From NCBI GenBank assembly GCA_016788665.1, contig JAEUSF010000001.1, forward strand, positions 129,137 through 193,136: a stretch of 64,000 bases of DNA. Direction: 5' to 3'. The notes under the pieces are model-generated. The model was not told the origin of the DNA and made no database searches. It worked only from the letters and a program-made list of their open reading frames with translations. Positions 1 to 64,000 of the stretch are shown piece after piece. Within the stretch, counting starts at the first letter, position 1; each line of letters opens with the position of its first letter. This DNA is from Candidatus Doudnabacteria bacterium. GTDB taxonomy: Bacteria > Patescibacteriota > Doudnabacteria > UBA920. The position numbers and the translations under genes were made by a program.

Positions 1-60
1 AATTTAGGAGCTTGATATTGTTTAGAGTAGTTAGGATAATTAGGTTAAGTACTATAACTT

Positions 61-1023
61 ATGGTTAAAAATTTTATAGTTGAAGATTTAAAAACCCGGC
101 TTGATAAATTTTTATCGGAGCAGTTACAGGGTGTTAGTCGCTCTCAAATTCAAAGAGATGTTGAGGCGGGTTTGGTTATGGTTAACGGTGTTGTTCAGAA
201 AGAAAGTAAATTTGTTGTTCGAAAAGGTAACGCTGTAACTTATGAACAGAAGGAGAGTCTAAATTCAAAATTTGAAATTCAGGCAACCAATACTCCTCTT
301 ACTGTCTTGTATGACAATCAGGGCTTGTTGGTAATAGACAAGCCGGCAGGCCTTACAGTACATCCTGGAGCTGGTTTTAAAGGTGAGACTTTGGCTTCTG
401 CTTTGCTATATCATTTTCCTGCTTGCGGAGGAAACAACATTCAATTAGTGGGTGAAGAAGGTAGGCCTGGTATAGTTCATCGTTTAGACAAGGAAACCAG
501 TGGGGTTATTTTGGTGGCTAAAACGCAGAGTATGTACGAGTATTTGAAAGACGCCTTTTTTGAAAGAAAAGTAAAAAAGGAATATATTGCGTTGGTAGCC
601 GGCCGGGTAGAAAAACAGTTTGGTAAAATAGATCTGCCCATTGGAAAGAGTAAGACTGATTTTAGAAAACACGATGTAAAAAATACTATTGAGCCAAAAG
701 AAGCCTTAACGGAGTATAGAGTTCTTGAATATTTGGAAGGGTCCGGACTTGACCAATATACCCTACTTCTGGTAAAATTACACACAGGCAGGACTCATCA
801 GATACGTGTCCATATGAAGGCCATAGGCCACCCGCTTATGGGCGACAGTCTATATGGGGGCAAAAGGGCGCAAATTCCAGGGCTTTTCAGACAATTTCTG
901 CACGCAAGAAAAATAGAAGTTAAACTGCCCGACGGTACATGGATAGAAGCAGAAAGCAGTATCCCAGCCGATTTAAAAAATGTTCTCAGTAAACTTGATA
1001 GTAAAACTTATAAGAATTTATAG
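61..1023 (+). CDS. rluD: RluA-family 23S rRNA pseudouridine synthase (RluD-like) with N-terminal S4 domain
   Basis: S4-like N-terminus, catalytic motif HRLDKETSGVILVAKT, C-terminal GRTHQIRVH; 320 aa. Confidence 0.8.
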   Translation: MVKNFIVEDLKTRLDKFLSEQLQGVSRSQIQRDVEAGLVMVNGVVQKESKFVVRKGNAVTYEQKESLNSKFEIQATNTPLTVLYDNQGLLVIDKPAGLTVHPGAGFKGETLASALLYHFPACGGNNIQLVGEEGRPGIVHRLDKETSGVILVAKTQSMYEYLKDAFFERKVKKEYIALVAGRVEKQFGKIDLPIGKSKTDFRKHDVKNTIEPKEALTEYRVLEYLEGSGLDQYTLLLVKLHTGRTHQIRVHMKAIGHPLMGDSLYGGKRAQIPGLFRQFLHARKIEVKLPDGTWIEAESSIPADLKNVLSKLDSKTYKNL

Positions 1024-1048
1024 TACTTATTAATTCGAAATTGAATTT

Positions 1049-1435
1049 ATGAAATTAGTAAATCACATACAGGACACTCAGTTAAAGCAATTGCCAGAAT
1101 TTAAAACAGGCTATACTGTTCGTGTTCACCAAAAAGTTATAGATTTAATTACTGACCCAAAGAGCGGTAAAGTTACCGGTAAGAAAGAACGTGCTCAGGT
1201 TTTTGAAGGTTTGGTTATTGCAAAAAAGAACGGCAAGGGCATAACTGGAACTTTTACCGTTAGGAAAATTTCCTCGGGGCTAGGAGTTGAACGTATTTTT
1301 CCTCTTCATTCCAATAACATAGTAAAGTTAGAAGTTGTAAGAACTCCAGACGTAAGAAAGGCTAAAATATACTATGTAAGAGAAAGACAGGACAATTCTC
1401 CGAGAGCCCGCAAAGTTAAAATTGTAAAGAAATAA
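1049..1435 (+). CDS. rplS: 50S ribosomal protein L19
   Basis: 128 aa, typical L19 N-terminus (lpeFktGdtVrVh) and length. Confidence 0.88.
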   Translation: MKLVNHIQDTQLKQLPEFKTGYTVRVHQKVIDLITDPKSGKVTGKKERAQVFEGLVIAKKNGKGITGTFTVRKISSGLGVERIFPLHSNNIVKLEVVRTPDVRKAKIYYVRERQDNSPRARKVKIVKK

Positions 1436-1442
1436 TTTATTC

Positions 1443-1477
1443 CCATTCCGCCGTAAGGTGGGGTGGGGATTTTTTTG
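1443..1477 (+). terminator. rho-independent terminator after rplS
   Basis: GC hairpin (ccgcc gtaa ggtgg / ggggtgggg) followed by a run of 7 T. Confidence 0.5.
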
Positions 1478-1483
1478 GGCTAT

Positions 1484-1511
1484 TTGACAAAAGATATTTG
1501 TTTGATAAATT
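1484..1511 (+). promoter_or_regulatory. sigma70-like promoter (TTGACA-16-TAAATT)
   Basis: near-consensus -35 at 1484-1489 and -10 at 1506-1511 in ORF-poor intergenic region. Confidence 0.35.
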
Positions 1512-1591
1512 TACAAAAGAGATGAAAGCAATTAGAAGAAAACAGAATACTTGGAAAAGAGCAAAGCTTGTTTTTAATTTTTTATATTTTA

Positions 1592-1622
1592 CCCCGTCAC
1601 TTATATGATGGGGTATTTTTTT
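1592..1622 (+). terminator. hairpin plus T-run (terminator-like)
   Basis: ccccgtca...tgatgggg stem followed by tattttttt. Confidence 0.45.
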
Positions 1623-1701
1623 GGTCCGAAATAAGGGTTATATAGCAATTACCTATATTTTGGGCCCGAAAAGCGGGCAAAAAAACCACAAGGAGAGGGA
1701 A

Positions 1702-1878
1702 ATGCCAGTTAGGGATATGAGTGAACCAGGCGTAGCCTGGTGTCAGAGCGTGTTGTGTGATGGACCGAGAAAGTCGGTCGACGGAAAGTGTGAGGATTGT
1801 CATAAGCCTCTGTTTGTTTCAACACAGCCGCCGGTTAAATCTCCGCTGCGCTACACACTTCAAGCAACGGGTAAGTAA
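1702..1878 (+). CDS. small Cys4 (zinc-ribbon-like) protein, 58 aa
   Basis: strong SD aggagaggg 5 nt upstream of ATG 1702; motifs CxxxxC and CxxC; stop overlaps terminator hairpin 1869-1897. Confidence 0.45.
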   Translation: MPVRDMSEPGVAWCQSVLCDGPRKSVDGKCEDCHKPLFVSTQPPVKSPLRYTLQATGK

Positions 1879-1897
1879 TATCACTTACCCTTTTTTT
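1869..1897 (+). terminator. rho-independent terminator
   Basis: gggtaagt/acttaccc stem plus 7 T. Confidence 0.6.
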
Positions 1898-1953
1898 ATA
1901 TACAAAATAAAGATGATGGTCATTTTCATTAACAGGGAAAGCCACAAGTAAGC

Positions 1954-1986
1954 AAAAAGGCAGCAATCAAATGCTGCCTTTTTTAT
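1954..1986. terminator. bidirectional terminator (serves sodA on minus strand)
   Basis: ggcagca/tgctgcc stem flanked by A-run and T-run. Confidence 0.6.
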
Positions 1987-2025
1987 TTACACTTTTAATA
2001 GATGGTACATCTTACATCATAAATC

Positions 2026-2610
2026 CTAAATTATCTTTAACACTTTCCAGAACGCTTTAATGTATTCTGCACGGCGGTTTTGGTATTTTAAGTAATAAGC
2101 GTGTTCCCATACGTCTAAGCCTAAAATAGGAGTTAAGCCCATCATAATTGGTGCATCTTGTTGGGGCAGATTTTGAATTTTTAACTTGGAGGTTTGGTCG
2201 TCTCGAACTAGCCAGGTCCAGCCACTACCAAAAACTTTTAAAGCAGAGTCGTTGAACTGTTTTTTAAATTCCTCCACAGAACCAAAAGTGTTGGTAATTT
2301 CTTTTTCGATCATTGCGTCTTGCTGGTTTGAAGGGTCTAGGTACTTCCAAAACAAGGAATGGTTAAAGTGTCCGCCCCCGTGGTTCTTTATGGCCGTCCG
2401 GTCAGGTTCGTCGACTTTTAGGTTTTTTATATCAAGCAGGAGTTCTTCAATAGGCCTGCCCACCAGGTCTGGGTATTTTTCTAAGGCCGCGTTTAATTTG
2501 TCCACGTAAGTTTGGTGGTGTTTGGTATGGTGCAGTTCCATAGTTTGAGCGTCTATATAAGGCTCGAGAGCATTATATGCGTATGGTAAAGGGGGTAAAG
2601 TATGTTTCAT
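2026..2610 (-). CDS. sodA: Fe/Mn superoxide dismutase
   Basis: N-terminus LPPLPYAYNALEPYID..HHTKHHQTYV and C-terminal DVWEHAYYL are SOD hallmarks; 194 aa. Confidence 0.9.
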   Translation of the reverse strand: MKHTLPPLPYAYNALEPYIDAQTMELHHTKHHQTYVDKLNAALEKYPDLVGRPIEELLLDIKNLKVDEPDRTAIKNHGGGHFNHSLFWKYLDPSNQQDAMIEKEITNTFGSVEEFKKQFNDSALKVFGSGWTWLVRDDQTSKLKIQNLPQQDAPIMMGLTPILGLDVWEHAYYLKYQNRRAEYIKAFWKVLKII

Positions 2611-2934
2611 ATAAATTCGCAGATGCGCGGATAAAAGGATAACACAGATGTAGATGGTTATATTAATTTCTAGTCACGGATCCGCGGCATCTGGTTAATC
2701 TGTGTATCCGTGAATAAATGAATTATAGCAGCTTTGACATTAAAGAAAAATTATGATATGCTACGGTTAATAAAATCAGATTAATTTACGAAAGTTAAGG
2801 CAGCGACGTAAGCAATTATTTATTTTTTCCTTGTTTTAGCCCGTGATTTTGTTTTATAAAAACATCACAAGACCTCTAAGAAATAAACTGATATAACATC
2901 AGGTGTTTTTGCTTATATTTATTGCCTTATACTT

Positions 2935-4491
2935 TTGAACAGTATAAGGAATTTTATGTTTGTATATTTAATTTTAGGTTTGGTTGTGGGGGGGTTGTTT
3001 GGCTATATAGTTAGGCAGCAAATGGCCGCAAAAACTATTGGTGGAGCCGAGAGTAAAGCGGCAAAGATCTTGGAAGAAGCTAAGGCCAAGGAAAAGGAAA
3101 TGCTTTTAGAGGCCAAGGCTAAGTCCTTGGAAATGATAGAGCAAGCCAAAAAACAGGAAACGGAGTTTAGAGCACAGATTGTAAGGTTTGAGGAAAGAAT
3201 AGATAGGAAAGAAAAGGAATTAGACATAAAGTCTGCGCAGTTAGATAAGCAGAAGTCCGAGCTTGAGAAAAAGGGGGAAGAGATAAAAGCAACAGGTGAA
3301 GAAATAAAAGAAATGAGAGCTAAGGTCATTGCTAACTTGGAAAAAGTGGCAGGTATGACAAGAGAAGAGGCTGGTAAGGTTTTGTTAGACAATGCTGAAA
3401 AGCTAGTCAAAGAAGAAATGTTGTCTTTACATAGGAAGCTTTTGAACGAAGCTCATGAAAGTGCTGAGAGAGAGGCTAGAAATATAGTTGCGCAAGCAAT
3501 AGAGCGAGTGGCTAGTGAGGTTACGAGCGAGACCACAACTACCACGGTTACTATCCCTAGCGAAGAAATGAAAGGCCGTATTATTGGTAAAGAAGGGCGC
3601 AACATTCGTGCTTTTGAACAAATGATGGGGGTTGAAATCCTAATAGATGACTCACCTGATACGGTGGTTATTTCGGGTTTTAATTCTATACGAAGGCATA
3701 TAGCTAAGTTAACTTTAGAAAAGTTGGTATCTGACGGGCGTATACATCCAGCACGCATAGAAGAAGCTTACGAAAAGAGTAAGGCAGAAATATCTGAGCA
3801 GATTAAGCAGGCTGGTGAAGCTGCTGTATACGAACTTGGTATTACGACTTTTCCGCCTAAATTGGTGCAGTTAATTGGCCGTATGATGTTTAGGACTTCC
3901 TATGGACAGAATATTTTACGCCATAGCGTGGAGATGGCTAAGTTAGCTGCTTTAATGGCAGAAGAATTGGGTGCCGATATTCAAATTGCTAAACAAGGTG
4001 CTTTGCTCCATGATATTGGTAAGGCGCTAGATCAGGATTTGGAAGGCAGTCATGTGGAGTTGGGTAAGAAGGTGGCTGAAAAGTTTGGTTTGGATGCCAG
4101 AATTGTAGAAGCCATAGCTTCTCACCACCATGATACCGACGTGACTGGCAAAAGCGAAGCCGCGCAAAGCGTTGAAGCTATAATTGTTGATGCCTGCGAC
4201 AATATTTCCGGGGCAAGGCCAGGCGCTAGAAAAGATACTTTAGAAAACTATATAAAGCGTTTAACTGACCTGGAGAACATTGCCAACGGCTTCGATGGTG
4301 TGGAAAAAACTTATGCTATTCAAGGTGGCCGTGAAATTCGCGTATTTGTTACTCCGGCTAAATTGGACGATTTGGGCTGTCAAAAGTTGGCAAGAGAAAT
4401 TGCTAACAAGCTGGAAGCAGAGCTTAAATTTCCTGGTGAAATTAAAGTGCATGTTATAAGAGAAACAAGGGTAATAGAATATGCGAGATAA
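2935..4491 (+). CDS. rny: ribonuclease Y (N-terminal TM, coiled coil, KH and HD domains)
   Basis: TM start, long Lys/Glu coiled coil, KH motif IGKEGRNIR, HD motif LLHDIGKA; 518 aa. Confidence 0.85.
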   Translation: MNSIRNFMFVYLILGLVVGGLFGYIVRQQMAAKTIGGAESKAAKILEEAKAKEKEMLLEAKAKSLEMIEQAKKQETEFRAQIVRFEERIDRKEKELDIKSAQLDKQKSELEKKGEEIKATGEEIKEMRAKVIANLEKVAGMTREEAGKVLLDNAEKLVKEEMLSLHRKLLNEAHESAEREARNIVAQAIERVASEVTSETTTTTVTIPSEEMKGRIIGKEGRNIRAFEQMMGVEILIDDSPDTVVISGFNSIRRHIAKLTLEKLVSDGRIHPARIEEAYEKSKAEISEQIKQAGEAAVYELGITTFPPKLVQLIGRMMFRTSYGQNILRHSVEMAKLAALMAEELGADIQIAKQGALLHDIGKALDQDLEGSHVELGKKVAEKFGLDARIVEAIASHHHDTDVTGKSEAAQSVEAIIVDACDNISGARPGARKDTLENYIKRLTDLENIANGFDGVEKTYAIQGGREIRVFVTPAKLDDLGCQKLAREIANKLEAELKFPGEIKVHVIRETRVIEYAR

Positions 4492-4532
4492 AAAAAAGAA
4501 CGCTTTGGCGCGTTCGTGAGTTGGTCTGAGAC

Positions 4533-4967
4533 TTATTCTTCGGTATGGGCTGGGGTGGCTCTGTCAGCGTATAACCACCTGACTTGCCTGCCCAGAAACT
4601 TAAAACCTTGAGCGAGTTCGGCGTCTGCCGACTGCCCTATTGGGACGAAGACTGTTATTTTGTCGCCAATAGCTTCCACCCTAAGTCCCTTGTACCGAGG
4701 GAACTGTTGGAAAAATGACCGGGTTAAGTTAATTGCCCTCGCTATGGGGACAAAAGCTACCCGGATGTCGGGGTGAATATGTTTCTGGACAAATCTTTGT
4801 CCAGCCTTGAGGTCTTCCAAGTGCTCGACCCCGATCATAATATGTGGGGCATTGGAGCCCGGGGGGTAGCCGATTGAGGCAGTTCTCGGCCCGTTGCTAG
4901 TCGCATTATAGGCGAATCCTCGCGTGATTGCCTCTTTTGCTTCTCGAAAATCAGTTATTTTTTGCAT
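4533..4967 (-). CDS. hypothetical protein (weak SepF/DUF552-like resemblance)
   Basis: 144 aa ORF; alternating beta-rich C-terminal half; no firm family assignment. Confidence 0.35.
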   Translation of the reverse strand: MQKITDFREAKEAITRGFAYNATSNGPRTASIGYPPGSNAPHIMIGVEHLEDLKAGQRFVQKHIHPDIRVAFVPIARAINLTRSFFQQFPRYKGLRVEAIGDKITVFVPIGQSADAELAQGFKFLGRQVRWLYADRATPAHTEE

Positions 4968-5019
4968 TGATCCCTCTTTGCACTAAGAATGGTAATTACT
5001 GTATCGAAAATTAACTTTT

Positions 5020-5883
5020 ATGTCAAAAATACTTTTCATCGGAGATATTGTTGGTAAACCTGGGCGAAAGTCGTTGGCCCAGGTTTTGCCTATGTGGAAA
5101 GAAAAATATAAACCTGACGCGGTAATTGTAAACACAGAAAATGCCGCACACGGCAAAGGAGTTACTCTTTCAACTTTGTCTGAAATAGATGTTTTGGGGG
5201 TGGACTGTTTTACCGGCGGTAATCATAGTTTTGACAAGGAAGATCAAGTTAAAGTGTGTTTTGAAAAATATCCTAAACTTATTCGCCCGGTTAACTTACC
5301 TGGTACTTTTGAGGGGTATGGGTTTTATAGGTTCTCCAAACCTGTAGTTGTTCCATTTATGGAGCCTGATAAATCAGGCAACTACAAGACAGTAGATCAG
5401 CAGTTCCTAGTTATAAACCTCCACGGCACAGTTTTTTGCGAAAAGTTTTTTGACGGACAGTTAAGTAATCCCTTTTTGGAAGTCGATCGTATTCTAAAGC
5501 AGGAGGCACAAAAAGGTGATATAATACTGGTAGATTTTCATGCTGAGGCAACAAGTGAAAAAAAGACTTTAGGGCACTACTTAGACGGCAGGGTATCGGC
5601 AGTAGTGGGAACACATACTCACGTGCCGACAGCAGATGCTCATATAATGCCAAAGGGTAGTGCATATATTACAGACGTGGGCATGGTGGGCACTAGAGAT
5701 AGTGCGCTCGGTACGAAATTTGAAAATGCCCTGGCAAAGTTTTTGGACCCGGAGCTAAAGTTTAAAAATGAGGTGGAAGAGAGTGGGGTAATTCAGGTAA
5801 ATGGTGTTCTAATTGAAATTGGTGAGAATCAAAAAGCTGTGAGGGTTGAGAAACTGTACGAAGAAATTTCAAATATCAAATAA
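5020..5883 (+). CDS. ymdB: YmdB-family metallophosphoesterase (2',3'-cyclic nucleotide phosphodiesterase-like)
   Basis: N-terminus ILFIGDIVGKPGR; immediately downstream of rny as in Firmicutes; 287 aa. Confidence 0.78.
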   Translation: MSKILFIGDIVGKPGRKSLAQVLPMWKEKYKPDAVIVNTENAAHGKGVTLSTLSEIDVLGVDCFTGGNHSFDKEDQVKVCFEKYPKLIRPVNLPGTFEGYGFYRFSKPVVVPFMEPDKSGNYKTVDQQFLVINLHGTVFCEKFFDGQLSNPFLEVDRILKQEAQKGDIILVDFHAEATSEKKTLGHYLDGRVSAVVGTHTHVPTADAHIMPKGSAYITDVGMVGTRDSALGTKFENALAKFLDPELKFKNEVEESGVIQVNGVLIEIGENQKAVRVEKLYEEISNIK

Positions 5884-5973
5884 CAAATTTCAAATAAAGC
5901 TACAAAGATCAAATATTAAATTCTCAAGGCTTTATAACTTAGAAAGGTGTAACAAATAACTAGGGATAATTTT

Positions 5974-6273
5974 ATGGAGCTTACACAAGAACATTTTGAT
6001 AAAACTCTTCAAAATCTTGTTTCAAAAAAAGATTTGCAAAACTTGGCAGGCAAGGGTGATTTAGCCTTACTAAGAGAAGATATAGAGGAAATCAAAGTTC
6101 AAAATTCAGCCATAGTAGAGACGTTGAATGTCCATACCAATGTATTGGATCAGTTAGTTAAACAAACTAAAGATTGGAATACTGAAATGGTAATGGTAAG
6201 AGCAAGGCTAGACAGGCATGACCAATGGTTTAAACAAATGGCTGAAAAAATAAATATAAAATTGGACTACTAA
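5974..6273 (+). CDS. hypothetical coiled-coil protein
   Basis: 99 aa ORF, heptad-like charged sequence, 2-nt gap to next gene. Confidence 0.4.
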   Translation: MELTQEHFDKTLQNLVSKKDLQNLAGKGDLALLREDIEEIKVQNSAIVETLNVHTNVLDQLVKQTKDWNTEMVMVRARLDRHDQWFKQMAEKINIKLDY

Positions 6274-6275
6274 AC

Positions 6276-6806
6276 ATGAGTAAATTTTTAAATCCAAGTG
6301 AAATAGTGGCGCAAATGGGGCTTATGCAGGGACAGACCGTGGCAGATTTAGGTTGCGGCAATGGTTTTTATGTTTTGCCAGTTGCCCAACTGGTGGGTGG
6401 AGGTGGTATTGTATGGGCAATAGACGTAATGGAAGCTAAGCTTGCCGCAACGGTTTCTATTTCTAACCAGTTTGGGTATAGGAACGTTAGAATTTTACAG
6501 GCCGATTTATCTAAACCAATTTTGGACATCCCCGCAGGGAGTTGTGACGCTGTTGTAATAGGTAACATTTTGCACGAAATAAGTGACAAAGAACAGTTAT
6601 TAAAAAACGCTTACAGGTTCTTAAAAAGTTCAGGCAAGTTGTTGGTTGTAGAGTGGAAAAAAGCTCTCGCCCCTATGGGCCCTTCCATAGATAAAAAAAT
6701 AGACCAGACACAAGCAGAGACATGGTTAATGAATTTAGGACTTAGAAAATTGAAAGAACTTAATGCAGACAATTACCATTATGGGTTATTGTTCGAAAAA
6801 ATATAA
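6276..6806 (+). CDS. class I SAM-dependent methyltransferase
   Basis: motif I VADLGCGNGFY, acidic post-I motif. Confidence 0.65.
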   Translation: MSKFLNPSEIVAQMGLMQGQTVADLGCGNGFYVLPVAQLVGGGGIVWAIDVMEAKLAATVSISNQFGYRNVRILQADLSKPILDIPAGSCDAVVIGNILHEISDKEQLLKNAYRFLKSSGKLLVVEWKKALAPMGPSIDKKIDQTQAETWLMNLGLRKLKELNADNYHYGLLFEKI

Positions 6807-6870
6807 TAATTAGCACAAAAGTACCAAACATATATTTTGTATTTTGGCACTTCTCGTAATTTAGTTATTT

Positions 6871-7263
6871 ATGAAAGAAATTTTTTCTTCAGAATTTTTA
6901 TTTCAAATAGACAGGGTAATGCTTCACGACATAGATAAGGCCTTGGGTTTTTTTGGAGCAGGTTTCTTGGTTTTAGGATTGGTTTTTAAGCTGGCCGCCT
7001 TGTATGCACCAACGCCGGTTGACGCAAAGTACAGAAACAAATTTTTTAGTATTTTATTTTTTACCGGAATTTACGAGACGGCTTGGTTTGGCTTAAGATT
7101 TCAAAATATAACTTTTTTTGGCTCCCACTTTGTTGCTTTCTTGGGCCTTTTAGTCGGTGTAGTCTGTGCATTGGTCGTTTTGGTTAAAACCTTTAAAACT
7201 TATAAAACCGAAAAACAAAGTTGGGAAGCCGAGCAGTTAAAATTAAAATATTTACCTAAGTAA
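6871..7263 (+). CDS. hypothetical membrane protein
   Basis: 130 aa, 3 predicted TM segments. Confidence 0.4.
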   Translation: MKEIFSSEFLFQIDRVMLHDIDKALGFFGAGFLVLGLVFKLAALYAPTPVDAKYRNKFFSILFFTGIYETAWFGLRFQNITFFGSHFVAFLGLLVGVVCALVVLVKTFKTYKTEKQSWEAEQLKLKYLPK

Positions 7264-7365
7264 GGTTAATACCGATAAACTGATTGTAAGCGGATAAATG
7301 GAACGTTACTGATTTTATATCTGAAGGTGTCAGCCTATCTGCGGTAGAAGGTCCGTGTTTGAGTT

Positions 7366-7797
7366 ATGCTTAACTTATTTAGAAAAAAGAGCACAAGCGT
7401 AGAAAAACCTAAGACCTTAGGTCAGCTTGGTGAAGAATTTGCGCAAACCGTTTATTTGCAAAACGGTTTTAAGATAATTGGGGCCAATGTTTTTAATACA
7501 AAGGGTCTGCGGAGGGGGGAGATTGACTTTGTTGCATCAAACAAGCAAAAAATTATATTTGTTGAAGTTAAGACTAGGTCCGGTGGTTCTCGTTTTGGTA
7601 GCGCAGAGGAGTCGGTAAACTTTTTTAAGCAGCAAAAAATATTGAAGGCAGTTAAATGGTATTTGCTGGCAAACCCAGAATATGTAAAATTAATCCCGCA
7701 AATAGACGTATGTATAGTGGAGCATGGTTTGGTTGACAAAACATTTAATTGTGCTAAAATAATATCGAATGCAGTTGAAGACATTAATTCCGGATGA
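7366..7797 (+). CDS. yraN: YraN/UPF0102 family endonuclease
   Basis: GEEFAQTVYLQNGFKII..GEIDFVA...IFVEVKTR pattern of UPF0102. Confidence 0.7.
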   Translation: MLNLFRKKSTSVEKPKTLGQLGEEFAQTVYLQNGFKIIGANVFNTKGLRRGEIDFVASNKQKIIFVEVKTRSGGSRFGSAEESVNFFKQQKILKAVKWYLLANPEYVKLIPQIDVCIVEHGLVDKTFNCAKIISNAVEDINSG

Positions 7798-7917
7798 GCG
7801 AAGGCTCGTCTTTTTTATTAGCCCGCGGATACGCACATAATGCGGATACCGCAGAAAAAACAAAGCAGTCAGATGTTGTCGCGTAATCCGCGTCATCAGC
7901 GTGTCTGCGAAAAATTT

Positions 7918-9042
7918 ATGAACGACCAATTACTCCAAGCTTTGGAGCAAATAGAAGAAGAAAAGGGGATTTCAAGGGACGAACTTTTGAGTATGATAGA
8001 AACAGCTTTGGCCGCAGCTTTCAGGAAAGACTATGGCGAAAAAAACCAGAACGTGGTGGTTAAGTTTGATCCGGAAAACATGGGAGTGAAGGTTTGGGAC
8101 ATAAAGACAGTGGTGGCTACTTCGGAAGAAGCCGCAGAAGACCCACAGAAATTAATTGACGTGGAAGCAGCTCAGGAAATGAAGAAGAAGGCCCAGGTTG
8201 GAGACGAAATTTCAACCGACATTACTCCTAAAAGTGGAACAAATTTTGGACGTATTGCTGCTCAAACAGCCAAACAAGTCATAATACAGAAGCTTCGTGA
8301 AGCTGAAAGAAATTTGCAGTTTAGTGAGTTTAAGTCCAAAGAAAGAACATTGGTAAATGGTGTAGTTCAGCGTGTTGAGGGGGAGACGGTGTTGGTAGAT
8401 ATGGGTAAATCGACCGGTGTACTTTTTCCGTCTGAGCAAATTCGAGGAGAAAAGTATTCTTTAGGACAGAGGCTTAAAGTTTTAGTCCTCCATGTGGAGC
8501 CCGCAGCAAAGGGTCCTAAAATAACTCTGTCTCGTTCTCATCCTGACATGGTTAGAAAGCTTTTTGAGCTTGAGGTGCCGGAAATTTATAATGGTAGCGT
8601 AGAAATAAAGTCAGTGGCCCGTGAGGCTGGCAGTAGGAGCAAAATTGCAGTTATTGCCAACCAAGACGGTATAGACCCAATTGGCAGCTGCGTAGGCCAA
8701 AAAGGTAGCCGTGTGCAAACTGTAATGGCGGAACTTGGCGGTGAAAAAATTGACATTATTGAATATAGTGACGATCCGGTAAAGTTTATTGCCAACTCTT
8801 TGTCACCGGCAAAAATTTTAAACGTTCAACTGGATGAGGATGCTAAGGAAGCTAAAGTGGGTGTTTTAGAAGACCAATTGTCTTTGGCTATAGGTAAAGC
8901 TGGTCAAAACGTTCGTCTTGCCGCCCGCCTGACCGGCTGGAAAATAGATATTAATGGGGAGAAAATAGAAGGACAGACAGAAAATTCAGAAGCGGAAAGT
9001 CAGAATGAAGAAGTGGCAGAAAGCCCGGAAGAAGCGTCTTAA
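7918..9042 (+). CDS. nusA: transcription termination/antitermination factor NusA
   Basis: NusA N-domain, S1 and two KH domains; start chosen at MNDQLL (ORF track begins at 7840); acidic C-terminal tail. Confidence 0.85.
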   Translation: MNDQLLQALEQIEEEKGISRDELLSMIETALAAAFRKDYGEKNQNVVVKFDPENMGVKVWDIKTVVATSEEAAEDPQKLIDVEAAQEMKKKAQVGDEISTDITPKSGTNFGRIAAQTAKQVIIQKLREAERNLQFSEFKSKERTLVNGVVQRVEGETVLVDMGKSTGVLFPSEQIRGEKYSLGQRLKVLVLHVEPAAKGPKITLSRSHPDMVRKLFELEVPEIYNGSVEIKSVAREAGSRSKIAVIANQDGIDPIGSCVGQKGSRVQTVMAELGGEKIDIIEYSDDPVKFIANSLSPAKILNVQLDEDAKEAKVGVLEDQLSLAIGKAGQNVRLAARLTGWKIDINGEKIEGQTENSEAESQNEEVAESPEEAS

Positions 9043-9240
9043 TTGAAATTTAGAGATAAAAAACCTGCCCGCAACTTGTAATGACTTATAGACAGCAATA
9101 TTGATATTTATCAGTAAACTTTATTAGCACAGCCAGAAGTTGGCAGGCGGGCCAAAATGGAAAATGACAAAGTAAAATTATATATTTTAATTTGGAATTG
9201 TCCTTTTAATATTTGATATTTAAATTTTAAATTTACTACT

Positions 9241-9816
9241 ATGCCCTTAGTTCCAATAGTTATAGAAAAGTCTCCTTTAGGAGAGAGAGCTTACGACATA
9301 TATTCTAGGCTTCTAAAAGAAAGAATAATTTTTTTAGGTGAGCCAATAGACGACGCTGTTGCTAATACGCTTATTGCGCAGCTGTTATTTTTAGACGCCG
9401 AAAATAATAAAGAAGATATAAAACTTTATATAAATTCGCCAGGTGGTTCTGTTACTTCTGCTATGGCTTTATATGACACCATGCAGCATGTAAAGGCAAA
9501 TGTTTCGACTATATGCATTGGCCAAGCAGCTTCGGCCGCCGCCGTGCTTTTAGCTTGCGGCGAAAAGGGTAAGCGCTTTAGTTTGCCAAATTCAAGAGTT
9601 TTAATCCATCAAGTAATGGGTGGTTTTGAAGGCCAGCAGAAGGACGTGGAAATACATGCAAAGGAAATGCTAAGGGTAAAAAACCAGTTAAACCAAATTT
9701 TAAGCAGGCATACAGGCCAAAATATAAAGAAAATAGAGCAAGATAGCGACCGAGATTATTTTATGTCTGCCGATGAAGCTAAAAAGTATGGTATAATAGA
9801 TAAAATAATACAGTAA
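9241..9816 (+). CDS. clpP: ATP-dependent Clp protease proteolytic subunit
   Basis: [10 protein letters not shown]...[19 protein letters not shown]; catalytic Ser/His/Asp context; 191 aa. Confidence 0.9.
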
Positions 9817-9825
9817 TCTGTTTTT

Positions 9826-10320
9826 ATGAAACCAAAACAAAAACAAAAGGGTTTTACTTTAATTGAGTTGCTAGTGGTTATTTCAATAATTGGTCTTTTG
9901 GCTTCTGTGGTTTTGGTTTCCTTAAACTCTGCCAGGCAAAAGTCCAGGAACGCAAAAAGATTGGCCGATGCTAACCAAATTGCGAAGGGGCTTGAAATCT
10001 TTTATAACCAAGCTCTGTCTTACCCTACTGGCACAGGTGCGGTAGGCGGAACTTATACTGTGGCTGGAGGGGCGGTTATGGGTAGTAGTCTTTTGCAGGC
10101 TGTTAATTCACTGGGCACCTTTAACATGACCCCGACCTTTATGACTTCTGTACCTACAGCACCTACTCCGGCTGATGGCAGCTGCGATGCGAGCAATAAC
10201 AGGTACATGTACGAAGCAAATAGTTCGGGTACAACATATACGCTTTCATTTTGTCTGGGTGCTACTACGGGTAATTATACGCCAGGGGTGAAATATTTAA
10301 CTCCAAGCGGAGTAAGATAG
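9826..10320 (+). CDS. type IV pilin (prepilin-type N-terminal cleavage/methylation domain)
   Basis: leader MKPKQKQKG followed by FTLIELLVVISIIGLLA; C-terminal Cys pair; paralog of pilin at 40107. Confidence 0.8.
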   Translation: MKPKQKQKGFTLIELLVVISIIGLLASVVLVSLNSARQKSRNAKRLADANQIAKGLEIFYNQALSYPTGTGAVGGTYTVAGGAVMGSSLLQAVNSLGTFNMTPTFMTSVPTAPTPADGSCDASNNRYMYEANSSGTTYTLSFCLGATTGNYTPGVKYLTPSGVR

Positions 10321-10335
10321 TTTTAATTTTTTTAA

Positions 10336-10366
10336 AAGAAGGCTTTAAAAGGCCTTCTTTTTTTGT
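10336..10366 (+). terminator. rho-independent terminator after pilin gene
   Basis: aagaaggc/gccttctt stem plus T-run. Confidence 0.6.
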
Positions 10367-10394
10367 TTAGTAAAAAATTATATAATAAATTTTT

Positions 10395-11018
10395 ATGTGG
10401 CATAAAAATTATACAATTGTTGATGTCGAAACTACAGGCGGCTCGCCTTTGCTCAGTCGGGTTATTGAAATTGGTTTAATAAGAGTGGAAAAAGGAGAGG
10501 TCGTTGAAAGGTTTAAAAGTTTAATTAATCCCCAAATAGAAATCCCTCAATTCATAACAGAAATGACCGGCATAAAAAATAGCATGGTTAAGAAAGCTCC
10601 TACTTTTGAAGAACTGTCGGAAAATTTGCTACCTCTATTTGAAGATAGTGTTTTTGTGGCGCATAATAGTAATTTTGATTATTCTTTTTTGAAGGCTGAA
10701 TTTGCTAAAGCTGGCCTGGTTTTTAGTTCTGAAACTTTGTGTACAGTAAGGTTGTCGCGTATACTCTTTCCGCAGTACAAGCGGCATAATTTAAGTACTT
10801 TAATAGAACGCTTTGGGTTTAAGTGTAAAAATAGACACAGGGCATATGACGACGCTAAAGTTCTACTTGATTTTTTAAAACATGTAGACAGAACTTTGGA
10901 ACCTAAAGTAATATTGCGTGCAATAGATTCTGCAATAAAGAAAATTTCACCAGCCCGTTTTCGGACTAAGCTGCAAAAAGACGAACTTAGAGAGCTGGAG
11001 TATATTAGTGAAATATAA
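10395..11018 (+). CDS. DnaQ-like 3'-5' exonuclease (DNA polymerase III epsilon family)
   Basis: Exo I VDVETTG, Exo II VAHNSNFDYSFL, Exo III HRAYDDA. Confidence 0.75.
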   Translation: MWHKNYTIVDVETTGGSPLLSRVIEIGLIRVEKGEVVERFKSLINPQIEIPQFITEMTGIKNSMVKKAPTFEELSENLLPLFEDSVFVAHNSNFDYSFLKAEFAKAGLVFSSETLCTVRLSRILFPQYKRHNLSTLIERFGFKCKNRHRAYDDAKVLLDFLKHVDRTLEPKVILRAIDSAIKKISPARFRTKLQKDELRELEYISEI

Positions 11019-11144
11019 GTCCCCAGCCGAGCCTGTGTGTGCCTTTTTTGCCGCATGAGTTGCTGCTAAGACCCACGTTTATGTGCATATATAAACCGCC
11101 CAAAACCTCTGGAAAAAGGTATTCAGGGGTTTAAAAATGTACTC

Positions 11145-11171
11145 TTGACAACTTTTTAAAAACCATATAAT
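11145..11171 (+). promoter_or_regulatory. candidate sigma70-like promoter about 560 nt upstream of 16S
   Basis: TTGACA then TATAAT with a short 15-16 nt spacer. Confidence 0.3.
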
Positions 11172-11407
11172 ATTAAATAAGGATTTAAGAGTATCCGCCT
11201 GCTAGCGGACCTGGAGATTAAAAAAGGCATAAAACACTTGTTCAACTTTGCTCTTATGTATACGCATTGACGTAGATTATAAGGGATCTTGCAAAATGCA
11301 GGAGATATGAACACTATCCTCAAAATCGGGATGTGTTTTTTGTTCGCTAAAAACTTTGAATTAACGTAGATAAGTGCGCAGAAAGTACGCTAATAAATTA
11401 GCGACCA

Positions 11408-11437
11408 ATCCGCGTAGTTATCCGCGATTAATCCGCG
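11408..11437. repeat. three direct copies of ATCCGCG spaced 11-12 bp, upstream of 16S
   Basis: aatccgcgtag / tatccgcgatt / aatccgcggct; member of dispersed motif family. Confidence 0.6.
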
Positions 11438-11705
11438 GCTGTTCTTTAACAGCTGAATAGTGACTAGAACATAAATATCTTCCCAGATATTTATGAAGTA
11501 CAAAACCATCGCGTCTCCCTATGGGAGATGCGGTTTGCGTCAATTTAATTGAGTTCAATGATTTCTGTGAAAACAGAAAAAATGTTTTGATAGGTTTGCA
11601 TTTACTAAATAAATCTATCGCCAGATCTTGTATCTTCTGATACGGGTCAAAACACTAGTTATAGTTTTGTTCAGCCTATGGCCGGACGTAAGAAATTATA
11701 ATTAG

Positions 11706-13168
<1,463 letters not shown>

Positions 13169-13347
13169 AAGGAATAAAATATACCAGCTGAATTTTTTCG
13201 AAGATTCTGTCTGGTACATTCCATGGTCGTCATCTTCTATTTCGATAGAAGGTGCACATTCTCTTACGATTTGATGCAATTGGTGTTGTACGCCCTGTAA
13301 AAAGGGTATTCTAGTCACTATCTAGTTGTTAAAATACAAATTTTAAA

Positions 13348-13383
13348 ATCACTCTCAAGGAAACTTAAGAGTGATTTTTTTAT
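13348..13383 (+). terminator. strong rho-independent terminator directly after 16S
   Basis: 12-bp stem atcactctcaag/cttaagagtgat, gaaa loop, 7 T. Confidence 0.65.
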
Positions 13384-13405
13384 ACATGGAGTTTAAATAT
13401 AAAAA

Positions 13406-13444
13406 GACCGCTTCATACAAATAGAAGCGGGTGTTGTTTTTTTT
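13406..13444. terminator. bidirectional terminator (cupin gene on minus strand)
   Basis: ccgcttc/gaagcgg stem with T-runs on both sides. Confidence 0.5.
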
Positions 13445-13451
13445 GACGCGG

Positions 13452-13847
13452 CTATTTTTCGCGGTCAATAATAATGCCGAACTGTTCGTCCAGGTTACAA
13501 ATCCGTTCCCGCAAGTCCGGGCCCGGCTTTGCACGCTCAGCTTCTAGCTTCTCAAAGTATCTTTCGCAGCCGGGTGGCATAAAGCACAGTATAAGCTGAC
13601 CTGGGCTTTCCCCGACGTTTCTGAAGTGGTGCTGGATTCCTGTGGGTCCTGTCAGCCTATCTCCCGCGGACAGCTTGATGGGCAGTTTGTTGCCCATGTA
13701 AAATTCAAAAACTCCTTGGAGGACTATAAACTCCTCGGTTTCTCGGGTGTGAGTGTGCGGCGGCGGGCCTTCGCCCGCCGGAACGTTGAGTTCCACCATG
13801 GAAAACTCAGGCCTCACCAAAATAGTTCTGGCGTACGGCTGTGGCAT
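13452..13847 (-). CDS. cupin-domain protein
   Basis: cupin motifs PHTHTRETEEFIVLQG and IQHHFRNVG; start moved to MPQPYART with SD aaggagg (ORF track 13922); GC-rich relative to neighbours. Confidence 0.6.
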   Translation of the reverse strand: MPQPYARTILVRPEFSMVELNVPAGEGPPPHTHTRETEEFIVLQGVFEFYMGNKLPIKLSAGDRLTGPTGIQHHFRNVGESPGQLILCFMPPGCERYFEKLEAERAKPGPDLRERICNLDEQFGIIIDREK

Positions 13848-13936
13848 AGTAGCCTCCTTGTTTCTGAACAAAGTTCTCCAAAGTTTAACATAAAAGCGGC
13901 AAGTGTTCAACGACGACTGCATTTAAAAAATATATT

Positions 13937-13975
13937 AAAAAACCCTTCTTGAGAGCAGAAGGGTTTTTTTAAAAA
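13937..13975. terminator. terminator hairpin after rhodanese gene (minus strand)
   Basis: aacccttct/agaagggtt stem flanked by A/T runs. Confidence 0.55.
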
Positions 13976-13980
13976 AAGTT

Positions 13981-14250
13981 TTATAGCCCAAACCTTTGTT
14001 TGGCAATTTCTTGGTTAATGCCGTTTATAAGGTTAGTAAACCCTAAATCTTTCAGGATTTGAATAGCCAAGCCGGAGCGGCTACCGGTTTTACAGTAAAT
14101 AATAATAGGAGAATCTTTTTCTATGTCTTTAAGTTCGGGAGCACCTTTCATTAGGCTTTCGGAGGGCACATTTATTGCACCGGGTACGTGTGAAAAAGAA
14201 AATTCTAAAGGTTCCCTTACGTCGACTAGTATGTAATTAGTTTCAGGCAT
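13981..14250 (-). CDS. single-domain rhodanese-like sulfurtransferase
   Basis: ILVDVREPLEF...YCKTGSRSG active-site Cys loop; 89 aa; 3-nt gap to fur-family gene. Confidence 0.7.
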   Translation of the reverse strand: MPETNYILVDVREPLEFSFSHVPGAINVPSESLMKGAPELKDIEKDSPIIIYCKTGSRSGLAIQILKDLGFTNLINGINQEIAKQRFGL

Positions 14251-14252
14251 AA

Positions 14253-14672
14253 TTATTTGTCGCAGGTATTACATAGGCCAAAAAATTCTAAGGAATGTTC
14301 TTTAATTTTAGAAAAGCCCGGAATTTTGGTTTTGGGCAGGCGTACTTCACAGTTTTCCAGGTCGGCAATTTTGCCGCAACTGGTACAGACCAAATGGTGG
14401 TGATGCGAGTGAGGTATCTCGTAGTGTATTTCTTTGTCTGAAATTCTTAGTTTTTTTATTATGCCCATTTCTGCTAGGCTTTCTACGTTTCTGTATAAAG
14501 TGACCAGGTCTATTTTTCCAATGCTCTTATAAAGTTTGGCAATTTCTTTTACGGCAAGAGGTTTTTTGTTGTGTTTAAAAATGTCTAAAAGCCCTAGTCT
14601 GCCAGGGGTAACTTTAAGCCCGTTGTCTTTTAGTGTGGCCGATATCTCATTTGTGTGTTGGCTGCATTTCAT
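14253..14672 (-). CDS. Fur-family metalloregulator (probably Zur)
   Basis: winged-helix N-terminus, HHHHLVCTSCGKI and C-terminal CxxC; neighbouring ZIP transporter operon carries the same palindrome. Confidence 0.8.
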   Translation of the reverse strand: MKCSQHTNEISATLKDNGLKVTPGRLGLLDIFKHNKKPLAVKEIAKLYKSIGKIDLVTLYRNVESLAEMGIIKKLRISDKEIHYEIPHSHHHHLVCTSCGKIADLENCEVRLPKTKIPGFSKIKEHSLEFFGLCNTCDK

Positions 14673-14700
14673 GGGTTAAATATAGCAAAAGTTTGGCCTC

Positions 14701-14730
14701 TTGACAAATGCAAGTCATTTGCATTAAGAT
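14701..14730. promoter_or_regulatory. divergent promoter with embedded palindrome AATGCAA-gtcat-TTGCATT (candidate Zur/Fur box)
   Basis: TTGACA at 14701 directly abutting the 7-5-7 inverted repeat at 14707-14725; lies in the 64-bp gap between fur-family gene and ORF 14737. Confidence 0.6.
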
Positions 14731-14736
14731 ATAGCA

Positions 14737-15366
14737 ATGCTGAAACGGATGTTGGTGTTTTGGTTTTTTGTTCCATGTTTCGCTCAGGGGCAGGAGACGC
14801 GGTTTGGCGGGCTTTTAGAAAAACCAGATCAGGCTCATAACCATTCCTCTGTAAATGGGTTTTCTTCCCGCGGCGATATTTCAAAGGAGGAGGGTGCCAG
14901 TTTTCGTGTACCGTTGAATTATAAGTTTGCTTACGGATGGGAATCAGTCAGGCTTTTGCCGGTCGAACGAGTTAAGAAGGCTCTGGAGATGGGGCTTCGC
15001 GAACGCCAGCTTTTGTTTCCGGATGAGAGGCTGGAATTTATAAAAGAAGCTTGGGAGGAAGTAAAGTTACGGCATGCAACTCGGCATCTCTTCGCCATGG
15101 ATAAGTTTGGCCGAATTTGCCTTATCCAAGACGTGGGCCGTTGTAGCATAATTGCTTGGGTGTCTCCAAAAGGCACTTGGCATAAGCTAGGAGTTTTTTT
15201 TGCCAAGAAGGTCGCCTTGCCTGCTGCCCAGGCTTTGGGGCTTTCGTTGGTTTATACGCCTGTGCTTCGCGCTGTAGGGGGCGGTGTAGCGGTGGGAGTA
15301 GGAGGAACGGGCGGTTCGGTGGGCTGTCACCAAGATGGCGCAGCAATTCATTGCGGCGCACACTAA
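14737..15366 (+). CDS. hypothetical protein (signal-peptide-like N-terminus, His/Cys-rich C-terminus); GC-rich, uncertain
   Basis: 209-aa ORF starting right after box 1; no SD; markedly higher GC, overlapping antisense ORFs make frame choice tentative. Confidence 0.3.
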   Translation: MLKRMLVFWFFVPCFAQGQETRFGGLLEKPDQAHNHSSVNGFSSRGDISKEEGASFRVPLNYKFAYGWESVRLLPVERVKKALEMGLRERQLLFPDERLEFIKEAWEEVKLRHATRHLFAMDKFGRICLIQDVGRCSIIAWVSPKGTWHKLGVFFAKKVALPAAQALGLSLVYTPVLRAVGGGVAVGVGGTGGSVGCHQDGAAIHCGAH

Positions 15367-15410
15367 GCTTTGTGGCGGGCTTTGGGAAGACCAGAGACCG
15401 CCGCCATTTT

Positions 15411-15446
15411 TAACAAATGCAACATATTTGCATTAAAAATATTTAT
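15411..15446 (+). promoter_or_regulatory. second copy of promoter/palindrome AATGCAA-catat-TTGCATT
   Basis: 26 of 32 positions identical to box 1 region; sits immediately upstream of ATG 15447. Confidence 0.6.
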
Positions 15447-16046
15447 ATGCCGGAAGTCGCTTTAAATTTTAGCTGGATTAAGAAGTTGTTTGTAGACGGT
15501 AAAAAGCCGCAATTTTCAATTTTTGATTTGCCCGACAGCTCAAAAATTTTAGATGTCTCTTGTGGTGAAGGAAATTTGCTTAAGTGCCTTCAGAATAACA
15601 ACCCGAGTTTAAGACTATATGGACTGGATATTTCTAAAAAAGTCATAGAAACTGCGAAAGCAAGGTTTCCGAAAATAAATTTTTGTGAAGGTCAGGCAGA
15701 AGCTTTGCCTTTTTCAGAAAAAAGTTTTAAAGCCGTGGTAACCAGTATGGCTTTGCACCACTATAAAAATCCCAAAGAAGTGTTTAAGGAAATTGCCAGG
15801 GTTTTAGAGCCTGAAGGCTTGTGTTATTTGGTAGACTACGTGCCCAAAAATAAATGGTCACAGAGACTAAATAACCTATTTGGTTGTCACGAGCCTTATC
15901 ATTTTGAAAAGTACTACACCAGTCAGGAAATAGAGGATATTGCAAGTTCGGAAGGTTTAAAATTTATTGCAAAAAATGAAATAAATTTTTTCTATGCACA
16001 AACCAGAATGGTTTTTATTAAAATTAATTATTTTAGGAATCTATGA
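15447..16046 (+). CDS. class I SAM-dependent methyltransferase (Methyltransf_11-like)
   Basis: LDVSCGEGNLL motif I, YGLDIS, ALHHY; start set at second Met after the operator (ORF track 15417). Confidence 0.65.
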   Translation: MPEVALNFSWIKKLFVDGKKPQFSIFDLPDSSKILDVSCGEGNLLKCLQNNNPSLRLYGLDISKKVIETAKARFPKINFCEGQAEALPFSEKSFKAVVTSMALHHYKNPKEVFKEIARVLEPEGLCYLVDYVPKNKWSQRLNNLFGCHEPYHFEKYYTSQEIEDIASSEGLKFIAKNEINFFYAQTRMVFIKINYFRNL

Positions 16047-17320
16047 AAAATAAATTAGTAGTCTTTCTAATATTTTTTTTATGTTTGGTTTTTACCCGAA
16101 TAATTGCCGCTGCGCCATCGCAGGTTGAAATGCCAGGCACGGTGGGAGAAGCGTTAATGGAGCCGGAGTTGGTGAGTCACGATAAGTTAAGGCAGGTGCA
16201 TATTACAAAAACTGAGGCCAAAAATTTGGTAATTGACGAAGCTTATATAAAGAATTTAATTACTTTAACATTTAATCAAATGTTGTCAGAAGGCCTTTTG
16301 AAGGGTGAAAAAGGCGATCCGGGGGTTAGTATAAATAGTATTGACCCAGATGTTGTTGGTTTTCAGACTGCTTATATACCCGGAGCTTTTGTTGGTCCGG
16401 ACGTTGGTACGGTTTTTGCCGCGACCAATTTGTCTTCCGATGTTCTGATTTCTAATAGTGCCAATTTTAATAGTCTTGAGCTAAGTGGAGATTTGAGTGT
16501 GGAGGGAGGGGTAAATTTTTCGGGCGAGGCAAGTATGGCAACGACTTCGGTTACCGCTTTGTCCGTATTTACAATAAGCAGTCAGGCGGGGGCCTATTTA
16601 AGCGAAGGTGGTGACTGGGTTAATGCTTCAAGCCGTGAGCTTAAAGAGAATTTGGCAACTACTTCACCAAACGAAATTTTAGAAAAAATCGCCAATTTGC
16701 CTATATACTCCTGGAATTATAAAAACCAAAGCTCTTTAATTACTCATACAGGTCCAATGGCCGAAGATTTTTACGAAATCTTTAAACTGGGCGGTGAAAA
16801 TGCCAGTACTTCTATTTCCACCATAGATACTTCAGGTGTGGCCTTGCTGGGAATTCAGGCATTAAATGAAAAAATAAAAAACTTAACAGACTTAGGCTGG
16901 ATTTTAGAAGTGCTTAAAAAGTTGGGTGTAGAAATTTCTGAAAGTTTGGTTAAAGCAAAAAATTTAGTGGCAGATAAAATTTCTACAAAAAATTTAGAAG
17001 TGGGTTCGGGTGAATTGCCTACGGGGATTACAATTTACGACTCTGTTACACGGGAGCCGGTGTGTATTTTTTCGGAAAATGTCAGTTTAAAATTACACCT
17101 AGGTAAGTGCGGGGACACCGATGTGCAAAAGGAGGAACGGGAAAATTTGGGCACGATAAATGCAGAAGGGTCTCGAGTGGAGATGCATGAATTAACTGAA
17201 AGCAGTGTTGATAATAATCTTTCTGGTGAAGAATTAAACGAAAACATTGGAGTAGAAACGGCTTCAAATGAGCCTGAAAATGGCTCGCTGGAGACCAATG
17301 TTGAAAAAAATATACAATAA
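16043..17320 (+). CDS. secreted tail-fibre-like protein with collagen-like triplets and C-terminal peptidase S74 intramolecular-chaperone domain
   Basis: signal peptide; GEKGDPG; SSRELKENL...LPIYSWNYK...HTGPMAEDFYEIF...ALLGIQALNEKIKNL matches the endosialidase chaperone/auto-cleavage domain. Confidence 0.65.
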   Translation: MKNKLVVFLIFFLCLVFTRIIAAAPSQVEMPGTVGEALMEPELVSHDKLRQVHITKTEAKNLVIDEAYIKNLITLTFNQMLSEGLLKGEKGDPGVSINSIDPDVVGFQTAYIPGAFVGPDVGTVFAATNLSSDVLISNSANFNSLELSGDLSVEGGVNFSGEASMATTSVTALSVFTISSQAGAYLSEGGDWVNASSRELKENLATTSPNEILEKIANLPIYSWNYKNQSSLITHTGPMAEDFYEIFKLGGENASTSISTIDTSGVALLGIQALNEKIKNLTDLGWILEVLKKLGVEISESLVKAKNLVADKISTKNLEVGSGELPTGITIYDSVTREPVCIFSENVSLKLHLGKCGDTDVQKEERENLGTINAEGSRVEMHELTESSVDNNLSGEELNENIGVETASNEPENGSLETNVEKNIQ

Positions 17321-17334
17321 GGTAAACTGAATAT

Positions 17335-18078
17335 ATGAATATAATTTGGATTTATGTTATGTTAGCGGTTCTGGTAGTTAGTCTTATTTCTTTTGTCGGC
17401 GTATTTACGTTGGCTATAAAAGAAGACAGGTTGAAGAAATGGCTTTTGTCGTTGGTTAGTTTTTCCGCTGGTGCTTTGTTGGGCGATGTGTTCATTCATA
17501 TTTTGCCGGAAATGGCCGAGGGTGGGTGGCCGGAGTACGCGGGTTATTATTTGTTGTTTGGGATTTTAACTTTTTTTATTTTAGAAAAATTTGTTTTTTG
17601 GCACCACTCACACAGCGAACATGACGAGTCGGTCCATTCTTATACATATTTAAGTTTGGTGAGTGACGGTTTGCATAACTTAATAGACGGTATGATAATA
17701 GCCGGTGCTTTTTTGGTTAGTCCTGCTTTGGGTTTGGCTACGACGCTAGCTGTGGTATTTCACGAGATACCACAGGAGATAGGTAACTTCGCGGTTTTGG
17801 TGCACGGAGGTTTTTCTAGAACAAAGGCTTTGTTTTATAATTTTGTTTCCGCATTAACAGCTTTTTTAGGTGCTATTTTAGTTTTGGTTTTTATGAGTGG
17901 CTTTGAAGGCGCGCCTTCTTTTTTGCTTTCTTTTTCCGCCGCAAGCTTTATTTACATAGCTATGTCGGACTTAATACCTCAGCTGCATAAAGAACAAAAC
18001 AAAAAAACCGCTGCTTGGCATTTGCTCTGGTTTGTGTTAGGTGTGTTTACTATGTGGTGCCTTATTTTGCTTGAATAA
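17335..18078 (+). CDS. ZIP-family divalent metal (zinc) transporter
   Basis: 8 TM, HHSHSEHDE loop, HEIPQEIGNFAVL signature. Confidence 0.8.
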   Translation: MNIIWIYVMLAVLVVSLISFVGVFTLAIKEDRLKKWLLSLVSFSAGALLGDVFIHILPEMAEGGWPEYAGYYLLFGILTFFILEKFVFWHHSHSEHDESVHSYTYLSLVSDGLHNLIDGMIIAGAFLVSPALGLATTLAVVFHEIPQEIGNFAVLVHGGFSRTKALFYNFVSALTAFLGAILVLVFMSGFEGAPSFLLSFSAASFIYIAMSDLIPQLHKEQNKKTAAWHLLWFVLGVFTMWCLILLE

Positions 18079-18079
18079 A

Positions 18080-19234
18080 ATGAATAAGCATAAAAAAATT
18101 TTATTGAGCTTGGTTGCCGTTTTTATTGCCTTGCTTGCCGCAGGGCTTTTTTATGTAAAGCTTCTGCCTGTAAAAAATTTTTCTTTTCATACTGATGCGG
18201 TAGATGCAGGGCTTGGAACTTTTTCGGAAATTAGCAAGGCTAAAATACTAAAAGTTATTAGTGAGGAAGCGGAAATAACCAGCCGGTATTCGCAACTTAA
18301 TGGAGTGTATGAGGCACGTATTTTAAATGGACCGGAAGCTAATTTAGTAGTAACAGCGGAGTTAAGCGAGCAGGTTACGGAACTGAATTCGCAAAAGTTG
18401 CAAGAAGGCGATGAAATTGTCATTGGAAAAATTAAAGATCCAGAGAGTTCTTCATACATTATAATAGACCGCTACAGACTTGATGCTTTAGCTTGGCTAG
18501 TTGGAATTTTTGTTTTTTTAGGGTTGCTGTTTGGACGCCGCAAGGGGGTGCTTTCTTTAATGGGGCTCGCGTTTAGTATATTAATATTGCTAAAGTTTGT
18601 TGCTCCGAGTATTTTAGAAGGTAAAGATCCGGTTCTGGTTACAATTTTAGGAGCCGGTATGATTTCTGTGGTTTCTATTTTTTTGTCGCATGGTTTTAAT
18701 AACCGGACTTTGGTTGCTGTAGTTTCCACTGTATTGGTTTTGTTATTAACATTAGTGGGGGCCTGGTCTTTTATATTGGCAGGAAAGTTTTTGGGCCTGG
18801 GTTCCAACGAAGCTCTGTATTTGGAATTGGGTTTACTGAAAGGCTTTGACTTGCGCGGAATATTTTTGGCTGGGGTGGTAATAAGTACTTTGGGAGTTTT
18901 GGACGACGTTACGACTACTCAGGCAGCGACAGTGGAAGAGATTAAGCTAGTAAAACCGGAGGCAGGGTTTCGGGAACTTTTTAGCCGAGCTAATTCTGTG
19001 GGTAAAGAACATATTTCTTCGCTTATAAATACTTTGGTGCTTGCTTATGCTGGAGCCTCTTTTCCATTTTTCCTGCTGCTAACTTTTTCCTCTACTCAGC
19101 CTTTATGGGCCGTGCTTAATAGCGAAGCTTTGGCAGAAGAAATTTTGAGAACTTTGGTTGGAAGCGCTGCTTTAATTTTGGCCGTACCGCTTACAACAGC
19201 CCTCGCTGCGTGGTATTTTAGGCAAAAACCCTAG
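18080..19234 (+). CDS. YibE/F-like multi-pass membrane protein
   Basis: N-terminal TM, soluble domain, then about 6 TM; start at MNKHKK overlapping zip stop. Confidence 0.45.
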   Translation: MNKHKKILLSLVAVFIALLAAGLFYVKLLPVKNFSFHTDAVDAGLGTFSEISKAKILKVISEEAEITSRYSQLNGVYEARILNGPEANLVVTAELSEQVTELNSQKLQEGDEIVIGKIKDPESSSYIIIDRYRLDALAWLVGIFVFLGLLFGRRKGVLSLMGLAFSILILLKFVAPSILEGKDPVLVTILGAGMISVVSIFLSHGFNNRTLVAVVSTVLVLLLTLVGAWSFILAGKFLGLGSNEALYLELGLLKGFDLRGIFLAGVVISTLGVLDDVTTTQAATVEEIKLVKPEAGFRELFSRANSVGKEHISSLINTLVLAYAGASFPFFLLLTFSSTQPLWAVLNSEALAEEILRTLVGSAALILAVPLTTALAAWYFRQKP

Positions 19235-19433
19235 ATAAAGGCGTCTTGCTAAAAAGCTTCAAATCTGATATAATACCTTTATCATCTTCGATTAGTGAGT
19301 TAAAGTGTGAGTTACATTTTTGTAAGTTAGCCTTGGCCTTAATCGTGTTTAATATTTAGTTTAAGGGTTAATCCTCGTCTGGTTTTTATACAGAGCGGGG
19401 GTAAAGGTGAGCTCTTAAAAAAGGCCAACTAAA

Positions 19434-19784
19434 ATGGCTAAAAAATTATTTGTAGGCAACTTGCCTTGGTCAACTACTAACGATGACCTTCAAGCAATGT
19501 TCAGCCAACACGGTGCGGTTTCTTCCGCTACCATAATTACCGACAAAGCAACTGGACGTTCCAGGGGTTTTGGTTTCGTTGAAATGGAAAATGACAACGA
19601 AGCTGATGCTGCTATTGCCGCCGTTAACGGCAGCGATATGAGCGGTAGAAAAGTTATGGTTAACGAAGCAAGACCAATGACCGAAAGACCTCCTCGAAGC
19701 GGTGGTTTCGGTGGTGGACGCGGCGGCGGTTACAACCGCGGCGGTGGCCACGGTGGTGACAGAGGCGGCAACGACCGCTGGTAA
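19434..19784 (+). CDS. RRM-type glycine-rich RNA-binding protein
   Basis: RNP-2 LFVGNL and RNP-1 RGFGFVEM, C-terminal GGRGGGY/RGG tail; SD aaaggtgag. Confidence 0.8.
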   Translation: MAKKLFVGNLPWSTTNDDLQAMFSQHGAVSSATIITDKATGRSRGFGFVEMENDNEADAAIAAVNGSDMSGRKVMVNEARPMTERPPRSGGFGGGRGGGYNRGGGHGGDRGGNDRW

Positions 19785-19803
19785 TTAAGTTTTACCGAAT
19801 TTA

Positions 19804-19836
19804 CCCCGTCTCCTTTTTTAGGGAGACGGGGTTTTG
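19804..19836 (+). terminator. rho-independent terminator
   Basis: 10-bp stem ccccgtctcc/ggagacgggg then TTTT. Confidence 0.65.
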
Positions 19837-19872
19837 ATTTATAAACAAAGATTGCTATAATTATTTATATCT

Positions 19873-20301
19873 ATGCACAGAAGACACAAATACGATATAT
19901 TAGTTATTTTTAGTACGCTTGCTTTGGCAGTCAGCGTATACTTGTCTGTGGCCAAAGCTATGAGCATAAGCGTGCCGTGTGATATAACCGGCGGGTGCGA
20001 GTCCGTGCTTTCTAGTAAGTATTCAGAAATTATGGGTGTGCCTTTGTCTACTGTGGGTATAGTTTATTTTTCACTAATTTTGGTTACGGCTTTGCTGGCT
20101 AACCATTACAGAAAAGCACAAAAAGCCCTGACTTGGTTTTTAGCTGCCGGATCTTTGGGTTCTTTGGTATTTTTATTTTTACAATTTTTTGTTATACGAG
20201 CGGTTTGCCAGTATTGCCTTTTAACTGACTTAACCACAATTCTTATGTTTATACTGGATATAAACATAGAACATAAAGCGCACAGCCTAAATGTGCTATA
20301 A
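19873..20301 (+). CDS. VKOR-family (vitamin K epoxide reductase-like) thiol-disulfide oxidoreductase
   Basis: loop Cys pair PCDITGGC, SKYSEIMGVPLSTVG motif, active-site CQYC in last TM. Confidence 0.55.
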   Translation: MHRRHKYDILVIFSTLALAVSVYLSVAKAMSISVPCDITGGCESVLSSKYSEIMGVPLSTVGIVYFSLILVTALLANHYRKAQKALTWFLAAGSLGSLVFLFLQFFVIRAVCQYCLLTDLTTILMFILDINIEHKAHSLNVL

Positions 20302-20339
20302 TATCTTTAGAGCATATAAATAAAATAAAAAATAAAATT

Positions 20340-20522
20340 ATGCCAAAAAATAATCAACCTTCAGAAGAATATAACCCACGTTGGTTTGTGTGGACCGTTG
20401 TCTTTCTGGTGGTAACCGGTGTTTCTTTGGTGGCCTTTATAACCTTGAGCGACTCAGGGTCCGATGGCTACCAAGAAGTAACAATCGGCCGGTCTGTCCG
20501 GTCATCGGGTATGAGCAGATAA
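20340..20522 (+). CDS. small hypothetical membrane protein
   Basis: 60 aa, one TM; weak. Confidence 0.25.
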   Translation: MPKNNQPSEEYNPRWFVWTVVFLVVTGVSLVAFITLSDSGSDGYQEVTIGRSVRSSGMSR

Positions 20523-20529
20523 ATAAAAA

Positions 20530-20561
20530 TTCCGCATAGCAATAGAGCTTGCGGATTTTTT
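20530..20561 (+). terminator. rho-independent terminator
   Basis: tccgca/tgcgga stem plus 6 T. Confidence 0.5.
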
Positions 20562-20672
20562 ATTTTTGTGCTATAATAGTTATAGAAGATTGCGAGCGGA
20601 GCCAAAATTAGTTCCGATCTGCAAACTACAAAATATCCTAAAAAAGGGTATAGAAACAAAAACAAAATTTAA

Positions 20673-21983
20673 ATGGAATTCGTATTAAGTTTTTTTGGTT
20701 TGCCTCATGATTTCGGCCAAAAAGCGGACAACGCTTTGGTCCGGACTTTTTTGCATATAAAGGATCATTTTATTCCTCATCATAGGAATAATTACCATCC
20801 TCATGTTTTAGGCCACAGGACTTTGGCTTTGTTTTCTTCTTTGCTTATAGCGGTAAAAATATTTTCCATTGGGGCGGTAACGTTCGGGACGGTAGAGCCG
20901 GTTTTTTCTTCGGCAATTACTGAAAGCAATATTATTTCTTTGACCAACGCCTCAAGGGCGAGTTACAATTTGTCCTCTTTAAGTCTAAACAGCAAGCTGT
21001 CCCAAGCGGCTCAAGCAAAAGCAGAAGACATGCTGCTTAAAGGTTACTTTTCTCATAACACTCCAGACGGAAAAACTCCCTGGGACTTTGTGGTTGCCGC
21101 CAATTATAATTATTTAACAGCAGGAGAGAATTTGGCGGTGAATTTTACCGAAGCCGAAGATGTAGAAGATGCCTGGATGAATAGTCCGGGGCACAAAGCA
21201 AATATTTTAAATAAAAATTTTGAAGAAATAGGTATTGGTATAGCACAGGGAGTGTACCAGGGTAAGAACGCGGTATTCGTTGTGCAAATGTTTGGTACGG
21301 AGTCTGCTCAACAGGTGGCATTAAGCGAAGCTCCTACAGCAGTTGCGCCTCCGGCTTTGGCAAATGTTGAGCCTGTAAAAGTGAGCGAGCCTGTCAAAGA
21401 AGTGGTAAAAGAAATTTCTCCGGTACAGGTGCAAGCAAATAAAGAAAGTGTAAAAGTTGTCGAAACGACCGACGTGGCTCAGGCAAAAGAAATGCAAATA
21501 TCTCAAACCAACTTTTTGCAGGAAGGACAAATTTTAAAACTCACAGCGGAAATTTTAGGTGACCCGGTAAAAGTGTTGGCTAAGTTTGGTAAGGCGGCGG
21601 TGCTACTGAGCGCAAGGTCAGACGGTTCATGGGTTGGTGAAATAAAACTTTCTAACCTTACTGGAGCTGGGTCAGGGCTTGTGCTGGAAGCTTATGATAT
21701 GAGGGGTAACAAAATAAACAGCCAGGTGGCAGGTTTCGCGGGCAGTACTCAAAGCAATTTTAACGTAGTGCCAAGTGAAAAGTCGGACGAAAAAAAAGTT
21801 AGTATGTTCGGAACAGCATTTTCTCCCGAAAGGTTTGAGCAAAAGTTTTATTTGATCTCCGTAGCTATACTATTAAGTTGTCTGCTCCTTGCTATAGCTA
21901 TAAAGAGGCATGTCCAGCATTTGTCCCTTATAGCCAATACTAGTTTTGTTGTAGTGCTTAGTATAGGTTTGTGGTTAAAGTAA
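20673..21983 (+). CDS. CAP/SCP (YkwD-like) domain protein with N- and C-terminal TM segments
   Basis: GENLAVNF...AWMNSPGHKANIL CAP motifs. Confidence 0.65.
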   Translation: MEFVLSFFGLPHDFGQKADNALVRTFLHIKDHFIPHHRNNYHPHVLGHRTLALFSSLLIAVKIFSIGAVTFGTVEPVFSSAITESNIISLTNASRASYNLSSLSLNSKLSQAAQAKAEDMLLKGYFSHNTPDGKTPWDFVVAANYNYLTAGENLAVNFTEAEDVEDAWMNSPGHKANILNKNFEEIGIGIAQGVYQGKNAVFVVQMFGTESAQQVALSEAPTAVAPPALANVEPVKVSEPVKEVVKEISPVQVQANKESVKVVETTDVAQAKEMQISQTNFLQEGQILKLTAEILGDPVKVLAKFGKAAVLLSARSDGSWVGEIKLSNLTGAGSGLVLEAYDMRGNKINSQVAGFAGSTQSNFNVVPSEKSDEKKVSMFGTAFSPERFEQKFYLISVAILLSCLLLAIAIKRHVQHLSLIANTSFVVVLSIGLWLK

Positions 21984-21997
21984 ATTTTTTAAACTTT

Positions 21998-22038
21998 GCT
22001 CCTTCTTTGGAATATGTTTCCAAAGAAGGAGCTTTTTT
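21998..22038 (+). terminator. rho-independent terminator
   Basis: gctccttctttgg/ccaaagaaggagc 13-bp stem plus T-run. Confidence 0.65.
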
Positions 22039-22056
22039 GTTTTGGACACGGTTTGA

Positions 22057-23220
<1,164 letters not shown>

Positions 23221-23284
23221 AAAATAAACCGTCTCCCTCACAGTAGGGAGGCGGTTTTAAAATAGTTTTGATACAATACATACG

Positions 23285-25183
23285 TTGCTATACTTTATAA
23301 ATATGACAGACAAAACAGAAGAGAAAAAATACCCAAAAGCTGGAACTAAGTGGACAAAAGCCGATGACGAAGTTTTAAAGAAAGAGTATTTGGAAAAGCC
23401 AAATATGCTTTTGTCGGAGTTTGAAAATTTTGTAGACGTTTTAACTTCTAAACTAGGCCGCGCACCAGGCGGAATTAAGGCTCGGCTCGCTATGCACTTT
23501 ACAAACGTTCCGGGCTGGGACTATACGAGGCAGGACGAGTTAGAAGAGCAAACAGCTCTAGCTATAAACGAAGAGCAGTCTCAAATATTAGTTAGTGAAT
23601 ACAAAAAATACTTGGAGCTTAAAAACGAAACTTATTTGGGTTTTATCAAACGTTTGGGGCAAATGCTGGGCGGGGTGGAAAATAAATTTTTAACTCATAG
23701 GTTAAAACAACTGATCGGCGAGATAGAAAAGTACAAGAAAGATGACGTAAGTATTTATTCTGTTTCAAAAAATGTTTTAAAAACTGAAAGCGCAGAAATT
23801 CCGGTTTTAGACTTAAGCGGTAACCGAGAGGGTTTGCAGGCTTTAGAGTTTTTAACTAACACAAGCAAAAATTTGTTTTTAACTGGTGAGGCGGGTACGG
23901 GCAAGTCGACTTTGCTAAACTATTTTCGCAAAACAACTTCCAAAAATGTGGTGGTTTTGGCGCCTACTGGGGTCGCGGCCTTAAACGTGGAAGGGCAGAC
24001 TATACATTCTTTTTGCGGCTTTGGTCCGGACATAACTTTGGCGCGGGTAAAAAAGCTTATGCCTGGTATGCCCAAATTCAAACTCCTTCAAAAGTTAGAC
24101 ACGGTAATAATAGACGAAATTTCTATGGTGCGGGCAGATTTGCTTGACTGTGTAGATAAATATTTACGTATTAACGGTCCGGTTAAAGACTTACCGTTTG
24201 GAGGTATACAAATGGTGTTTATTGGGGACTTGTATCAGTTGCCGCCGGTAGATAAAGACTTTAATCAAGGTGGAGGACTGGTTAAAATGTATAACTCTCC
24301 GTATTTTTTTGACTCCAGAGCCTTTAAAGAAGCGCGGTTTGAATATATAAATTTAAAAACTGTATATAGACAAAAGGATCAGGTTTTTAAAGACGTGCTG
24401 AATGCGGTAAGAAATAACGCCGTAAGTCATGACCATTTAGAAATTTTAAATGCGCGGGCGGAAAATGGTGATGCTAAATTTACGTTTGAAAAATTTGCCA
24501 TTTATTTAACTCCGCACAATATGCGGGCCAGGCAGGTAAATAATTTTTTCTTGGAAAGATTGCCCAGCGAACTAAAAGTTTACCAAGGCGAGGTGGATGG
24601 AAGTTTTGAAGACAGGGAACTGCCGACAGATTTGAACCTGCAGCTCAAAGTCGGTGTCCAGGTTATGATGTTAAACAACGACCAAAGAAAGCGCTGGGTT
24701 AACGGCACAATGGGGAAAATAAAAGCAGTGGTAAAAGAAGACGAAAGCGAACCGGAAGAGAACGAAAACATATATTTACCAGAGGACGAGTTTTTTATCC
24801 CAGAAAAATCTAGTAATTCCGACAGTGTAGTTATAGAGCTGGAAACTGGCGAGACGGTGTATGTAAAACCCCATACCTGGGAAATGTTTAAATTCGTTTT
24901 AGACTCGCAAACGCAAAAAATAGACAGCAGAACCACTGGGACTTTTACGCAGTATCCTTTTAAGCTTGCTTGGGCTGTAACCATACACAAAGCCCAAGGC
25001 AAAACTTTTGACAAGGTTTATGTGGACTTAAGTTCGGGCACTTTTGCTCACGGGCAGCTTTACGTAGCGCTTTCCCGTTGCCGAACACTAGAAGGTTTGT
25101 ACTTAAAGCGGCCTATAGTTCCGAGTGACATAATTTTAGACCAAAGAGTCGTGGAGTTTTTAAAGAATTTTGAAAAAAATTAA
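23285..25183 (+). CDS. PIF1/RecD-like SF1 DNA helicase with about 170-aa N-terminal extension
   Basis: Walker A GEAGTGKST, VLAPTGVAA, Walker B IIDEISMV, C-terminal VTIHKAQGKTFD; alternative start at 23303. Confidence 0.7.
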   Translation: MLYFINMTDKTEEKKYPKAGTKWTKADDEVLKKEYLEKPNMLLSEFENFVDVLTSKLGRAPGGIKARLAMHFTNVPGWDYTRQDELEEQTALAINEEQSQILVSEYKKYLELKNETYLGFIKRLGQMLGGVENKFLTHRLKQLIGEIEKYKKDDVSIYSVSKNVLKTESAEIPVLDLSGNREGLQALEFLTNTSKNLFLTGEAGTGKSTLLNYFRKTTSKNVVVLAPTGVAALNVEGQTIHSFCGFGPDITLARVKKLMPGMPKFKLLQKLDTVIIDEISMVRADLLDCVDKYLRINGPVKDLPFGGIQMVFIGDLYQLPPVDKDFNQGGGLVKMYNSPYFFDSRAFKEARFEYINLKTVYRQKDQVFKDVLNAVRNNAVSHDHLEILNARAENGDAKFTFEKFAIYLTPHNMRARQVNNFFLERLPSELKVYQGEVDGSFEDRELPTDLNLQLKVGVQVMMLNNDQRKRWVNGTMGKIKAVVKEDESEPEENENIYLPEDEFFIPEKSSNSDSVVIELETGETVYVKPHTWEMFKFVLDSQTQKIDSRTTGTFTQYPFKLAWAVTIHKAQGKTFDKVYVDLSSGTFAHGQLYVALSRCRTLEGLYLKRPIVPSDIILDQRVVEFLKNFEKN

Positions 25184-25239
25184 AATAAAAAAATAAGCCT
25201 ACAAAAAGCGTTTAAGCTTTTGGTAGGCTTTTGGGGTAG

Positions 25240-25485
25240 TTAAGGTCTGCGCCCCTGAGTCAGGAATGACTGAAGTTCTCGTCTACGCTTTGCTCTTTCG
25301 GTTAAAGCGGCGAAAACAGGATCGCTTTCGGACGGGGTCGGGATTTCCGCAACTCCAAACTCCTTAATCGCCGCATCTCCTGGTATGAGTAGTTCGCCGC
25401 CAAAGCTTGGCGTCGCGTCGCCTAAAATGGTGGCCTTCTGGATTGTTTTTGCCAGATTGGCCCCGACAACGTCCAGAAAATTCAT
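25240..25485 (-). CDS. hypothetical small protein (GC-rich)
   Basis: 81 aa, strong SD aaggagagg before ATG; divergent from methyltransferase gene. Confidence 0.4.
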   Translation of the reverse strand: MNFLDVVGANLAKTIQKATILGDATPSFGGELLIPGDAAIKEFGVAEIPTPSESDPVFAALTERAKRRRELQSFLTQGRRP

Positions 25486-25640
25486 GATCCTCTCCTTAAT
25501 GAACGGGTGAAAAAACTAGTGTAAATTATACAACATTTCGGTCCCCTTGAAAAGGGTTTGAATATAGGGAGAAATTGATAAAGAGTATGGGGAGGTATAT
25601 ACTAAAAAAGACGTAACATCCGTAAAATAATAATCTTTAA

Positions 25641-26837
25641 ATGGCAAATAGTAATCTTACAAACGCGAAAAAAGCAAAGAATGATGAATTTTATACCCAG
25701 TACTCTGACATCCAAAAAGAGATTGAGGCGTATTTAGATTATGATAAAAATGTTTTTAGAGGTAAGGTTGTTTATTGTAATTGTGATGACCCTTACGAAA
25801 GTAATTTTTTTCGCTATTTTGTTTTAAACTTTAATAAACTTGGACTTAAACGTCTTATAACAACCAGTTACAAACCCTCGCCGGTTGCTAATACCCAGCT
25901 AGCGCTTTTTGGGGACAATAAAACTTTAACAAAAGCAAAAGGCCGGCCAAAAGTTACTGCCAACAAGTTTATTATCAACGAAGTAAAAGATATAGATGGC
26001 GACGGTGAATTTAATTTAAAAGACATTTCCCAGCAACTTAAAGCAAATAAAAGTAACGAATGGACACCCTTGCAAGGCGACGGCGATTTCCGAAGTGAGG
26101 AATCTATAGAATTGCTTAAACAAGCAGATATTGTTGTAACAAATCCGCCGTTTAGTCTCTTTCGTGAATATATAAAGCAACTCGTTGATTACGGGAAGAA
26201 ATTTTTAATTATTGGCAATTTAAACGCAATAACTTATAAGGAAGTATTTCCCTTACTAAAAGAAAATAAAGTTTGGTTAGGCAACAATTACAAAGTTAAT
26301 GGTGGTGCGATGTTTTATGAGATACCTGAAAGAATCGCTAATTTGGAACAAGTCCGTGAGGTTAAAACAAGTGAAAGTGGTCAAAAAGTTTATATAACGA
26401 GAGTGCAAGGTGTTCGCTGGTTTACAAATCTTGATCATGGTCGTCGTCATGAACCGTTACCTTTAATGACCAAGAAAGAAATTATTAAATTTGTGACGAA
26501 AAAATCATTCATTCAATATGATAATTATGACGCTATAGAAGTTACTTTGGTGAAAAATATTCCAAACGATTACGATGGTGTAATCGGAGTGCCGATTAGT
26601 ATAATGGATAAGTACAGCCCAGAACAGTTTGAAATTTTAGGTACAAGTGATAATGGTATTATCAGTGATAAATACAAGAAAACACCAGGTTTAACAAAAA
26701 AATTTGTCGCTGATTATTATAAAGCGGGTGGTACTGGAGCGTATAAGGAAGGTAATCCAACGGCTGGTTACTACGAAGATGGTATTGCAAAAATGGCGTA
26801 TAAAAGAATTTTTATTAGACATAAGAAAAACAAATGA
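25641..26837 (+). CDS. N6-adenine DNA methyltransferase, M.EcoRI family
   Basis: N-terminus DEFYTQYSDIQKEI..VVYCNCDDP and motif IV NPPF as in M.EcoRI-like enzymes. Confidence 0.8.
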   Translation: MANSNLTNAKKAKNDEFYTQYSDIQKEIEAYLDYDKNVFRGKVVYCNCDDPYESNFFRYFVLNFNKLGLKRLITTSYKPSPVANTQLALFGDNKTLTKAKGRPKVTANKFIINEVKDIDGDGEFNLKDISQQLKANKSNEWTPLQGDGDFRSEESIELLKQADIVVTNPPFSLFREYIKQLVDYGKKFLIIGNLNAITYKEVFPLLKENKVWLGNNYKVNGGAMFYEIPERIANLEQVREVKTSESGQKVYITRVQGVRWFTNLDHGRRHEPLPLMTKKEIIKFVTKKSFIQYDNYDAIEVTLVKNIPNDYDGVIGVPISIMDKYSPEQFEILGTSDNGIISDKYKKTPGLTKKFVADYYKAGGTGAYKEGNPTAGYYEDGIAKMAYKRIFIRHKKNK

Positions 26838-27292
26838 ATTTAGAAAAGCTCAGATCAAAAAAAGCGGTTGCCGACGGGATTTATAATCTAGAAGTTAAAT
26901 GTGAATATATTCACCCACAATATTTATTCGAGTATAAAAATAATAATGAAATTTTCAGAAATGGTTTGCTTTCAATTTTTTATTTAAAACCAAAAGTTAA
27001 CAATCTTTATTCCTTCATCGGAAGGTGGGATAATAACAAACAAGTTTTAGATATAGATATTTTAGAAGCGAATGGAAGGGATTTATTTAAGTCAGAAAAA
27101 GATGGTTATAAAGGGCATCACCCAAAAAGATTAGACAAAGATAAAAGAACTTATGAGATTGAGATCTGCTACCCTGTAGTAGGCTTAATTTACAAAGGAC
27201 TAATATCTTTTAACGTAAATTTTGGTAAACAGCTTAATGAAAGTTTTAATATTCAAGATAAAATTAAGTATTGTCTGTCAAAAATATTATGA
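26834..27292 (+). CDS. hypothetical protein translationally coupled between methyltransferase and nuclease
   Basis: ATGA overlaps at both ends; 152 aa, no recognisable domain. Confidence 0.5.
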
Positions 27293-28458
27293 ACACAACC
27301 TTAAAAACTAACATTACTGTAAAAGAAATTTGCGAGGGGTTTGAGTATAATGAGCTTGAGGGCAAGGGGCTTTTTGGGTTGGGTGGGAAGTTGACTATTC
27401 AGCCGGAATATCAGCGCAACTATATTTATGCTTCCGACGGCGGTAAAAGAGAGCAGGCGGTTATCGAATCTATTTTAAAAGGTTATCCCATTGGACTTAT
27501 ATATTTTAATAGAGTTAGCGAAAAGAATTTGGAAGTTCTGGACGGACAGCAGCGTATAACTAGTATTGGCCGTTTTATAACCGACAAATTTGCCATAAAG
27601 GACGAAAACGGATTGCCGCAAAATTTTAGCGGAATGGCAAAAGACAAGAAAACTAAAATTTTGGAAACTAAACTTTTAATATATGAATGCGAAGGTACGG
27701 AGACGGAAATAAAAGAATGGTTCAAAACCATAAATATTGCCGGCGTGCCTTTAAACAATCAAGAACTTTTAAATGCCGTATATTCGGGTCCTTTTGTAAC
27801 TTTGGCAAAGGAAGAATTTAGCAATAGCCAAAATTCAAATATTCAAAAATGGAGCGCGTACATAAAAGGCAGTGCAAATAGGCAGGACTTTTTGGAACGC
27901 GCGTTAGAGTGGGTAAGCAAAGGCGATATCGGCGCTTATATGACTAAGCATAGATACGACAAAAATATTACGGAACTTAAGAAGTATTTTAATATTGTAA
28001 TAGACTGGGTTTCGAAAGTTTTTACGGACGTGGAAGACGAAATGCAGGGCTTAGAGTGGGGAAGGCTTTATGCGCAGCACCATGAAAGAGCTTATAACCC
28101 AAAAAAAGTTTCTGAAGCGGTGCAAAAACTTTATGCTGACCCGTATGTTAAAAACCGCAAAGGGATTTTTGAATATGTTTTAGGGGGCTCAAACGACACA
28201 AAATTGCTAGATGTAAGAATTTTCGACGACGCGACTAAAAAGGTTATTTACAAAGAACAAACCGCTAAGGCAGAAAAGAAAAATGAGTCTAACTGTCCGC
28301 ATTGCGCCCTAGGGCATGATGTTAATAAAGCTAAAATTTGGAAATTAGAAGAAATGGATGCGGATCATGTGGCGGCTTGGAGCAAGGGTGGGGCCACGAC
28401 AGCTAAAAATTGCCAAATGCTTTGCAAGACGCACAATAGGGCAAAGGGTAATAGATAG
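27289..28458 (+). CDS. DUF262 (ParB/GmrS-like NTPase) fused to C-terminal HNH endonuclease
   Basis: [10 protein letters not shown] and DGQQRITSI motifs; C-terminal CPHC...DHV..WSKGG...[14 protein letters not shown] motif. Confidence 0.75.
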
Positions 28459-28544
28459 CATATATTTAAAAGACAATCTAAGTTTAGGAATTACTTGCGG
28501 ATAATAACATTGACATAGAGTGTTCTTTCGTTTACCATAAATTT

Positions 28545-29192
28545 ATGGATTTTTCTGAACTGAAACTAAACAAATTGGGAATAGATAGATCTAAATTTGG
28601 GAGAATTTTTAGTTTTATTGACTATGGTAATGTAAATTATTGGTTTAGGCAAGACAGAAAGGACAAAGACGAAAAAGACTTACAGCTAAATCAAAATTTA
28701 ATTATTGACATAGAAAAACTAGCCGACTTTTTAAATTTATTTTCTAGTCAAAAAAGATTTTATTATGGGTTCAATAATCGAAAACAGCAGTCTTGGCACT
28801 TACCTATTAAAGCGGCAAAATGTGGTTTTATAAAAATTACTAAACCTATTCAATTTATAAAGCATTATTTGAGCGAAGCCGAGTTAAAAGAAATAGAAAA
28901 ACCAGAATTACTAAATCAAGACCTTGGGGGTAAGTTTGTTGAAATTCCGAAAAGCAATTTTGATGTTGAAATAAGTGTGGATGCTATACGGCTTATAGAA
29001 AGTTACGATACTTTATTTTTAATGTCAGGGGATAGTGACTTTGCAGTTTTAGTTAAACATCTAAAGCGCAAAGGAAAGAAAGTAATTATTGCTGCGTCTG
29101 GTAAGGTATTTCATTCGTTAAGAGAGCAGGCTGATTTATATATTAATGCCCAACAAATAAAGGCTTATATTACCTCCGTAAAGACTTATTAA
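28545..29192 (+). CDS. NYN/LabA-like (PIN-fold) domain protein
   Basis: IDYGNVNYW and LFLMSGDSDF..LVKHLKRKGKKV motifs. Confidence 0.6.
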   Translation: MDFSELKLNKLGIDRSKFGRIFSFIDYGNVNYWFRQDRKDKDEKDLQLNQNLIIDIEKLADFLNLFSSQKRFYYGFNNRKQQSWHLPIKAAKCGFIKITKPIQFIKHYLSEAELKEIEKPELLNQDLGGKFVEIPKSNFDVEISVDAIRLIESYDTLFLMSGDSDFAVLVKHLKRKGKKVIIAASGKVFHSLREQADLYINAQQIKAYITSVKTY

Positions 29193-29268
29193 AAATATAA
29201 ATTAGAAAACCTCGCTTGTTACGGCGAGGTTTGGATATCGGATCCCGCTCCGCGGGACAGGGTAGCTT

Positions 29269-29775
29269 TTGCTACAAGATAATTATACTACATTTTTTAA
29301 AGTTTTTTGTCAACTTGCTTGGAGTTTTTCCACAGGTAACAAAACTTATTTTAAACCTATGGAAAATTTGTCATTTACAATGGCTGATGTACAATATTTG
29401 CTGTTTATAATACCTGGTTTCATTGTGGTGTGGAGCTATAGGTTCTTTTCTAAACATAAAAGTAATATAGGTGAATTTGAATATGCGGGGTTGAGTTTTA
29501 TTTGGGGATTGTTGCTGGTAGCATCTGGTGGGTTCTTTCTTAATAAGCTTTTTCCTGGTTACTATCAAAGTATAATTAAAAATATATATGCTACCAACAT
29601 CACCTTTTGTTTTTTAGGATTAGTATGCGGTTGGATAGGAGGCTTTGTAAAAGAATGGAGGTGGTGGAATGAGTTAATTAGCTTCATCAAACCAGAAAAT
29701 TATATACCTATTAAAAAATATTATTTCCTTGTATTTTTTATTGGATTATTGATTTACATATTGATTTGGAAATAA
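29269..29775 (+). CDS. hypothetical membrane protein
   Basis: 4 TM; probable start at MENLSF (29359). Confidence 0.35.
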   Translation: MLQDNYTTFFKVFCQLAWSFSTGNKTYFKPMENLSFTMADVQYLLFIIPGFIVVWSYRFFSKHKSNIGEFEYAGLSFIWGLLLVASGGFFLNKLFPGYYQSIIKNIYATNITFCFLGLVCGWIGGFVKEWRWWNELISFIKPENYIPIKKYYFLVFFIGLLIYILIWK

Positions 29776-29806
29776 AAACCACATACATACTTATGTGGTT
29801 TTTATT
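29775..29806. terminator. bidirectional terminator
   Basis: aaaaaccacata/atgtggttttt between convergent genes. Confidence 0.6.
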
Positions 29807-29813
29807 TAGGGTT

Positions 29814-31541
29814 TTATCCCCATTCTATAGTAACTGGGGGTTTGTCGGAAATTCTGTAGACTACTCCGCCGACTTCGCGGACTTCGTTGGTTATGCGTTG
29901 GCTAACATGCTTTAAAAAGTCGTAAGGTAGTTCTGCCGCTCTGGCAGTAAAGCCGTTTACGCTCCATACAGCCCAGAGGGCTATAACATGTCCTTCGGCT
30001 GAGTCATCGCCTTTGGTGCAGGTTATGTAGGAGTTGGTAACGACTGCTCCGGCTTGCCAGATTTGGCTATATAAAGACATGGACAATTCTTTAACTCCCC
30101 CTTGCCCCCTCTTTTGAAAAGAGGGGGAAGCGAGAGAAGACTTCCAGTTTTTTAGTTCTTCTACAAAAATGCCGTCTACTTTCCTGGCAGTGTGGAGTTT
30201 TTCTGCTGTTATTTCGCCTTCTATGCGCACAACAAGTCCGGGGCCTGGGAATGGATGCCTTACCAGCAATTCTTCCGGTACGCCAATTTCGCGGCCAATT
30301 TGTCTACCTGTGTCCTTAACCGAGTCTACTAAAGGTTGCAGTTCCGGTAGGGAGAATTTTAAGTTTACGTTGTGGTGGATTTTAATTTGGGCTTTACGTG
30401 CGCCGCTCTTATAACCGCCGCCGCTTTCGGACACGTCGGTATACAAAGTTCCTTGGGCTAAGAAGTCGGCTTTAAACTTTTTGGCTTCGGTTTCTAAAAT
30501 TTTTTTATATACTCCGCGCATGGCCATACGCTTGTCGCGCATAACTTTTTTACCTTTAAGTGCTTTTAAAAATTCTTTGGTAGCGTCTACTATTTTTATG
30601 TCTATCCAGTTTGCTTTACCAAAGTATTTTATAACATTGGCCTCGTCGTCCGGACGGTCTATGCCTTTTATATAAATTCCACGAACGGGAAGATGACCGT
30701 CATTCTCTTTCTGAGAATGACGGTCATCTAAAGCATGTTTAAGCAGGTAGGCGACAACAGCAGAGTCGGTTCCGCCGGAAAGGGCAAGTAAAACTTTTTT
30801 TCTCGCGATTTGGTTTTTTAGCTGTTCAATTTTAGTCTGGGCAACCGAAGCGGCAGGGAAGCGGTCGCGGGCTTTGCAAATTATAAAAACAAAGTTTTCC
30901 AAAATTTTTCCACCAAATTCGCTTTCGGTTACTTCTGGGTGGAACTGTACTCCGTATAAGTGTTTGTATTCCGCGGCGGAAGCAGGAGCATTTTCGGTAG
31001 AGCCTAAAATTTTAAGTTTTTTGTCCGCTGCTATTTTGTCACCGTGGCTTTCAAGTACTAAAGAATGCGTTGGTATGTCTTTAAATAGTGGAGACTTGCC
31101 GTGTAGTTTAAATTTATGGGTGCCAAACTCTCTTTTGTCAGATAGCGAAACATTTACGCCAACATGGTACGCCCACATTTGAAAACCTAAACAAATCCCT
31201 AAAGTAGGAATACCCATGTCAAAAATTTTTCCTTCAAAAGGCGGGTATTCGTAAGCAGAGGAAGGTCCGCCGGAGAGTATAATGCCTTTAGGTTCAAGTT
31301 TTTTTACGTCTTCCGCCTTTACTTTGCTGGGGTCTGCAACTAGGCAAAATACGCCAAGAGCGTCGAGCTGTTGTTTTATAAGGTGGTCGAACTGGCTACC
31401 CATGGAAAACAACAAAAAAAGCTCGTCGGTTTTACGCACGCGCTTTTCTTCGGCAATTTCCTGTAAAGTTTTTTCTGAAGTGTTGGTTAAAGTGTTTAGC
31501 ATATTATTTTGGATTTTAGCATAACTTAGTTGTTTATTCAA
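29814..31541 (-). CDS. guaA: GMP synthase (glutamine-hydrolysing)
   Basis: class I GATase, PP-loop SGGTDS, conserved C-terminal dimerisation domain; 575 aa with extra N-terminal residues. Confidence 0.85.
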   Translation of the reverse strand: MNKQLSYAKIQNNMLNTLTNTSEKTLQEIAEEKRVRKTDELFLLFSMGSQFDHLIKQQLDALGVFCLVADPSKVKAEDVKKLEPKGIILSGGPSSAYEYPPFEGKIFDMGIPTLGICLGFQMWAYHVGVNVSLSDKREFGTHKFKLHGKSPLFKDIPTHSLVLESHGDKIAADKKLKILGSTENAPASAAEYKHLYGVQFHPEVTESEFGGKILENFVFIICKARDRFPAASVAQTKIEQLKNQIARKKVLLALSGGTDSAVVAYLLKHALDDRHSQKENDGHLPVRGIYIKGIDRPDDEANVIKYFGKANWIDIKIVDATKEFLKALKGKKVMRDKRMAMRGVYKKILETEAKKFKADFLAQGTLYTDVSESGGGYKSGARKAQIKIHHNVNLKFSLPELQPLVDSVKDTGRQIGREIGVPEELLVRHPFPGPGLVVRIEGEITAEKLHTARKVDGIFVEELKNWKSSLASPSFQKRGQGGVKELSMSLYSQIWQAGAVVTNSYITCTKGDDSAEGHVIALWAVWSVNGFTARAAELPYDFLKHVSQRITNEVREVGGVVYRISDKPPVTIEWG

Positions 31542-31614
31542 AGAAGGGCCGAGGTGTTTTTATGGGTGCTCAGACAAAGAAAAAGCCCTACCTTGGAGGG
31601 TAGGACTGTTTCTT

Positions 31615-31688
31615 TGGTGGACCATCGGAGAATCGAACTCCGACATGCCGGATGCAAACCGGCCGCACTACCATTATGCTAATGGCCC
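31615..31688 (-). tRNA. tRNA-Ala(TGC), CCA encoded
   Basis: cloverleaf by hand; anticodon loop TTTGCAT; G3:U70 identity pair; hairpin plus T-run downstream. Confidence 0.8.
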
Positions 31689-31992
31689 AAGTATTTTTTT
31701 GAGAAACCTTCTTCCAGCCGCTGATTTAAAATATAATTCTCTTTTTCTTGCTTCTAAAGCTGTCGCGTACTGCTCTGTATATACCACCCGCAATCCTGAC
31801 ATTTTGCTGGTTGTTCTGGTGTGACCAGATATATGTTCCTTTAATCGCCTGTCGAGGTTATTTGTAAATCCTTTATATAACTTATTTTTATCATCTTTCA
31901 ATATATAAACAGTATACATATTGTTTCCGCACCCCGCCCGTACCGAACGGTACGTTCGGGCGGGTACCATTATGCTAATGGCCCAAGTATTT
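31669..31992 (-). mobile_element. 296-bp GIY-YIG cassette flanked by 28-bp direct repeats duplicating the tRNA-Ala 5' end
   Basis: identical taccattatgctaatggcccaagtattt at 31669-31696 and 31965-31992; GC-rich hairpin 31934-31965 between repeat and ORF. Confidence 0.55.
31674..31919 (-). CDS. stand-alone GIY-YIG endonuclease (81 aa)
   Basis: MYTVYILKD..KLYKGFTNNLDRRLKEH GIY-YIG core; stop codon lies inside tRNA-Ala 5' end. Confidence 0.6.
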   Translation of the reverse strand: MYTVYILKDDKNKLYKGFTNNLDRRLKEHISGHTRTTSKMSGLRVVYTEQYATALEARKRELYFKSAAGRRFLKKILGPLA

Positions 31993-32025
31993 AAAGCAGA
32001 TGATGTAAAATATAAGATGTAAGAT

Positions 32026-32271
32026 TTAGGGGAGGGGGACAGGGGTTACAGACGAGCCTTGAGGAAGCATACCAAATAACCAAAGTACAGACAATATGCA
32101 AAGGCCTAAACCAAATAACTTCCACCAGGTGTAGGTGCCAGCGCCTATTCCTGTGCCTAAATATTTTTCAGCCAAGTCTATTTTACCTGTGAATTGGTCA
32201 GTGATAGACACGGAATACTTCATAATAAGTATTCCCAAAGCAAACACTAGTGGGGCTAAAAAGAAGCGCAT
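32026..32271 (-). CDS. small hypothetical membrane protein
   Basis: 81 aa, 2 TM. Confidence 0.35.
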   Translation of the reverse strand: MRFFLAPLVFALGILIMKYSVSITDQFTGKIDLAEKYLGTGIGAGTYTWWKLFGLGLCILSVLWLFGMLPQGSSVTPVPLP

Positions 32272-32406
32272 GGTAAGTGTGAAGATTTTTTAGTCCTACT
32301 TCGCTAAAGCTTCGTAGGACACTTCTTCGCGTGTAATATTAAATGTTATCTATTAAATAGGTTGTGTAAATAACAATGCTTGCACTTCGTAGCCTTGGCG
32401 AAGAAG

Positions 32407-32483
32407 TGGTGGGCGTGCCAAGAATCGAACTTGGGACCTCGTCATTATCAGTGACGCGCTCTAACCATCTGAGCTACACGCCC
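32407..32483 (-). tRNA. tRNA-Ile(GAT), CCA encoded
   Basis: GGGCGTGTAGCTCAGATGGTTAGAGC...anticodon loop CTGATAA...TTCGATT; candidate promoter TTGTCA-18-TAAAAT upstream. Confidence 0.8.
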
Positions 32484-32642
32484 CTACTACGTACAAGGCT
32501 TTGTATAGCAAGCCTTACACAAAACATGTTACGTACAAAGTATTTTATCATGAATATCACCATTTTGACAACCCTTATAGAATATAGTATTGTGAAGTAA
32601 ATAAACTCGCTAAATTTCGAAACAAAATCTTTTAAAAACTTA

Positions 32643-33665
32643 ATGTTTTTTAATAATCTTTTTACCAAAAAAAGCTCGGTCGTGGGCATTGATATTGGTA
32701 CGGCCAATATCAAAGTTGCCCAAATTGCTCATGTAAATGAGCCGGTTTTGGAAACTTATGGCATGGTAAATGCTCCGTATGTCCTTGGCGCCAGCCATGG
32801 TGCTGAAGCAGTAGAAAAAACAGCCGAAATTTTAAAGAGGCTTTTTGATAAAGCTGGAATAACTACCAATCAGTGTGTAATAAGCTTCCCGAATAGTTCG
32901 GTTTTTACTTCGGTTTTAGAATTGCCGAATATGGATGAGTCAGAAATGACGTCGGCGGTCGAGTTTGAGGCAAAGAAATATGTTCCTCTGGCGTTGTCGG
33001 ACATAGACCTTTCATGGACGGTTCTTTCCAAAGACGTTTTGTCGGGTAAAACCGTTAAAATTTTACTTACAGCTGTCCCGAAACAAATAACTCAGAATTA
33101 TTTGGCGGTATTGGGCAAGTTGGGGCTGAAGGCTCAGGCCGGAGAAATTGAAGCTTTAGCTTTAATACGCTCTTTAATAGGTGGGGAGAAGTTAAATTGT
33201 GTTATAATAGATATAGGTTCTAAGGCTACGAGTTTAAATATAGTTGAAAACGGTTTCTTGCGGCTTAGTAGAAACTTAAACGTAGGTGGGGAAACAATAA
33301 CTCAAAAAATTTCTGAAAGTTTAAGAATCTCACTTCCTCGGGCAGAACAGTTTAAAAAAGATTTTGGAGTTAGCAGCTCTACTTTTATGCCTGAGACTAT
33401 AAAGCCAGTGCTTAACATTATAAAAAATGAAGTTAAGCAGCTGCTTATGATATACCAATCTCAAAATGTTAGAGTAGACAAGTTGGTGTTGGTGGGCGGA
33501 GGAGCATTTTTACCAGGAATAAGCGACTTTTTTTCAGATTTGAAGGTTAAAGTTGAGCTGGGAAATCCTTTAAAAAACATTGCTTTCTCCCAGGATGTAG
33601 AGTCTATTTTAAAAAGATATAATTTGAATTTAGCTATAGCCATTGGCTTGGCTTTACGGAAATAA
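32643..33665 (+). CDS. pilM: type IV pilus assembly ATPase-fold protein PilM
   Basis: actin-like fold N-terminus VGIDIGTANIKVAQI. Confidence 0.8.
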   Translation: MFFNNLFTKKSSVVGIDIGTANIKVAQIAHVNEPVLETYGMVNAPYVLGASHGAEAVEKTAEILKRLFDKAGITTNQCVISFPNSSVFTSVLELPNMDESEMTSAVEFEAKKYVPLALSDIDLSWTVLSKDVLSGKTVKILLTAVPKQITQNYLAVLGKLGLKAQAGEIEALALIRSLIGGEKLNCVIIDIGSKATSLNIVENGFLRLSRNLNVGGETITQKISESLRISLPRAEQFKKDFGVSSSTFMPETIKPVLNIIKNEVKQLLMIYQSQNVRVDKLVLVGGGAFLPGISDFFSDLKVKVELGNPLKNIAFSQDVESILKRYNLNLAIAIGLALRK

Positions 33666-33683
33666 AACCTAAAATAAACAAAC

Positions 33684-34250
33684 ATGGCAGAGATTAATTT
33701 ACTAAAAAACCCAAGTGGTAATGCGAGCACTTGGCAAACCGCAGCCTCAGTATTAGTTAAGGTGTTGGTGTTTTTGGCTGTGGGAGTTGTAGCATACTAT
33801 GTATTTTTGTATTTTAAATTAGAGTCTGCTAAAGACGAAGTTGTCATGGTGGAAAACAATATTGTAGAAAATAAAAAAGCTGCGCTTAACATGCCAGGTA
33901 GGGAAGAGCTTTTAAGTCGTCAGCTTCAGCTTAAGGAGTTTGCGGCCGTAACTGCTGGCCACGCCTATTATTCAAAGTTTTTACCAGCTTTGGCCAAAGT
34001 AACTTTAAAAAATGCTTATTTTACAAATATTAGCTTAAATAACCAGGGAAAAATGTCTATGCAGGCGGTTGTGCCTACTTTGCTTGACTTAGACAAGTTT
34101 TTGCAGGTTTTTAATGATCCGCTAGTAAGCAGTAATTTTTATAATGTAAGGCTTGGTGGTTTTACAAAGGCTGAAGACCAAAACGGGCCTGTTTATACTT
34201 TTAACATTCAATTAGATTTTAATCCGGCCATCTTGGCGGGAGGTCAATAA
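33684..34250 (+). CDS. pilN: PilN-like bitopic pilus assembly protein
   Basis: INLLK start, single TM, position after pilM. Confidence 0.6.
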   Translation: MAEINLLKNPSGNASTWQTAASVLVKVLVFLAVGVVAYYVFLYFKLESAKDEVVMVENNIVENKKAALNMPGREELLSRQLQLKEFAAVTAGHAYYSKFLPALAKVTLKNAYFTNISLNNQGKMSMQAVVPTLLDLDKFLQVFNDPLVSSNFYNVRLGGFTKAEDQNGPVYTFNIQLDFNPAILAGGQ

Positions 34251-34253
34251 TTT

Positions 34254-34877
34254 ATGGCTCCAGAATTGCCAAAAAGTTTTTCAAAGCTCCAGTTACCCCC
34301 AATAAATAAACAAAATCAAACCAGTTTGGTTGAAATTGTTTTATTGGTGGTTATTGTTGTACTGTTTTATTGGTTTGTAATAACTCCTAAAAAAGCTGAA
34401 CTGGCTGACGAAAAAGAAAGGCTGGATGTTTTAAAGATAGAGCAGTCTAGTATAGATTCGCAAAAGCGAGACCTTGAGAGGTTTATACGAACCATGAAGA
34501 CCGACCCTGCTTCTTTAACTAAGCTTGACGAGGCACTGCCTTTAGACGGCAAGGTTATGATTCTTCACTTGCTTGTTGAAAAGTTGGCTTCCGAAGCCGG
34601 AATTGTTTTAGATAATGTGACTTTTAACGGCGGCGGTGACTCTGTTGCCTCCGGAAATAGGGAATTTATAAAAAACCCATACTCAGAGAAAAGGACTTTG
34701 AAAAAGATACTTGGAAATGTAAATGTTAAAGGTCAATTTAGCCAAATACAAAGCTTTTTAGAAAAGCTAGAGGAAAGCGGTAGAATTTTTGATATTAGTG
34801 ATTTTCAAATAAATGCGACTCCTGAAGGGGAGATTAGTATGTCGGCGGGACTCACAACGTATTATTTTGCTCCGTAA
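34254..34877 (+). CDS. pilO: PilO-like pilus assembly protein
   Basis: single TM, coiled-coil then globular domain. Confidence 0.5.
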   Translation: MAPELPKSFSKLQLPPINKQNQTSLVEIVLLVVIVVLFYWFVITPKKAELADEKERLDVLKIEQSSIDSQKRDLERFIRTMKTDPASLTKLDEALPLDGKVMILHLLVEKLASEAGIVLDNVTFNGGGDSVASGNREFIKNPYSEKRTLKKILGNVNVKGQFSQIQSFLEKLEESGRIFDISDFQINATPEGEISMSAGLTTYYFAP

Positions 34878-35075
34878 CTATAACTTGTTTTGAATACAAC
34901 GCATTATGTCCAAATTCCCCAGATAGCAGACTTAAGAATCCTTATATTTTGGCTAAATGCACTAACCGCAAAGACTTCGGCTAAAATTACTAATTAAAAT
35001 TAGATATTAAAACCTGTTGGCTTAAAAAAAGATTTAATATCGGGTGTGAAGTCAGCCAGGTAAATTAAGATCGCT

Positions 35076-35390
35076 ATGAATAAAAAGAATTTAATTCAAG
35101 TATTGGTAATTGTTGCTTGCTTTGCGGCAAGCGGTATTGTAATTTATAATAATTTTTTAAAAAAACCTGCCTTACCAAGCTCCCAAATGGCTCCTGTGAG
35201 CCAGGCCCAGGTTGAGGCTCCTATTTTACCTAATGGTAGCGCTTTCGATTTGGCTCCGGTTAAAAACTCTAAACTTAGGTTTAACTTAATTGAGTATCCA
35301 AGGCTTAACTTTAACCAAGATGTTGGACTACCGGAGGACCAGGTTTTAAAGCCGCTCCGTGTTATACAGGACGGCTCCGGCTCCAACTAA
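35076..35390 (+). CDS. small bitopic protein (possible PilP-like component)
   Basis: TM then Pro-rich region; 104 aa. Confidence 0.35.
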   Translation: MNKKNLIQVLVIVACFAASGIVIYNNFLKKPALPSSQMAPVSQAQVEAPILPNGSAFDLAPVKNSKLRFNLIEYPRLNFNQDVGLPEDQVLKPLRVIQDGSGSN

Positions 35391-35399
35391 CATAAAATA

Positions 35400-37151
35400 A
35401 TGGCTACCACAAAGCCAAATACAACCGATGACGGGCAAAGTTTTGCAAATTTTTTGGTCCAGAATGGTTTTGTTTCGGCCCCGGTTATTGAGCAGGTAGA
35501 AGCAGTAAGAAACAAGACCGGACAAGACTTAACACAACTTTTAATTGCAAGAAATATTTTGCCTGAAGAAGACGCTACCAAAGCCAAGGCAGCGTTTTTC
35601 AGCATACCTTACGTTGACCTGAAACAAATACAAATACCGTCCCAGGTTACAAGCTTGATTCCCCAGGAATCCATAAATTTTTATAATTTTGTACCATTTG
35701 AGTTGAGCGGAAATTTGCTTAAGGTGGCAATAACCGACCCGGGTAATTTATCTGCCCTACAGGCATTGGAATTTTTAGGCCAAAAGCAGAATTTGCAAGT
35801 TCAGCTATATTTGGCTTCGGAAACTTCCGTGGGGATTGCGATCGGGAAAAAGCAAAATTTAAAACGAGTTGTCGGTCAGGCTTTAAAAGATATAGAGACC
35901 AAAGAGGACGTAAAACGCCCGGCAATAGAAAAAAAGGCAGCTGAACCCCAGGTTATAGAAGACGCTCCTATTATAAAAATTGTAGAAGTCATTTTGAGCA
36001 ACGCTATAGAAGGCAATGCTTCCGATATACATATTGAACCTTCCGAAAAAGACGTTCGCGTAAGGTATAGAATAGACGGCATTTTGCATACTTCGCTGGT
36101 TTTGCCAAAAAATGTTTTGGCGGCTGTAGTAACCCGTATAAAAATATTGTCTAACTTAAAAATAGATGAATCCAGGCTTCCTCAAGACGGACGTTTTCAT
36201 ATGGAAGTTGGAAAAAAATCTGTAGATTTGCGCGTCTCTATTTTGCCTTTAATATATGGCGAAAAAATAGTTATGCGTATTTTGGACAAGACTGGGTCTG
36301 TTCCTACGCTTGAGCAGTTGGGTCTTCGGGGCAAGGCGCTTACATGGGTACAAGAAAATATTAAGAAGACTCATGGAATATTTTTAATTACAGGTCCGAC
36401 CGGAAGTGGTAAGTCGACTACTTTGTATGCCATTTTGTCCATTTTAAACACTCCGAACGTAAACATTGTTACTTTGGAAGACCCGGTTGAGTATTTTATG
36501 GAAGGAGTTAACCAAAGCCAGGTAAATGCTGAAATTGGCTTAACTTTTGCTGCAGGACTTAGGAGTATTTTGAGGCAAGATCCTAACATTGTTATGGTAG
36601 GAGAAATTCGTGACAAGGAAACTGCGGAATTGGCAGTGCACGCGGCTTTGACAGGTCACTTGGTGTTTTCGACTCTGCATACCAACAACTCCATTGGTGC
36701 TATGCCTCGTATGATAGACATGGGTATAGAGCCTTTTTTGCTTACGGCATCGGTTAATGTTGTCATGGCGCAGCGTTTAGTCAGAAAAATTTGTCCGCAT
36801 TGTAAACAAGAGGCGGAAATTAATCCAGGTTTGATACTGGAAATGAAACGAGATTTAGTGGGAGTGCCAAAAGAGTATTTGGAGGGTCTTGATACTGAAA
36901 ACTTAAAGGCATATAAAGGAGCGGGCTGTGAAAAATGCGGACATACTGGGTATGTGGGCAGGTATGGAATTTTTGAAGTATTGCCGGTTACCAACGAAAT
37001 ACAAGACATGGTTTTGTCTAAAGCTTCTACTCACAAAATATACGAAGCTGCGGCAAAAATGGGTATGATAACAATGAAGCAAGACGGGACTTTAAAAGTT
37101 TTGAGGGGTGAAACCACAACAGACGAAATAATCCGCGTAACTACTGAATAG
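35400..37151 (+). CDS. pilB: type IV pilus extension ATPase PilB/GspE
   Basis: GspE_N domain, Walker A GPTGSGKSTTLYA, tetracysteine CPHC..C..C. Confidence 0.85.
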   Translation: MATTKPNTTDDGQSFANFLVQNGFVSAPVIEQVEAVRNKTGQDLTQLLIARNILPEEDATKAKAAFFSIPYVDLKQIQIPSQVTSLIPQESINFYNFVPFELSGNLLKVAITDPGNLSALQALEFLGQKQNLQVQLYLASETSVGIAIGKKQNLKRVVGQALKDIETKEDVKRPAIEKKAAEPQVIEDAPIIKIVEVILSNAIEGNASDIHIEPSEKDVRVRYRIDGILHTSLVLPKNVLAAVVTRIKILSNLKIDESRLPQDGRFHMEVGKKSVDLRVSILPLIYGEKIVMRILDKTGSVPTLEQLGLRGKALTWVQENIKKTHGIFLITGPTGSGKSTTLYAILSILNTPNVNIVTLEDPVEYFMEGVNQSQVNAEIGLTFAAGLRSILRQDPNIVMVGEIRDKETAELAVHAALTGHLVFSTLHTNNSIGAMPRMIDMGIEPFLLTASVNVVMAQRLVRKICPHCKQEAEINPGLILEMKRDLVGVPKEYLEGLDTENLKAYKGAGCEKCGHTGYVGRYGIFEVLPVTNEIQDMVLSKASTHKIYEAAAKMGMITMKQDGTLKVLRGETTTDEIIRVTTE

Positions 37152-37152
37152 T

Positions 37153-37575
37153 ATGAATTATATTGAAAAGCAAAAATTTAATCTGTACGAGCTTGTAGGG
37201 GAGAGCGTGAGGAAAAAGCGCATACTCTTGCTTGAGCCCGAATATTATTCACGCGGGTTGTATGCCAGGCACTTAAAGCTAGGCGGAATGCATGTTGTAT
37301 GTGCTGAAAATATGGACCATTGCATTTTTATGGTCAAAACCTGTGAGCCCGACTTGGCCCTTATAAGTCCTCATAGCGAAAGAGATTTAAATAAGTTTAT
37401 AGACAAGTTAAAAGATTTGAGAAAAGAGCATGAATTTTTACCTATAATGACCATCGGACAATATTTACCCTCGGATATTTTAGGTAAAATGATGAACTTG
37501 GGAGTGGCCAGTCATATGGAGAAGCGTTTAAGCAGGCCAAAAGATGTGGTGCTTATAATAAAAACATTTATATAA
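37153..37575 (+). CDS. degenerate receiver (pseudo-REC) domain protein
   Basis: CheY-like topology with acidic pocket DD replaced by EP and phospho-Asp by Ser (LALISP); T and K positions retained. Confidence 0.45.
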   Translation: MNYIEKQKFNLYELVGESVRKKRILLLEPEYYSRGLYARHLKLGGMHVVCAENMDHCIFMVKTCEPDLALISPHSERDLNKFIDKLKDLRKEHEFLPIMTIGQYLPSDILGKMMNLGVASHMEKRLSRPKDVVLIIKTFI

Positions 37576-37603
37576 AATAAAAACAGAATTAAGTATAAAA
37601 TAT

Positions 37604-38674
37604 ATGTACAAAGTCAGTGAATTAGAATTAAACAAATTGCTTTCCCTCTTAATGGAAAGAGATGCTTCCGACCTTCACCTTATGGTTGGGGAGCCTCCTG
37701 TTATAAGGGTGGATACTCAGTTAATAAGACTCGATAATTATCAGGCTTTGAGCGCTGACAATATTAACGACTTGCTTAAAGTTTTGCTACATGAAGCTCA
37801 GAAGAAAATTTTTGCCCAGAATTTGCAAGTAGACTTTTCTTACGCTTTTAAGGAAAATATTCGCTTTAGGGTCAACGCTTACATGCATAAGGGTACTCCG
37901 GCTATTGCTATGCGCGTTATACCTACTCGCATAAAAACTCTGGACGAACTGAACTTGCCTGGAATTTTAAAAAAATTCACCGAAAAAAAACAAGGTTTGG
38001 TTCTAATGGTGGGTCCGACTGGGCATGGTAAGTCCACCGCCTTAGCTTCCCTAATTAACGAAATAAATAACACCCGAGATGGACACATTTTAACCATAGA
38101 GGATCCGGTGGAGTTTATATTTTCTGCCAACAAATGTATTATCAGCCAGCGCGAAGTTCTCATGGACACACCTGACTTTTCCAGCGCTTTGAAATCGGCT
38201 TTACGAGAAGACATAAACGTCGTGTTGGTAGGAGAAATGCGCGATTTAGAGTCTATTTCAACTACTTTAACCATAGCGGAAACTGGGCACTTGGTTTTTG
38301 CGACTTTACATACCAACGATGCCGCTCAAAGTATTGACCGTATTGTGGATGTTTTTCCTCCGGGCCAGCAGGCTCAAATAAGGAGTCAGTTATCAAGTGT
38401 ATTGGTGGGCGTAGTAAGCTTGAGGCTGTTGCCCAAAATTGGCGGTGGTAGGGTGCCTGCATATGAAATTTTGGTTTCCAATCACGCTGTTCGAAATGTT
38501 ATACGTGACAACAAGGTTTACGAGATACCGAATATTATTCATACAAGCTTGGAAGAAGGTATGATCCCTTTAGACAAAACTTTGGCTTTGCTTGTTAAAC
38601 AAGGGGTGGTAGAATTTGAAGTGGCTCAGAATTTTGTTTTGGACAATGAATATTTCTTGTCATTAATATCTTAA
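37604..38674 (+). CDS. pilT: twitching-motility retraction ATPase PilT
   Basis: Walker A GPTGHGKSTALAS, 356 aa. Confidence 0.85.
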   Translation: MYKVSELELNKLLSLLMERDASDLHLMVGEPPVIRVDTQLIRLDNYQALSADNINDLLKVLLHEAQKKIFAQNLQVDFSYAFKENIRFRVNAYMHKGTPAIAMRVIPTRIKTLDELNLPGILKKFTEKKQGLVLMVGPTGHGKSTALASLINEINNTRDGHILTIEDPVEFIFSANKCIISQREVLMDTPDFSSALKSALREDINVVLVGEMRDLESISTTLTIAETGHLVFATLHTNDAAQSIDRIVDVFPPGQQAQIRSQLSSVLVGVVSLRLLPKIGGGRVPAYEILVSNHAVRNVIRDNKVYEIPNIIHTSLEEGMIPLDKTLALLVKQGVVEFEVAQNFVLDNEYFLSLIS

Positions 38675-38778
38675 GTTCGCAGAAACGCAGATTAGGCGGA
38701 TAGACAGATGCAAAACTATATTGTGTTCTGTAAAAAATATCCGAGATATCTGCGGCATCCGCGTAGCAGTGAATATAA

Positions 38779-39984
38779 ATGAAATTTTTATATAAAGCGA
38801 AAAGTAAAGAAGGGCAAATAAAGACTGGAATTGTGGTTGCTCCTGACCAGGAACGGGCAGAGCAGCTTTTGAGTGAAAATGCTCTGGTTATAATTTCTTT
38901 GGAGCCGCAAGAAGATGGCTTGCTTGAAAGGTTGAATCCTTTTGGAAAATCGGTCAGCAATAAAGACATTGTGCTTTTTTCCAGGCAGCTGGCCACTTTG
39001 GTTTCAGCGCGCGTGCCTATTTTGCAAGCTTTGAGAATTTTGGAAGAGCAGGTTACCAATAAATTTTTAGCTTCTATTGTCAGAGACCTTATTCAGTCGG
39101 TAGAAAACGGTGAGTCAATGAGTCTCGCCATGAATAAGCACGACAAAATTTTTGGCAGTGTTTATGTTAGTTTGGTTAAGTCGGGTGAAGTTTCGGGTAG
39201 TTTGGATAAGTCTTTAAGCTATTTGGCAGACCAATTGGAAAAAGATTACGAACTAAGAGCCAAGGTAAAAAGCGCCATGACCTACCCTCTGTTTGTGTTG
39301 GGCGCCTTGGGTGTGGTGGGAGTTTTAATGTTCAAGTTCGTATTGCCTAAATTAACCTCGGTTCTTGAAGAGCAGGGTGGAGAGCTGCCCCCGGTTTCCA
39401 GGGGGTTAATAGCTTTTACTCACTTTTTCGACCAATTTTGGTGGGTTATAATTTTAGTTTTTTCGTGTGTAGTTATTGCGACCAGGTTTTATTTGTCGAC
39501 TGAAAAAGGAATTTATAATTGGGATCGTTTAAAACTAAGACTGCCTATTGTAGGGGATATATTTCAGAAAATTTATCTAGCCAGATTTGCTAGAAACCTT
39601 TCAACTTTGGTTATTGGTGGTATTCCAATTATTAAGGCTCTACAAATTGTTGCAGATATTATTAACAACGTAATCTATAGGGATATCGTACTTAGTTCTG
39701 TAAAACAGATATCAGAAGGAAAAAGCATAAGTGAAGGATTGTCGGGGCATCCGGAATTTCCAAATATAGTCACTCAAATGGTAAGGGTGGGAGAGCAGAC
39801 CGCCCAGTTAGACGAAATAATGAACAAGCTTGCGCTTTTTTATGAAAAAGAGGTAGACAACAAGGTGGCAACTTTGGCAACTCTGCTTGAACCTATTATT
39901 ATGATAATCTTGGGTTTAGGAGTAGGAGTGCTGGTGGCGGGTATACTTATGCCTATATATAATTTAGCCAGCACAGTACAGTAG
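38779..39984 (+). CDS. pilC: type IV pilus platform protein PilC/GspF
   Basis: two T2SSF repeats, 401 aa. Confidence 0.85.
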   Translation: MKFLYKAKSKEGQIKTGIVVAPDQERAEQLLSENALVIISLEPQEDGLLERLNPFGKSVSNKDIVLFSRQLATLVSARVPILQALRILEEQVTNKFLASIVRDLIQSVENGESMSLAMNKHDKIFGSVYVSLVKSGEVSGSLDKSLSYLADQLEKDYELRAKVKSAMTYPLFVLGALGVVGVLMFKFVLPKLTSVLEEQGGELPPVSRGLIAFTHFFDQFWWVIILVFSCVVIATRFYLSTEKGIYNWDRLKLRLPIVGDIFQKIYLARFARNLSTLVIGGIPIIKALQIVADIINNVIYRDIVLSSVKQISEGKSISEGLSGHPEFPNIVTQMVRVGEQTAQLDEIMNKLALFYEKEVDNKVATLATLLEPIIMIILGLGVGVLVAGILMPIYNLASTVQ

Positions 39985-40013
39985 AAGCTCGGTTGTATTG
40001 TGTATAACTTTTC

Positions 40014-40042
40014 TTGATTGTTTGGCGAGATTCTGGTAAAAT
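40014..40042 (+). promoter_or_regulatory. sigma70-like promoter of major pilin (TTGATT-17-TAAAAT)
   Basis: good spacing, 65 nt upstream of pilin start. Confidence 0.45.
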
Positions 40043-40106
40043 ATAATTAATAAGCTAAAATTGCCTTTAGAAATAAAGACAATTTCATCCTATATTAAGA
40101 TCGGGG

Positions 40107-40613
40107 GTGAAAACTTTGAGAAACAAAAACGAAAAAGGTTTTACTTTAATTGAATTGTTAGTTGTTATAGCTATTATTGGTCTTTTAGCGTCCGTGGTCT
40201 TGTTGGCCCTTAACTCGGCTCGAGCCAAATCCAGAGACGCCAAGAGGTTAGCAGACGTTAGACAGTTGGCTTCCGCTTTGGAATTGGCGTTCAATGACGC
40301 CGGTGGTTATCCGACTTGTACGACAGCTTGTAACCAAACAGCACCTACATTGGCTATGGGAAGCGGAACCGGCGTATTAAGAGCCATTACCACCGTAACT
40401 GGTGCTGCTGGTGCTAATTTTACTCCGACTTATATTGGTTTAATTCCGACTTCGCCGGTGCCGGCTGATACAGGTTGTACTAGCCAGAACAATAACTATC
40501 AGTATGCAGCTACCGACACAGGAAGCACTTATACTTTGACTTTCTGTCTAGGCGCAGCAACTGGTGGATATAGCGCTGGTGTAAGGTCTTTGACTCCTGC
40601 AGGTATTCAGTAA
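40107..40613 (+). CDS. pilA: major type IV pilin (PilA-like), GTG start
   Basis: leader ending KG then FTLIELLVVIAIIGLLA; C-terminal disulfide loop ..TFCLGAATGGY.. Confidence 0.8.
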   Translation: MKTLRNKNEKGFTLIELLVVIAIIGLLASVVLLALNSARAKSRDAKRLADVRQLASALELAFNDAGGYPTCTTACNQTAPTLAMGSGTGVLRAITTVTGAAGANFTPTYIGLIPTSPVPADTGCTSQNNNYQYAATDTGSTYTLTFCLGAATGGYSAGVRSLTPAGIQ

Positions 40614-40658
40614 ACTAGTTTTGTAAGTTAAGAGGATGCTTTTCTTAATTTAAGAGAA

Positions 40659-41060
40659 GTGTCCTCTTTTTTAAAAAATATGAGAAATTATTTTAAATAT
40701 ATAATTTTGGGAGTACTCGCGCTGTTAGTTGTCCTTCTTAGTTTGTGGGGGCTGGGGGCGGGTAAAAAGCAGGCTTATTCAAAAACCCTGGTAGAAAATG
40801 TTAAAGCTGTTGTTTTAGCTTTAGATTTTTTTTATAATGACAATAATCGCTTCCCTACGGCAGATGAGTTTTTAAACAGGGAGATTATGCAAAGTTATTT
40901 TTCTAACTACCCTGTTTTTGAGGAATGGTCGCAAGGAGCTTGTAGCCCCGCATTTAGTTATAGCCGACCCGCTGCTAATAACTACAAGGTAGATTTTTGC
41001 CTAGTGACGCAGGTAGGTGAATATAAATCGGGCTGGAACCAGATTATAAAGGAAAAATAG
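40659..41060 (+). CDS. pilin-like protein lacking canonical class III signal
   Basis: N-terminal TM, C-terminal YKVDFCL motif shared with both pilins. Confidence 0.35.
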   Translation: MSSFLKNMRNYFKYIILGVLALLVVLLSLWGLGAGKKQAYSKTLVENVKAVVLALDFFYNDNNRFPTADEFLNREIMQSYFSNYPVFEEWSQGACSPAFSYSRPAANNYKVDFCLVTQVGEYKSGWNQIIKEK

Positions 41061-41070
41061 TCGAGAATGT

Positions 41071-43053
41071 ATGTTAAATATTTTAAAAAAAATACCTAGA
41101 TTGCCATTTAGAGAAGATACTGTTTTTTCTTTGTTTGCCTTACTTTTTTTGACCCTGCCTTTGTTTTTTAATTGGAATTTGAATGAAAAATTTGAAACTT
41201 TTAAGTTTGCTTTATGGTTAGTTTTGGGTGGAATAATTTTTTTGGCAGTAATAATAAAAAATACCGTTAGGGTTCCAAAGGGGGTGCTCGGGTATAGTTT
41301 GTTTGTATGGATATTGCTGGCGATTCTGGCAACTGTGTTTTCTATTAGTCCCCAAACAAGTTTTTTTGGATTTTACCCTCGGTTTACTAGCGGATTTTTG
41401 TTTTATTTTTTGTGGGCAATGACATTTGTGTTTTTGCTGTCCAGCACAAATACCCAGAAACAGCAGGTATTGTTTAGGATTACTTATTTTGATGCTGTAT
41501 TTATAGCAATTGTGGGTCTGCTACAGAGTTTTGGTGTTGGTTACTATGAGGGCGTTGGGCAGGCAGCAATATCAAGGGCCCCAAGCTTACTGGGGAATCC
41601 AAATTTTTCCAGTATGTTTGTAGTGTGTGCTTTGCCTTTCTGGCTGCCTTTGTATTTTGGAGCAAAAAGTTTTTCATCCAAAGTTTACTATACAGTTGGT
41701 GCATTCTTACTGCTCTGGTCTGCTGTGAATTTTTCCAGCCGTGGCGCGTGGATAGGTTTAATAACCGGTTTACTGGCGAGTCTGGTTTTTACATTTGCTT
41801 TTAAATTTTCTAAAAGTGTGAAGTTAGGCGCTGCCTCGGCTCTTTTGGGTAGCATTTTTGTTATGGCGGTTTTTTTACAAGTGGCGAGGCCAGAAGGAAT
41901 AAGTTCAATCTTGAGTTTCTCCGACCAAAGTTTAACATCGCGCTTTTTTTCATGGGAAGTGGCGGCTCGGGCCGCTTCAAAATTTCCCTTTTTTGGCTAC
42001 GGACCAGGAACTTTGCAAATATTTTATGAAAAATTTAGAGACAGCGGTATAAATGGTCAGGCCGGAATATTTGACGACGCACATAACATTTTCTTGCAAA
42101 TGGGCGCTACAACAGGTTTGCCGTTTGTTTTAATTTTTTTAACTATTTGTTTATTGGCACTCTGGCGGGGCGTTAAAAGTTTGAAGGAAAATAATTCAGA
42201 TCTGTGGGGGTTGGCCAATTTAGTTGCGTTGGTCATTTGGCTGACAACAAGTTGTTTTAACCCGGTTTCGACGGCTAATTACTTGTTATTATTGGGTATT
42301 TTAGCCAGTATGTTATTTAGTAAAACTGAATTTGTAAATCTGAATTTAAGAACGGCCTTAAAATATCCCCTGGCATGTATTGCTGTATTAATTTCCTTGT
42401 ACGGCGTAGTGTTTTTATTTTCTGAATTTTTATTTTTTAAGGCTAAGACCAGCTTTGTTGGGCAAAGTTTCATTTCTAGTCGAAAGTATGTAACTTTCGC
42501 GAACCGTATTAATCCTTTTAACCAGACATACTATTTATACCAAGTGGCCAACGAAGTTATTGCAAATCCAAAATACTTGGACTTAAACAGCCGTATAGAC
42601 AAGGTTATTGGAATGGAGCGCGAAAGTGCGAGGAGTTATGTTATGGCGGCAAATCTGAGTTATTTAACTTATGACATGACCAACGAATCAAGATATTTAA
42701 ACCAGGCAATTTTGTTTATGAACCAGTCTTTGGTCATAGACCGTTACTCGCCTTCTAGGTACGTTCATACAGCTTTCTATTTGGCAGAAGCAGGTCAGTT
42801 TGAGCTTGCTCGTGAGTATCTAAAGTCCTCTTTAGCGCTAGACTCAAATAATTTGTCTGCTTGGATGTTACTTGCAAGAATATACCAGTTAGAAAACAGG
42901 CCTGCTCAACTTAAATATGCTTTAAATGAAGCATTTAAGCTGAAGCCCGACGAGGTTTATTTGAAACAGTTAAGCCAGTCTGCCCAGGATCCCAGTCTGA
43001 TTAAAAAATTGGTAATACCAGCTTATATTAATGTTTTGCAGATAGAGCCCTAG
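41071..43053 (+). CDS. Wzy_C (O-antigen ligase-like) polytopic membrane protein with C-terminal TPR repeats
   Basis: about 12 TM, conserved periplasmic loop with RxxxxG...H, TPR region; sits between pilin and pilD like TfpO/PglL pilin glycosylases. Confidence 0.55.
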   Translation: MLNILKKIPRLPFREDTVFSLFALLFLTLPLFFNWNLNEKFETFKFALWLVLGGIIFLAVIIKNTVRVPKGVLGYSLFVWILLAILATVFSISPQTSFFGFYPRFTSGFLFYFLWAMTFVFLLSSTNTQKQQVLFRITYFDAVFIAIVGLLQSFGVGYYEGVGQAAISRAPSLLGNPNFSSMFVVCALPFWLPLYFGAKSFSSKVYYTVGAFLLLWSAVNFSSRGAWIGLITGLLASLVFTFAFKFSKSVKLGAASALLGSIFVMAVFLQVARPEGISSILSFSDQSLTSRFFSWEVAARAASKFPFFGYGPGTLQIFYEKFRDSGINGQAGIFDDAHNIFLQMGATTGLPFVLIFLTICLLALWRGVKSLKENNSDLWGLANLVALVIWLTTSCFNPVSTANYLLLLGILASMLFSKTEFVNLNLRTALKYPLACIAVLISLYGVVFLFSEFLFFKAKTSFVGQSFISSRKYVTFANRINPFNQTYYLYQVANEVIANPKYLDLNSRIDKVIGMERESARSYVMAANLSYLTYDMTNESRYLNQAILFMNQSLVIDRYSPSRYVHTAFYLAEAGQFELAREYLKSSLALDSNNLSAWMLLARIYQLENRPAQLKYALNEAFKLKPDEVYLKQLSQSAQDPSLIKKLVIPAYINVLQIEP

Positions 43054-43057
43054 ATAT

Positions 43058-43855
43058 ATGGATATTTTGGCAAAAATTTTAGTTTTTATTTTTGGTTTAT
43101 GTATAGGGAGCTTTTTAAACGTTGTAATATGGAGGCTGCCCAAAGACAAAAGCATTACGGGACGTTCTAATTGCGCATTTTGTGGTCATGTATTGTCTGT
43201 TGGGGACTTGGTGCCGGTTTTAAGTTATTTGGGTTTGGGGGGAAAATGCCGCTATTGTCATAAGAAAATCTCGCCTCGTTACTTAATAATTGAGCTAGCG
43301 ACCGGACTGGCTTATTTGTTGGCTTTTACAAGTTTCATGCCCTCTGATCTTGTGAGTGGGTTACTGTTTTTAAAAGTTTTGGTAGGGATAAGTATATTGG
43401 TAAGTGTTTTTGTTATAGACTTAGAAAACTTTTTAATTTTGGACAGCGTTATTTTTTTTGGGTTTGCGGTTTCGTTAGTTTTAAATTTGGTTTTAGACAG
43501 GCTTTCGGGGGACTGGGGAAGCGGTTCGCTATTAATTCAGGGTCTTTTGGGCGCCTTGGCCGCAAGTTTGCCATTTTTTTTGATTTGGTATTTTTCCAGG
43601 GGCCGTATGATGGGGTTTGGTGATGTTAAGCTAGCTTTGTTTATGGGTATGTTACTTGGTTTAAAGGGGGTTTTAGTGGGACTATATGTTGGAATTATTA
43701 TTGGGGGGATATGTGGGGTTTGTTTACTACTTTTTGCGGGTAAAAATTTGAAAACAAAATTGCCTTTTGGTACATTTTTATCGGTAGGTGCTTTTATTGC
43801 CTTATTTTGGGGGGAAAAAATGTTTAATTGGTACTTGGGGCTCTTAGGTTTTTAG
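43058..43855 (+). CDS. pilD: prepilin peptidase (A24 family)
   Basis: CAFCGH...CRYCHKKI zinc knuckle, GFGDVKL catalytic Asp motif. Confidence 0.85.
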   Translation: MDILAKILVFIFGLCIGSFLNVVIWRLPKDKSITGRSNCAFCGHVLSVGDLVPVLSYLGLGGKCRYCHKKISPRYLIIELATGLAYLLAFTSFMPSDLVSGLLFLKVLVGISILVSVFVIDLENFLILDSVIFFGFAVSLVLNLVLDRLSGDWGSGSLLIQGLLGALAASLPFFLIWYFSRGRMMGFGDVKLALFMGMLLGLKGVLVGLYVGIIIGGICGVCLLLFAGKNLKTKLPFGTFLSVGAFIALFWGEKMFNWYLGLLGF

Positions 43856-43891
43856 TGTTATAATTTAAAATACAATAGTATTTTTAAGAGG

Positions 43892-44668
43892 TTGGATACA
43901 AAAATAAAAATGTCCTTAAAAGGTTTCAGGCAGGCCTGTAAACAAAAGACCTATAAAGATTTGTACGAGCAACAGGGCTTTACTTTAATAGAGCTTATGG
44001 TTGTTCTTTCAATTTTTTTGGTTATTCTTGGTGTGTTATTGGCTAACTTAGCGGGCCTTAGAACTGCTCGCAACTTGAAGATTGCTCAGAATGAGTTAGT
44101 GAGTAATATTAGAAAAGTGCAAAGCTACAGCTTGTCTTCTAGGGCATTAAATGGTACGCAGGCGGTTCAGTATTATTTACTAAAGTTCGACACGACAACG
44201 CCTGACAGATATTTTATACAGGCAATTTACGATGCCTCGACTTCTCCCAAGCTAGTAACAAACGTGGAGACTATTTTTTTGCCGCAAAGCGTAAGACTGG
44301 CTTCTTCGAGTGCTATTTTAATAGACAAGCCGCCTTTGCAGTTTCCTTCCCCTCCTTCCGACAGTACCGACATAAAGCAGGAAAACAACAACACCAGTCC
44401 TTGTGCACTTTTGGCTTTTAGGCTTCCTTTTGCCAAAATAATTATAAATGGCGGAAAAGATTTACTGTATTCAAACAATACAGGGTGTACCTTTGCCAGT
44501 TTTACGAACGATGATTATGCAAAAATTAAAAATTTTGTAGCTAATAGTTCTTCAAATACCGCAGTGGCTAATTCTATTTTTACTATAACTCTGGCATCTA
44601 CGGATGGAAAACTTTCCAAGACCGTGTCTATAAATGGTCTTACGGGAGCTATTGTATTTAGCCCATAA
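43892..44668 (+). CDS. minor pilin (prepilin-type N-terminal domain)
   Basis: QQGFTLIELMVVLSIF. Confidence 0.65.
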   Translation: MDTKIKMSLKGFRQACKQKTYKDLYEQQGFTLIELMVVLSIFLVILGVLLANLAGLRTARNLKIAQNELVSNIRKVQSYSLSSRALNGTQAVQYYLLKFDTTTPDRYFIQAIYDASTSPKLVTNVETIFLPQSVRLASSSAILIDKPPLQFPSPPSDSTDIKQENNNTSPCALLAFRLPFAKIIINGGKDLLYSNNTGCTFASFTNDDYAKIKNFVANSSSNTAVANSIFTITLASTDGKLSKTVSINGLTGAIVFSP

Positions 44669-45386
44669 TATGAAATCATTTACCAAAAAACAAACTTTTT
44701 TTCAATCCGGCCAAACTTTAATTGAAACTTTGGTAGCTATTTTTATTTTGGTTATGGGTATAGTCGCGGCTTTGGGGTTGGCTATATACGCTTTAAATGC
44801 TTCCAGTAATGTAACTAAACAGATTATTGCCATTGGGCTTACGCGTGAGGGTGTTGAGGCTGTAAAAAATATGCGTGATACCAATTGGTTAAAGCTCAGT
44901 TTGGACACCGATTGCTATGAGTACGTAAGTGGCTCTAATACTGCGAAGTGTTATAAAAATTGGTTAGACAACGGTGGAAACTGGAACAATAACGGCAATG
45001 ACCGTGGGTACAGAATGGATCCGGGAGGGGTGCCAACTAGCTATAGGCTAGGGTTGGATAATAGTTCCTCAAATAAAATTTGGACTTTAAATTCGGCCGG
45101 TAGTAATTGGGGATTGGACAATGGGTTGGCTATTAGTAATTCCAGCTTTCAGGGTTTGTATGTCCCAAATACAAGCCAACCAAACGGCACATCGGAATTT
45201 TATAGAAAAATTACTCTAACTAAACAGAACAGCACGGGTCCGTATAGAGACAATTTGGAAAGATTGTTGGTTACTACTCAGGTTTGGTGGACTGATAAGA
45301 AATGTCCCAGGTCGGTAGATTGGCCTGGTTTGGGCAAATGTTCTATTCAACTACAAACTTACTTAACTAACTGGAAGAATTATTGA
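44634..45386 (+). CDS. minor pilin (prepilin-type N-terminal domain)
   Basis: GQTLIETLVAIFILVMG. Confidence 0.6.
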   Translation: MVLRELLYLAHNMKSFTKKQTFFQSGQTLIETLVAIFILVMGIVAALGLAIYALNASSNVTKQIIAIGLTREGVEAVKNMRDTNWLKLSLDTDCYEYVSGSNTAKCYKNWLDNGGNWNNNGNDRGYRMDPGGVPTSYRLGLDNSSSNKIWTLNSAGSNWGLDNGLAISNSSFQGLYVPNTSQPNGTSEFYRKITLTKQNSTGPYRDNLERLLVTTQVWWTDKKCPRSVDWPGLGKCSIQLQTYLTNWKNY

Positions 45387-45387
45387 G

Positions 45388-46095
45388 ATGAAATTCCAAA
45401 TTATAAATCCCAAATCAGGTGAATATATAAAAGGATTCACTATAATGGAAATAGTTGTTGCGACTACAATATTTGCCGTGGTTGCTTCTTCTATGATGGG
45501 TCTTTTTAATTACACTCTAAAAATAAATCGGCGCACAGAGGCATTTAGGCAGGCAACGCAAGGCATGCGGACTTTTGCTGAAAGTTTAGTTAAGCAAATA
45601 AGAAATGGTCAAATTAGTTACGGGATTAATGGCACCTCTCCCGCTTTGGAAAATAGCAGTGTGTGCGGTGCAGGTGACGTAAATAATAGGTATTATACCG
45701 ACAAAGAAAATAAATTAAGAATTACAGATACCGACGGGGCGGATATATGTTTTTATTTGGCAAGTGCATCTCAAAGTTATGTGGGCGCAAATGTTTTTTC
45801 TGGAAATCATTTAATTATGGAAAAAAATATTGGGAACAGTTATGCTAAGCAGACCTTAAACCCAAGTAATTTTACAGTAGAAAATTTGGCGTTTTTTGTC
45901 AGGCCGGTTTGTGACCCTTATGACCATTGTAACGATGCTTCGCCTGGTGTATATGCTAACAATAGTTCGCCTAAACTCCAACCCGTTGTTGGAATATTTA
46001 TGAAAGTTAAGGTAAGTTTAAATACAGGGGAACAGGTAAATTTTAGTTACCAGACTTCAGTTTCTAGCAATAAATATGACATTCCTGCCAACTAA
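45388..46095 (+). CDS. minor pilin (prepilin-type N-terminal domain)
   Basis: GFTIMEIVVATTIFAVV. Confidence 0.6.
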   Translation: MKFQIINPKSGEYIKGFTIMEIVVATTIFAVVASSMMGLFNYTLKINRRTEAFRQATQGMRTFAESLVKQIRNGQISYGINGTSPALENSSVCGAGDVNNRYYTDKENKLRITDTDGADICFYLASASQSYVGANVFSGNHLIMEKNIGNSYAKQTLNPSNFTVENLAFFVRPVCDPYDHCNDASPGVYANNSSPKLQPVVGIFMKVKVSLNTGEQVNFSYQTSVSSNKYDIPAN

Positions 46096-46098
46096 AAT

Positions 46099-48057
46099 AT
46101 GAAAAAAAATTCTGTTTTAAAAAATCAGGCTGGTGTAACTTTAATGCTGTCGGTTTTGGTATTGTCGGCTATTTTGGCTATTGCTTTTAGTTTGGCTACG
46201 GTGACTTTTGTTGAAATACGCTCGTCTGGGGATCTAATCAGAACTGAGCCTGCTTATTATTCTGCTGAGTCGGTGTCTGAAGAGGCTTTGTTTAAAATAA
46301 AAAGAAACTTATCTGACCAGCAACTGGCATATAATTCTAGTTTAAACAACGTGGACTTGTCTTCGGAGACAACTTTTTTATCTACACCAATTTTTCAAGC
46401 AAAAATAGGTAAGACCACAAATAGTTTTACCGGGACCACTAACAGGTATCCTTTGTTCGATACTTCGTGCCCGGCTCCTCTTAGTGGTTCAAGTACTCCG
46501 GCGCATTGTGTATCGGGAGGAAGTGGTTATGCTAGGCTAAAATTAACCTATTTGGATACTGGAAATAATACAGATCAGATGCGTGCGTATTTATGCCAAT
46601 TTGATCCTAGAAAATCTGTAGATCCTACAGGCTCGGACCCCTCGGCTTATAGGACGTTGCCTTGCTCTGATCCGAGTGACACCACAAGCGGTTATTGGCT
46701 TGTTTATAATGATAGTTTAAGCACAAATAATACTAGGGAAGGTGGAGTTAATGGAGGTAACTGGCCTTCATTAGACCCTTATCAGCAGCAGGAGTTAATT
46801 CTATATAATTCCGGAGGTGGGGCTGATATATACGCACAAGTTGAAACTTATGATGGTAACGGCTTGCCTAAAGGCTTGCCTTTGGTTGGCTCAACAGCGG
46901 TGGATATTAGCGCATCTAATTCCGGCGTGGTAAGGAAAATTCGCACTGTTATTCCAGCCTCTGCTTCTTCGGGTGGTTCAGTGGCTGGTTTTGCCCACTA
47001 CAGAACCATTACTATCCCAGCCCAAAGTACTAACAGCGCTGACTTAAGTAGTTTTCCTGTTTTAATTAGCACGACTTTAAATTCTTTAAAAACTACTTCA
47101 AACGGGGGGTCGGTTACAAATGCTAATGGTTACGATATAGTTTTTTATTCAAATTCTTCTCTGTCCTCCAAGCTCGACTATCAGGTAGAGTCTTATAATT
47201 CTGCGACTGGAGAATTAAATGCCTGGGTTAGGGTGCCGGTTGTTTCAAGGTCAGCTCCCACTTTAATTTATATGGCATATGGAAATTCTGGAATTGCTAG
47301 TAGTCAGGAGAGTGTAACAAGTGTGTGGGATTCCAACTATAAAGCGGTGCTGCATATGGCCGACAGTACTTCGAACACTGATATTCAGGATTCTACTTCC
47401 AATGGTAATTTGGCTGCAAACGTAGCCAATACAAATGGTAAGTCTATTGCCGGAATTATCAAAAATGCTTTAAGTTATGATGGGTCTACCGATTACTCCA
47501 GCTTTGGTTCAAGTAATACCTTGAATTTTGCAGCAAATGAGCCATTTACTTTTTCAGCTTGGTTTAAGACGACTAATTCTTATGGAGCCATAATATCTTT
47601 TAGAAACTCTGCTCAAGATGGCGCGGTTATGGACTTGGTAGTAGGACATACAGGGGCCGCAGACAATGGGGGCAGACTTGCTGTGTTGGTCCGGCGTGAC
47701 AACGGGGGCGGAGGATTCTGTCAGATTTTTGGTAACTTGGTTAACGACAATAATTGGCATTATGCTGTTGCGAAAAGAAACTCCAGTGGGACTGTTCAGT
47801 TGTATTTAGACGGGTCTTCGCAAGGTACTTGTTCGGGCAGTGAGACTTCGGGTGCTATAACTACTAACTTAAGAAACATAGCCTTTGAACGAAGATGGGT
47901 TCAGGATGGTTATTTGTCGCAAAGTACTCAAGCTTTAGAGGCCAGTTTAGATGAAATTAGAATATCTAATATAGACAGGTCCAGTGACTGGGTAGCTACG
48001 GAGCATAGAAACCAAAGTTCTCCTGGGGCTTTTTATACCGTGGGCTCTGAACAATAA
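46099..48057 (+). CDS. large pilus-associated protein with N-terminal pilin-like TM and C-terminal LamG/concanavalin-like domain (PilX/PilY1-like tip adhesin candidate)
   Basis: N-terminus GVTLMLSVLVLSAILAIAF; C-terminal LDEIRISNIDRSSDW typical of LamG_3 domains. Confidence 0.5.
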   Translation: MKKNSVLKNQAGVTLMLSVLVLSAILAIAFSLATVTFVEIRSSGDLIRTEPAYYSAESVSEEALFKIKRNLSDQQLAYNSSLNNVDLSSETTFLSTPIFQAKIGKTTNSFTGTTNRYPLFDTSCPAPLSGSSTPAHCVSGGSGYARLKLTYLDTGNNTDQMRAYLCQFDPRKSVDPTGSDPSAYRTLPCSDPSDTTSGYWLVYNDSLSTNNTREGGVNGGNWPSLDPYQQQELILYNSGGGADIYAQVETYDGNGLPKGLPLVGSTAVDISASNSGVVRKIRTVIPASASSGGSVAGFAHYRTITIPAQSTNSADLSSFPVLISTTLNSLKTTSNGGSVTNANGYDIVFYSNSSLSSKLDYQVESYNSATGELNAWVRVPVVSRSAPTLIYMAYGNSGIASSQESVTSVWDSNYKAVLHMADSTSNTDIQDSTSNGNLAANVANTNGKSIAGIIKNALSYDGSTDYSSFGSSNTLNFAANEPFTFSAWFKTTNSYGAIISFRNSAQDGAVMDLVVGHTGAADNGGRLAVLVRRDNGGGGFCQIFGNLVNDNNWHYAVAKRNSSGTVQLYLDGSSQGTCSGSETSGAITTNLRNIAFERRWVQDGYLSQSTQALEASLDEIRISNIDRSSDWVATEHRNQSSPGAFYTVGSEQ

Positions 48058-48061
48058 AATA

Positions 48062-48095
48062 AAATCCCGTCACATCAGTGACGGGATTTTATTTT
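48062..48095. terminator. bidirectional terminator
   Basis: aaaatcccgtcac/gtgacgggatttt. Confidence 0.65.
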
Positions 48096-48104
48096 ACAGA
48101 AAGT

Positions 48105-48488
48105 TTATTGCGGAACCTTTATGGTTTGCCCGGGTTTAACTAAGAAAGGGCTTTTCAAGTTATTTAAGGTTGCCAATGTGGTCCAGTTTATATTGAACTT
48201 TTGGCTAATACTAAAAAGGGTGTCGCTTTTTTGTACGGTATATTCAATAAATTGAATTTCATTTTGCTGCTGGGGTCTTGTGTTTGAAACGCCCAAGACT
48301 TGTTTTTCCAAAGCAGCAGAGTCATTTCCGGAGTTTGAAAAGATTAAACGGACAGCGTTAACTGTGAGTGCTAATGAAATAACTAAGAGGGAAGAGGCAA
48401 AAATTTTTAGCTTTTTGGTCTGACTTAAGCCTCGTCCAACCGAAAGCTTTAGGCGCGGAGAAAGTTCAATTTTACGGGCTGGTAGCAT
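48105..48488 (-). CDS. LysM-domain membrane protein
   Basis: N-terminal TM, C-terminal LysM YTVQKSDTLFSISQKF...VKPGQTIKVP. Confidence 0.6.
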   Translation of the reverse strand: MLPARKIELSPRLKLSVGRGLSQTKKLKIFASSLLVISLALTVNAVRLIFSNSGNDSAALEKQVLGVSNTRPQQQNEIQFIEYTVQKSDTLFSISQKFNINWTTLATLNNLKSPFLVKPGQTIKVPQ

Positions 48489-48571
48489 TTAAAAATTTTT
48501 ATTTCTTGAGTTACTTATAACCCAATTTTATCATATTTTACCCTTATTTCCTTGTGGATAACATATTATAG

Positions 48572-50662
<2,091 letters not shown>

Positions 50663-50698
50663 GTTATATAATATAAAAACGAATTAATTGATATAAAT

Positions 50699-51472
50699 AT
50701 GACACCTCCTATTATTTCTCAAGAAACAAAAGAAGCAAATTTTGAAGCCATTGCGCCTTTAAAGCAAGAACCTGTTTTATTAAGAACTAAAACTGTAAAA
50801 GCAAAATCTCATGTGGGAGTATTTCTTGTTTTGCTTGCGGTAGCCTTGGGTTGTGCGTATTGGTTTTATAATGAGAACCAAACATTAAAAGCTAAGGTGG
50901 CAGAGCTAGAGGGTAAAATAATAACCGCTCAAAATTCAGTTTCTTTAGACGGCTTAAGTCCTGTAGAAAAATTAAATAAGCATATGCTTTTGCCCCAAGC
51001 TCAGAGTGCTCAGGTGGTAACCATAGAAAATTCTAAAGATTTAAAGCAGAGCGATACTTTTTATGAGTATGCAGAAAATGGCGACTTGCTTATTCAATTT
51101 CCTAATTTGGAAATAATTTATAATAATACTGCCGACGTTATAATTAATGCTCGCACGAAGAATACTGGCCAGGTAGCAGGGGCCGAGGCGCGGGCTTTGC
51201 AGGGTGCTTTGAATTTAGAAATTAGGAATGGTGCGGGGGTTGCTGGTTTGGCTGGTAAGACTGCCGCAACTTTTTCGGGAGTGAAAGAATATGTGGTGAA
51301 GTCGGTGGGCAATGCTGCCAGGGGTGACTATTCAAAAACAGTTATAGTAAATTTGAGTGGAAAAGATGTTTCGGGTTTGGAAAAACAGTTTAACACCCAG
51401 GCTGTGACCGTTTTGCCATCAGGCGAGAGTGTTTCAGAAGCAGATGTAGTAATTATTATGGGAAAGCAGTAA
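50699..51472 (+). CDS. membrane-anchored LytR_C-domain protein
   Basis: single TM then LNLEIRNGAGVAGLAGKTA...VIVNLSG LytR_C-like. Confidence 0.45.
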   Translation: MTPPIISQETKEANFEAIAPLKQEPVLLRTKTVKAKSHVGVFLVLLAVALGCAYWFYNENQTLKAKVAELEGKIITAQNSVSLDGLSPVEKLNKHMLLPQAQSAQVVTIENSKDLKQSDTFYEYAENGDLLIQFPNLEIIYNNTADVIINARTKNTGQVAGAEARALQGALNLEIRNGAGVAGLAGKTAATFSGVKEYVVKSVGNAARGDYSKTVIVNLSGKDVSGLEKQFNTQAVTVLPSGESVSEADVVIIMGKQ

Positions 51473-51634
51473 GTTGTTTTTAAGTCATATATCTTACTAT
51501 TTTGGTTGGTATTCAAATAAAACCTGAGTTTTATGCTTTCCTGTGTATTTCCTGGGGATTTACTGTGAAAATTTACCATCCGTCTCCTTATAAATAAGCC
51601 AATATATTTTCTCTGTTTTTTTATGGAACTAGGC

Positions 51635-51663
51635 TTGACAGAGAATGAAATATGCATTAATAT
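51635..51663 (+). promoter_or_regulatory. consensus sigma70-like promoter (TTGACA-17-TAATAT)
   Basis: exact -35 and near-exact -10 with 17-nt spacer. Confidence 0.5.
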
Positions 51664-51776
51664 ATTTAGTACGAGTTAGCGCAAGCATTATTTTAAAAAT
51701 ATTATGGTTCTGACCAAATTATCCTTAAACAAACAGCGGTTTATGTAACTGGCCATATTAGCATGTGCCTGTACAT

Positions 51777-51798
51777 ATCCGCCGCCGGCGGATTTTTT
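51777..51798 (+). terminator. GC hairpin atccgccg-c-cggcggat plus 6 T
   Basis: perfect 8-bp stem then TTTTTT, about 115 nt after the promoter at 51635. Confidence 0.5.
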
Positions 51799-52102
51799 GT
51801 TCTCAGAAATAATTTTCACTATTTATATACTGCTCACAGATCACAGCCTTTCCATTATTACTTAGGGAATCAGGCAACTAGATCGTCAGGGGCAGTAGCT
51901 AAATGGTGATAATTCTAAAATCAGTTACGGAAAGAATTCTCATCTGTACTTTAAAAATCGAATACTAAATTATCGTATTCAACCAAACGATAATTTATGG
52001 GTAAATCTATTTAATTTTTTGTAAGTTAAATAGAATTGTAAGAAAACGAAAGAACATTGTAGTCCAGAAAATTTTTTTTAAAGAAAATTTTGACGGGACA
52101 TA

Positions 52103-55958
<3,856 letters not shown>

Positions 55959-56112
55959 TAATAACTTCTTTTTAAGAAGTAGTCCTGTCAAAATTTTCTT
56001 TCGAAAAAGTAAACACAGATCTTAGATAGCACAGATACACCGATTATATTTAGGTTGCATATTGGATGGTTATGCTTTATGTATAACCCATCCACCTCGC
56101 CCTTTTTAAAAA

Positions 56113-56232
56113 GGGCGAGGTGGGTGACATTTCCGGTGTGGTACGACCCGATCCCATCCCGAACTCGGAAGTCAAACACGCCAGGGCCAATGATACTACC
56201 GCGCATGCGGCAGGGAAAGTAGGTAGTTGCCC
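56113..56232 (+). rRNA. rrf: 5S ribosomal RNA
   Basis: CCGATCCCATCCCGAACTCGGAAGTCAAAC loop C/helix III consensus; termini pair; processing hairpin 56094-56125. Confidence 0.7.
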
Positions 56233-56341
56233 TTTATATGTTAAACCGCTCTTTAAACAGAGCGGTTTTTCTATTGGAAAAATTCATAGTTGGTTCATAT
56301 AAGTCTGCAAGTCTTATGTAGTTAGATAACAAGGAGGACTT

Positions 56342-57016
56342 ATGGAGTTGCCAAAGTTTGTGCCTATGCGCCCAAAGGAGCCGAAAGGTCCGGAGTACGC
56401 TTCTAGATTTTTAGGGTTATGCAAAGATAACGACTGGGTTCTTGAATGTAAATATGATGGTGTGCGTTGTATGATGCACTATCAGAACGGAGAAGTTAGA
56501 CTGCTTTGTCAGCGAGAAAGTTATTTTTCAGGTTTGTCCGAAGTAGAGGCCAGGGTAAAGAAAGTAGTGGACTTAACTAATGTAGGGAGTTTGGTTTTAG
56601 ACTGCGAGCTGGTTAGTTTTGGTTCAAATAATCTACCCGATTATGATTTGTTGTTAAATGGGCAGGGAAGACGGAGCCTTGTGGTGTTTGACCTGCTTTA
56701 TGCGGGGGAACAAGATTTCAGTAGCGTAAGATTCATGCAGAGGAAGTTTACTTTAAGTGAAATTTACGAAAAACTTTTGCTGACAGGAGGGAGGGAAATA
56801 CTTCGTTTGGCAGAAGCTTACTGGGGGGCAGAAGCTAAGCTTGAGGCGTATGTAAAAGTCAGGCGCGAGAGGCGCGAGGGAGTTTTGTTTAAGCATAAGA
56901 AAAGTGTGTATAACGACACGGTGCTTCCTTGGTGGAAAATTGTCAACCCTGACTATAAAGGAGTGTTGAGGCAAAGAGCCCTAAACTTTGTTCGGCTTAC
57001 AAAACAGCGTCCTTAA
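56342..57016 (+). CDS. minimal ATP-dependent DNA ligase (nucleotidyltransferase domain only)
   Basis: motif I KYDGVR, motif III LVLDCELV, motif IV VVFDLLY, motif V LFKHKKSVY; 224 aa, no OB domain. Confidence 0.65.
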   Translation: MELPKFVPMRPKEPKGPEYASRFLGLCKDNDWVLECKYDGVRCMMHYQNGEVRLLCQRESYFSGLSEVEARVKKVVDLTNVGSLVLDCELVSFGSNNLPDYDLLLNGQGRRSLVVFDLLYAGEQDFSSVRFMQRKFTLSEIYEKLLLTGGREILRLAEAYWGAEAKLEAYVKVRRERREGVLFKHKKSVYNDTVLPWWKIVNPDYKGVLRQRALNFVRLTKQRP

Positions 57017-57096
57017 AGGTCCGTTGTTTTTTAATGTTATAATTAACTAGGATGACTATGAAATGTTAACTTCTAAGTAAAAGCAATGCTTATTGT

Positions 57097-57654
57097 ATGG
57101 AAATATTTTTGCTAGTATTTTTGTCGTTTTTTTTACTATTCACCTGCTTTTTGCTGTTTATAATTTCGAGTGCTTTTATTGGATTTGTTCGTACCAGAGT
57201 GCCTTTTGTCCCTACTAGCGACGCTGACGTAGAGTTTTTGGTGAAGGAACTAGGTATAAGGAATCAAGACGTTTTTTATGAATTGGGTAGTGGAAATGGC
57301 AAGGTTTGTTTTGCTGTTACCAGGCAGACGGGGGCAAAGACCGTAGGCTATGAACTGACCCGCTGGACACATTTATGGGCAGTAGTAAAATCAAAATTTA
57401 AAAATCGTCCGCCAGTTGGCGGATCAAAAATCCAATTTAAAAGGAAAGATTTTTTTAAGGAAGACTGGTCTCAGGCGACGGTTATATATGGGTACTTATA
57501 TCCTCCGCTCATGAGCAGGGTTAAGGAGAAATTTTTGAACGAGTGTAAGCCGGGTACAAAAGCAATTATGCGGGACTTCTTTTTGCCCAACCTAGAGCCG
57601 AATGCGGTATATAAACGGCCCAATGACCATGAAATTTATGTTTATATAAAGTAA
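57097..57654 (+). CDS. membrane-anchored putative SAM-dependent methyltransferase
   Basis: N-terminal TM, DVFYELGSGNGKV motif I-like. Confidence 0.45.
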   Translation: MEIFLLVFLSFFLLFTCFLLFIISSAFIGFVRTRVPFVPTSDADVEFLVKELGIRNQDVFYELGSGNGKVCFAVTRQTGAKTVGYELTRWTHLWAVVKSKFKNRPPVGGSKIQFKRKDFFKEDWSQATVIYGYLYPPLMSRVKEKFLNECKPGTKAIMRDFFLPNLEPNAVYKRPNDHEIYVYIK

Positions 57655-57785
57655 ATTTGTTGTTGCAGAATAATTTCAAATAAAATGGTTATAAAAAGCC
57701 CAGTAAAATTGGGCTTTTTATAATTTTTGGAAAAATTGTAGAAAAAAACTTGACATAATATTTTATAAGGCTTAATATAAATATT

Positions 57786-58538
57786 ATGCAAATTCAGGTT
57801 ATCTTAAAACGTTTTGGTTTAAGCGAAAAGGAAATATGCGTTTATTTAGCATTGGTTGAGTTGGGTCCTTCCTCTGTTCGAAACATTGCTTTAAAGTCTA
57901 AGGTTAACCGAGGAACTACCTATGATATTTTAAAGGCTCTAATAGCACTAGGTGTTGTGGCTTACTATAATAAAGAATCAAAACAATACTTTGCTGCTGA
58001 ACCTCCAGAAAATTTATTGTTGGCAATAAAACAAAAACAAGCAGAGTTGACTGAAATAAAAGAAGACGTAGAAGCAAATTTGCCACTCTTAAGAACATTG
58101 TTTGAAAAACAAGGTGGTAAACCCGTGGTAAAGTTTTATGAGGGAGTAAAAGGTATAAGTATTATTTTAAAGGACGTATTGGAAGAAGTTTCTAAGTCTG
58201 CCCATAAAAGTTATTGTTTGTATTCTTCTGCTACCGAGGAGCATAGAAAAAATATTTATGGAGCTATGCCAGATTTTAGCAAAAAGAGAATAGCAAAAAA
58301 AATCAGTGTAAAAATTATTTCTTTAGGGCAAGGCGGAAAGTTGGCGGGGTTGGACGAAAGAAAACAAATGCCGAATGTTGCTGCTGAGCTAAAGTCCACT
58401 CATGAAATCATTTACGGACACAAGGTGGCACATTTGAGTTTAGACGAAAGCGGTACTCCTATTGGAGTTGTGATTCATAATCAGGCAATTGCAGAAATGC
58501 AAAAAAGTGTTTTTGAATTCAATTGGAAAAAACTATAA
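57786..58538 (+). CDS. TrmB-family HTH transcriptional regulator
   Basis: N-terminal LSEKEICVYLALVELGPSSVRNIALKSKVNRGTTYDILKAL. Confidence 0.55.
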   Translation: MQIQVILKRFGLSEKEICVYLALVELGPSSVRNIALKSKVNRGTTYDILKALIALGVVAYYNKESKQYFAAEPPENLLLAIKQKQAELTEIKEDVEANLPLLRTLFEKQGGKPVVKFYEGVKGISIILKDVLEEVSKSAHKSYCLYSSATEEHRKNIYGAMPDFSKKRIAKKISVKIISLGQGGKLAGLDERKQMPNVAAELKSTHEIIYGHKVAHLSLDESGTPIGVVIHNQAIAEMQKSVFEFNWKKL

Positions 58539-58610
58539 TTTAACTTGTAAGTAGTAACTTGTAAAGTTTTAGCTAACTTACCACTTACTAACTTATAACT
58601 TACTACTTTT

Positions 58611-60455
58611 ATGTGTGGAATCGTCGGATATGTAGGAAAAAAAGAAGCTTTGCCTGTTTTGCTGCAGGGGCTTAGGGATTTAGAATACAGGGGCTATGAC
58701 AGCGCTGGTATAGCGGTTTTAAACCAAGGTAAAATTTTTAGGGTGAGGGAAGTTGGGAAAGTTGATAACTTAGTTAATAAGCTTAAAGGAAAAACTTTAG
58801 AAGGTTCAGTAGGGATAGCGCATACTAGGTGGGCGACTCATGGAGGTGTAACAGAAAAAAATGCCCATCCTCATTTTGGCAGCAGTTCTTTAGGTGAACC
58901 TGAGGTAGAGGGTAAGTTGGCTTTGGTGCACAATGGAATTATTGAAAATTATCGGGAAATAAAAAAACAGCTTAAGGATCAAAATTTTTCTTCCGAAACT
59001 GATTCTGAAGTTTTAGCTAAGCTAATTTATGAAAACTATGAAGGCGATTTGGTGAAGGCTGTAAAAAAGTCTCTACCCAGAGTCAGGGGTACATATGGTG
59101 TGGCAGTTATGCATCAGGATAACCCGAATTTAATCGTCGCTGCCCGCTTGGGTAGTCCTTTGGTTGTTGGTATGGGCCAGAATGAATATTATCTAGCTAG
59201 CGATGTAACCCCCATGCTGCCTTATACAAAAAGGGTAAGTTATTTAGACGACGGTGAAGTGGCGGAAATTTCTACGGCTGGAGTTAAGATTTCCAATTTA
59301 AAAGATGAAGTGGTTAAGAAGGACATTACCCGCATAGAGTGGGACAAGGAACAGGCACAAAAAAACGGCTTTCCTTCCTTTATGCTTAAAGAAATTTTTG
59401 ACCAACCAATAGTTTTTGAGGACGCAATCCGCGGACGTTTTAACATGCAAGAAGGTACGGCAATTTTAGGTGGGCTGAATATGACGGAAGAGGAAAAGAG
59501 GGATGTAAAGCGCGTGGTCATAGTAGCGGAAGGTACGGCCAGGCACGCTGGGCTTATTGCTAAGTATGCGTTTGAAAGGTTGGCGAATTTGCCTTGTGAA
59601 GTGGATTCTTCTTCAGAATTTCGTTACCGGGATCCGGTGGTGAATGAGTCTACTTTGGTTTTTGCAATTTCGCAGTCTGGTGAAACTGTAGATACTCTTT
59701 TAGCTATACGTGAGGCTAAGAGAAAAGGCGCGAAGGTGCGTGGGGTGGTTAATGTGGTGGGTTCGACAATTGCTCGTGAAACCGGAGCTGGAACTTATAT
59801 CCATGCAGGACCTGAACTCTCCGTGGCTTCTACTAAGGCATTTACCAATATGGTTACTGTTTTGCTTTTGTACGCTTTGGAGTTTGGCAGAATAAAGCAA
59901 ACCAGCCCTGCTACTGGACAAAGGCTCTTGCAGGCGCTTTTAGAAATACCGGAAAAAATGCATAGCATTTTAAAACAGAGCGAGCAAATAAAAGAAATTG
60001 CAAAAGTTTATGCAAAGTATCAAAGTATAATTTTTATTGGCCGCGGCGTAAATTTCCCGGTTGCATTGGAAGGGGCTTTGAAGCTCAAAGAGATTTCTTA
60101 TATTCATGCGGAAGGTATGTCTGGAGGGGAATTGAAGCATGGTCCTTTAGCTTTGGTTTCTAAAGATTTGCCTGTAATTGCAGTTTTAACTCAGGATCAG
60201 TTATACGAAAAAATGAAAAGCAGCGTAGCGGAAGTAAAAGCGCGCGGAGCGAGAACTTTAATTATTGCGAATGAGGGCGACGAAGAGGTAAGGGATCTGG
60301 CAGATGAAATAATTTATGTACCCAAAACAATGGAATTGCTTGAACCGCTTTTAAATACAATTCCTTTGCAGTTATTTGCTTACCACATGGCCGTGATTTT
60401 AGGAAAAGATGTAGACAGGCCGAGGAATTTGGCTAAGTCGGTAACGGTTGAATAG
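58611..60455 (+). CDS. glmS: glutamine--fructose-6-phosphate aminotransferase
   Basis: MCGIVGY N-terminal nucleophile, two SIS domains, C-terminal KSVTVE. Confidence 0.9.
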   Translation: MCGIVGYVGKKEALPVLLQGLRDLEYRGYDSAGIAVLNQGKIFRVREVGKVDNLVNKLKGKTLEGSVGIAHTRWATHGGVTEKNAHPHFGSSSLGEPEVEGKLALVHNGIIENYREIKKQLKDQNFSSETDSEVLAKLIYENYEGDLVKAVKKSLPRVRGTYGVAVMHQDNPNLIVAARLGSPLVVGMGQNEYYLASDVTPMLPYTKRVSYLDDGEVAEISTAGVKISNLKDEVVKKDITRIEWDKEQAQKNGFPSFMLKEIFDQPIVFEDAIRGRFNMQEGTAILGGLNMTEEEKRDVKRVVIVAEGTARHAGLIAKYAFERLANLPCEVDSSSEFRYRDPVVNESTLVFAISQSGETVDTLLAIREAKRKGAKVRGVVNVVGSTIARETGAGTYIHAGPELSVASTKAFTNMVTVLLLYALEFGRIKQTSPATGQRLLQALLEIPEKMHSILKQSEQIKEIAKVYAKYQSIIFIGRGVNFPVALEGALKLKEISYIHAEGMSGGELKHGPLALVSKDLPVIAVLTQDQLYEKMKSSVAEVKARGARTLIIANEGDEEVRDLADEIIYVPKTMELLEPLLNTIPLQLFAYHMAVILGKDVDRPRNLAKSVTVE

Positions 60456-60526
60456 AAATATTTGATTTAAGATATATGATTTATGATGTTTGAAGAAAAT
60501 AAAAAAACTAGCCGAGAAAAAAAGTT

Positions 60527-60754
60527 TTAGGCTAGTTCGACACTGAGCAGTTTGCTGCTGTATCGGTTGAAGATCGTGTTGGGCTGGCGGGTTTCTACAC
60601 CCTGTGCTGTGATCGTGTAGTGGGTAACGGTAAAGTCACAGTTGGTGACGTTTGCCAAAATGCCGGTGTGGGTAACGTAGTTTTCGTCCCTTGTTTGGAC
60701 GAATTTGATGCGTACCCTTTTGCTCATCCAGTCCTCAAGTTTTGGGTTGGCCAT
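60527..60754 (-). CDS. hypothetical small protein (GC-rich)
   Basis: SD aaggag 6 nt before ATG (MANPKLEDW...); 75 aa. Confidence 0.35.
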   Translation of the reverse strand: MANPKLEDWMSKRVRIKFVQTRDENYVTHTGILANVTNCDFTVTHYTITAQGVETRQPNTIFNRYSSKLLSVELA

Positions 60755-60877
60755 TGCACACTCCTTGGTTGCCTCGCCTTTGGCAAGGGCGTATATGACC
60801 ATTAATTCTACCAATATCTGTAGACTTTGTAAATAGTTTAAGCGTTAGAATATTAAAGTATTGAAAATTTTAAATTT

Positions 60878-62065
60878 ATGAAGGCATTAATTTTTGATAA
60901 AAGTAAAACTGCTTGGGAAGAGTCTAAGGGCTTTGAGTTGGTAGATATTCCAAAGCCGGTGTTGAACAAGGGCGATGAAGATAAAATAATTTTAAAAGTG
61001 CGTTTCGCTGGTGTGTGCGGAACTGACAAGGGCATTTGGCATAGAATGGCTTTTAAGGACGCGATTTTGAATTCTATTGACCACGAGGCGACGCAAATAT
61101 ACGAACTGCACGCGAATGATGCAAATAAAAAAACATATAGGGTTATTGGGCATGAGTTTTTTGGTGAGGTTATAGAAAAAGGATCAAATGTAAAAGATAT
61201 TGAAATTGGCGATATGGTTTCTTGTGAGTCACATGTAGTTTGTAACAAGTGCTTTCAGTGTTTAAACGGACAGAAGGAAGTTTGTACTAATGAAAAAATC
61301 TTAGGCATAAGCGTGGACGGCGGTTTTGCAGAATATGCAAAAGTGCCAGCTCAAGTAGCATGGAAAACTGACGTAAGTAAAATTCGCCCGGAAATTGCTG
61401 CCATGCAGGAGCCTTTTGGCAATGCCGTGCACGCAGCTAGTAAGGTTGACTTAAAAGGTAAAACCGTGGCAATTTTTGGCCTTGGACCCATAGCTCAATT
61501 TTTAGTGCTTATAGCCCAGGGGCTTGGAGCAAAAACAATTATCGGCGTTGAACCGAACGAGAAAGCTGCCGAAATGGGAAAGAAAATGGGAATAGATCAT
61601 ATGATTAGAATTAAGAATGAAGAATTAGGAATTAAGAATGGGCCTGCACATAAACATAACCAGGTAGTATTTAATGAGATAATGCAATTAACACAAGGAC
61701 TTGGGGTGGATGTCGCGTTCGAAATGGCAGGGTTTAACGACTCGGTTAATAATGCAATATCTTCAGTCAGGCGAGGTGGGGACGTTATTTTGTTTGGTTT
61801 AAAGACTGGAGACTTTATGCTGGAAGATTACAATAAGCTTATTATGAAAGGCGTGACTTTACATTGTGTGGCAGGTAGGCAAATTTGGCAGACTTGGGAG
61901 ATTACTAAAAAGTTACTAGAAAATACTGAAAATAAAATACAGGAAAAGTTATGGTCGGTTTTGTTAAATGAAGGCGAAGGGACAATTTTAAATATTGCGG
62001 ATTATAGTAAAGAAAATTTTGAAGAAATGATGACAAAGAATCCAAAGTTTTTAATTAAATTCTAA
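60878..62065 (+). CDS. tdh: zinc-dependent L-threonine 3-dehydrogenase-like alcohol dehydrogenase
   Basis: GVCGTDKGIWH zinc motif, GHEFFGEV, Rossmann GLGPIAQ; kbl immediately downstream. Confidence 0.75.
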   Translation: MKALIFDKSKTAWEESKGFELVDIPKPVLNKGDEDKIILKVRFAGVCGTDKGIWHRMAFKDAILNSIDHEATQIYELHANDANKKTYRVIGHEFFGEVIEKGSNVKDIEIGDMVSCESHVVCNKCFQCLNGQKEVCTNEKILGISVDGGFAEYAKVPAQVAWKTDVSKIRPEIAAMQEPFGNAVHAASKVDLKGKTVAIFGLGPIAQFLVLIAQGLGAKTIIGVEPNEKAAEMGKKMGIDHMIRIKNEELGIKNGPAHKHNQVVFNEIMQLTQGLGVDVAFEMAGFNDSVNNAISSVRRGGDVILFGLKTGDFMLEDYNKLIMKGVTLHCVAGRQIWQTWEITKKLLENTENKIQEKLWSVLLNEGEGTILNIADYSKENFEEMMTKNPKFLIKF

Positions 62066-62085
62066 AAGGTTAAGGAGTACAGATT

Positions 62086-62121
62086 ATGTTACGGATATGC
62101 GGATCCGTATATCCGTAACAT
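62086..62121. repeat. 36-bp near-perfect palindrome atgttacggatatGCGGATCCGTAtatccgtaacat between tdh and kbl
   Basis: 13-bp perfect arms; contains GCGGAT/ATCCG cores of the dispersed motif family. Confidence 0.7.
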
Positions 62122-62139
62122 ATCAGTAATCTATAAGCT

Positions 62140-63372
62140 ATGTATACAAACTATAAACAACAATTTGAAAACGAGCTTAAAGAAATTAAAGATAGCGGTA
62201 TGTGGAAAGAGGTTGGGGTTATGGAAGGAAAGCAAGGAGCGGAAATTAGTGTGGGCGGAAAGACTTTGTTAAATTTTTGTGCCAATAATTATTTAGGTTT
62301 GGCTTCTTCGGATGAATTGGCAAAGGCTGCAAAAGAAGGTATTGACCAGTATGGCTTTGGTGAGGCTTCGGTTAGGTTCATTGTGGGTACATCTTTGGTT
62401 CACAAAAATTTAGAAACCGAAATTTCAAATTTTTTTGGAACCGAAGATTCAATAACTTACACTTCTGCGTTTGATGCTAATACAGGACTTTTTGAAACTA
62501 TTTTAAAAGAGGGTGATGCTGTATTTAGCGACGAGCTTAATCATGCGAGTATTATAGATGGTATTAGGCTGTGTAAAGCAGAACGGTTTAGGTATAAAAA
62601 TTCTGACATGGAGGATTTGGAAGCAAAACTGCTTGAATTTCGTGCGCGAATTGATGCAGAAGATGCAACCGCTGCGGCATCACGCGGAAGAAAACCCAGG
62701 CTTTTAATAGCAACAGATGGGGTATTTAGCATGGACGGAATTACGGCAAAAATTGAACAGATTTGTAACTTGGCGGAGAAATATGAAGCCATGGTTATGG
62801 TAGATGACTCACATGCTTCGGGGGTGTTAGGAAAGCGAGGCCGCGGGAGTGTAGAAGGTTTAATAGATAGGATAGATATTGTTACGTCTACATTTGGCAA
62901 AGCTTTAGGTGGCGCGGGCGGTGGGTTTGCTACAGGCAGGAAGGAAATAATTCAGGTTTTACACCAAAGAAGTCGTACAACACTCTTTTCTAATTCTTTG
63001 CCACCTATGATAGCCAGTGCCGCTCTTTATGTACTAAAAAATTACGACTCTAAATTTGACCAGTACAGGCAAAAATTAATTGACAATACAGTGTACTTTA
63101 GGACGGCCATGGAAAAACTAGGGTTTACTTTGGGAGGCGATGGTAAGCATCCAATAACTCCGGTTATGCTTATGGAAGAAAAAATTGCCTCAGAAATGGC
63201 AAAAGCATTATTTGAAAAAGGGATTTACGTTCGGGGTTTTACATATCCTGTTGTGCCTAAAGGTAAGGCGCGTATTCGAGTTCAGATTTCTGCCGCTCAT
63301 ACAAATGAGCAAATGGATACAGCTATAAATGCGTTTGAAGAAGTTGGCAAAAACATGCTAATTTTAAATTAG
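62140..63372 (+). CDS. kbl: glycine C-acetyltransferase (2-amino-3-ketobutyrate CoA ligase)
   Basis: PLP-dependent AOS family, 410 aa. Confidence 0.85.
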   Translation: MYTNYKQQFENELKEIKDSGMWKEVGVMEGKQGAEISVGGKTLLNFCANNYLGLASSDELAKAAKEGIDQYGFGEASVRFIVGTSLVHKNLETEISNFFGTEDSITYTSAFDANTGLFETILKEGDAVFSDELNHASIIDGIRLCKAERFRYKNSDMEDLEAKLLEFRARIDAEDATAAASRGRKPRLLIATDGVFSMDGITAKIEQICNLAEKYEAMVMVDDSHASGVLGKRGRGSVEGLIDRIDIVTSTFGKALGGAGGGFATGRKEIIQVLHQRSRTTLFSNSLPPMIASAALYVLKNYDSKFDQYRQKLIDNTVYFRTAMEKLGFTLGGDGKHPITPVMLMEEKIASEMAKALFEKGIYVRGFTYPVVPKGKARIRVQISAAHTNEQMDTAINAFEEVGKNMLILN

Positions 63373-63405
63373 TAAAATAGTACAATAGTTTATACTATTA
63401 AACTA

Positions 63406-63960
63406 TTGTACTTGGAGAAATTTATGGCAAAATTTCCAAGAAAACCTAAATTAGATAAAAGGCAAACACAGGATTTAATTATAGATTTTTGTGAAGCGAT
63501 TGCTGCAACAAAAAATAGTCAGGAAGCCGCTCAGTTATTAACTGATTTATTGGGAAAGCAGGAATTGGAGATGCTGGCACGAAGGCTAAAAGTAGCGGAG
63601 TTATTGTTGCAAGGTTATATTTATGACGATATTCAAAAGCTGTTAAAAATGAGCCGGGCAACTATTGCCAGAGTTCAATCCTGGCTACAGAACTCTGGGG
63701 AAGGTTATAGGTTAGTTATAGAGAGAACTAAAGGAAGCAGGCAGACTAGGTGGGAGAATGAGAAACCATTTAAATTAAGTGGTATGAAAAAGAAGTATCC
63801 AATGTACTATTGGCCTCAAATAGTTTTGGAATACTGGGTAAAAAATTCATCCCAGAAGCATAAAAGGGAGATGCTCAAGCTTATTTCAAAAATTGAAGAA
63901 AAGCCAAAAATTTATAAAGAACTAGAAACGTTATTAAAAGAAGGTAGAAAAGTACCATAG
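63406..63960 (+). CDS. TrpR/YerC-like DNA-binding domain protein with C-terminal extension
   Basis: ELEMLARRLKVAELLLQGYIYDDIQKLLKMSRATIARV matches YerC/YecD pattern. Confidence 0.4.
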   Translation: MYLEKFMAKFPRKPKLDKRQTQDLIIDFCEAIAATKNSQEAAQLLTDLLGKQELEMLARRLKVAELLLQGYIYDDIQKLLKMSRATIARVQSWLQNSGEGYRLVIERTKGSRQTRWENEKPFKLSGMKKKYPMYYWPQIVLEYWVKNSSQKHKREMLKLISKIEEKPKIYKELETLLKEGRKVP

Positions 63961-64000
63961 TTCAGACTATTGAACTATTTACCGGGTTTAAATTTTATGA

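Follow-up and report, generated by a model that had tools for sequence, protein, structure and literature searches.

By the window we mean the whole 64,000-nucleotide stretch of Candidatus Doudnabacteria DNA analysed here; its source belongs to the Candidate Phyla Radiation (CPR). It carries, on the reverse strand, a gene for a Fur-family metalloregulator of 139 aa, a candidate Zur (14253-14672; Pfam FUR, PF01475, E = 1.9e-24), and 2 nt after its stop starts a Rhodanese-domain gene of 89 aa (13981-14250, reverse strand; Pfam Rhodanese, E = 4.4e-17), probably co-transcribed with the regulator; the same pair is also present in the related lineage L001. Divergently from the regulator, ORF209 (14737-15366, forward strand) encodes a small exported protein with the C-terminal sequence GCHQDGAAIHC. 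Without match in Pfam, it is 38% identical (E = 4e-35) to ORF188 of lineage L213, which occupies the equivalent position and carries GCHMDGAQIHC, and weakly similar to ORF180 of L087. The gene would form a transcription unit of its own, closed by an intrinsic terminator (15372-15411, forward strand) made of a hairpin (15372-15404) and five T (15407-15411); its RNA fold reached -22.8 kcal/mol (z = -4.2), and none of 200 shuffles folded equally well.

Four tightly arranged genes follow on the forward strand. The first encodes a class I SAM-dependent methyltransferase of 199 aa (15447-16046; Pfam Methyltransf_11, E = 1e-23), with homologues in the equivalent operon slot of L001 and L087, and the second a secreted Peptidase_S74 protein of 425 aa (16043-17320; PF13884, E = 1.5e-9). 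The third is a ZIP-family metal importer of 247 aa with a histidine-rich loop, HHSHSEHDESVH (17335-18078; Pfam Zip, PF02535, E = 1.4e-40, 140 bits for a cut-off of 35.1). It shows a weak match to the NCBIfam ZupT model and 81-87% identity to the ZIP genes adjacent to fur in L001 and L085. The last is a YibE/F-family membrane protein (18080-19234; Pfam YibE_F, E = 1.6e-66), whose start is likely the ATG at 18080, 1 nt past the ZIP stop, the longest reading frame opening at a GTG at 18041. The Pfam assignments thus agree with the gene calls first made from the sequence (FUR, methyltransferase, S74, ZIP and YibE/F).

The motif AATGCAA-N5-TTGCATT was found exactly twice in the 64-kb window and never in 100 dinucleotide-preserving shuffles. 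Both occurrences, to which no strand is assigned, are part of 19-bp palindromes and adjoin metal-uptake genes: copy 1 (14707-14725) reads AATGCAAGTCATTTGCATT with the core TGCAAGT-C-ATTTGCA, and copy 2 (15416-15434) reads AATGCAACATATTTGCATT with the core TGCAACA-T-ATTTGCA. The inverted repeat had been described as 7-5-7, which is one possible reading, but within the 19-bp palindrome it is equally readable as 7-1-7, the geometry of the Fur family, and it is better read as a Fur-family box aaTGCAAAT-n-ATTTGCAtt. The consensus of this box family is TGCAAAT-n-ATTTGCA, two inverted heptamers with a 1-base gap. The modules around the palindromes are similar, with 24 of 32 positions identical in an ungapped alignment (14701 against 15410); the 26 of 32 originally counted requires one gap in the A-rich -10 region, and the second 32-mer starts at 15411, not at 15413. 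Allowing up to two mismatches added a single site to the window, at 60354, within an ORF of 614 aa, and all 4-mismatch matches to the 19-mer consensus fell in or overlapped coding sequence. The weak sites at 6762, 47743 and 60354, all in coding sequence, were dismissed as chance, and so was a possible third operator at the start of the ZIP gene (17334-17352, 4 mismatches), which overlaps its start codon. No further credible site was found in the 64-kb window besides the two palindromes.

As the original prediction had it, -35-like hexamers directly abut the palindromes (TTGACA, 14701-14706, and TTAACA, 15410-15415). In the predicted ORF209 promoter (14701-14730, forward strand; 10/12 in a promoter scan), the 18-nt spacer between TTGACA and the -10 hexamer TAAGAT (14725-14730) is taken up by the operator. 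The promoter of the four-gene operon (15410-15439, forward strand) would be built in the same way, an 18-nt operator-filled spacer separating TTAACA from TAAAAA (15434-15439); we infer this assignment from a geometry parallel to that of copy 1 and its orthologues. On the reverse strand, the putative promoter of the Fur-family gene (14679-14707; scan 10/12, with a TG extension) is composed of a -35 hexamer TTGTCA (14707 to 14702), a 17-nt spacer and a -10 hexamer TATATT (14684 to 14679), and copy 1 is placed just upstream of this -35 hexamer with a 1-nt overlap. Start codons are very close to the -10 hexamers: 6 nt for ORF209 (ATG 14737) and for the Fur-family gene (ATG 14672), 7 nt for the methyltransferase (ATG 15447). 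As the distance from the palindrome end to the rightward ATG is only 11-12 nt in both copies, leaderless mRNAs are suggested, and with its ATG 6 nt after the -10 hexamer the ORF209 mRNA is probably leaderless. The promoter region of the locus is bidirectional and apparently leaderless, and the terminator between ORF209 and copy 2 explains the need for a second promoter-operator module.

We then compared related loci. Eleven related lineages keep the box beside Fur orthologues of 54-93% identity: 93% in L001, 87% in L002, 66% in L003 and L004, 65% in L085 and, for the more distant ones, 57% in L087 and L088, 56% in L086 and 54% in L089-L091. The box also adjoins the fur genes of L212-L215. Equivalents of copy 1, identical or near-identical, lie beside fur in L001, L002, L003, L085, L086, L087 and L213, and 34 nt separate the end of the box from the fur ATG in the window, L213, L085, L001, L002 and L086, against 35 nt in L003. 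On the other side, the module cTTGA(C/T)A|box|AAGATAT-N4-ATG, with 11 nt from box to ATG, is common to the window, L213 and L087; L092 likewise has box|AAGATAT-N4-ATG with 11 nt, but without a TTGACA-like -35 hexamer. Equivalents of copy 2 were found upstream of the methyltransferase-S74 pair in L087 (9089-9107) and upstream of the S74 gene in L213 (6919-6937), L212, L214 and L215. Since operators sit at orthologous positions in L213 and L087, a recent local duplication was rejected as the origin of the two modules: two copies there are, as first noted, but they belong to an ancestral layout with two or three operators, which these two lineages also show.

Genes preceded by the box in related lineages encode ZIP or ZnuABC importers, YibE/F, the S74 protein, the methyltransferase and ORF209-like proteins. 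As importer, the window, L001-L003 and L085 have ZIP, and L087, L089 and L212-L215 have znuABC in the same slot; a YibE/F gene is found together with the regulator in L001-L003, L085, L087, L089-L092 and L212-L215. The S74 gene usually opens an S74-znuA-znuC-znuB operon. In six other lineages the box likewise precedes members of the S74 and YibE/F families together with a zinc importer, either ZIP or ZnuABC; this count takes in L085, whose homologue of the S74 protein (ORF288) is without the S74 domain. This supports the proposal that the operon of ZIP and S74 genes would be under the control of the regulator. A 296-aa gene divergent from fur in L086 was rejected as a member of the S74 family, only the N-terminal G-X-Y region being common.

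Conservation down to 54% identity, the 7-1-7 geometry and the near-identity of the core with a solved Fur operator (14/15 positions, see below) strongly support the suggestion that the adjacent Fur-family protein has the palindrome as its operator, and the two palindromes are very probably binding sites of this neighbouring repressor. The palindrome might instead be unbound by the Fur-family protein and represent a generic promoter element, the site of another regulator or the remnant of a mobile repeat copied with inserted genes. The two modules are indeed also alike in their flanking -35 and -10 sequences, and the gene content from fur to ZIP varies among close relatives (window, L001 and L002). 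We nonetheless regard this explanation as very improbable: the window holds only the two copies described above, the Fur-family gene is their constant neighbour across lineages of 54-93% identity, no other type of regulator gene is common to these loci, and the arrangement in two modules is orthologous in L213 and L087.

The regulator itself scored 86.5 bits with Pfam FUR (cut-off 23.1), over positions 2-120 of the 121 of the profile. Residues H34, E85, H90-H93, C96, C99, H126, C134 and C137 were invariant in an alignment of 26 relatives, so that the two CxxC pairs of a structural Cys4 zinc site (C96/C99 and C134/C137) are present in all 26 sequences. The regulatory metal site is likely formed by H34, E85, H91, H93 and D104. 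No cysteine occurs in this family at the position of the sensing-site cysteine of Zur from S. coelicolor, M. tuberculosis and E. coli. Similarly, the Asp/Cys/His/His ligand set of solved Zur proteins was not found: E85 stands at the cysteine position and K73 at that of the hinge aspartate, H91 and H93 providing the histidine pair. The sensing site thus resembles the site of Fur, PerR or Mur rather than that of characterised Zur proteins. Scores of curated models point the same way, with 76 bits for PerR and 71 bits for Fur in NCBIfam, both far under their cut-offs, and the lowest score among the models, 23.3 bits for a cut-off of 167, for the curated Zur model PRK11639. Since the sensing-site feature varies among Zur clades, its absence counts against placing the regulator in the characterised clades but leaves the functional claim unaffected.

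A PerR-like peroxide sensor, in which metal-catalysed histidine oxidation would free the operators and link oxidative stress to metal import, by analogy with B. subtilis PerR and zosA, was considered. Among 22 solved homologues the best was B. subtilis PerR (2fe3), the best NCBIfam model was clostridial PerR, the aspartate at position 104, described as a PerR hallmark, is nearly invariant, and msrA and msrB lie near fur in L086. On the other hand, the recognition helix reads T-L-Y-R-N, with Tyr60 and Arg61 invariant in the alignment of the family: Fur and Zur have this Tyr-Arg pair, whereas PerR has Tyr-Asn, its motif being quoted as SVATVYN (PMC12748984). Also, the box is of the TGCAAAT type, not TTATAAT-N-ATTATAA, and catalase, peroxiredoxin, rubrerythrin or Dps genes were found behind it in none of the examined loci. 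There seems little chance that peroxide is the signal, and a repressor that senses a metal is preferred.

The identity of this metal was approached through the genes next to the box. Public metagenomes were scanned with the pattern AATGCAARTNAYTTGCATT, which gave 121 sites and 110 flanking ORFs. The Pfam census of these ORFs was dominated by zinc-uptake families; it counted 23 ZnuA-family binding proteins, 12 FUR, 3 ZIP, 3 TonB-dependent receptors and 3 ABC ATPases, and no MntH, Feo, ferritin or siderophore genes appeared among the top 25 flanking Pfam families. A Fur-family gene was present in 23 of 120 metagenome loci. Among the matches listed, the TGCAAAT-N-ATTTGCA box occurred in Patescibacteria, Verrucomicrobia, Methylomirabilales and many unassigned metagenome contigs, and similar wiring, as read from these sequences, recurs in many related uncultured bacteria. 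The zinc-type third histidine was observed in 20 of the 22 full-length binding proteins encoded beside the box in metagenomes, several of them with histidine-rich loops, and five of the six binding proteins of L087, L089 and L212-L215 carry the His-His-His-Glu ligand set of AdcA/YcdH. The L089 protein has YcdH (E = 4e-49) and AdcA as best solved homologues. The box of the window is followed by a ZIP gene and that of 11 related lineages by ZIP or znuABC; high-affinity zinc importers (znuABC/adcABC, ZIP/ZupT, TonB-dependent receptors) are typical of a Zur regulon. Together these features point to zinc as the best-supported signal and make the regulator, most likely, a Zur candidate.

The same architecture could also serve a Mur- or Fur-like regulator that senses manganese or iron, the ZIP protein and the cluster A-I ABC transporters then importing Mn2+ or Fe2+. 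Transport of Mn, Fe and Cd by ZIP proteins is established. Such a reading would agree with the His/Glu/Asp sensing site devoid of cysteine, with the PerR and Fur models outscoring Zur, and with the L087 binding protein, which has at the third ligand position a glutamate, as in manganese and iron binders. Moreover, the best NCBIfam models for the binding proteins are AdcA and AztC, with the Deinococcus MntC model close to them and small margins between zinc and manganese. It would also agree with the core of the box, nearly identical to an operator from the iron and manganese regulons of alphaproteobacterial Fur/Mur. Against it stand the third histidine of the CPR and metagenome binding proteins and the census reported above, as well as a box of this type on znuABC-zur of Desulfovibrio. 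We therefore hold manganese or iron to be an unlikely signal, a more serious candidate than peroxide all the same. The claim that the regulator is Zur thus gains from the ligands of the binding proteins, the census and the Desulfovibrio box, and loses from the Fur/PerR-like sensing site; zinc is unproven because this site is without the cysteine of characterised Zur proteins.

For Desulfovibrio, Rodionov et al. (2004, PMC545781) predicted by computation a 17-bp Zur box (Zur_D), ATGCAACnnnGTTGCAT, in front of znuABC-zur. Like the box described here, it has the outer hexamers ATGCAA...TTGCAT at 17-bp spacing, and its neighbours are a ZnuA-type importer and a divergently oriented gene of the Fur family; ATGCAAC, the left half of copy 2, agrees with it at every base. 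It differs by an inner C-nnn-G where the box described here has the A/T-rich AAT-n-ATT, by the phylum of its host and by the absence of S74, YibE/F and ZIP partner genes. The comparison with a Mur box is based on the Magnetospirillum gryphiswaldense operator of feoAB1, co-crystallized with Fur (PDB 4RB1), in which Arg57 reads G and Tyr56 reads T bases (PMC4506495). This operator, TTGCAAATCATTTGCAA, and the core of copy 1, TGCAAGTCATTTGCA, are identical at 14 of 15 positions; there one Fur dimer binds the 7-1-7 core TGCAAAT-C-ATTTGCA, and the Tyr-Arg pair corresponds to Tyr60/Arg61 here. The M. gryphiswaldense protein is, however, only distantly related to the regulator of the window (E = 8.6e-8 against 4raz), and alphaproteobacterial Fur-alpha/Mur respond to Fe2+ or Mn2+ with feo, sit and mntH as targets, in contrast to the zinc-type importers here.

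A second box family is that of Actinobacteria, whose Zur (3mwm from S. coelicolor, 2o03 from M. tuberculosis) binds TGAAAAT-N-ATTTTCA. It shares with the window protein membership of the Fur family, the structural Cys4 zinc site and a motif HHHH-(L/V)-(V/I)-C-x-x-C, and its 7-1-7 box, associated with znuABC regulation, differs by one base per half-site (position 3, A there and C here). It is unlike the window family, which has E85 for the sensing cysteine and a lysine for the hinge aspartate. A profile scan of genome contigs with the Fur alignment gave relatives of at most 41% identity among the matches listed; relatives in Omnitrophota, Dehalococcoidia and Planctomycetales had, again among the matches listed, the exact TGAAAAT box.

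We further examined the S74 protein, which is 100% identical to the 'tail fiber domain-containing protein' of Candidatus Doudnabacteria bacterium at NCBI. The protein has a signal peptide and a short G-X-Y stretch (GEKGDPG). Its Peptidase_S74 domain is internal (residues 196-247; 38.5 bits for a PF13884 cut-off of 22), and after it come a conserved C-terminal module, which contains two cysteines, and an acidic tail. S196, K201, C341 and C356 are near-invariant in the family alignment, with conservation of at least 90% at A195, S196, K201, E202 and N203. As in phage endosialidases and tail fibres, the match to Peptidase_S74 is above the Pfam cut-off, the S196 and K201 of the Ser...Lys dyad (putative autoproteolysis) lie five residues apart, and a stalk with G-X-Y triplets, likely trimeric, precedes the domain. 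Unlike in tail fibres, the domain is internal (196-247 of 425) and not C-terminal, the L085 paralogue ORF288 is without it, and the genes are chromosomal, within a metal-uptake operon and with no phage genes nearby. The AlphaFold2 model (alignment of 20 sequences) was too poor for judging the fold, with a mean pLDDT of 42.9 and a pTM of 0.17. Co-regulation of a fibre-like surface protein with zinc uptake had been called unexpected: co-regulation appears conserved in related lineages and is not peculiar to the genome of the window.

A parallel exists in streptococci. AdcR is a MarR-family protein with the box TTAACYRGTTAA, and Pht proteins bind zinc via histidine triads; within the AdcR regulon, adcAII is reportedly co-transcribed with the surface-exposed Pht (histidine-triad) proteins. 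The similarity lies in a zinc-responsive repressor over an operon of a zinc-binding ABC lipoprotein and a large surface protein. Apart from its two cysteines, the S74 family, in contrast to Pht, shows no cluster of conserved histidines or cysteines. Nothing relevant emerged from literature searches that paired YibE/F or Peptidase_S74 with zinc.

Taken together, we consider it probable that the palindromes are operators of a dimeric Fur-family repressor (14253-14672) controlling two units and probably itself, with zinc as the most likely metal, in which case the protein would act as Zur. Copy 1 would control ORF209 and copy 2 the methyltransferase-S74-ZIP-YibE/F operon. As the operators fill the spacers between the -35 and -10 hexamers of the rightward promoters, the metal-loaded repressor would block RNA polymerase at both units. 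Copy 1 abuts the -35 hexamer of the leftward promoter, so that the repressor probably regulates its own gene, with the reservation that repression is not guaranteed by an operator upstream of the -35 hexamer, as on this zur side (PMC6103462). When the metal is scarce, the repressor would shed its regulatory ion and come off its operators. Transcription of the importer gene and its partners would follow, with mRNAs that are probably leaderless.

Because CPR bacteria are uncultured, their gene regulation is almost unstudied, and the searchable literature yielded no reconstruction of a regulon for them. The locus offers a compact regulator-operator pair open to testing, and it would place three families of unknown role in a response to metal starvation: YibE/F, the fibre-like secreted S74 protein and the ORF209-like exported Cys/His protein. 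Should zinc be confirmed, TGCAAAT-N-ATTTGCA would count as a widespread Zur box. The Zur clade that uses it would be one without the canonical sensing cysteine, and such a clade would bear on the evolution of metal selectivity in the Fur family. More tentatively, the constant partners of the importer (S74, YibE/F and ORF209 with its CHxD...HC tail) may form a CPR-specific surface apparatus switched on by zinc starvation, either capturing extracellular zinc or attaching the episymbiont to a metal-supplying host cell. If true, this would be the first functional assignment for the YibE/F family (PF07907).

Direct reading of the region around the Fur-family gene (14253-14672, − strand, Pfam FUR) located two 19-bp palindromes, or boxes: copy 1 (AATGCAAGTCATTTGCATT, 14707-14725) and copy 2 (AATGCAACATATTTGCATT, 15416-15434). 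An exact search for AATGCAA-N5-TTGCATT returned only these two in the window and none in 100 dinucleotide-preserving shuffles, and allowing up to 2 mismatches added a single window site, within a 614-aa ORF. The palindrome pair originally noted at the regulator gene was thus borne out. Its second 32-bp module is present but starts at 15411, not 15413, and the 26/32 identity between the modules is obtained with one gap (24/32 ungapped); the remaining description holds.

Copy 1 fills the 18-nt spacer of a rightward promoter (+ strand; −35 TTGACA, 14701-14706; −10 TAAGAT, 14725-14730), 6 nt past which lies the ATG of ORF209 (14737-15366, +), a small exported protein gene without Pfam match. The leftward promoter of the Fur-family gene comprises TTGTCA (14707 to 14702) and TATATT (14684 to 14679) with 17-nt spacing and an ATG 6 nt on. 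The two −35 hexamers therefore overlap back to back, and copy 1 lies within the rightward promoter and immediately upstream of the leftward one. Similarly, copy 2 stands between TTAACA and TAAAAA (+), with the methyltransferase ATG 7 nt on. A hairpin (−22.8 kcal/mol, z = −4.2) followed by a T-run at 15372-15411 closes the ORF209 unit, which accounts for the separate promoter-operator module of the next operon. This operon contains four close-set + strand genes with Pfam matches, encoding a SAM methyltransferase (15447-16046), a Peptidase_S74 secreted protein (16043-17320), ZIP (17335-18078) and YibE/F (ending at 19234), separated by one overlap, then a 14-nt and a 1-nt gap. A composite cTTGACA-box-AAGATAT-N4-ATG keeps the box-to-ATG distance at 11 nt in the window and in the related loci L213 and L087; the metagenome locus L092 keeps this distance without a TTGACA-like −35 hexamer, and the fur-side distance is 34 nt in six lineages. 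Since the composite is held at fixed distances, the similarity of the window copies reaches past the palindrome. These distances, together with the lack of space for a ribosome-binding site, argue that transcripts from the box promoters are apparently leaderless.

Fur homologues were sought and their contigs fetched, and a further set was started from the S74 protein, itself 100% identical to an NCBI protein of a metagenome-assembled Candidatus Doudnabacteria genome. In L002 (87% identity) and L003/L004 (66%), fur diverges directly from ZIP-YibE/F with a single box in the gap, and in L085 (65%) the box precedes an S74-protein paralogue, ZIP and YibE/F. L087/L088 (57%) carry three boxes, before an ORF209-like gene (9164-9706 in L087), methyltransferase-S74 and znuA-znuC-znuB, with YibE/F further downstream. 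A perfect palindrome, AATGCAAATCATTTGCATT, lies about 35 nt upstream of fur in L086 (56%), and a single box separates znuABC from fur-YibE/F in L089-L091 (54%). The S74 start gave four more lineages (L212-L215, 35-53%): in all four, S74 opens an S74-znuA-znuC-znuB operon with boxes upstream, beside fur, and yibE/F is adjacent or a few kb away. As the operators of L213 and L087 sit at orthologous positions, the supposed duplication of the modules is an old multi-operator architecture.

In the closest relative, L001 (Fur 93%), the fur-methyltransferase gap (7300-9700) carries a GC-rich 253-aa ORF, faced by a second, weaker box (GATGCAATCTAGTTGCATT), and an asparaginase fragment, with no S74 gene there; the spot beside the operator appears variable. 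A Rhodanese-domain gene (13981-14250, −, Pfam), next to a Cupin gene (13452-13922, −, Pfam), starts 2 nt past the regulator stop codon in the window (13981-14253); the pair overlaps by 11 nt in L001 (10176-10457) and is absent in L002 and L003. Downstream of YibE/F (19434-23220), genes for an RRM-domain RNA-binding protein, VKOR, a CAP-domain protein and IMPDH follow in an order shared with L001, L003 and L213. Between a perfect operator and fur, L087 has a 56-aa ORF (9775-9945) whose product bears a signal peptide and the Cys-rich motif HNCGGTCGIC. In L212 (11501-14551) and L215 (9330-12422), the S74-znuABC operon is followed by a gene of about 1000 aa in which a DsbD-type membrane domain is fused with a multicopper oxidase. 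The 16S gene (11707-13166) is unlinked from the 23S-5S pair (52102-55964, 56120-56235), 39 kb off, and the 23S match is 3863 nt long where the model has 2925 nt, hence about 0.9 kb of insertions; both features fit an origin in the Candidate Phyla Radiation (CPR).

Read as TGCAAAT-n-ATTTGCA, the box follows the 7-1-7 pattern of the Fur family. Copy 1 agrees at 14 of 15 core positions with the Magnetospirillum gryphiswaldense Fur co-crystal operator TTAATTGCAAATCATTTGCAATTGC, bound by one dimer whose Arg57 touches G and Tyr56 touches T bases (PMC4506495). Tyr60 and Arg61 are invariant in our alignment of the CPR Fur family. The Zur box ATGCAACnnnGTTGCAT predicted by Rodionov et al. for Desulfovibrio znuABC-zur has outer hexamers and spacing identical to those of the window box (PMC545781). 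Among the matches listed, TGCAAAT-type boxes stand near Fur-family relatives in named genomes of Saccharibacteria, Peribacteria, other Patescibacteria, Verrucomicrobia and Methylomirabilales. Other relatives among them (L026, L032, L043, L059, L077; Omnitrophota, Dehalococcoidia, Planctomycetales, Atribacterota, WOR-3) adjoin TGAAAAT-N-ATTTTCA instead, one base per half-site changed within the same protein subfamily.

The regulator sequence alone leaves the metal undecided. Alignment gives a structural Cys4 site and two candidate sites, H90/H92/H126 and H34/E85/H91/H93/D104; the latter is Fur- or PerR-like and lacks the cysteine seen in solved Zur proteins. PerR and Fur models score above Zur, all below cut-off, and PerR is the best solved homologue. 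Genomic context decides more. The same operon slot is taken either by ZIP or by an ABC importer of cluster A-I. In five of the six CPR binding proteins, the motifs EPH..., DPHFW, (S/T)H(N/D)AF and NP(I/V)E(G/S)L supply the ligands His-His-His-Glu, as in the zinc-type AdcA/YcdH; the L087 protein has glutamate as third ligand. NCBIfam ranks AdcA and AztC top for these proteins, with small margins over MntC. A metagenome scan with AATGCAARTNAYTTGCATT gave at least 120 loci (GC content 0.20-0.68). Among the matches listed, the 110 ORFs flanking box sites included 23 ZnuA-family, 12 FUR, 4 ArsP_2, 3 ZIP, 3 TonB-dependent receptors, 3 ABC ATPases and 2 MetE; the whole fetched stretches held a ZnuA homologue in at least 34 loci and a Fur homologue in at least 23, and 20 of 22 full-length binding proteins had the zinc-type histidine, several with histidine-rich loops. 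From importer slot, ligand sets, metagenome neighbours and NCBIfam ranks, the regulatory metal is probably zinc; manganese or iron sensing, despite the Fur-like site, is unlikely, and a peroxide sensor, for all its PerR likeness, highly improbable. Among the matches listed for L092-L211, the 19-bp box also lies upstream of ArsP_2 permeases (4), CbiM (2) and MetE (2), the cobalamin-independent methionine synthase, which is a zinc enzyme; these are possible further regulon members in other phyla.

We infer the functions of S74, ORF209 and YibE/F from regulon association only. The S74 family has about 20 full-length members, all with a signal peptide, between two and five G-X-Y triplets and a stalk that is conserved. 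Their S74 domain is internal, with Ser196 and Lys201 almost invariant, and they share the conserved module EVGS..P.GIT.YD....P.C.......L.....GKC and a tail that is acidic or rich in Ser/Thr; no histidine/cysteine cluster hinting at direct zinc binding was found in them, and the AlphaFold model of the window protein was unusable. ORF209 has a signal-peptide-like start and a GC of 0.48-0.55 (0.35-0.40 in its neighbours). Its L213 counterpart (ORF188, 6267-6833) occupies the same place with 38% identity, and their ends, GCHQDGAAIHC and GCHMDGAQIHC, share GCH.DGA.IHC, a plausible metal-binding tail. ORF209 and its counterpart represent a candidate family of exported metal-binding proteins without Pfam model. 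All close loci have YibE/F along with the regulator, and among the matches listed it is found no more than 10 kb from Fur-family genes in L006, L024, L028, L029, L033, L063 and L065 (Saccharibacteria, other Patescibacteria, Levyibacteriota, Kaiserbacteria and one Nocardioides genome), which hints at a general link with metal homeostasis.

The proposed Zur-type regulator with the palindrome as operator was thus largely a correct reading: the locus very probably holds a Fur-family repressor-operator pair of known geometric class, and this CPR regulator most probably serves as a Zur. As a mode of regulation this is ordinary. New are the lineage, the back-to-back, apparently leaderless promoter, and a regulon that has, in a conserved manner, taken in a fibre-like secreted protein along with YibE/F and a small exported Cys/His protein.

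Follow-up and report, generated by a model that had tools for sequence, protein, structure and literature searches.

The stretch of DNA analysed here (the window, 64,000 nucleotides of a Candidatus Doudnabacteria genome) probably harbours a classical two-gene restriction-modification (RM) operon, composed of a methylase gene (M) and a nuclease gene (R), with a third gene, orfX, inserted at the M|R junction; the nearby NYN gene, the PIF1-like helicase gene and a gene for 81 aa are not components of the system. According to this proposal M, an EcoRI-family m6A methyltransferase, would protect the host DNA, and R would be a translationally coupled restriction nuclease, in which a zinc-finger HNH domain follows a ParB/Srx-like, NTP-binding DUF262 domain, predicted to cut unmethylated DNA, to be blocked by the methylation that M introduces and to have its HNH domain gated by NTP binding. 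The M-R pair would constitute an ancient and highly mobile unit, present in most bacterial phyla, on plasmids and in a phage. In the Candidatus Doudnabacteria genome orfX, foreign and very poor in GC, would have entered exactly at the M|R junction, where it would serve as the second of three cistrons and be dispensable for M-R function, and its insertion would be one case of the recurrent use of this slot, mostly by toxin or abortive-infection-type genes. The remaining genes would be neighbours in the same low-GC island. The RM system is of a known kind and orfX is a new cargo in its M|R slot. The locus contains the following features:

23285-25183, PIF1-like helicase gene
25195-25235, hairpin with a U-run, marking the upstream boundary of the locus; the PIF1-like gene and the 81-aa gene converge on it
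25240-25485, minus strand, 81-aa open reading frame, 52% GC
25575-25603, plus strand, promoter-like site TTGATA-17-TATACT 5′ of M, candidate only
25641-26837, plus strand, M, 398 aa
26834-27292, plus strand, orfX, 152 aa, between M and R
27289-28458, plus strand, R, 389 aa counted from the ATG (395 with an upstream TTG)
28510-28538, promoter-like site TTGACA-17-TACCAT of the NYN gene itself, from the consensus scan
28545-29192, plus strand, NYN gene, 215 aa, neighbour of R, possibly co-transcribed
29207-29232, hairpin just 3′ of the NYN stop codon

The four open reading frames of the preliminary description (M, orfX, R and the NYN gene) were confirmed and lie on the plus strand, and the DUF262-HNH protein that it reported exists, with a length of 389 aa from the ATG and not 390. 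The ATGA stop/start overlaps at the M/orfX and orfX/R junctions are legible directly in the sequence and, because both junctions are of this type, the three genes are probably translated together. The claimed AT-richness was also borne out, with 34.1% GC in the region vs 39.9% in the window and a value as low in only 0.8% of equal-sized windows; by gene the GC content amounts to 27.7% for orfX, 30.4% for the NYN gene, 33.9% for M and 39.4% for R. A search for att-like repeats flanking the low-GC island found none, and an Rfam scan of 22-33 kb returned two tRNAs and nothing else. The promoter-like site 5′ of M has 10 of 12 consensus matches and is regarded as a candidate only, since the promoter scan as a whole did not exceed shuffled sequences.

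M was described earlier as an EcoRI-family N6-adenine methyltransferase with an NPPF motif, and this assignment holds. The Pfam profile PF13651 (EcoRI_methylase) is matched at 3.6e-126 over its full length (1-345 of 345), the PADLOC MTase_II model at 3.9e-103 over aa 3-342 of 398, and NPPF is found at aa 168-171 and is invariant in 56 homologues. Three segments of M are hypervariable (aa 91-145, 211-260 and 336-385) and could be target-recognition regions.

The fusion architecture proposed for R was confirmed as well: an N-terminal DUF262 domain (a ParB/Srx-like NTPase with LDGQQRITS) matches GmrSD_N/DUF262 at 1e-20, and the C-terminal zinc-finger HNH nuclease matches HNH (PF01844) at 2.2e-6 together with the PF14279 HNH profile, with the motif ADH...N...HN; the Pfam search gave no match to DUF1524. 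Between DUF262 and HNH there are approximately 170 residues, which could form a recognition domain of R's own. The whole protein is covered by the PADLOC model PDLC03418 'REase_II' (8.7e-83, residues 7-388 on profile positions 6-371 of 372). Homologues of R fall into more than 8000 protein clusters, and among the matches listed they are 81-86% identical and nearly all 389 aa long. Across 56 loci the motifs [22 protein letters not shown], SNCxxC and ADHVxAWSxxG...NCxxLCxxHNRAKGN are invariant, LDGQQRITS and thus DGQQR included. In the RefSeq and GenBank records examined the homologues carry the generic names 'DUF262 domain-containing protein' or 'HNH endonuclease', and R is not named a restriction enzyme in RefSeq or NCBIfam. 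A sequence search of PDB with R gave nothing at E <= 0.01, and its AF2 model, made from a shallow alignment of 81-86% identical sequences, reached a pLDDT of 49.9 and was left out of the fold search.

The two-gene operon is also supported by other genomes. Of about 147 informative loci from many phyla, 111 have an EcoRI-family methylase gene immediately 5′ of R. The distance from the end of the methylase gene to the first base of R ranges from -23 to +33 nt in these cases (58 of the 82 loci from genomes and 53 of the 80 from metagenomes), the two genes often overlapping by a 4-nt ATGA or lying 1 nt apart, and in the first three contexts compared (Chloroflexota, Omnitrophota and a 4.5-Mb contig) nothing stands between the two genes. 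The pair was found in CPR bacteria, Chloroflexota, Bacteroidota, Actinomycetota, Bacillota and Proteobacteria, on plasmids (a 9-kb Moraxella plasmid, E. faecium megaplasmids and Arthrobacter plasmids) and in one phage, as gp07-gp08 of Flavobacterium phage laban6-1. The pairwise identities of M and R across loci correlate (r 0.48), and this co-divergence, together with the stop/start coupling in the 111 loci, is the signature of a cognate pair. Judged from these comparisons, M-R appears to be a widespread, mobile two-gene RM module. The preliminary description had considered the locus a defence locus with M and R as a coupled functional pair, which the data support; its statement that the layout matches no standard type II system does not stand, given that both proteins match PADLOC type II models and that the M-to-R adjacency recurs in 58 genome and 53 metagenome loci, nor are DUF262-HNH homologues routinely solitary. 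Comparison of neighbourhoods, which it had recommended for the trio, recovered the M-R pair repeatedly and the trio with orfX nowhere else. In the searched literature no description of the EcoRI-family methylase/DUF262-HNH pair was found, and there the pair is uncharacterised.

R is more conserved than M, with a mean identity of 72.7% vs 57.3% and a higher value for R in 98.4% of locus pairs. This is the reverse of the usual type II pattern and R may be unlike a self-sufficient sequence-specific endonuclease. One may ask, then, if R leaves target recognition to M, in the way that Res depends on Mod in type III systems, and is itself a nuclease gated by NTP, with HNH joined to a ParB-like clamp or switch, so that the pair would form a distinct RM class and not a type II one. 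Besides the conservation of R, the hypervariable segments of M and the invariant DGQQR motif fit this alternative, and in GmrSD, BrxU and SspE the nuclease is licensed by the DUF262 domain acting as an NTPase (PMC11322646; PMC12707154). However, the PADLOC model of R carries a type II label, the spacer between its domains may itself recognise the target, and the high conservation possibly reflects two catalytic domains and recent horizontal spread. On balance this alternative is considered unlikely. The two-gene operon that is preferred here offers no recognition site by way of palindrome counts: GAATTC occurs 7 times in the window vs 17.6 expected (z -2.5), generic palindromes across the host loci are depleted as much as GAATTC or more, and in a total of 866 kb of host loci the avoidance is only generic (GGCC, GATC, CATG and CTAG), GAATTC being mildly depleted (ratio 0.71).

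The third gene of the operon is orfX. No match to orfX was found in Pfam, PADLOC, NCBIfam or PHROGs, and a word-indexed homology search recovered only orfX itself, whereas exhaustive phmmer revealed a family of about 260 clusters of unannotated, stand-alone proteins of 140-180 aa. Their conserved residues follow the pattern RWD...LDID...GY.GHH, with R64 and H95 invariant. AlphaFold (AF2) gave a confident model (pLDDT 90.7) that is all-beta with only two short helices, and neither PDB nor BFVD contained a structural match to it; the earlier remark that the 152-aa protein has no recognisable fold is therefore upheld. Homologues of orfX were found next to an integrase, next to an IS3 transposase, with a TerL-like gene nearby and, in several cases, in ordinary chromosomal neighbourhoods; one lies directly 3′ of an Abi_alpha gene with a resolvase nearby. 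A search for a partner gene common to these homologues found none, and tblastn of orfX against plasmids and phages gave no match. An orfX-family HMM, run at E <= 1 against the open reading frames of about 165 other M-R loci, also returned no match. This absence, the GC content of 27.7% and the stand-alone homologues lead to the view that orfX is cargo, and by sequence comparison it appears to be a cargo gene of the M-R operon, seen in the slot in this genome alone among the loci compared. The possibility that orfX is the N-terminus of a frameshifted EcoRI-like endonuclease was rejected, as its relatives are complete, stand-alone proteins.

About one in five M-R loci carry other genes in the M|R slot, all co-directional with M and R. 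The families found there include AAA_13 (presumably the ATPase family to which the PrrC/RloC ABC ATPases belong), Fic, DUF2130, AAA_15/21, Bro-N, T5orf172, ORF6N and RhuM, as well as DUF3800, PhdYefM with PIN, Shedu SduA_C and a D12 methylase, and several slot proteins belong to no Pfam family. The theme is a known one, since multilevel defence by RM operons that harbour PrrC/RloC, RhuM-like or Fic/DOC toxins was described (PMC3710099), and the cargo of the M|R slot repeats it. Genes of the toxin or abortive-infection type predominate in the slot elsewhere, and by this association orfX most likely encodes an accessory effector that stands alone, with its expression tied to the RM operon; it may be a toxin, a guard in the manner of PrrC or a protein that provides a second line of defence. 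In three loci (L012, L017 and L049) the M|R junction looks strikingly as if duplicated by the insertion of cargo. In a controlled test of such duplication, in which several cargo starts were mis-detected, the difference was not significant (mean identity 0.50 vs 0.445, Mann-Whitney p 0.06), and the three loci are regarded as anecdotal.

In type II systems small genes between M and R are often controllers. It could be argued by analogy that orfX is a regulator or immunity factor, either a C-protein analogue that delays or damps the expression of R or an inhibitor of R, and not an independent effector, and its intermediate position places it in the path of translational coupling. A C protein is a small helix-turn-helix protein, but the orfX model is all-beta and no helix-turn-helix family was matched; most M-R pairs do without orfX, members of its family reside far from RM genes, and the conserved R/W/D/D/H/H cluster of the family suggests a site for a ligand or for catalysis rather than a repressor. 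A regulatory role is thus regarded as improbable, and orfX as an accessory effector is retained.

For R, a GmrSD-like, modification-dependent type IV nuclease is also conceivable, in which case the adjoining methylase would not be a protective partner. The N-terminal DUF262/GmrSD_N domain is a hallmark of GmrSD, BrxU and SspE, and some homologues of R are labelled McrA by JGI. Against this stand the strict stop/start coupling and co-divergence of M and R, the C-terminal nuclease that matches PF01844 and not DUF1524, and the full-length match of R to a type II endonuclease model and not to a type IV model, so that a type IV nature of R is held to be very improbable.

The NYN-domain gene, located as reported 86 bp after R, matches PF01936 at 1.1e-16, and the R-NYN spacer forms no stable hairpin (z +0.38). 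Searches with tblastn over 163 M-R loci detected no relative of the NYN gene and one weak match of PIF1, which lies in locus L120 about 1.7 kb 3′ of R on the other strand, has 28% identity and does not suggest linkage. The preliminary description had rightly placed a PIF1-like helicase and a divergent, GC-rich small gene upstream; the idea that NYN and PIF1 are parts of the module has to be given up. It also took the region to be bracketed by terminators. This claim is partly confirmed. On the upstream side the hairpin with its U-run at 25195-25235 is strong (-19.2 kcal/mol, z -3.65; none of 200 shuffled sequences was as stable); on the downstream side there is a hairpin after the NYN gene (-16.6 kcal/mol, z -3.62), but it has a T-run on the minus strand only and no U-run on the plus strand. 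A consensus terminator scan found 7 sites vs 5.4 +/- 2.6 in shuffles and is not above them. A single multi-component system of M, orfX, R and possibly NYN, in which orfX would be the adaptor between the methylase and the DUF262-HNH effector, would agree with the ATGA overlaps, which make co-translation of three cistrons probable, and with an R-NYN interval that is free of a terminator-like hairpin, but it is largely refuted by the comparative data and hardly credible, because M and R are directly adjacent in 111 loci, about 165 M-R loci lack a relative of orfX or NYN, orfX homologues occur elsewhere away from RM genes and the GC content of orfX departs sharply from that of M and R.

What is the meaning of such an operon beyond this genome? 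A very common RM pair is annotated generically, and recognition of R as a restriction enzyme would improve the annotation of defence systems, particularly in small CPR genomes. A ParB-like NTPase joined to an HNH nuclease that evolves slower than its methylase is unusual for type II systems. Moreover, the M|R junction is a compact and easily searched slot, where known RM-linked toxins and many family-less proteins, orfX among them, are gathered, and it could therefore be mined for new accessory defence genes. The most far-reaching proposal is that M-R represents a very large, phylum-spanning and unusually conserved RM class with a type III-like, NTP-gated R and a plug-in slot for second-line defence genes at the M|R junction, and that orfX is a new RM-guarding effector. 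This combination seems quite doubtful; if true, orfX, with a fold matched in neither PDB nor BFVD and with its conserved R/W/D/D/H/H cluster, would be a new kind of such effector.

Among known systems, Menshen NsnA and component A of PD-T4-2 share the DUF262 domain with R. Their PADLOC matches to R (5.6e-28 and 2.8e-15, respectively) are partial, both confined to approximately residues 33-211, with NsnA covering 33-187; the C-terminal domain and the methylase partner of R are unlike theirs, and PADLOC detected no NsnB, NsnC or PD-T4-2 partners among the neighbours. GmrSD, BrxU and SspE resemble R in that a DUF262 domain, which carries the nucleotide-binding motif (I/V)DGQQR, stands at the N-terminus ahead of a nuclease of the His-Me finger type, and NTP gating of cleavage is probably shared. 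However, their nuclease is DUF1524 with EHxxP, whereas that of R is a PF01844 HNH with CxxC...CxxxC, and, unlike the stand-alone GmrSD, R keeps strictly to the side of a cognate methylase (111 loci out of about 147 that were informative), so it is predicted to be blocked by modification and not to depend on it.

Type II RM systems with HNH endonucleases (such as KpnI, Hpy99I and PacI) and the M.EcoRI family resemble M-R in that the methylase and the endonuclease are encoded by separate genes of a single operon. The likeness extends to the stop/start overlap, to a SAM-dependent methyltransferase with an (N/D)PP(F/Y/W) motif that matches PF13651 over its full length, to an adjoining endonuclease gene co-inherited with it (58 + 53 loci, r 0.48), to the zinc-finger HNH at the end of R and to membership of R in a catalogued type II endonuclease family (PDLC03418). 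The endonuclease partner of M.EcoRI itself is a PD-(D/E)XK enzyme, hence only the methylase of the pair is EcoRI-like. In contrast to R, classical type II HNH enzymes have no N-terminal DUF262 ParB-like NTP-binding domain, and the higher conservation of R than of M is not usual for type II; the invariant NTP-binding motif raises doubt about cleavage with 'Mg2+ only'. For orfX the nearest parallel is provided by PrrC-EcoPrrI and by the rlo, RhuM and Fic genes of type I RM operons, which are likewise accessory, often toxic genes co-expressed inside an RM operon. Their host operon is hsdMSR, whereas that of orfX is a two-gene, type II-like operon, and orfX, unlike these genes, contains no HEPN, ABC, Fic, RhuM or PIN domain and has no known fold. 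Yet orfX is embedded in its RM operon co-directionally, through ATGA overlaps with both M and R, and in other genomes the M|R slot holds families of such RM-embedded toxins (AAA_13, RhuM, Fic and ORF6N).

The four genes that a preliminary description had read as a defence module were recovered at the same positions by ORF calling in the window:

25641-26837, M, an EcoRI-family N6-adenine methyltransferase, 398 aa
26834-27292, orfX, a gene of 152 aa
27289-28458, R, a DUF262-HNH nuclease, 389 aa counted from the ATG
28545-29192, NYN, a NYN-domain gene, 215 aa

The observation itself was confirmed, while its interpretation is partly supported. Both ATGA stop/start overlaps, M/orfX and orfX/R, can be read directly in the sequence, the spacer between R and NYN is 86 bp as claimed, and the proposed domains were found by Pfam: EcoRI_methylase on M (3.6e-126, whole profile covered), GmrSD_N/DUF262 (1e-20) and HNH (2.2e-6) on R, and NYN (1.1e-16). 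The low GC content was also reproduced (34.1% for the region vs. 39.9% for the window), and only 0.8% of equal-sized windows have GC as low. The bracketing by terminators holds on the 5′ side, where a hairpin plus U-run lies 3′ of the PIF1-like helicase gene (PIF1); the hairpin 3′ of NYN lacks a plus-strand U-run.

It was initially thought that DUF262 nucleases are not co-encoded with a cognate methylase and that the layout matches no standard type II system. More than 8000 homologues of R are found at E <= 1e-10; among the 120 matches listed nearly all are 389 aa long with identity of 81-86%, and the named ones belong to Patescibacteria, Omnitrophota, Chloroflexota and Sedimentisphaerales. 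In each of the three contexts that were read first, R directly follows an EcoRI_methylase gene, with either a 1-nt gap or a 4-nt overlap at the junction and no gene between. Among 82 loci of the genome set (80 from species-representative genomes and the three earlier contexts, less one duplicate) M adjoins R (-23 to +17 nt) in 58, lies over 300 nt away in 14 and was not detected in at least 1200 nt upstream of R in two, the remaining loci being too short to judge its position. For 80 loci fetched from metagenomes the corresponding numbers are 53, 15 and three. The pair is also present on a 9-kb Moraxella osloensis plasmid, E. faecium megaplasmids, Arthrobacter plasmids and Flavobacterium phage laban6-1 (gp07-gp08). 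Since M and R adjoin across loci, plasmids and phage, the premise of no cognate methylase fails for the R family. M-R is a standard, very widespread module, both members of which are matched by PADLOC type II models: 'MTase_II' covers most of M (3.9e-103, aa 3-342 of 398) and 'REase_II' spans R end to end (8.7e-83, residues 7-388, profile 6-371 of 372). No published description of the pair was found in the literature searched, and RefSeq labels R merely as 'DUF262 domain-containing protein'; the locus belongs to a type II-like restriction-modification (RM) family that is catalogued but seems not to have been studied. In the phage (L085) the complete pair is a moron within the structural-gene region, and this copy together with that on the very small Moraxella plasmid (L084) shows the route of M-R spread. 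Another locus (L003, 4988-5999), on a metagenomic contig of 4.5 Mb, has an intact R but a methylase broken into two ORFs of 158 and 198 aa; the break is either a frameshift of the assembly or a sign that R can do without M.

Conservation was compared between the 56 loci in which M and R are both complete. In 98.4% of locus pairs R has the higher identity (mean 72.7% vs. 57.3% for M), in contrast to type II RM systems, where the reverse pattern is usual; pairwise identities of the two proteins correlate (r 0.48). The DUF262 signatures of R, including LDGQQRITS, and its nuclease motifs SNCxxC ... ADHVxAWSxxG ... NCxxLCxxHNRAKGN are invariant across these loci, and M combines three hypervariable segments with a conserved core in which NPPF occupies aa 168-171. 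In GmrSD, BrxU and SspE the nuclease is licensed by the DUF262 domain, an NTPase (PMC11322646; PMC12707154; PMC4619093). By inference, R would be an NTP-modulated restriction nuclease, the action of which is blocked by adenine methylation from M. The slower evolution of R than of M is unusual and therefore leaves room for a type III-like arrangement, in which R depends on M for target recognition. GAATTC is mildly depleted, as are many other palindromes, giving no recognition site.

orfX is a real gene. Its relatives, found by exhaustive phmmer search at E <= 1e-3, comprise 261 cluster representatives, each about 140-180 aa long; R64 and H95 are invariant in the family alignment, and W65, D66, D73, D75 and G94 almost so (patterns 'RWD..LDID' and 'GY.GHH'). 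The protein has no match in Pfam, PADLOC, NCBIfam or PHROGs, and no family member matches Pfam or PDB by sequence. Structure prediction, which had been proposed as a check, gave a confident all-beta AlphaFold2 model (pLDDT 90.7, pTM 0.78) with no Foldseek match in PDB or BFVD at E <= 1e-3, so that with Pfam, PDB and BFVD all without a match the protein indeed has no recognisable fold. The role of an adaptor between M and R, proposed for it earlier, is not borne out: searched against all ORFs of ~165 other M-R loci, the family HMM has no match at E <= 1, and tblastn agrees. The homologues stand alone, in settings of various kinds, i.e., adjoining an integrase or an IS3 transposase, 56 bp 3′ of an Abi_alpha gene with a resolvase nearby, near a pPIWI-associated nuclease or a TerL-like gene, or in ordinary chromosomal surroundings. 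No partner gene common to these neighbourhoods was found, nor were any relatives in sequenced plasmids and phages. The GC content of orfX (27.7%) is far under that of M (33.9%) and R (39.4%), which is compatible with separate acquisition. Judged from these comparisons, orfX is a lineage-specific cargo gene inserted in the M-R operon, and not an adaptor.

NYN and PIF1 likewise drop out as parts of the module. None of 163 M-R loci contains an NYN relative, and the single weak PIF1 match (L120; on the opposite strand downstream of R, 28% identity) does not suggest linkage to M-R; genes 3′ of R in the first three contexts are unrelated to either. NYN may be co-transcribed with R here, because there is no terminator between them; the spacer contains no hairpin, and a promoter-like site lies 5′ of NYN. 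These genes and the other neighbours belong to the same low-GC island and are not module components. The island, located between guaB and guaA (both named by eye from translations; span 22099-31541), holds PIF1, an 81-aa gene, M-orfX-R, NYN and a 168-aa membrane-like ORF, with 28-30% GC from orfX through the latter, R excepted. The surrounding features are:

22099-23220, plus strand, guaB (IMPDH)
23285-25183, PIF1/RecD-like SF1B helicase
25240-25485, minus strand, 81-aa ORF
29814-31541, minus strand, guaA (GMP synthase)
31615-31688, minus strand, tRNA-Ala
31669-31696 and 31965-31992, 28-nt perfect direct repeat
31674-31970, minus strand, 98-aa ORF, GIY-YIG-like by eye only

The helicase, with an N-terminal extension of ~170 aa that has no Pfam domain match and with partial PADLOC matches to PDC-S68 and type IV RecD, may be a separate defence gene of the island. 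The 81-aa ORF, divergent from M, has 52.4% GC within a 40% GC genome and no match in Pfam, PADLOC, PDB or plasmids; it has a promoter-like site as well as a strong Shine-Dalgarno sequence (AAGGAGAGG). The repeats flank the 98-aa ORF, one copy overlapping the tRNA-Ala 5′ end, and together they look like a small element inserted at tRNA-Ala with target duplication.

In about one fifth of M-R loci, M and R are separated by additional genes, which without exception point the same way as both, and many of these loci come from CPR/Patescibacteria. Occupied slots, from M stop to R start, were seen among loci L006-L029, L049, L064 and L103-L180; the counterpart in the window is 26834-27292. The cargo recognised by Pfam includes AAA_13 (the Pfam ATPase family to which the PrrC/RloC ABC ATPases belong), Fic, DUF2130, AAA_15/AAA_21, Bro-N, T5orf172/MUG113, ORF6N, DUF3800, RhuM (in many loci), PhdYefM + PIN, Shedu SduA_C, D12 methylase, a weak HEPN match and IS3 transposase, alongside several proteins without any family. 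In some Saccharibacteria-type loci (L009, 2575-4864; L123, 3881-6004) the cargo is a family-less 420-470-aa protein and a second, D12-class adenine methylase, which amounts to RM-in-RM nesting. In L007 the N-terminus of the AAA_13 cargo, METSLKINL (2406-2435), resembles the R start, MKTILKTDI (6001-6030), a hint, without statistical support across loci, that some insertions captured the first R codons. Duplication of junction sequence by cargo insertion was dropped after a controlled test (p 0.06).

Toxins of the PrrC/RloC, RhuM-like and Fic/DOC types that reside within RM operons were interpreted as multilevel defence (PMC3710099), and their repertoire overlaps with the cargo described here. 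Since cargo recurs at this junction and overlaps with known RM-embedded toxins, orfX would be best read as another passenger, and it may be hypothesised to be expressed along with the RM system and to act as an accessory effector or as a guard. What deserves attention is R, for its unusual conservation and its NTPase-HNH build, together with the cargo slot and orfX, rather than a new system architecture: the locus is a known kind of RM system carrying an inserted gene without a recognisable fold, and its variation lies in the cargo.

Follow-up and report, generated by a model that had tools for sequence, protein, structure and literature searches.

The tRNA-Ala locus described here appears, from sequence comparison, to be one member of a large family of tRNA-embedded cassettes in Patescibacteria and a few Bacteroidota. 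The unit of this family is a 5' fragment of a tRNA gene split by hairpin(s) (fragment a), a GIY-YIG ORF, and the same tRNA gene again in intact form (copy b). Fragment (a) runs from nt 1 to about nt 26-41 of the local tRNA and contains one or more hairpin copies; the ORF, 79-81 aa long in the family, begins right after it and ends within (b), whose first 10-15 nt supply its final codons and the stop. We favour, at about even confidence, the reading that recombination brought a nuclease cassette into the tRNA gene, where it restores its target and now resides stably.

All parts of the cassette lie on the minus strand of the window, by which we mean the whole 64-kb stretch of DNA that was analysed. 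The intact tRNA-Ala(TGC), copy (b), which has an encoded CCA (31615..31688), was called by ARAGORN, scored 64.1 bits with the Rfam tRNA model, and was identical at 74/74 positions to that of the relative L001. The 81-aa stand-alone ORF that runs into it (MYTVYILK...KKILGPLA*, 31674..31919) has the GIY-YIG core already noticed in a preliminary description of this DNA (Pfam PF01541, E=2.4e-12), and an AF2 model and fold searches agreed. Its final five codons (GGG CCA TTA GCA TAA) are tRNA-Ala nt 1-15, and the stop codon does fall inside the intact tRNA, the TAA at 31674-31676 being tRNA nt 13-15. A 98-aa version in the ORF list, starting at 31970, reads through the hairpin; because homologues begin at MYTVY, that start is not genuine. 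A 7-nt spacer (AAACAAT, 31920..31926) separates the ATG from fragment (a), a pseudo-fragment that starts with a copy of tRNA-Ala nt 1-20 (GGGCCATTAGCATAATGGTA, 31965..31984, found by repeat comparison), is interrupted between nt 20 and 21 by a 32-nt GC-rich bulged hairpin (gene strand CCCGCCCGAACGTACCGTTCGGTACGGGCGGG, 31933..31964), and resumes past it as GTGCGG, a copy of nt 21-26 (31927..31932). The hairpin, CCCGCCCG...CGGGCGGG, was correctly placed in the preliminary description, which lacked the continuation beyond it; in L001 the fragment after the hairpin reads GTGCGGC (tRNA nt 21-27). No tool called a tRNA at the upstream partial copy, in agreement with the earlier statement that it is not one. 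Directly 3' of tRNA-Ala, an inverted repeat with a T-run forms a terminator-like hairpin (31584..31607, minus strand) that is the probable end of the transcription unit.

The two exact copies of a 28-nt repeat (TACCATTATGCTAATGGCCCAAGTATTT), 31669-31696 and 31965-31992, are offset by 296 bp; none was expected from 100 shuffles, and on the gene strand each copy is an 8-nt flank (AAATACTT) plus tRNA nt 1-20, as had been reported. Its interpretation as a 28-bp target duplication did not hold. Only 20 nt are tRNA, and the other 8 nt are the ORF's last 8 nt, so that the downstream copy is ORF tail plus tRNA nt 1-20; upstream of the second copy lies more decayed ORF sequence. Repeat-family detection and alignment with L001 identified at 31985..32025 (minus strand) a decayed 3'-end remnant of an earlier GIY-YIG ORF copy, in which AAATACTT is exact and, farther upstream, cttatattttacatcatctgct matches the ORF's attatattttaaatcagcggct at 17/22 positions. 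This remnant is missing in L001, and alignment showed the same arrangement in L035. The 28-nt repeat would be the trace of an earlier tandem or serial copy rather than a target-site duplication.

The tRNA-Ala and the nearby tRNA-Ile(GAT) (32407-32483, minus strand; ARAGORN, Rfam 74 bits) are free-standing, as noted previously, because the 16S (11707-13166) and 23S (52102-55964) genes found with Rfam are distant from both and on the opposite strand. The neighbours of the cassette are guaA-like, small membrane protein and pilM-like genes, and the 296-bp repeat-bounded unit contains no ORF of at least 40 aa besides the GIY-YIG ORF; therefore no integrase, recombinase or transposase, including an HUH (Y1) transposase, is encoded there, and the GIY-YIG protein is the sole product. 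A tblastn search found no second GIY-YIG copy in the window.

The protein is a minimal Slx1/UPF0213-type GIY-YIG domain and not an I-TevI-type homing enzyme. It has the motif tyrosines, catalytic Arg and Glu, and beta-beta-alpha-alpha-beta-alpha core of the GIY-YIG superfamily (PF01541); Y5, Y15, G17, R25, H29 and E61 were invariant in 67 homologues, so the catalytic residues on whose conservation the preliminary description had made its reading depend are kept. The AF2 model (pLDDT 92.6) has the element order E-E-H-H-E-H-H. Profile comparison with the PDB gave 1YWL (2.9e-8), 1ZG2 (6.3e-7) and SLX1 (0.025), and Foldseek ranked 1ZG2 first, then Slx1 (TMq 0.70). Judged by the features given for the stand-alone Slx1/UPF0213 (YhbQ-like) clade in PMC1564403 (no auxiliary domains, no C-terminal Asn, similarity to 1ZG2, 1YWL and Slx1), the 81-aa protein belongs there, being a minimal domain with no Asn after E61. 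It stops 16 residues past the catalytic Glu, and the C-terminal DNA-binding region of I-TevI/Seg-type enzymes (NUMODs, zinc finger, HTH) is not present in the 81 aa; the NCBIfam group I intron endonuclease model gave 16.8 bits against a cut-off of 56. Because this is a bare domain of about 80 aa without a DNA-binding module, the classical sequence-specific homing implied by its earlier designation as a homing-endonuclease type is doubtful. PADLOC returned no defence family, and the best match among the phage families of PHROGs had E=0.039.

Homologous ORFs stood beside a co-oriented tRNA in 59 of 62 related loci, with the tRNA start -41 to +122 nt from the ORF stop, and in 46 ran into the tRNA, where the commonest stop was U8-A9-G10 read as TAG. 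The partner tRNAs comprised at least 10 isoacceptor types (among them Ala TGC/GGC, Thr TGT/GGT, Phe, Val, Ile, Asp, His and Lys). The upstream fragment matched the local tRNA in most loci examined, often at 100% over 25-44 nt once hairpins were removed, and about a quarter of the upstream fragments had diverged acceptor strands. As previously proposed, the cassette sits at tRNA genes and an intact tRNA remains. The ORF tree clustered only partially by tRNA type, and at 76 aa this tree is too weak for switch counts. Degenerate ORF remnants were seen at L057 and L059-L063. Neither a homologous ORF nor the H1 hairpin was found in viral sequences of IMG/VR.

No other part of the module is as conserved as the hairpin, which splits the tRNA fragment and cannot be regarded as incidental cargo. 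It occurs once in the window, and the identical 32-mer was found in cassettes of 7 other species (8 species in total); relative to L002 it had 0 changes despite a dS of about 0.8. Its 7-bp stem is almost invariant, the GAAC bulge is near-invariant, and the inner stem has compensatory changes at 5 positions by a register-aware count, although RNAalifold, run on an alignment mixing two length classes, reported no covariation. Among the strict matches in the 296 kb searched, 41 lay within 200 nt 5' of an ORF, and 11 of the 12 others were in pseudo-tRNAs just 3' of an intact tRNA. Hairpins were inserted after nt 9, 13, 20-22, 31 and 35 and in the T-arm, in cloverleaf loops such that the stems are preserved; they were nested and multiple, occurred in both orientations (40 forward, 18 reverse), were gained between close relatives (L027 versus L025), and were inverted in place (L008 versus L033). 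G.T wobbles favoured the ORF-sense strand by 24:4, which points to folding in the sense strand. Transcription-linked C-to-T bias could mimic this asymmetry. The occurrence of both orientations would suit a DNA-only element, against which the wobble asymmetry may speak. Searches of Rfam with the hairpin and leader gave nothing relevant beyond tRNA at gathering thresholds or E<=1, with two matches at chance level (E 0.38 and 0.67).

Comparison with syntenic sites lacking the cassette supports the view that it is an insertion. At L069 and L065/L066, which are not close strains, tRNA-Ala comes straight after the membrane-protein gene, and both ORF and fragment are absent; these are empty sites of the kind that the preliminary description had suggested seeking. 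At L030, L051 and L035 the flanking pseudo-tRNA pieces share one allele that is unlike the intact tRNA, so the ORF and tRNA there came from elsewhere. In the present lineage the cassette is old, stably inherited and under purifying selection. The insertion is not recent: a relative at a dS of about 0.7-0.8 has the same junctions, and its ORF and leader are under strong constraint. The dN/dS of the ORF relative to L002 was 0.045 (range across comparisons 0.045-0.17), as low as in housekeeping genes, its dS of 0.7-0.8 fell a little short of the values for adjacent genes (1.1-3.6), and the 65-nt leader had 1 change at a dS of about 0.8. These values fit long vertical residence, perhaps with a host function, better than an active parasite. 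Recent horizontal spread was not observed: all-vs-all blastn found no near-identical cassettes in differing contexts, the most similar ones being at syntenic loci, and an identical protein (P0035) on 24 contigs always had the same neighbours. The earlier term mobile cassette therefore stands as regards insertion relative to empty sites and a family present at many tRNAs, but not as regards recent jumping, of which we saw none.

Under the favoured explanation, the cassette would enter, and could leave, by homologous recombination, with tRNA sequence serving as portable homology arms, fragment (a) as the left arm and (b) as the right. Because it would bring its own arms, the target tRNA would be regenerated and the insertion harmless. 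Nuclease cleavage of an unoccupied tRNA gene may stimulate entry, by analogy with phage T4 SegB. The ORF would be transcribed as a pre-tRNA 5' leader, and RNase P, by cutting the ORF off from a stop codon that belongs to the tRNA, would leave a non-stop mRNA and keep nuclease levels low. The hairpin may act in cis, folding in the sense strand or in the transcript, and by splitting the direct-repeat homology into pieces of at most 20 nt it should hinder deletion of the ORF. Several observations weigh against this account. Nuclease activity and a target site are predictions, and no recent transfer was seen; without a DNA-binding module, a domain of 80 aa would probably not pick out a long site unaided; the intact tRNA still bears any tRNA-internal target, leaving self-immunity unexplained; and a pure recombination scar needs no strong conservation of fragment (a) and hairpin. 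In addition, the Slx1-like proteins of prokaryotes have been seen as non-selfish and passed on vertically (PMC1564403).

A bolder reading, which we advance tentatively and would rather bet against, is a previously unrecognised class of tRNA-gene-resident element in which a minimal Slx1-like nuclease, the invariant bulged hairpin and the split or duplicated tRNA co-evolve. Such an element could be an RNA switch, with the pseudo-5' half and the genuine one rivals for the tRNA 3' half, so that each transcript is directed either to tRNA maturation or to translation of the nuclease; or it could be a natural cleave-and-rescue drive that inactivates resident tRNA genes and brings a copy of its own. 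Rather unlikely, in our judgement, is a domesticated, tRNA-linked nuclease module that is no longer mobile and has a host or RNA-level function, with the protein acting on tRNA, pre-tRNA or DNA structures of the tRNA gene; we are equally doubtful that the upstream tRNA fragment and hairpin would form a regulatory leader, a rival partner for the tRNA 3' half that sets a tRNA versus mRNA outcome. Domestication would account for the selection on ORF and leader (dN/dS 0.045; 1 change in 65 nt), for the way in which the cassette co-diverges with its neighbours, for the constancy of its context across the 24 contigs and the synteny of similar cassettes, for sense-strand wobble pairs suggesting an RNA-level hairpin, and for the placement of hairpins in cloverleaf loops with stems kept. 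In the MFE fold of the transcript, the tRNA 3' end can find a partner in the upstream acceptor strand, and a survey of prokaryotic Slx1-like genes, which describes their fusion or linkage to TrmH-like and COG4123 methyltransferases, proposed that they act on RNA (PMC1564403). What domestication leaves unexplained is the occurrence at 10 or more different tRNAs, each with a matching duplicated fragment, the related lineages without a cassette at the same site, and the arrays, ORF remnants and foreign tRNA alleles; moreover, with about a quarter of the upstream acceptor strands diverged, the alternative fold is not universal. GIY-YIG superfamily enzymes are generally known as DNA nucleases, which also speaks against it.

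Less probable still is a hairpin that moves independently, as a miniature palindromic element with tRNA-like loops for targets and dead tRNA copies as the only places where it persists, the ORF being linked by co-location or as the mobilising nuclease. Its varied insertion points, nested and multiple copies, two orientations and gains between close relatives would suit such an element, but in 360 kb it was essentially never found away from GIY-YIG cassettes, and its sequence, bulge and loop included, is conserved far beyond neutral expectation, unlike junk. We consider very improbable the original proposal of a miniature integrative element in which a 296-bp unit inserted at the tRNA-Ala 5' end with a 28-bp target duplication: the exact repeat does flank hairpin and ORF and the tRNA is regenerated, but the repeat includes ORF tail with more decayed ORF beyond it, L001, the closest relative, has the same junctions but a repeat in common of just 20 nt, the tRNA copy goes on beyond the hairpin (nt 21-26 here, to nt 39-44 elsewhere), and the unit holds no integrase or transposase.

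Known systems resemble the cassette in part. Phage T4 SegB is a free-standing GIY-YIG homing endonuclease in a tRNA gene cluster (PMC2330249; PMC13096335). It recognises the TpsiC stem-loop, a motif conserved in tRNA genes, and through break repair its gene spreads along with adjacent tRNA genes (PMC2330249). Both have a GIY-YIG gene among tRNA genes, but SegB is a phage gene of the I-TevI/UvrC+ lineage, the homing enzymes of which carry C-terminal DNA-binding modules (PMC1564403), whereas our protein, from a cellular genome, consists of an 81-aa Slx1/UPF0213-type domain, and the description of SegB includes no tRNA fragment duplication, hairpin or ORF/tRNA overlap. Integration can give rise to tRNA gene fragments (PMC9897764), and in Caldiarchaeum a tRNA-Thr 5' fragment, a recombinase element and an intact tRNA-Thr follow one another (PMC3293823). 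Such tRNA-targeting elements share with the cassette the order of fragment, element and intact tRNA and the regenerated target, but they span kilobases and carry an integrase or recombinase, whereas this one is about 0.3 kb, has no recombinase, and has a hairpin-split fragment and an ORF joined to the tRNA piece on either side with no spacer. Set beside simple attL/attR copies of the tRNA part at both ends, its direct repeat is split by the hairpin, includes 8 nt of ORF tail, and differs in length in the relative. The stand-alone Slx1-like UPF0213 proteins BH0048 (1ZG2) and EF2693 (1YWL) (PMC1564403) were the best sequence and fold matches, with the same minimal domain and no C-terminal Asn; in that survey, however, hits for the term tRNA concern only the tRNA methyltransferase fusion, with no tRNA-gene embedding or hairpin. 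REP/RAYT, IS200/IS605 and integron attC systems likewise have a short, conserved, imperfect hairpin with extrahelical bases that is tied to one enzyme gene and present in both orientations and multiple copies. Their enzymes are HUH or tyrosine recombinases and not GIY-YIG proteins, and they differ further in that the hairpins here lie inside tRNA-derived sequence with wobbles that point to sense-strand folding. A group I intron in the tRNA gene was rejected, as there was no Rfam intron match at gathering or E<=1, the ORF fills the space, and the tRNA downstream is uninterrupted.

We found no published description of this module in a search of literature mostly outside subscription journals, a result that does not by itself establish novelty. 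For the widespread stand-alone Slx1/UPF0213 GIY-YIG proteins we found no reported function; the close physical link to tRNA genes and to a cognate hairpin offers a testable substrate hypothesis for the family. The annotation of tRNAs in Patescibacteria is affected, through pseudo-halves, hairpin-riddled pseudo-tRNAs, ORFs mis-extended through the hairpin, and false second tRNA calls by ARAGORN. An essential gene tolerates invasion here, and the element carries a replacement for the displaced part of the tRNA. The compact design, with a stop within the tRNA and built-in homology arms, may help to understand the persistence of selfish genes in minimal genomes. If the cassettes do form a new class of tRNA-gene-resident element, the supposedly housekeeping Slx1-like family of prokaryotes would contain selfish, tRNA-directed members.

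The exact 28-nt direct repeat reported in the preliminary description was confirmed, with exactly two copies (31669-31696 and 31965-31992) where chance would be expected to give none, as were the features between them: a 32-nt GC hairpin (31933-31964), which occurs once in the window, and an 81-aa GIY-YIG ORF (31674-31919; Pfam E=2.4e-12). A 98-aa version of this ORF in the ORF listing reads through the hairpin and was rejected as an over-extension, one that a gene caller also predicted in a relative. On the gene strand, AAATACTT is followed by nt 1-20 of tRNA-Ala, the hairpin, GTGCGG, AAACAAT and the ATG, and the last codons (GGG CCA TTA GCA TAA) are nt 1-15 of the intact tRNA-Ala(TGC) (31615-31688, minus strand, Rfam), so that the stop codon does lie inside that tRNA. 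The six bases 3' of the hairpin, previously overlooked, correspond to tRNA-Ala nt 21-26, so what lies upstream is the first 26 nt of a tRNA, split in the D-loop by a hairpin that sits between nt 20 and nt 21. It is not a 20-nt stub with unrelated sequence behind it, as the tRNA copy resumes after the hairpin. The ORF joins both tRNA pieces without a spacer.

This anatomy contradicts the earlier proposal that the repeat is a 28-bp target-site duplication. Only 20 nt of the repeat are tRNA; AAATACTT, the 8 nt that lengthen it to 28, is the final 8 nt of the ORF, and belongs to the decayed 3' end of a second GIY-YIG ORF (31985-32025; repeat family D3) preceding the tRNA fragment. In the closest relative (loci L001 and L002) the repeat consists of the 20 tRNA nt, and the ORF remnant is missing from L001. 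The 28-nt repeat is thus the leftover of an earlier upstream ORF-tRNA unit, from a tandem or serial copy.

The tRNA-Ala and tRNA-Ile(GAT) (32407-32483, minus strand, Rfam) are free-standing, as had been noted, with 16S and 23S 20 kb off on either side on the opposite strand (Rfam). The 16S (11707-13166) and 23S genes are 39 kb apart and thus unlinked. The 23S match (52102-55964) is 3863 nt long where the model has 2925 nt, indicating about 940 nt of insertion(s); the region contains no ORF of 90 aa or more and no intron family at Rfam's gathering score.

Alignment of homologues bore out the GIY-YIG assignment, with the catalytic residues Y5, Y15, R25, H29 and E61 invariant. An AF2 model was confident (pLDDT 92.6), and the best sequence and fold matches were the UPF0213 proteins BH0048 and EF2693 and the Slx1 nuclease domain (TMq 0.70), then UvrC-N; I-TevI was not among them. 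The protein lacks the C-terminal Asn and extra domains, the same features by which Dunin-Horkawicz et al. (PMC1564403) defined a prokaryotic Slx1-like clade. The same survey judged the clade to be vertically inherited and non-selfish, and recorded members fused to a TrmH-like tRNA methyltransferase or linked to COG4123 methyltransferases (PMC1564403).

More than 300 close homologues, about 79 aa long, almost all carried Patescibacteria names, and the ORF as query matched 3040 clusters at E<=1e-3 among 1.84 billion representatives. Scanning one genome per species yielded 62 loci, 59 of which had a co-oriented tRNA whose start lay between -41 and +122 nt relative to the ORF stop; at the tRNA density of genomes of this kind, coincidence cannot account for the pairing. 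The ORF extended into the tRNA in 46 loci. In 37 it ended exactly at tRNA nt 10, the universal U8-A9-G10 being read as a TAG stop, and the frame ending at nt 15 was found in the window and four other loci. Partner tRNAs were Ala (TGC, GGC), Thr (TGT, GGT), Phe, Val (TAC, CAC, GAC), Ile (GAT, TAT), Asp, His and Lys, and two genomes each carried two cassettes at different tRNAs (L007/L038; L009/L051). At L054 (2730-2807) ARAGORN labelled the tRNA 'tRNA-Stop (tta)' in a call beginning one base early; with the loop CTTTTAA, its anticodon may instead be TTT (Lys). Bacteroidota homologues were more distant (46-55% identity; L056 and L062 from Allomuricauda MAGs, L058 from a Chitinophaga MAG). L056 shared the cassette architecture, its hairpin being a variant form placed after nt 9 of tRNA-Ala(GGC); L058 instead had a tRNA-Arg just 5' of the ORF and a hairpin at the ORF 3' end.

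When each intact tRNA was aligned to the 200 nt 5' of its ORF, with long insertions permitted, a copy of the local tRNA was found in most of 57 loci. These fragments start at nt 1 and end at nt 15 to 44, most commonly at 39-41, through the anticodon loop, and with the GC hairpin(s) taken out were often 100% identical to the local tRNA. In several Ala cassettes, such as L024 (MQYTVY...), the ORF ATG lies inside the pseudo-anticodon loop. In about ten loci the intact tRNA is also followed by a pseudo-tRNA for the same isoacceptor that is interrupted by hairpins. Pseudo-tRNAs can contain as many as three of them, in the D-loop, anticodon loop and T-arm, and some hairpins lie within the loop of another (L029 2804-2960; L027 2396-2500). 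ARAGORN's second 'tRNA' calls with oddly placed anticodons at L005 2843-2918, L041 2843-2918 and L051 2061-2135 were such pseudo-tRNAs, so cassettes can falsely raise annotated tRNA counts. In L030, L051 and L035, upstream fragment and downstream pseudo-tRNA have a common acceptor-stem allele unlike that of the intact tRNA, which marks the ORF and its complete tRNA as foreign to the gene already in place. At L035, both flanking tRNA pieces have 19-27 nt of ORF tail in front of them, the same signature as in the window. Such arrays imply that insertion was repeated or that the tRNA-derived repeats recombined unequally. Separately, L067 (Ga0209542_10010643) contains a complete tRNA-Ala bounded by inverted repeats gcaccccgcgctaaatttttt / aaaaaattagcgcggggc and flanked by 5' (nt 1-31) and 3' (nt 39-66) parts of tRNA-Ala, from ~130 nt 5' to 110 nt 3' of the tRNA (+ strand) and with no ORF; in effect a whole tRNA gene inserted into another copy's anticodon loop, it may represent a second type of tRNA-replacing insertion.

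The L001/L002 ORF was 93% identical in amino acids to that of the window, with the same hairpin, junctions and neighbours (guaA-like, 81-aa membrane protein, tRNA-Ile, pilM-like). Between the window and L002, the ORF had 23 synonymous and 6 non-synonymous codon changes (dN/dS 0.045; dS 0.81), and the 65-nt leader (fragment, hairpin and spacer) had one change. Neighbouring genes, compared with L001, had dS of 1.1-3.6 and likewise low dN/dS, and other cassette pairs had dN/dS of 0.09-0.17. The cassettes most alike in the sample occupied syntenic loci, a single protein sequence found unchanged on 24 metagenomic contigs had the same neighbours every time, and no cassette copies were found on viral contigs. 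On these comparisons the window cassette is old, stably inherited and functionally constrained, and no fresh insertion. The comparison with empty sites in relatives that had been proposed earlier was also informative: a metagenome scan with tRNA-Ala nt 8-42 recovered the same unusual tRNA-Ala in six contigs. In L069 the orthologous membrane-protein gene is followed by about 90 nt and the tRNA, with ORF, fragment and hairpin all absent, and L065 and L066 are arranged similarly with a more distant membrane protein. The cassette thus varies in presence among relatives, the empty state being either ancestral or the product of deletion between repeats.

With the ORF lacking a spacer on both sides and a terminator-like hairpin just 3' of the window tRNA-Ala, expression of the ORF as a pre-tRNA leader is probable. 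RNase P would then cut the message off upstream of its stop codon, which lies in the tRNA, and the resulting non-stop mRNA would limit expression. The strongest rival explanation, which we regard as rather unlikely, is a domesticated RNA-level module in which the fragment would vie with the genuine 5' half for pairing with the tRNA 3' half; the predicted fold of the whole transcript permits such competition.

A strict pattern applied to 296 kb of locus sequence placed 41 hairpins no more than 200 nt 5' of an ORF; of the 12 found elsewhere, 11 are just 3' of the cassette tRNA. Insertion points (after nt 9, 13, 20-22, 31 or 35, and in one case the T-arm) correspond to cloverleaf loops and junctions. 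With all copies oriented alike, the 7-bp outer stem (CCCGCCC/GGGCGGG) is almost invariant and the 4-nt GAAC bulge nearly so; the loop is small. The 6-bp inner stem is paired at positions 1-5 in 34-35 of 35 distinct sequences and at the sixth in 29/31, with two-sided compensatory changes at five positions. The near-invariant AACG of the bulge region is also complementary to a conserved CGTT in or beside the loop across the oriented hairpins, so that the inner part can pair in two ways that exclude each other (order X-Y...X'-Y'). The window's 32-mer was identical in seven other species whose adjoining ORFs were only about 65-70% identical in protein, making the hairpin the most conserved cassette component. 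Rfam holds no family for the leader. Relative to the ORF, 40 hairpins were forward and 18 reverse, and in both orientations G.T wobbles favoured the ORF-sense strand (24 vs 4), which suggests folding in the transcript or non-template strand, although a transcription-linked C-to-T bias could be part of the cause. The hairpin may act as a cis element in the transcript, and because it leaves no uninterrupted stretch of direct-repeat homology longer than 20 nt, it would be expected to hinder ORF deletion. It is possible that the hairpin alone is an independent palindromic mobile element: hairpins nest in the loops of others (L016, L027, L030), L027 gained two relative to its close relative L025, and the sister tRNA-Val(TAC) cassettes L008 and L033 (both 2448-2484) have same-site 37-nt hairpins that are exact reverse complements, an in-place palindrome flip.

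A full-text literature search, with most subscription journals outside its scope, found no account of a GIY-YIG gene set within a duplicated tRNA gene, or of these hairpins. We regard the cassette as a variation on known themes, namely the free-standing nuclease cassette and the tRNA-regenerating insertion, though there is an appreciable chance that it forms a class of its own. A precedent is T4 SegB, a GIY-YIG enzyme that recognises a conserved tRNA-gene motif and carries neighbouring tRNA genes along (PMC2330249). We propose that the nuclease would drive acquisition by breaking a tRNA gene not yet occupied by a cassette and that, with tRNA sequence on both sides of the ORF, any homologous tRNA gene could acquire or lose it by homologous recombination, a route that would need no flanking synteny. 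As the tRNA is regenerated, insertion would be without cost.
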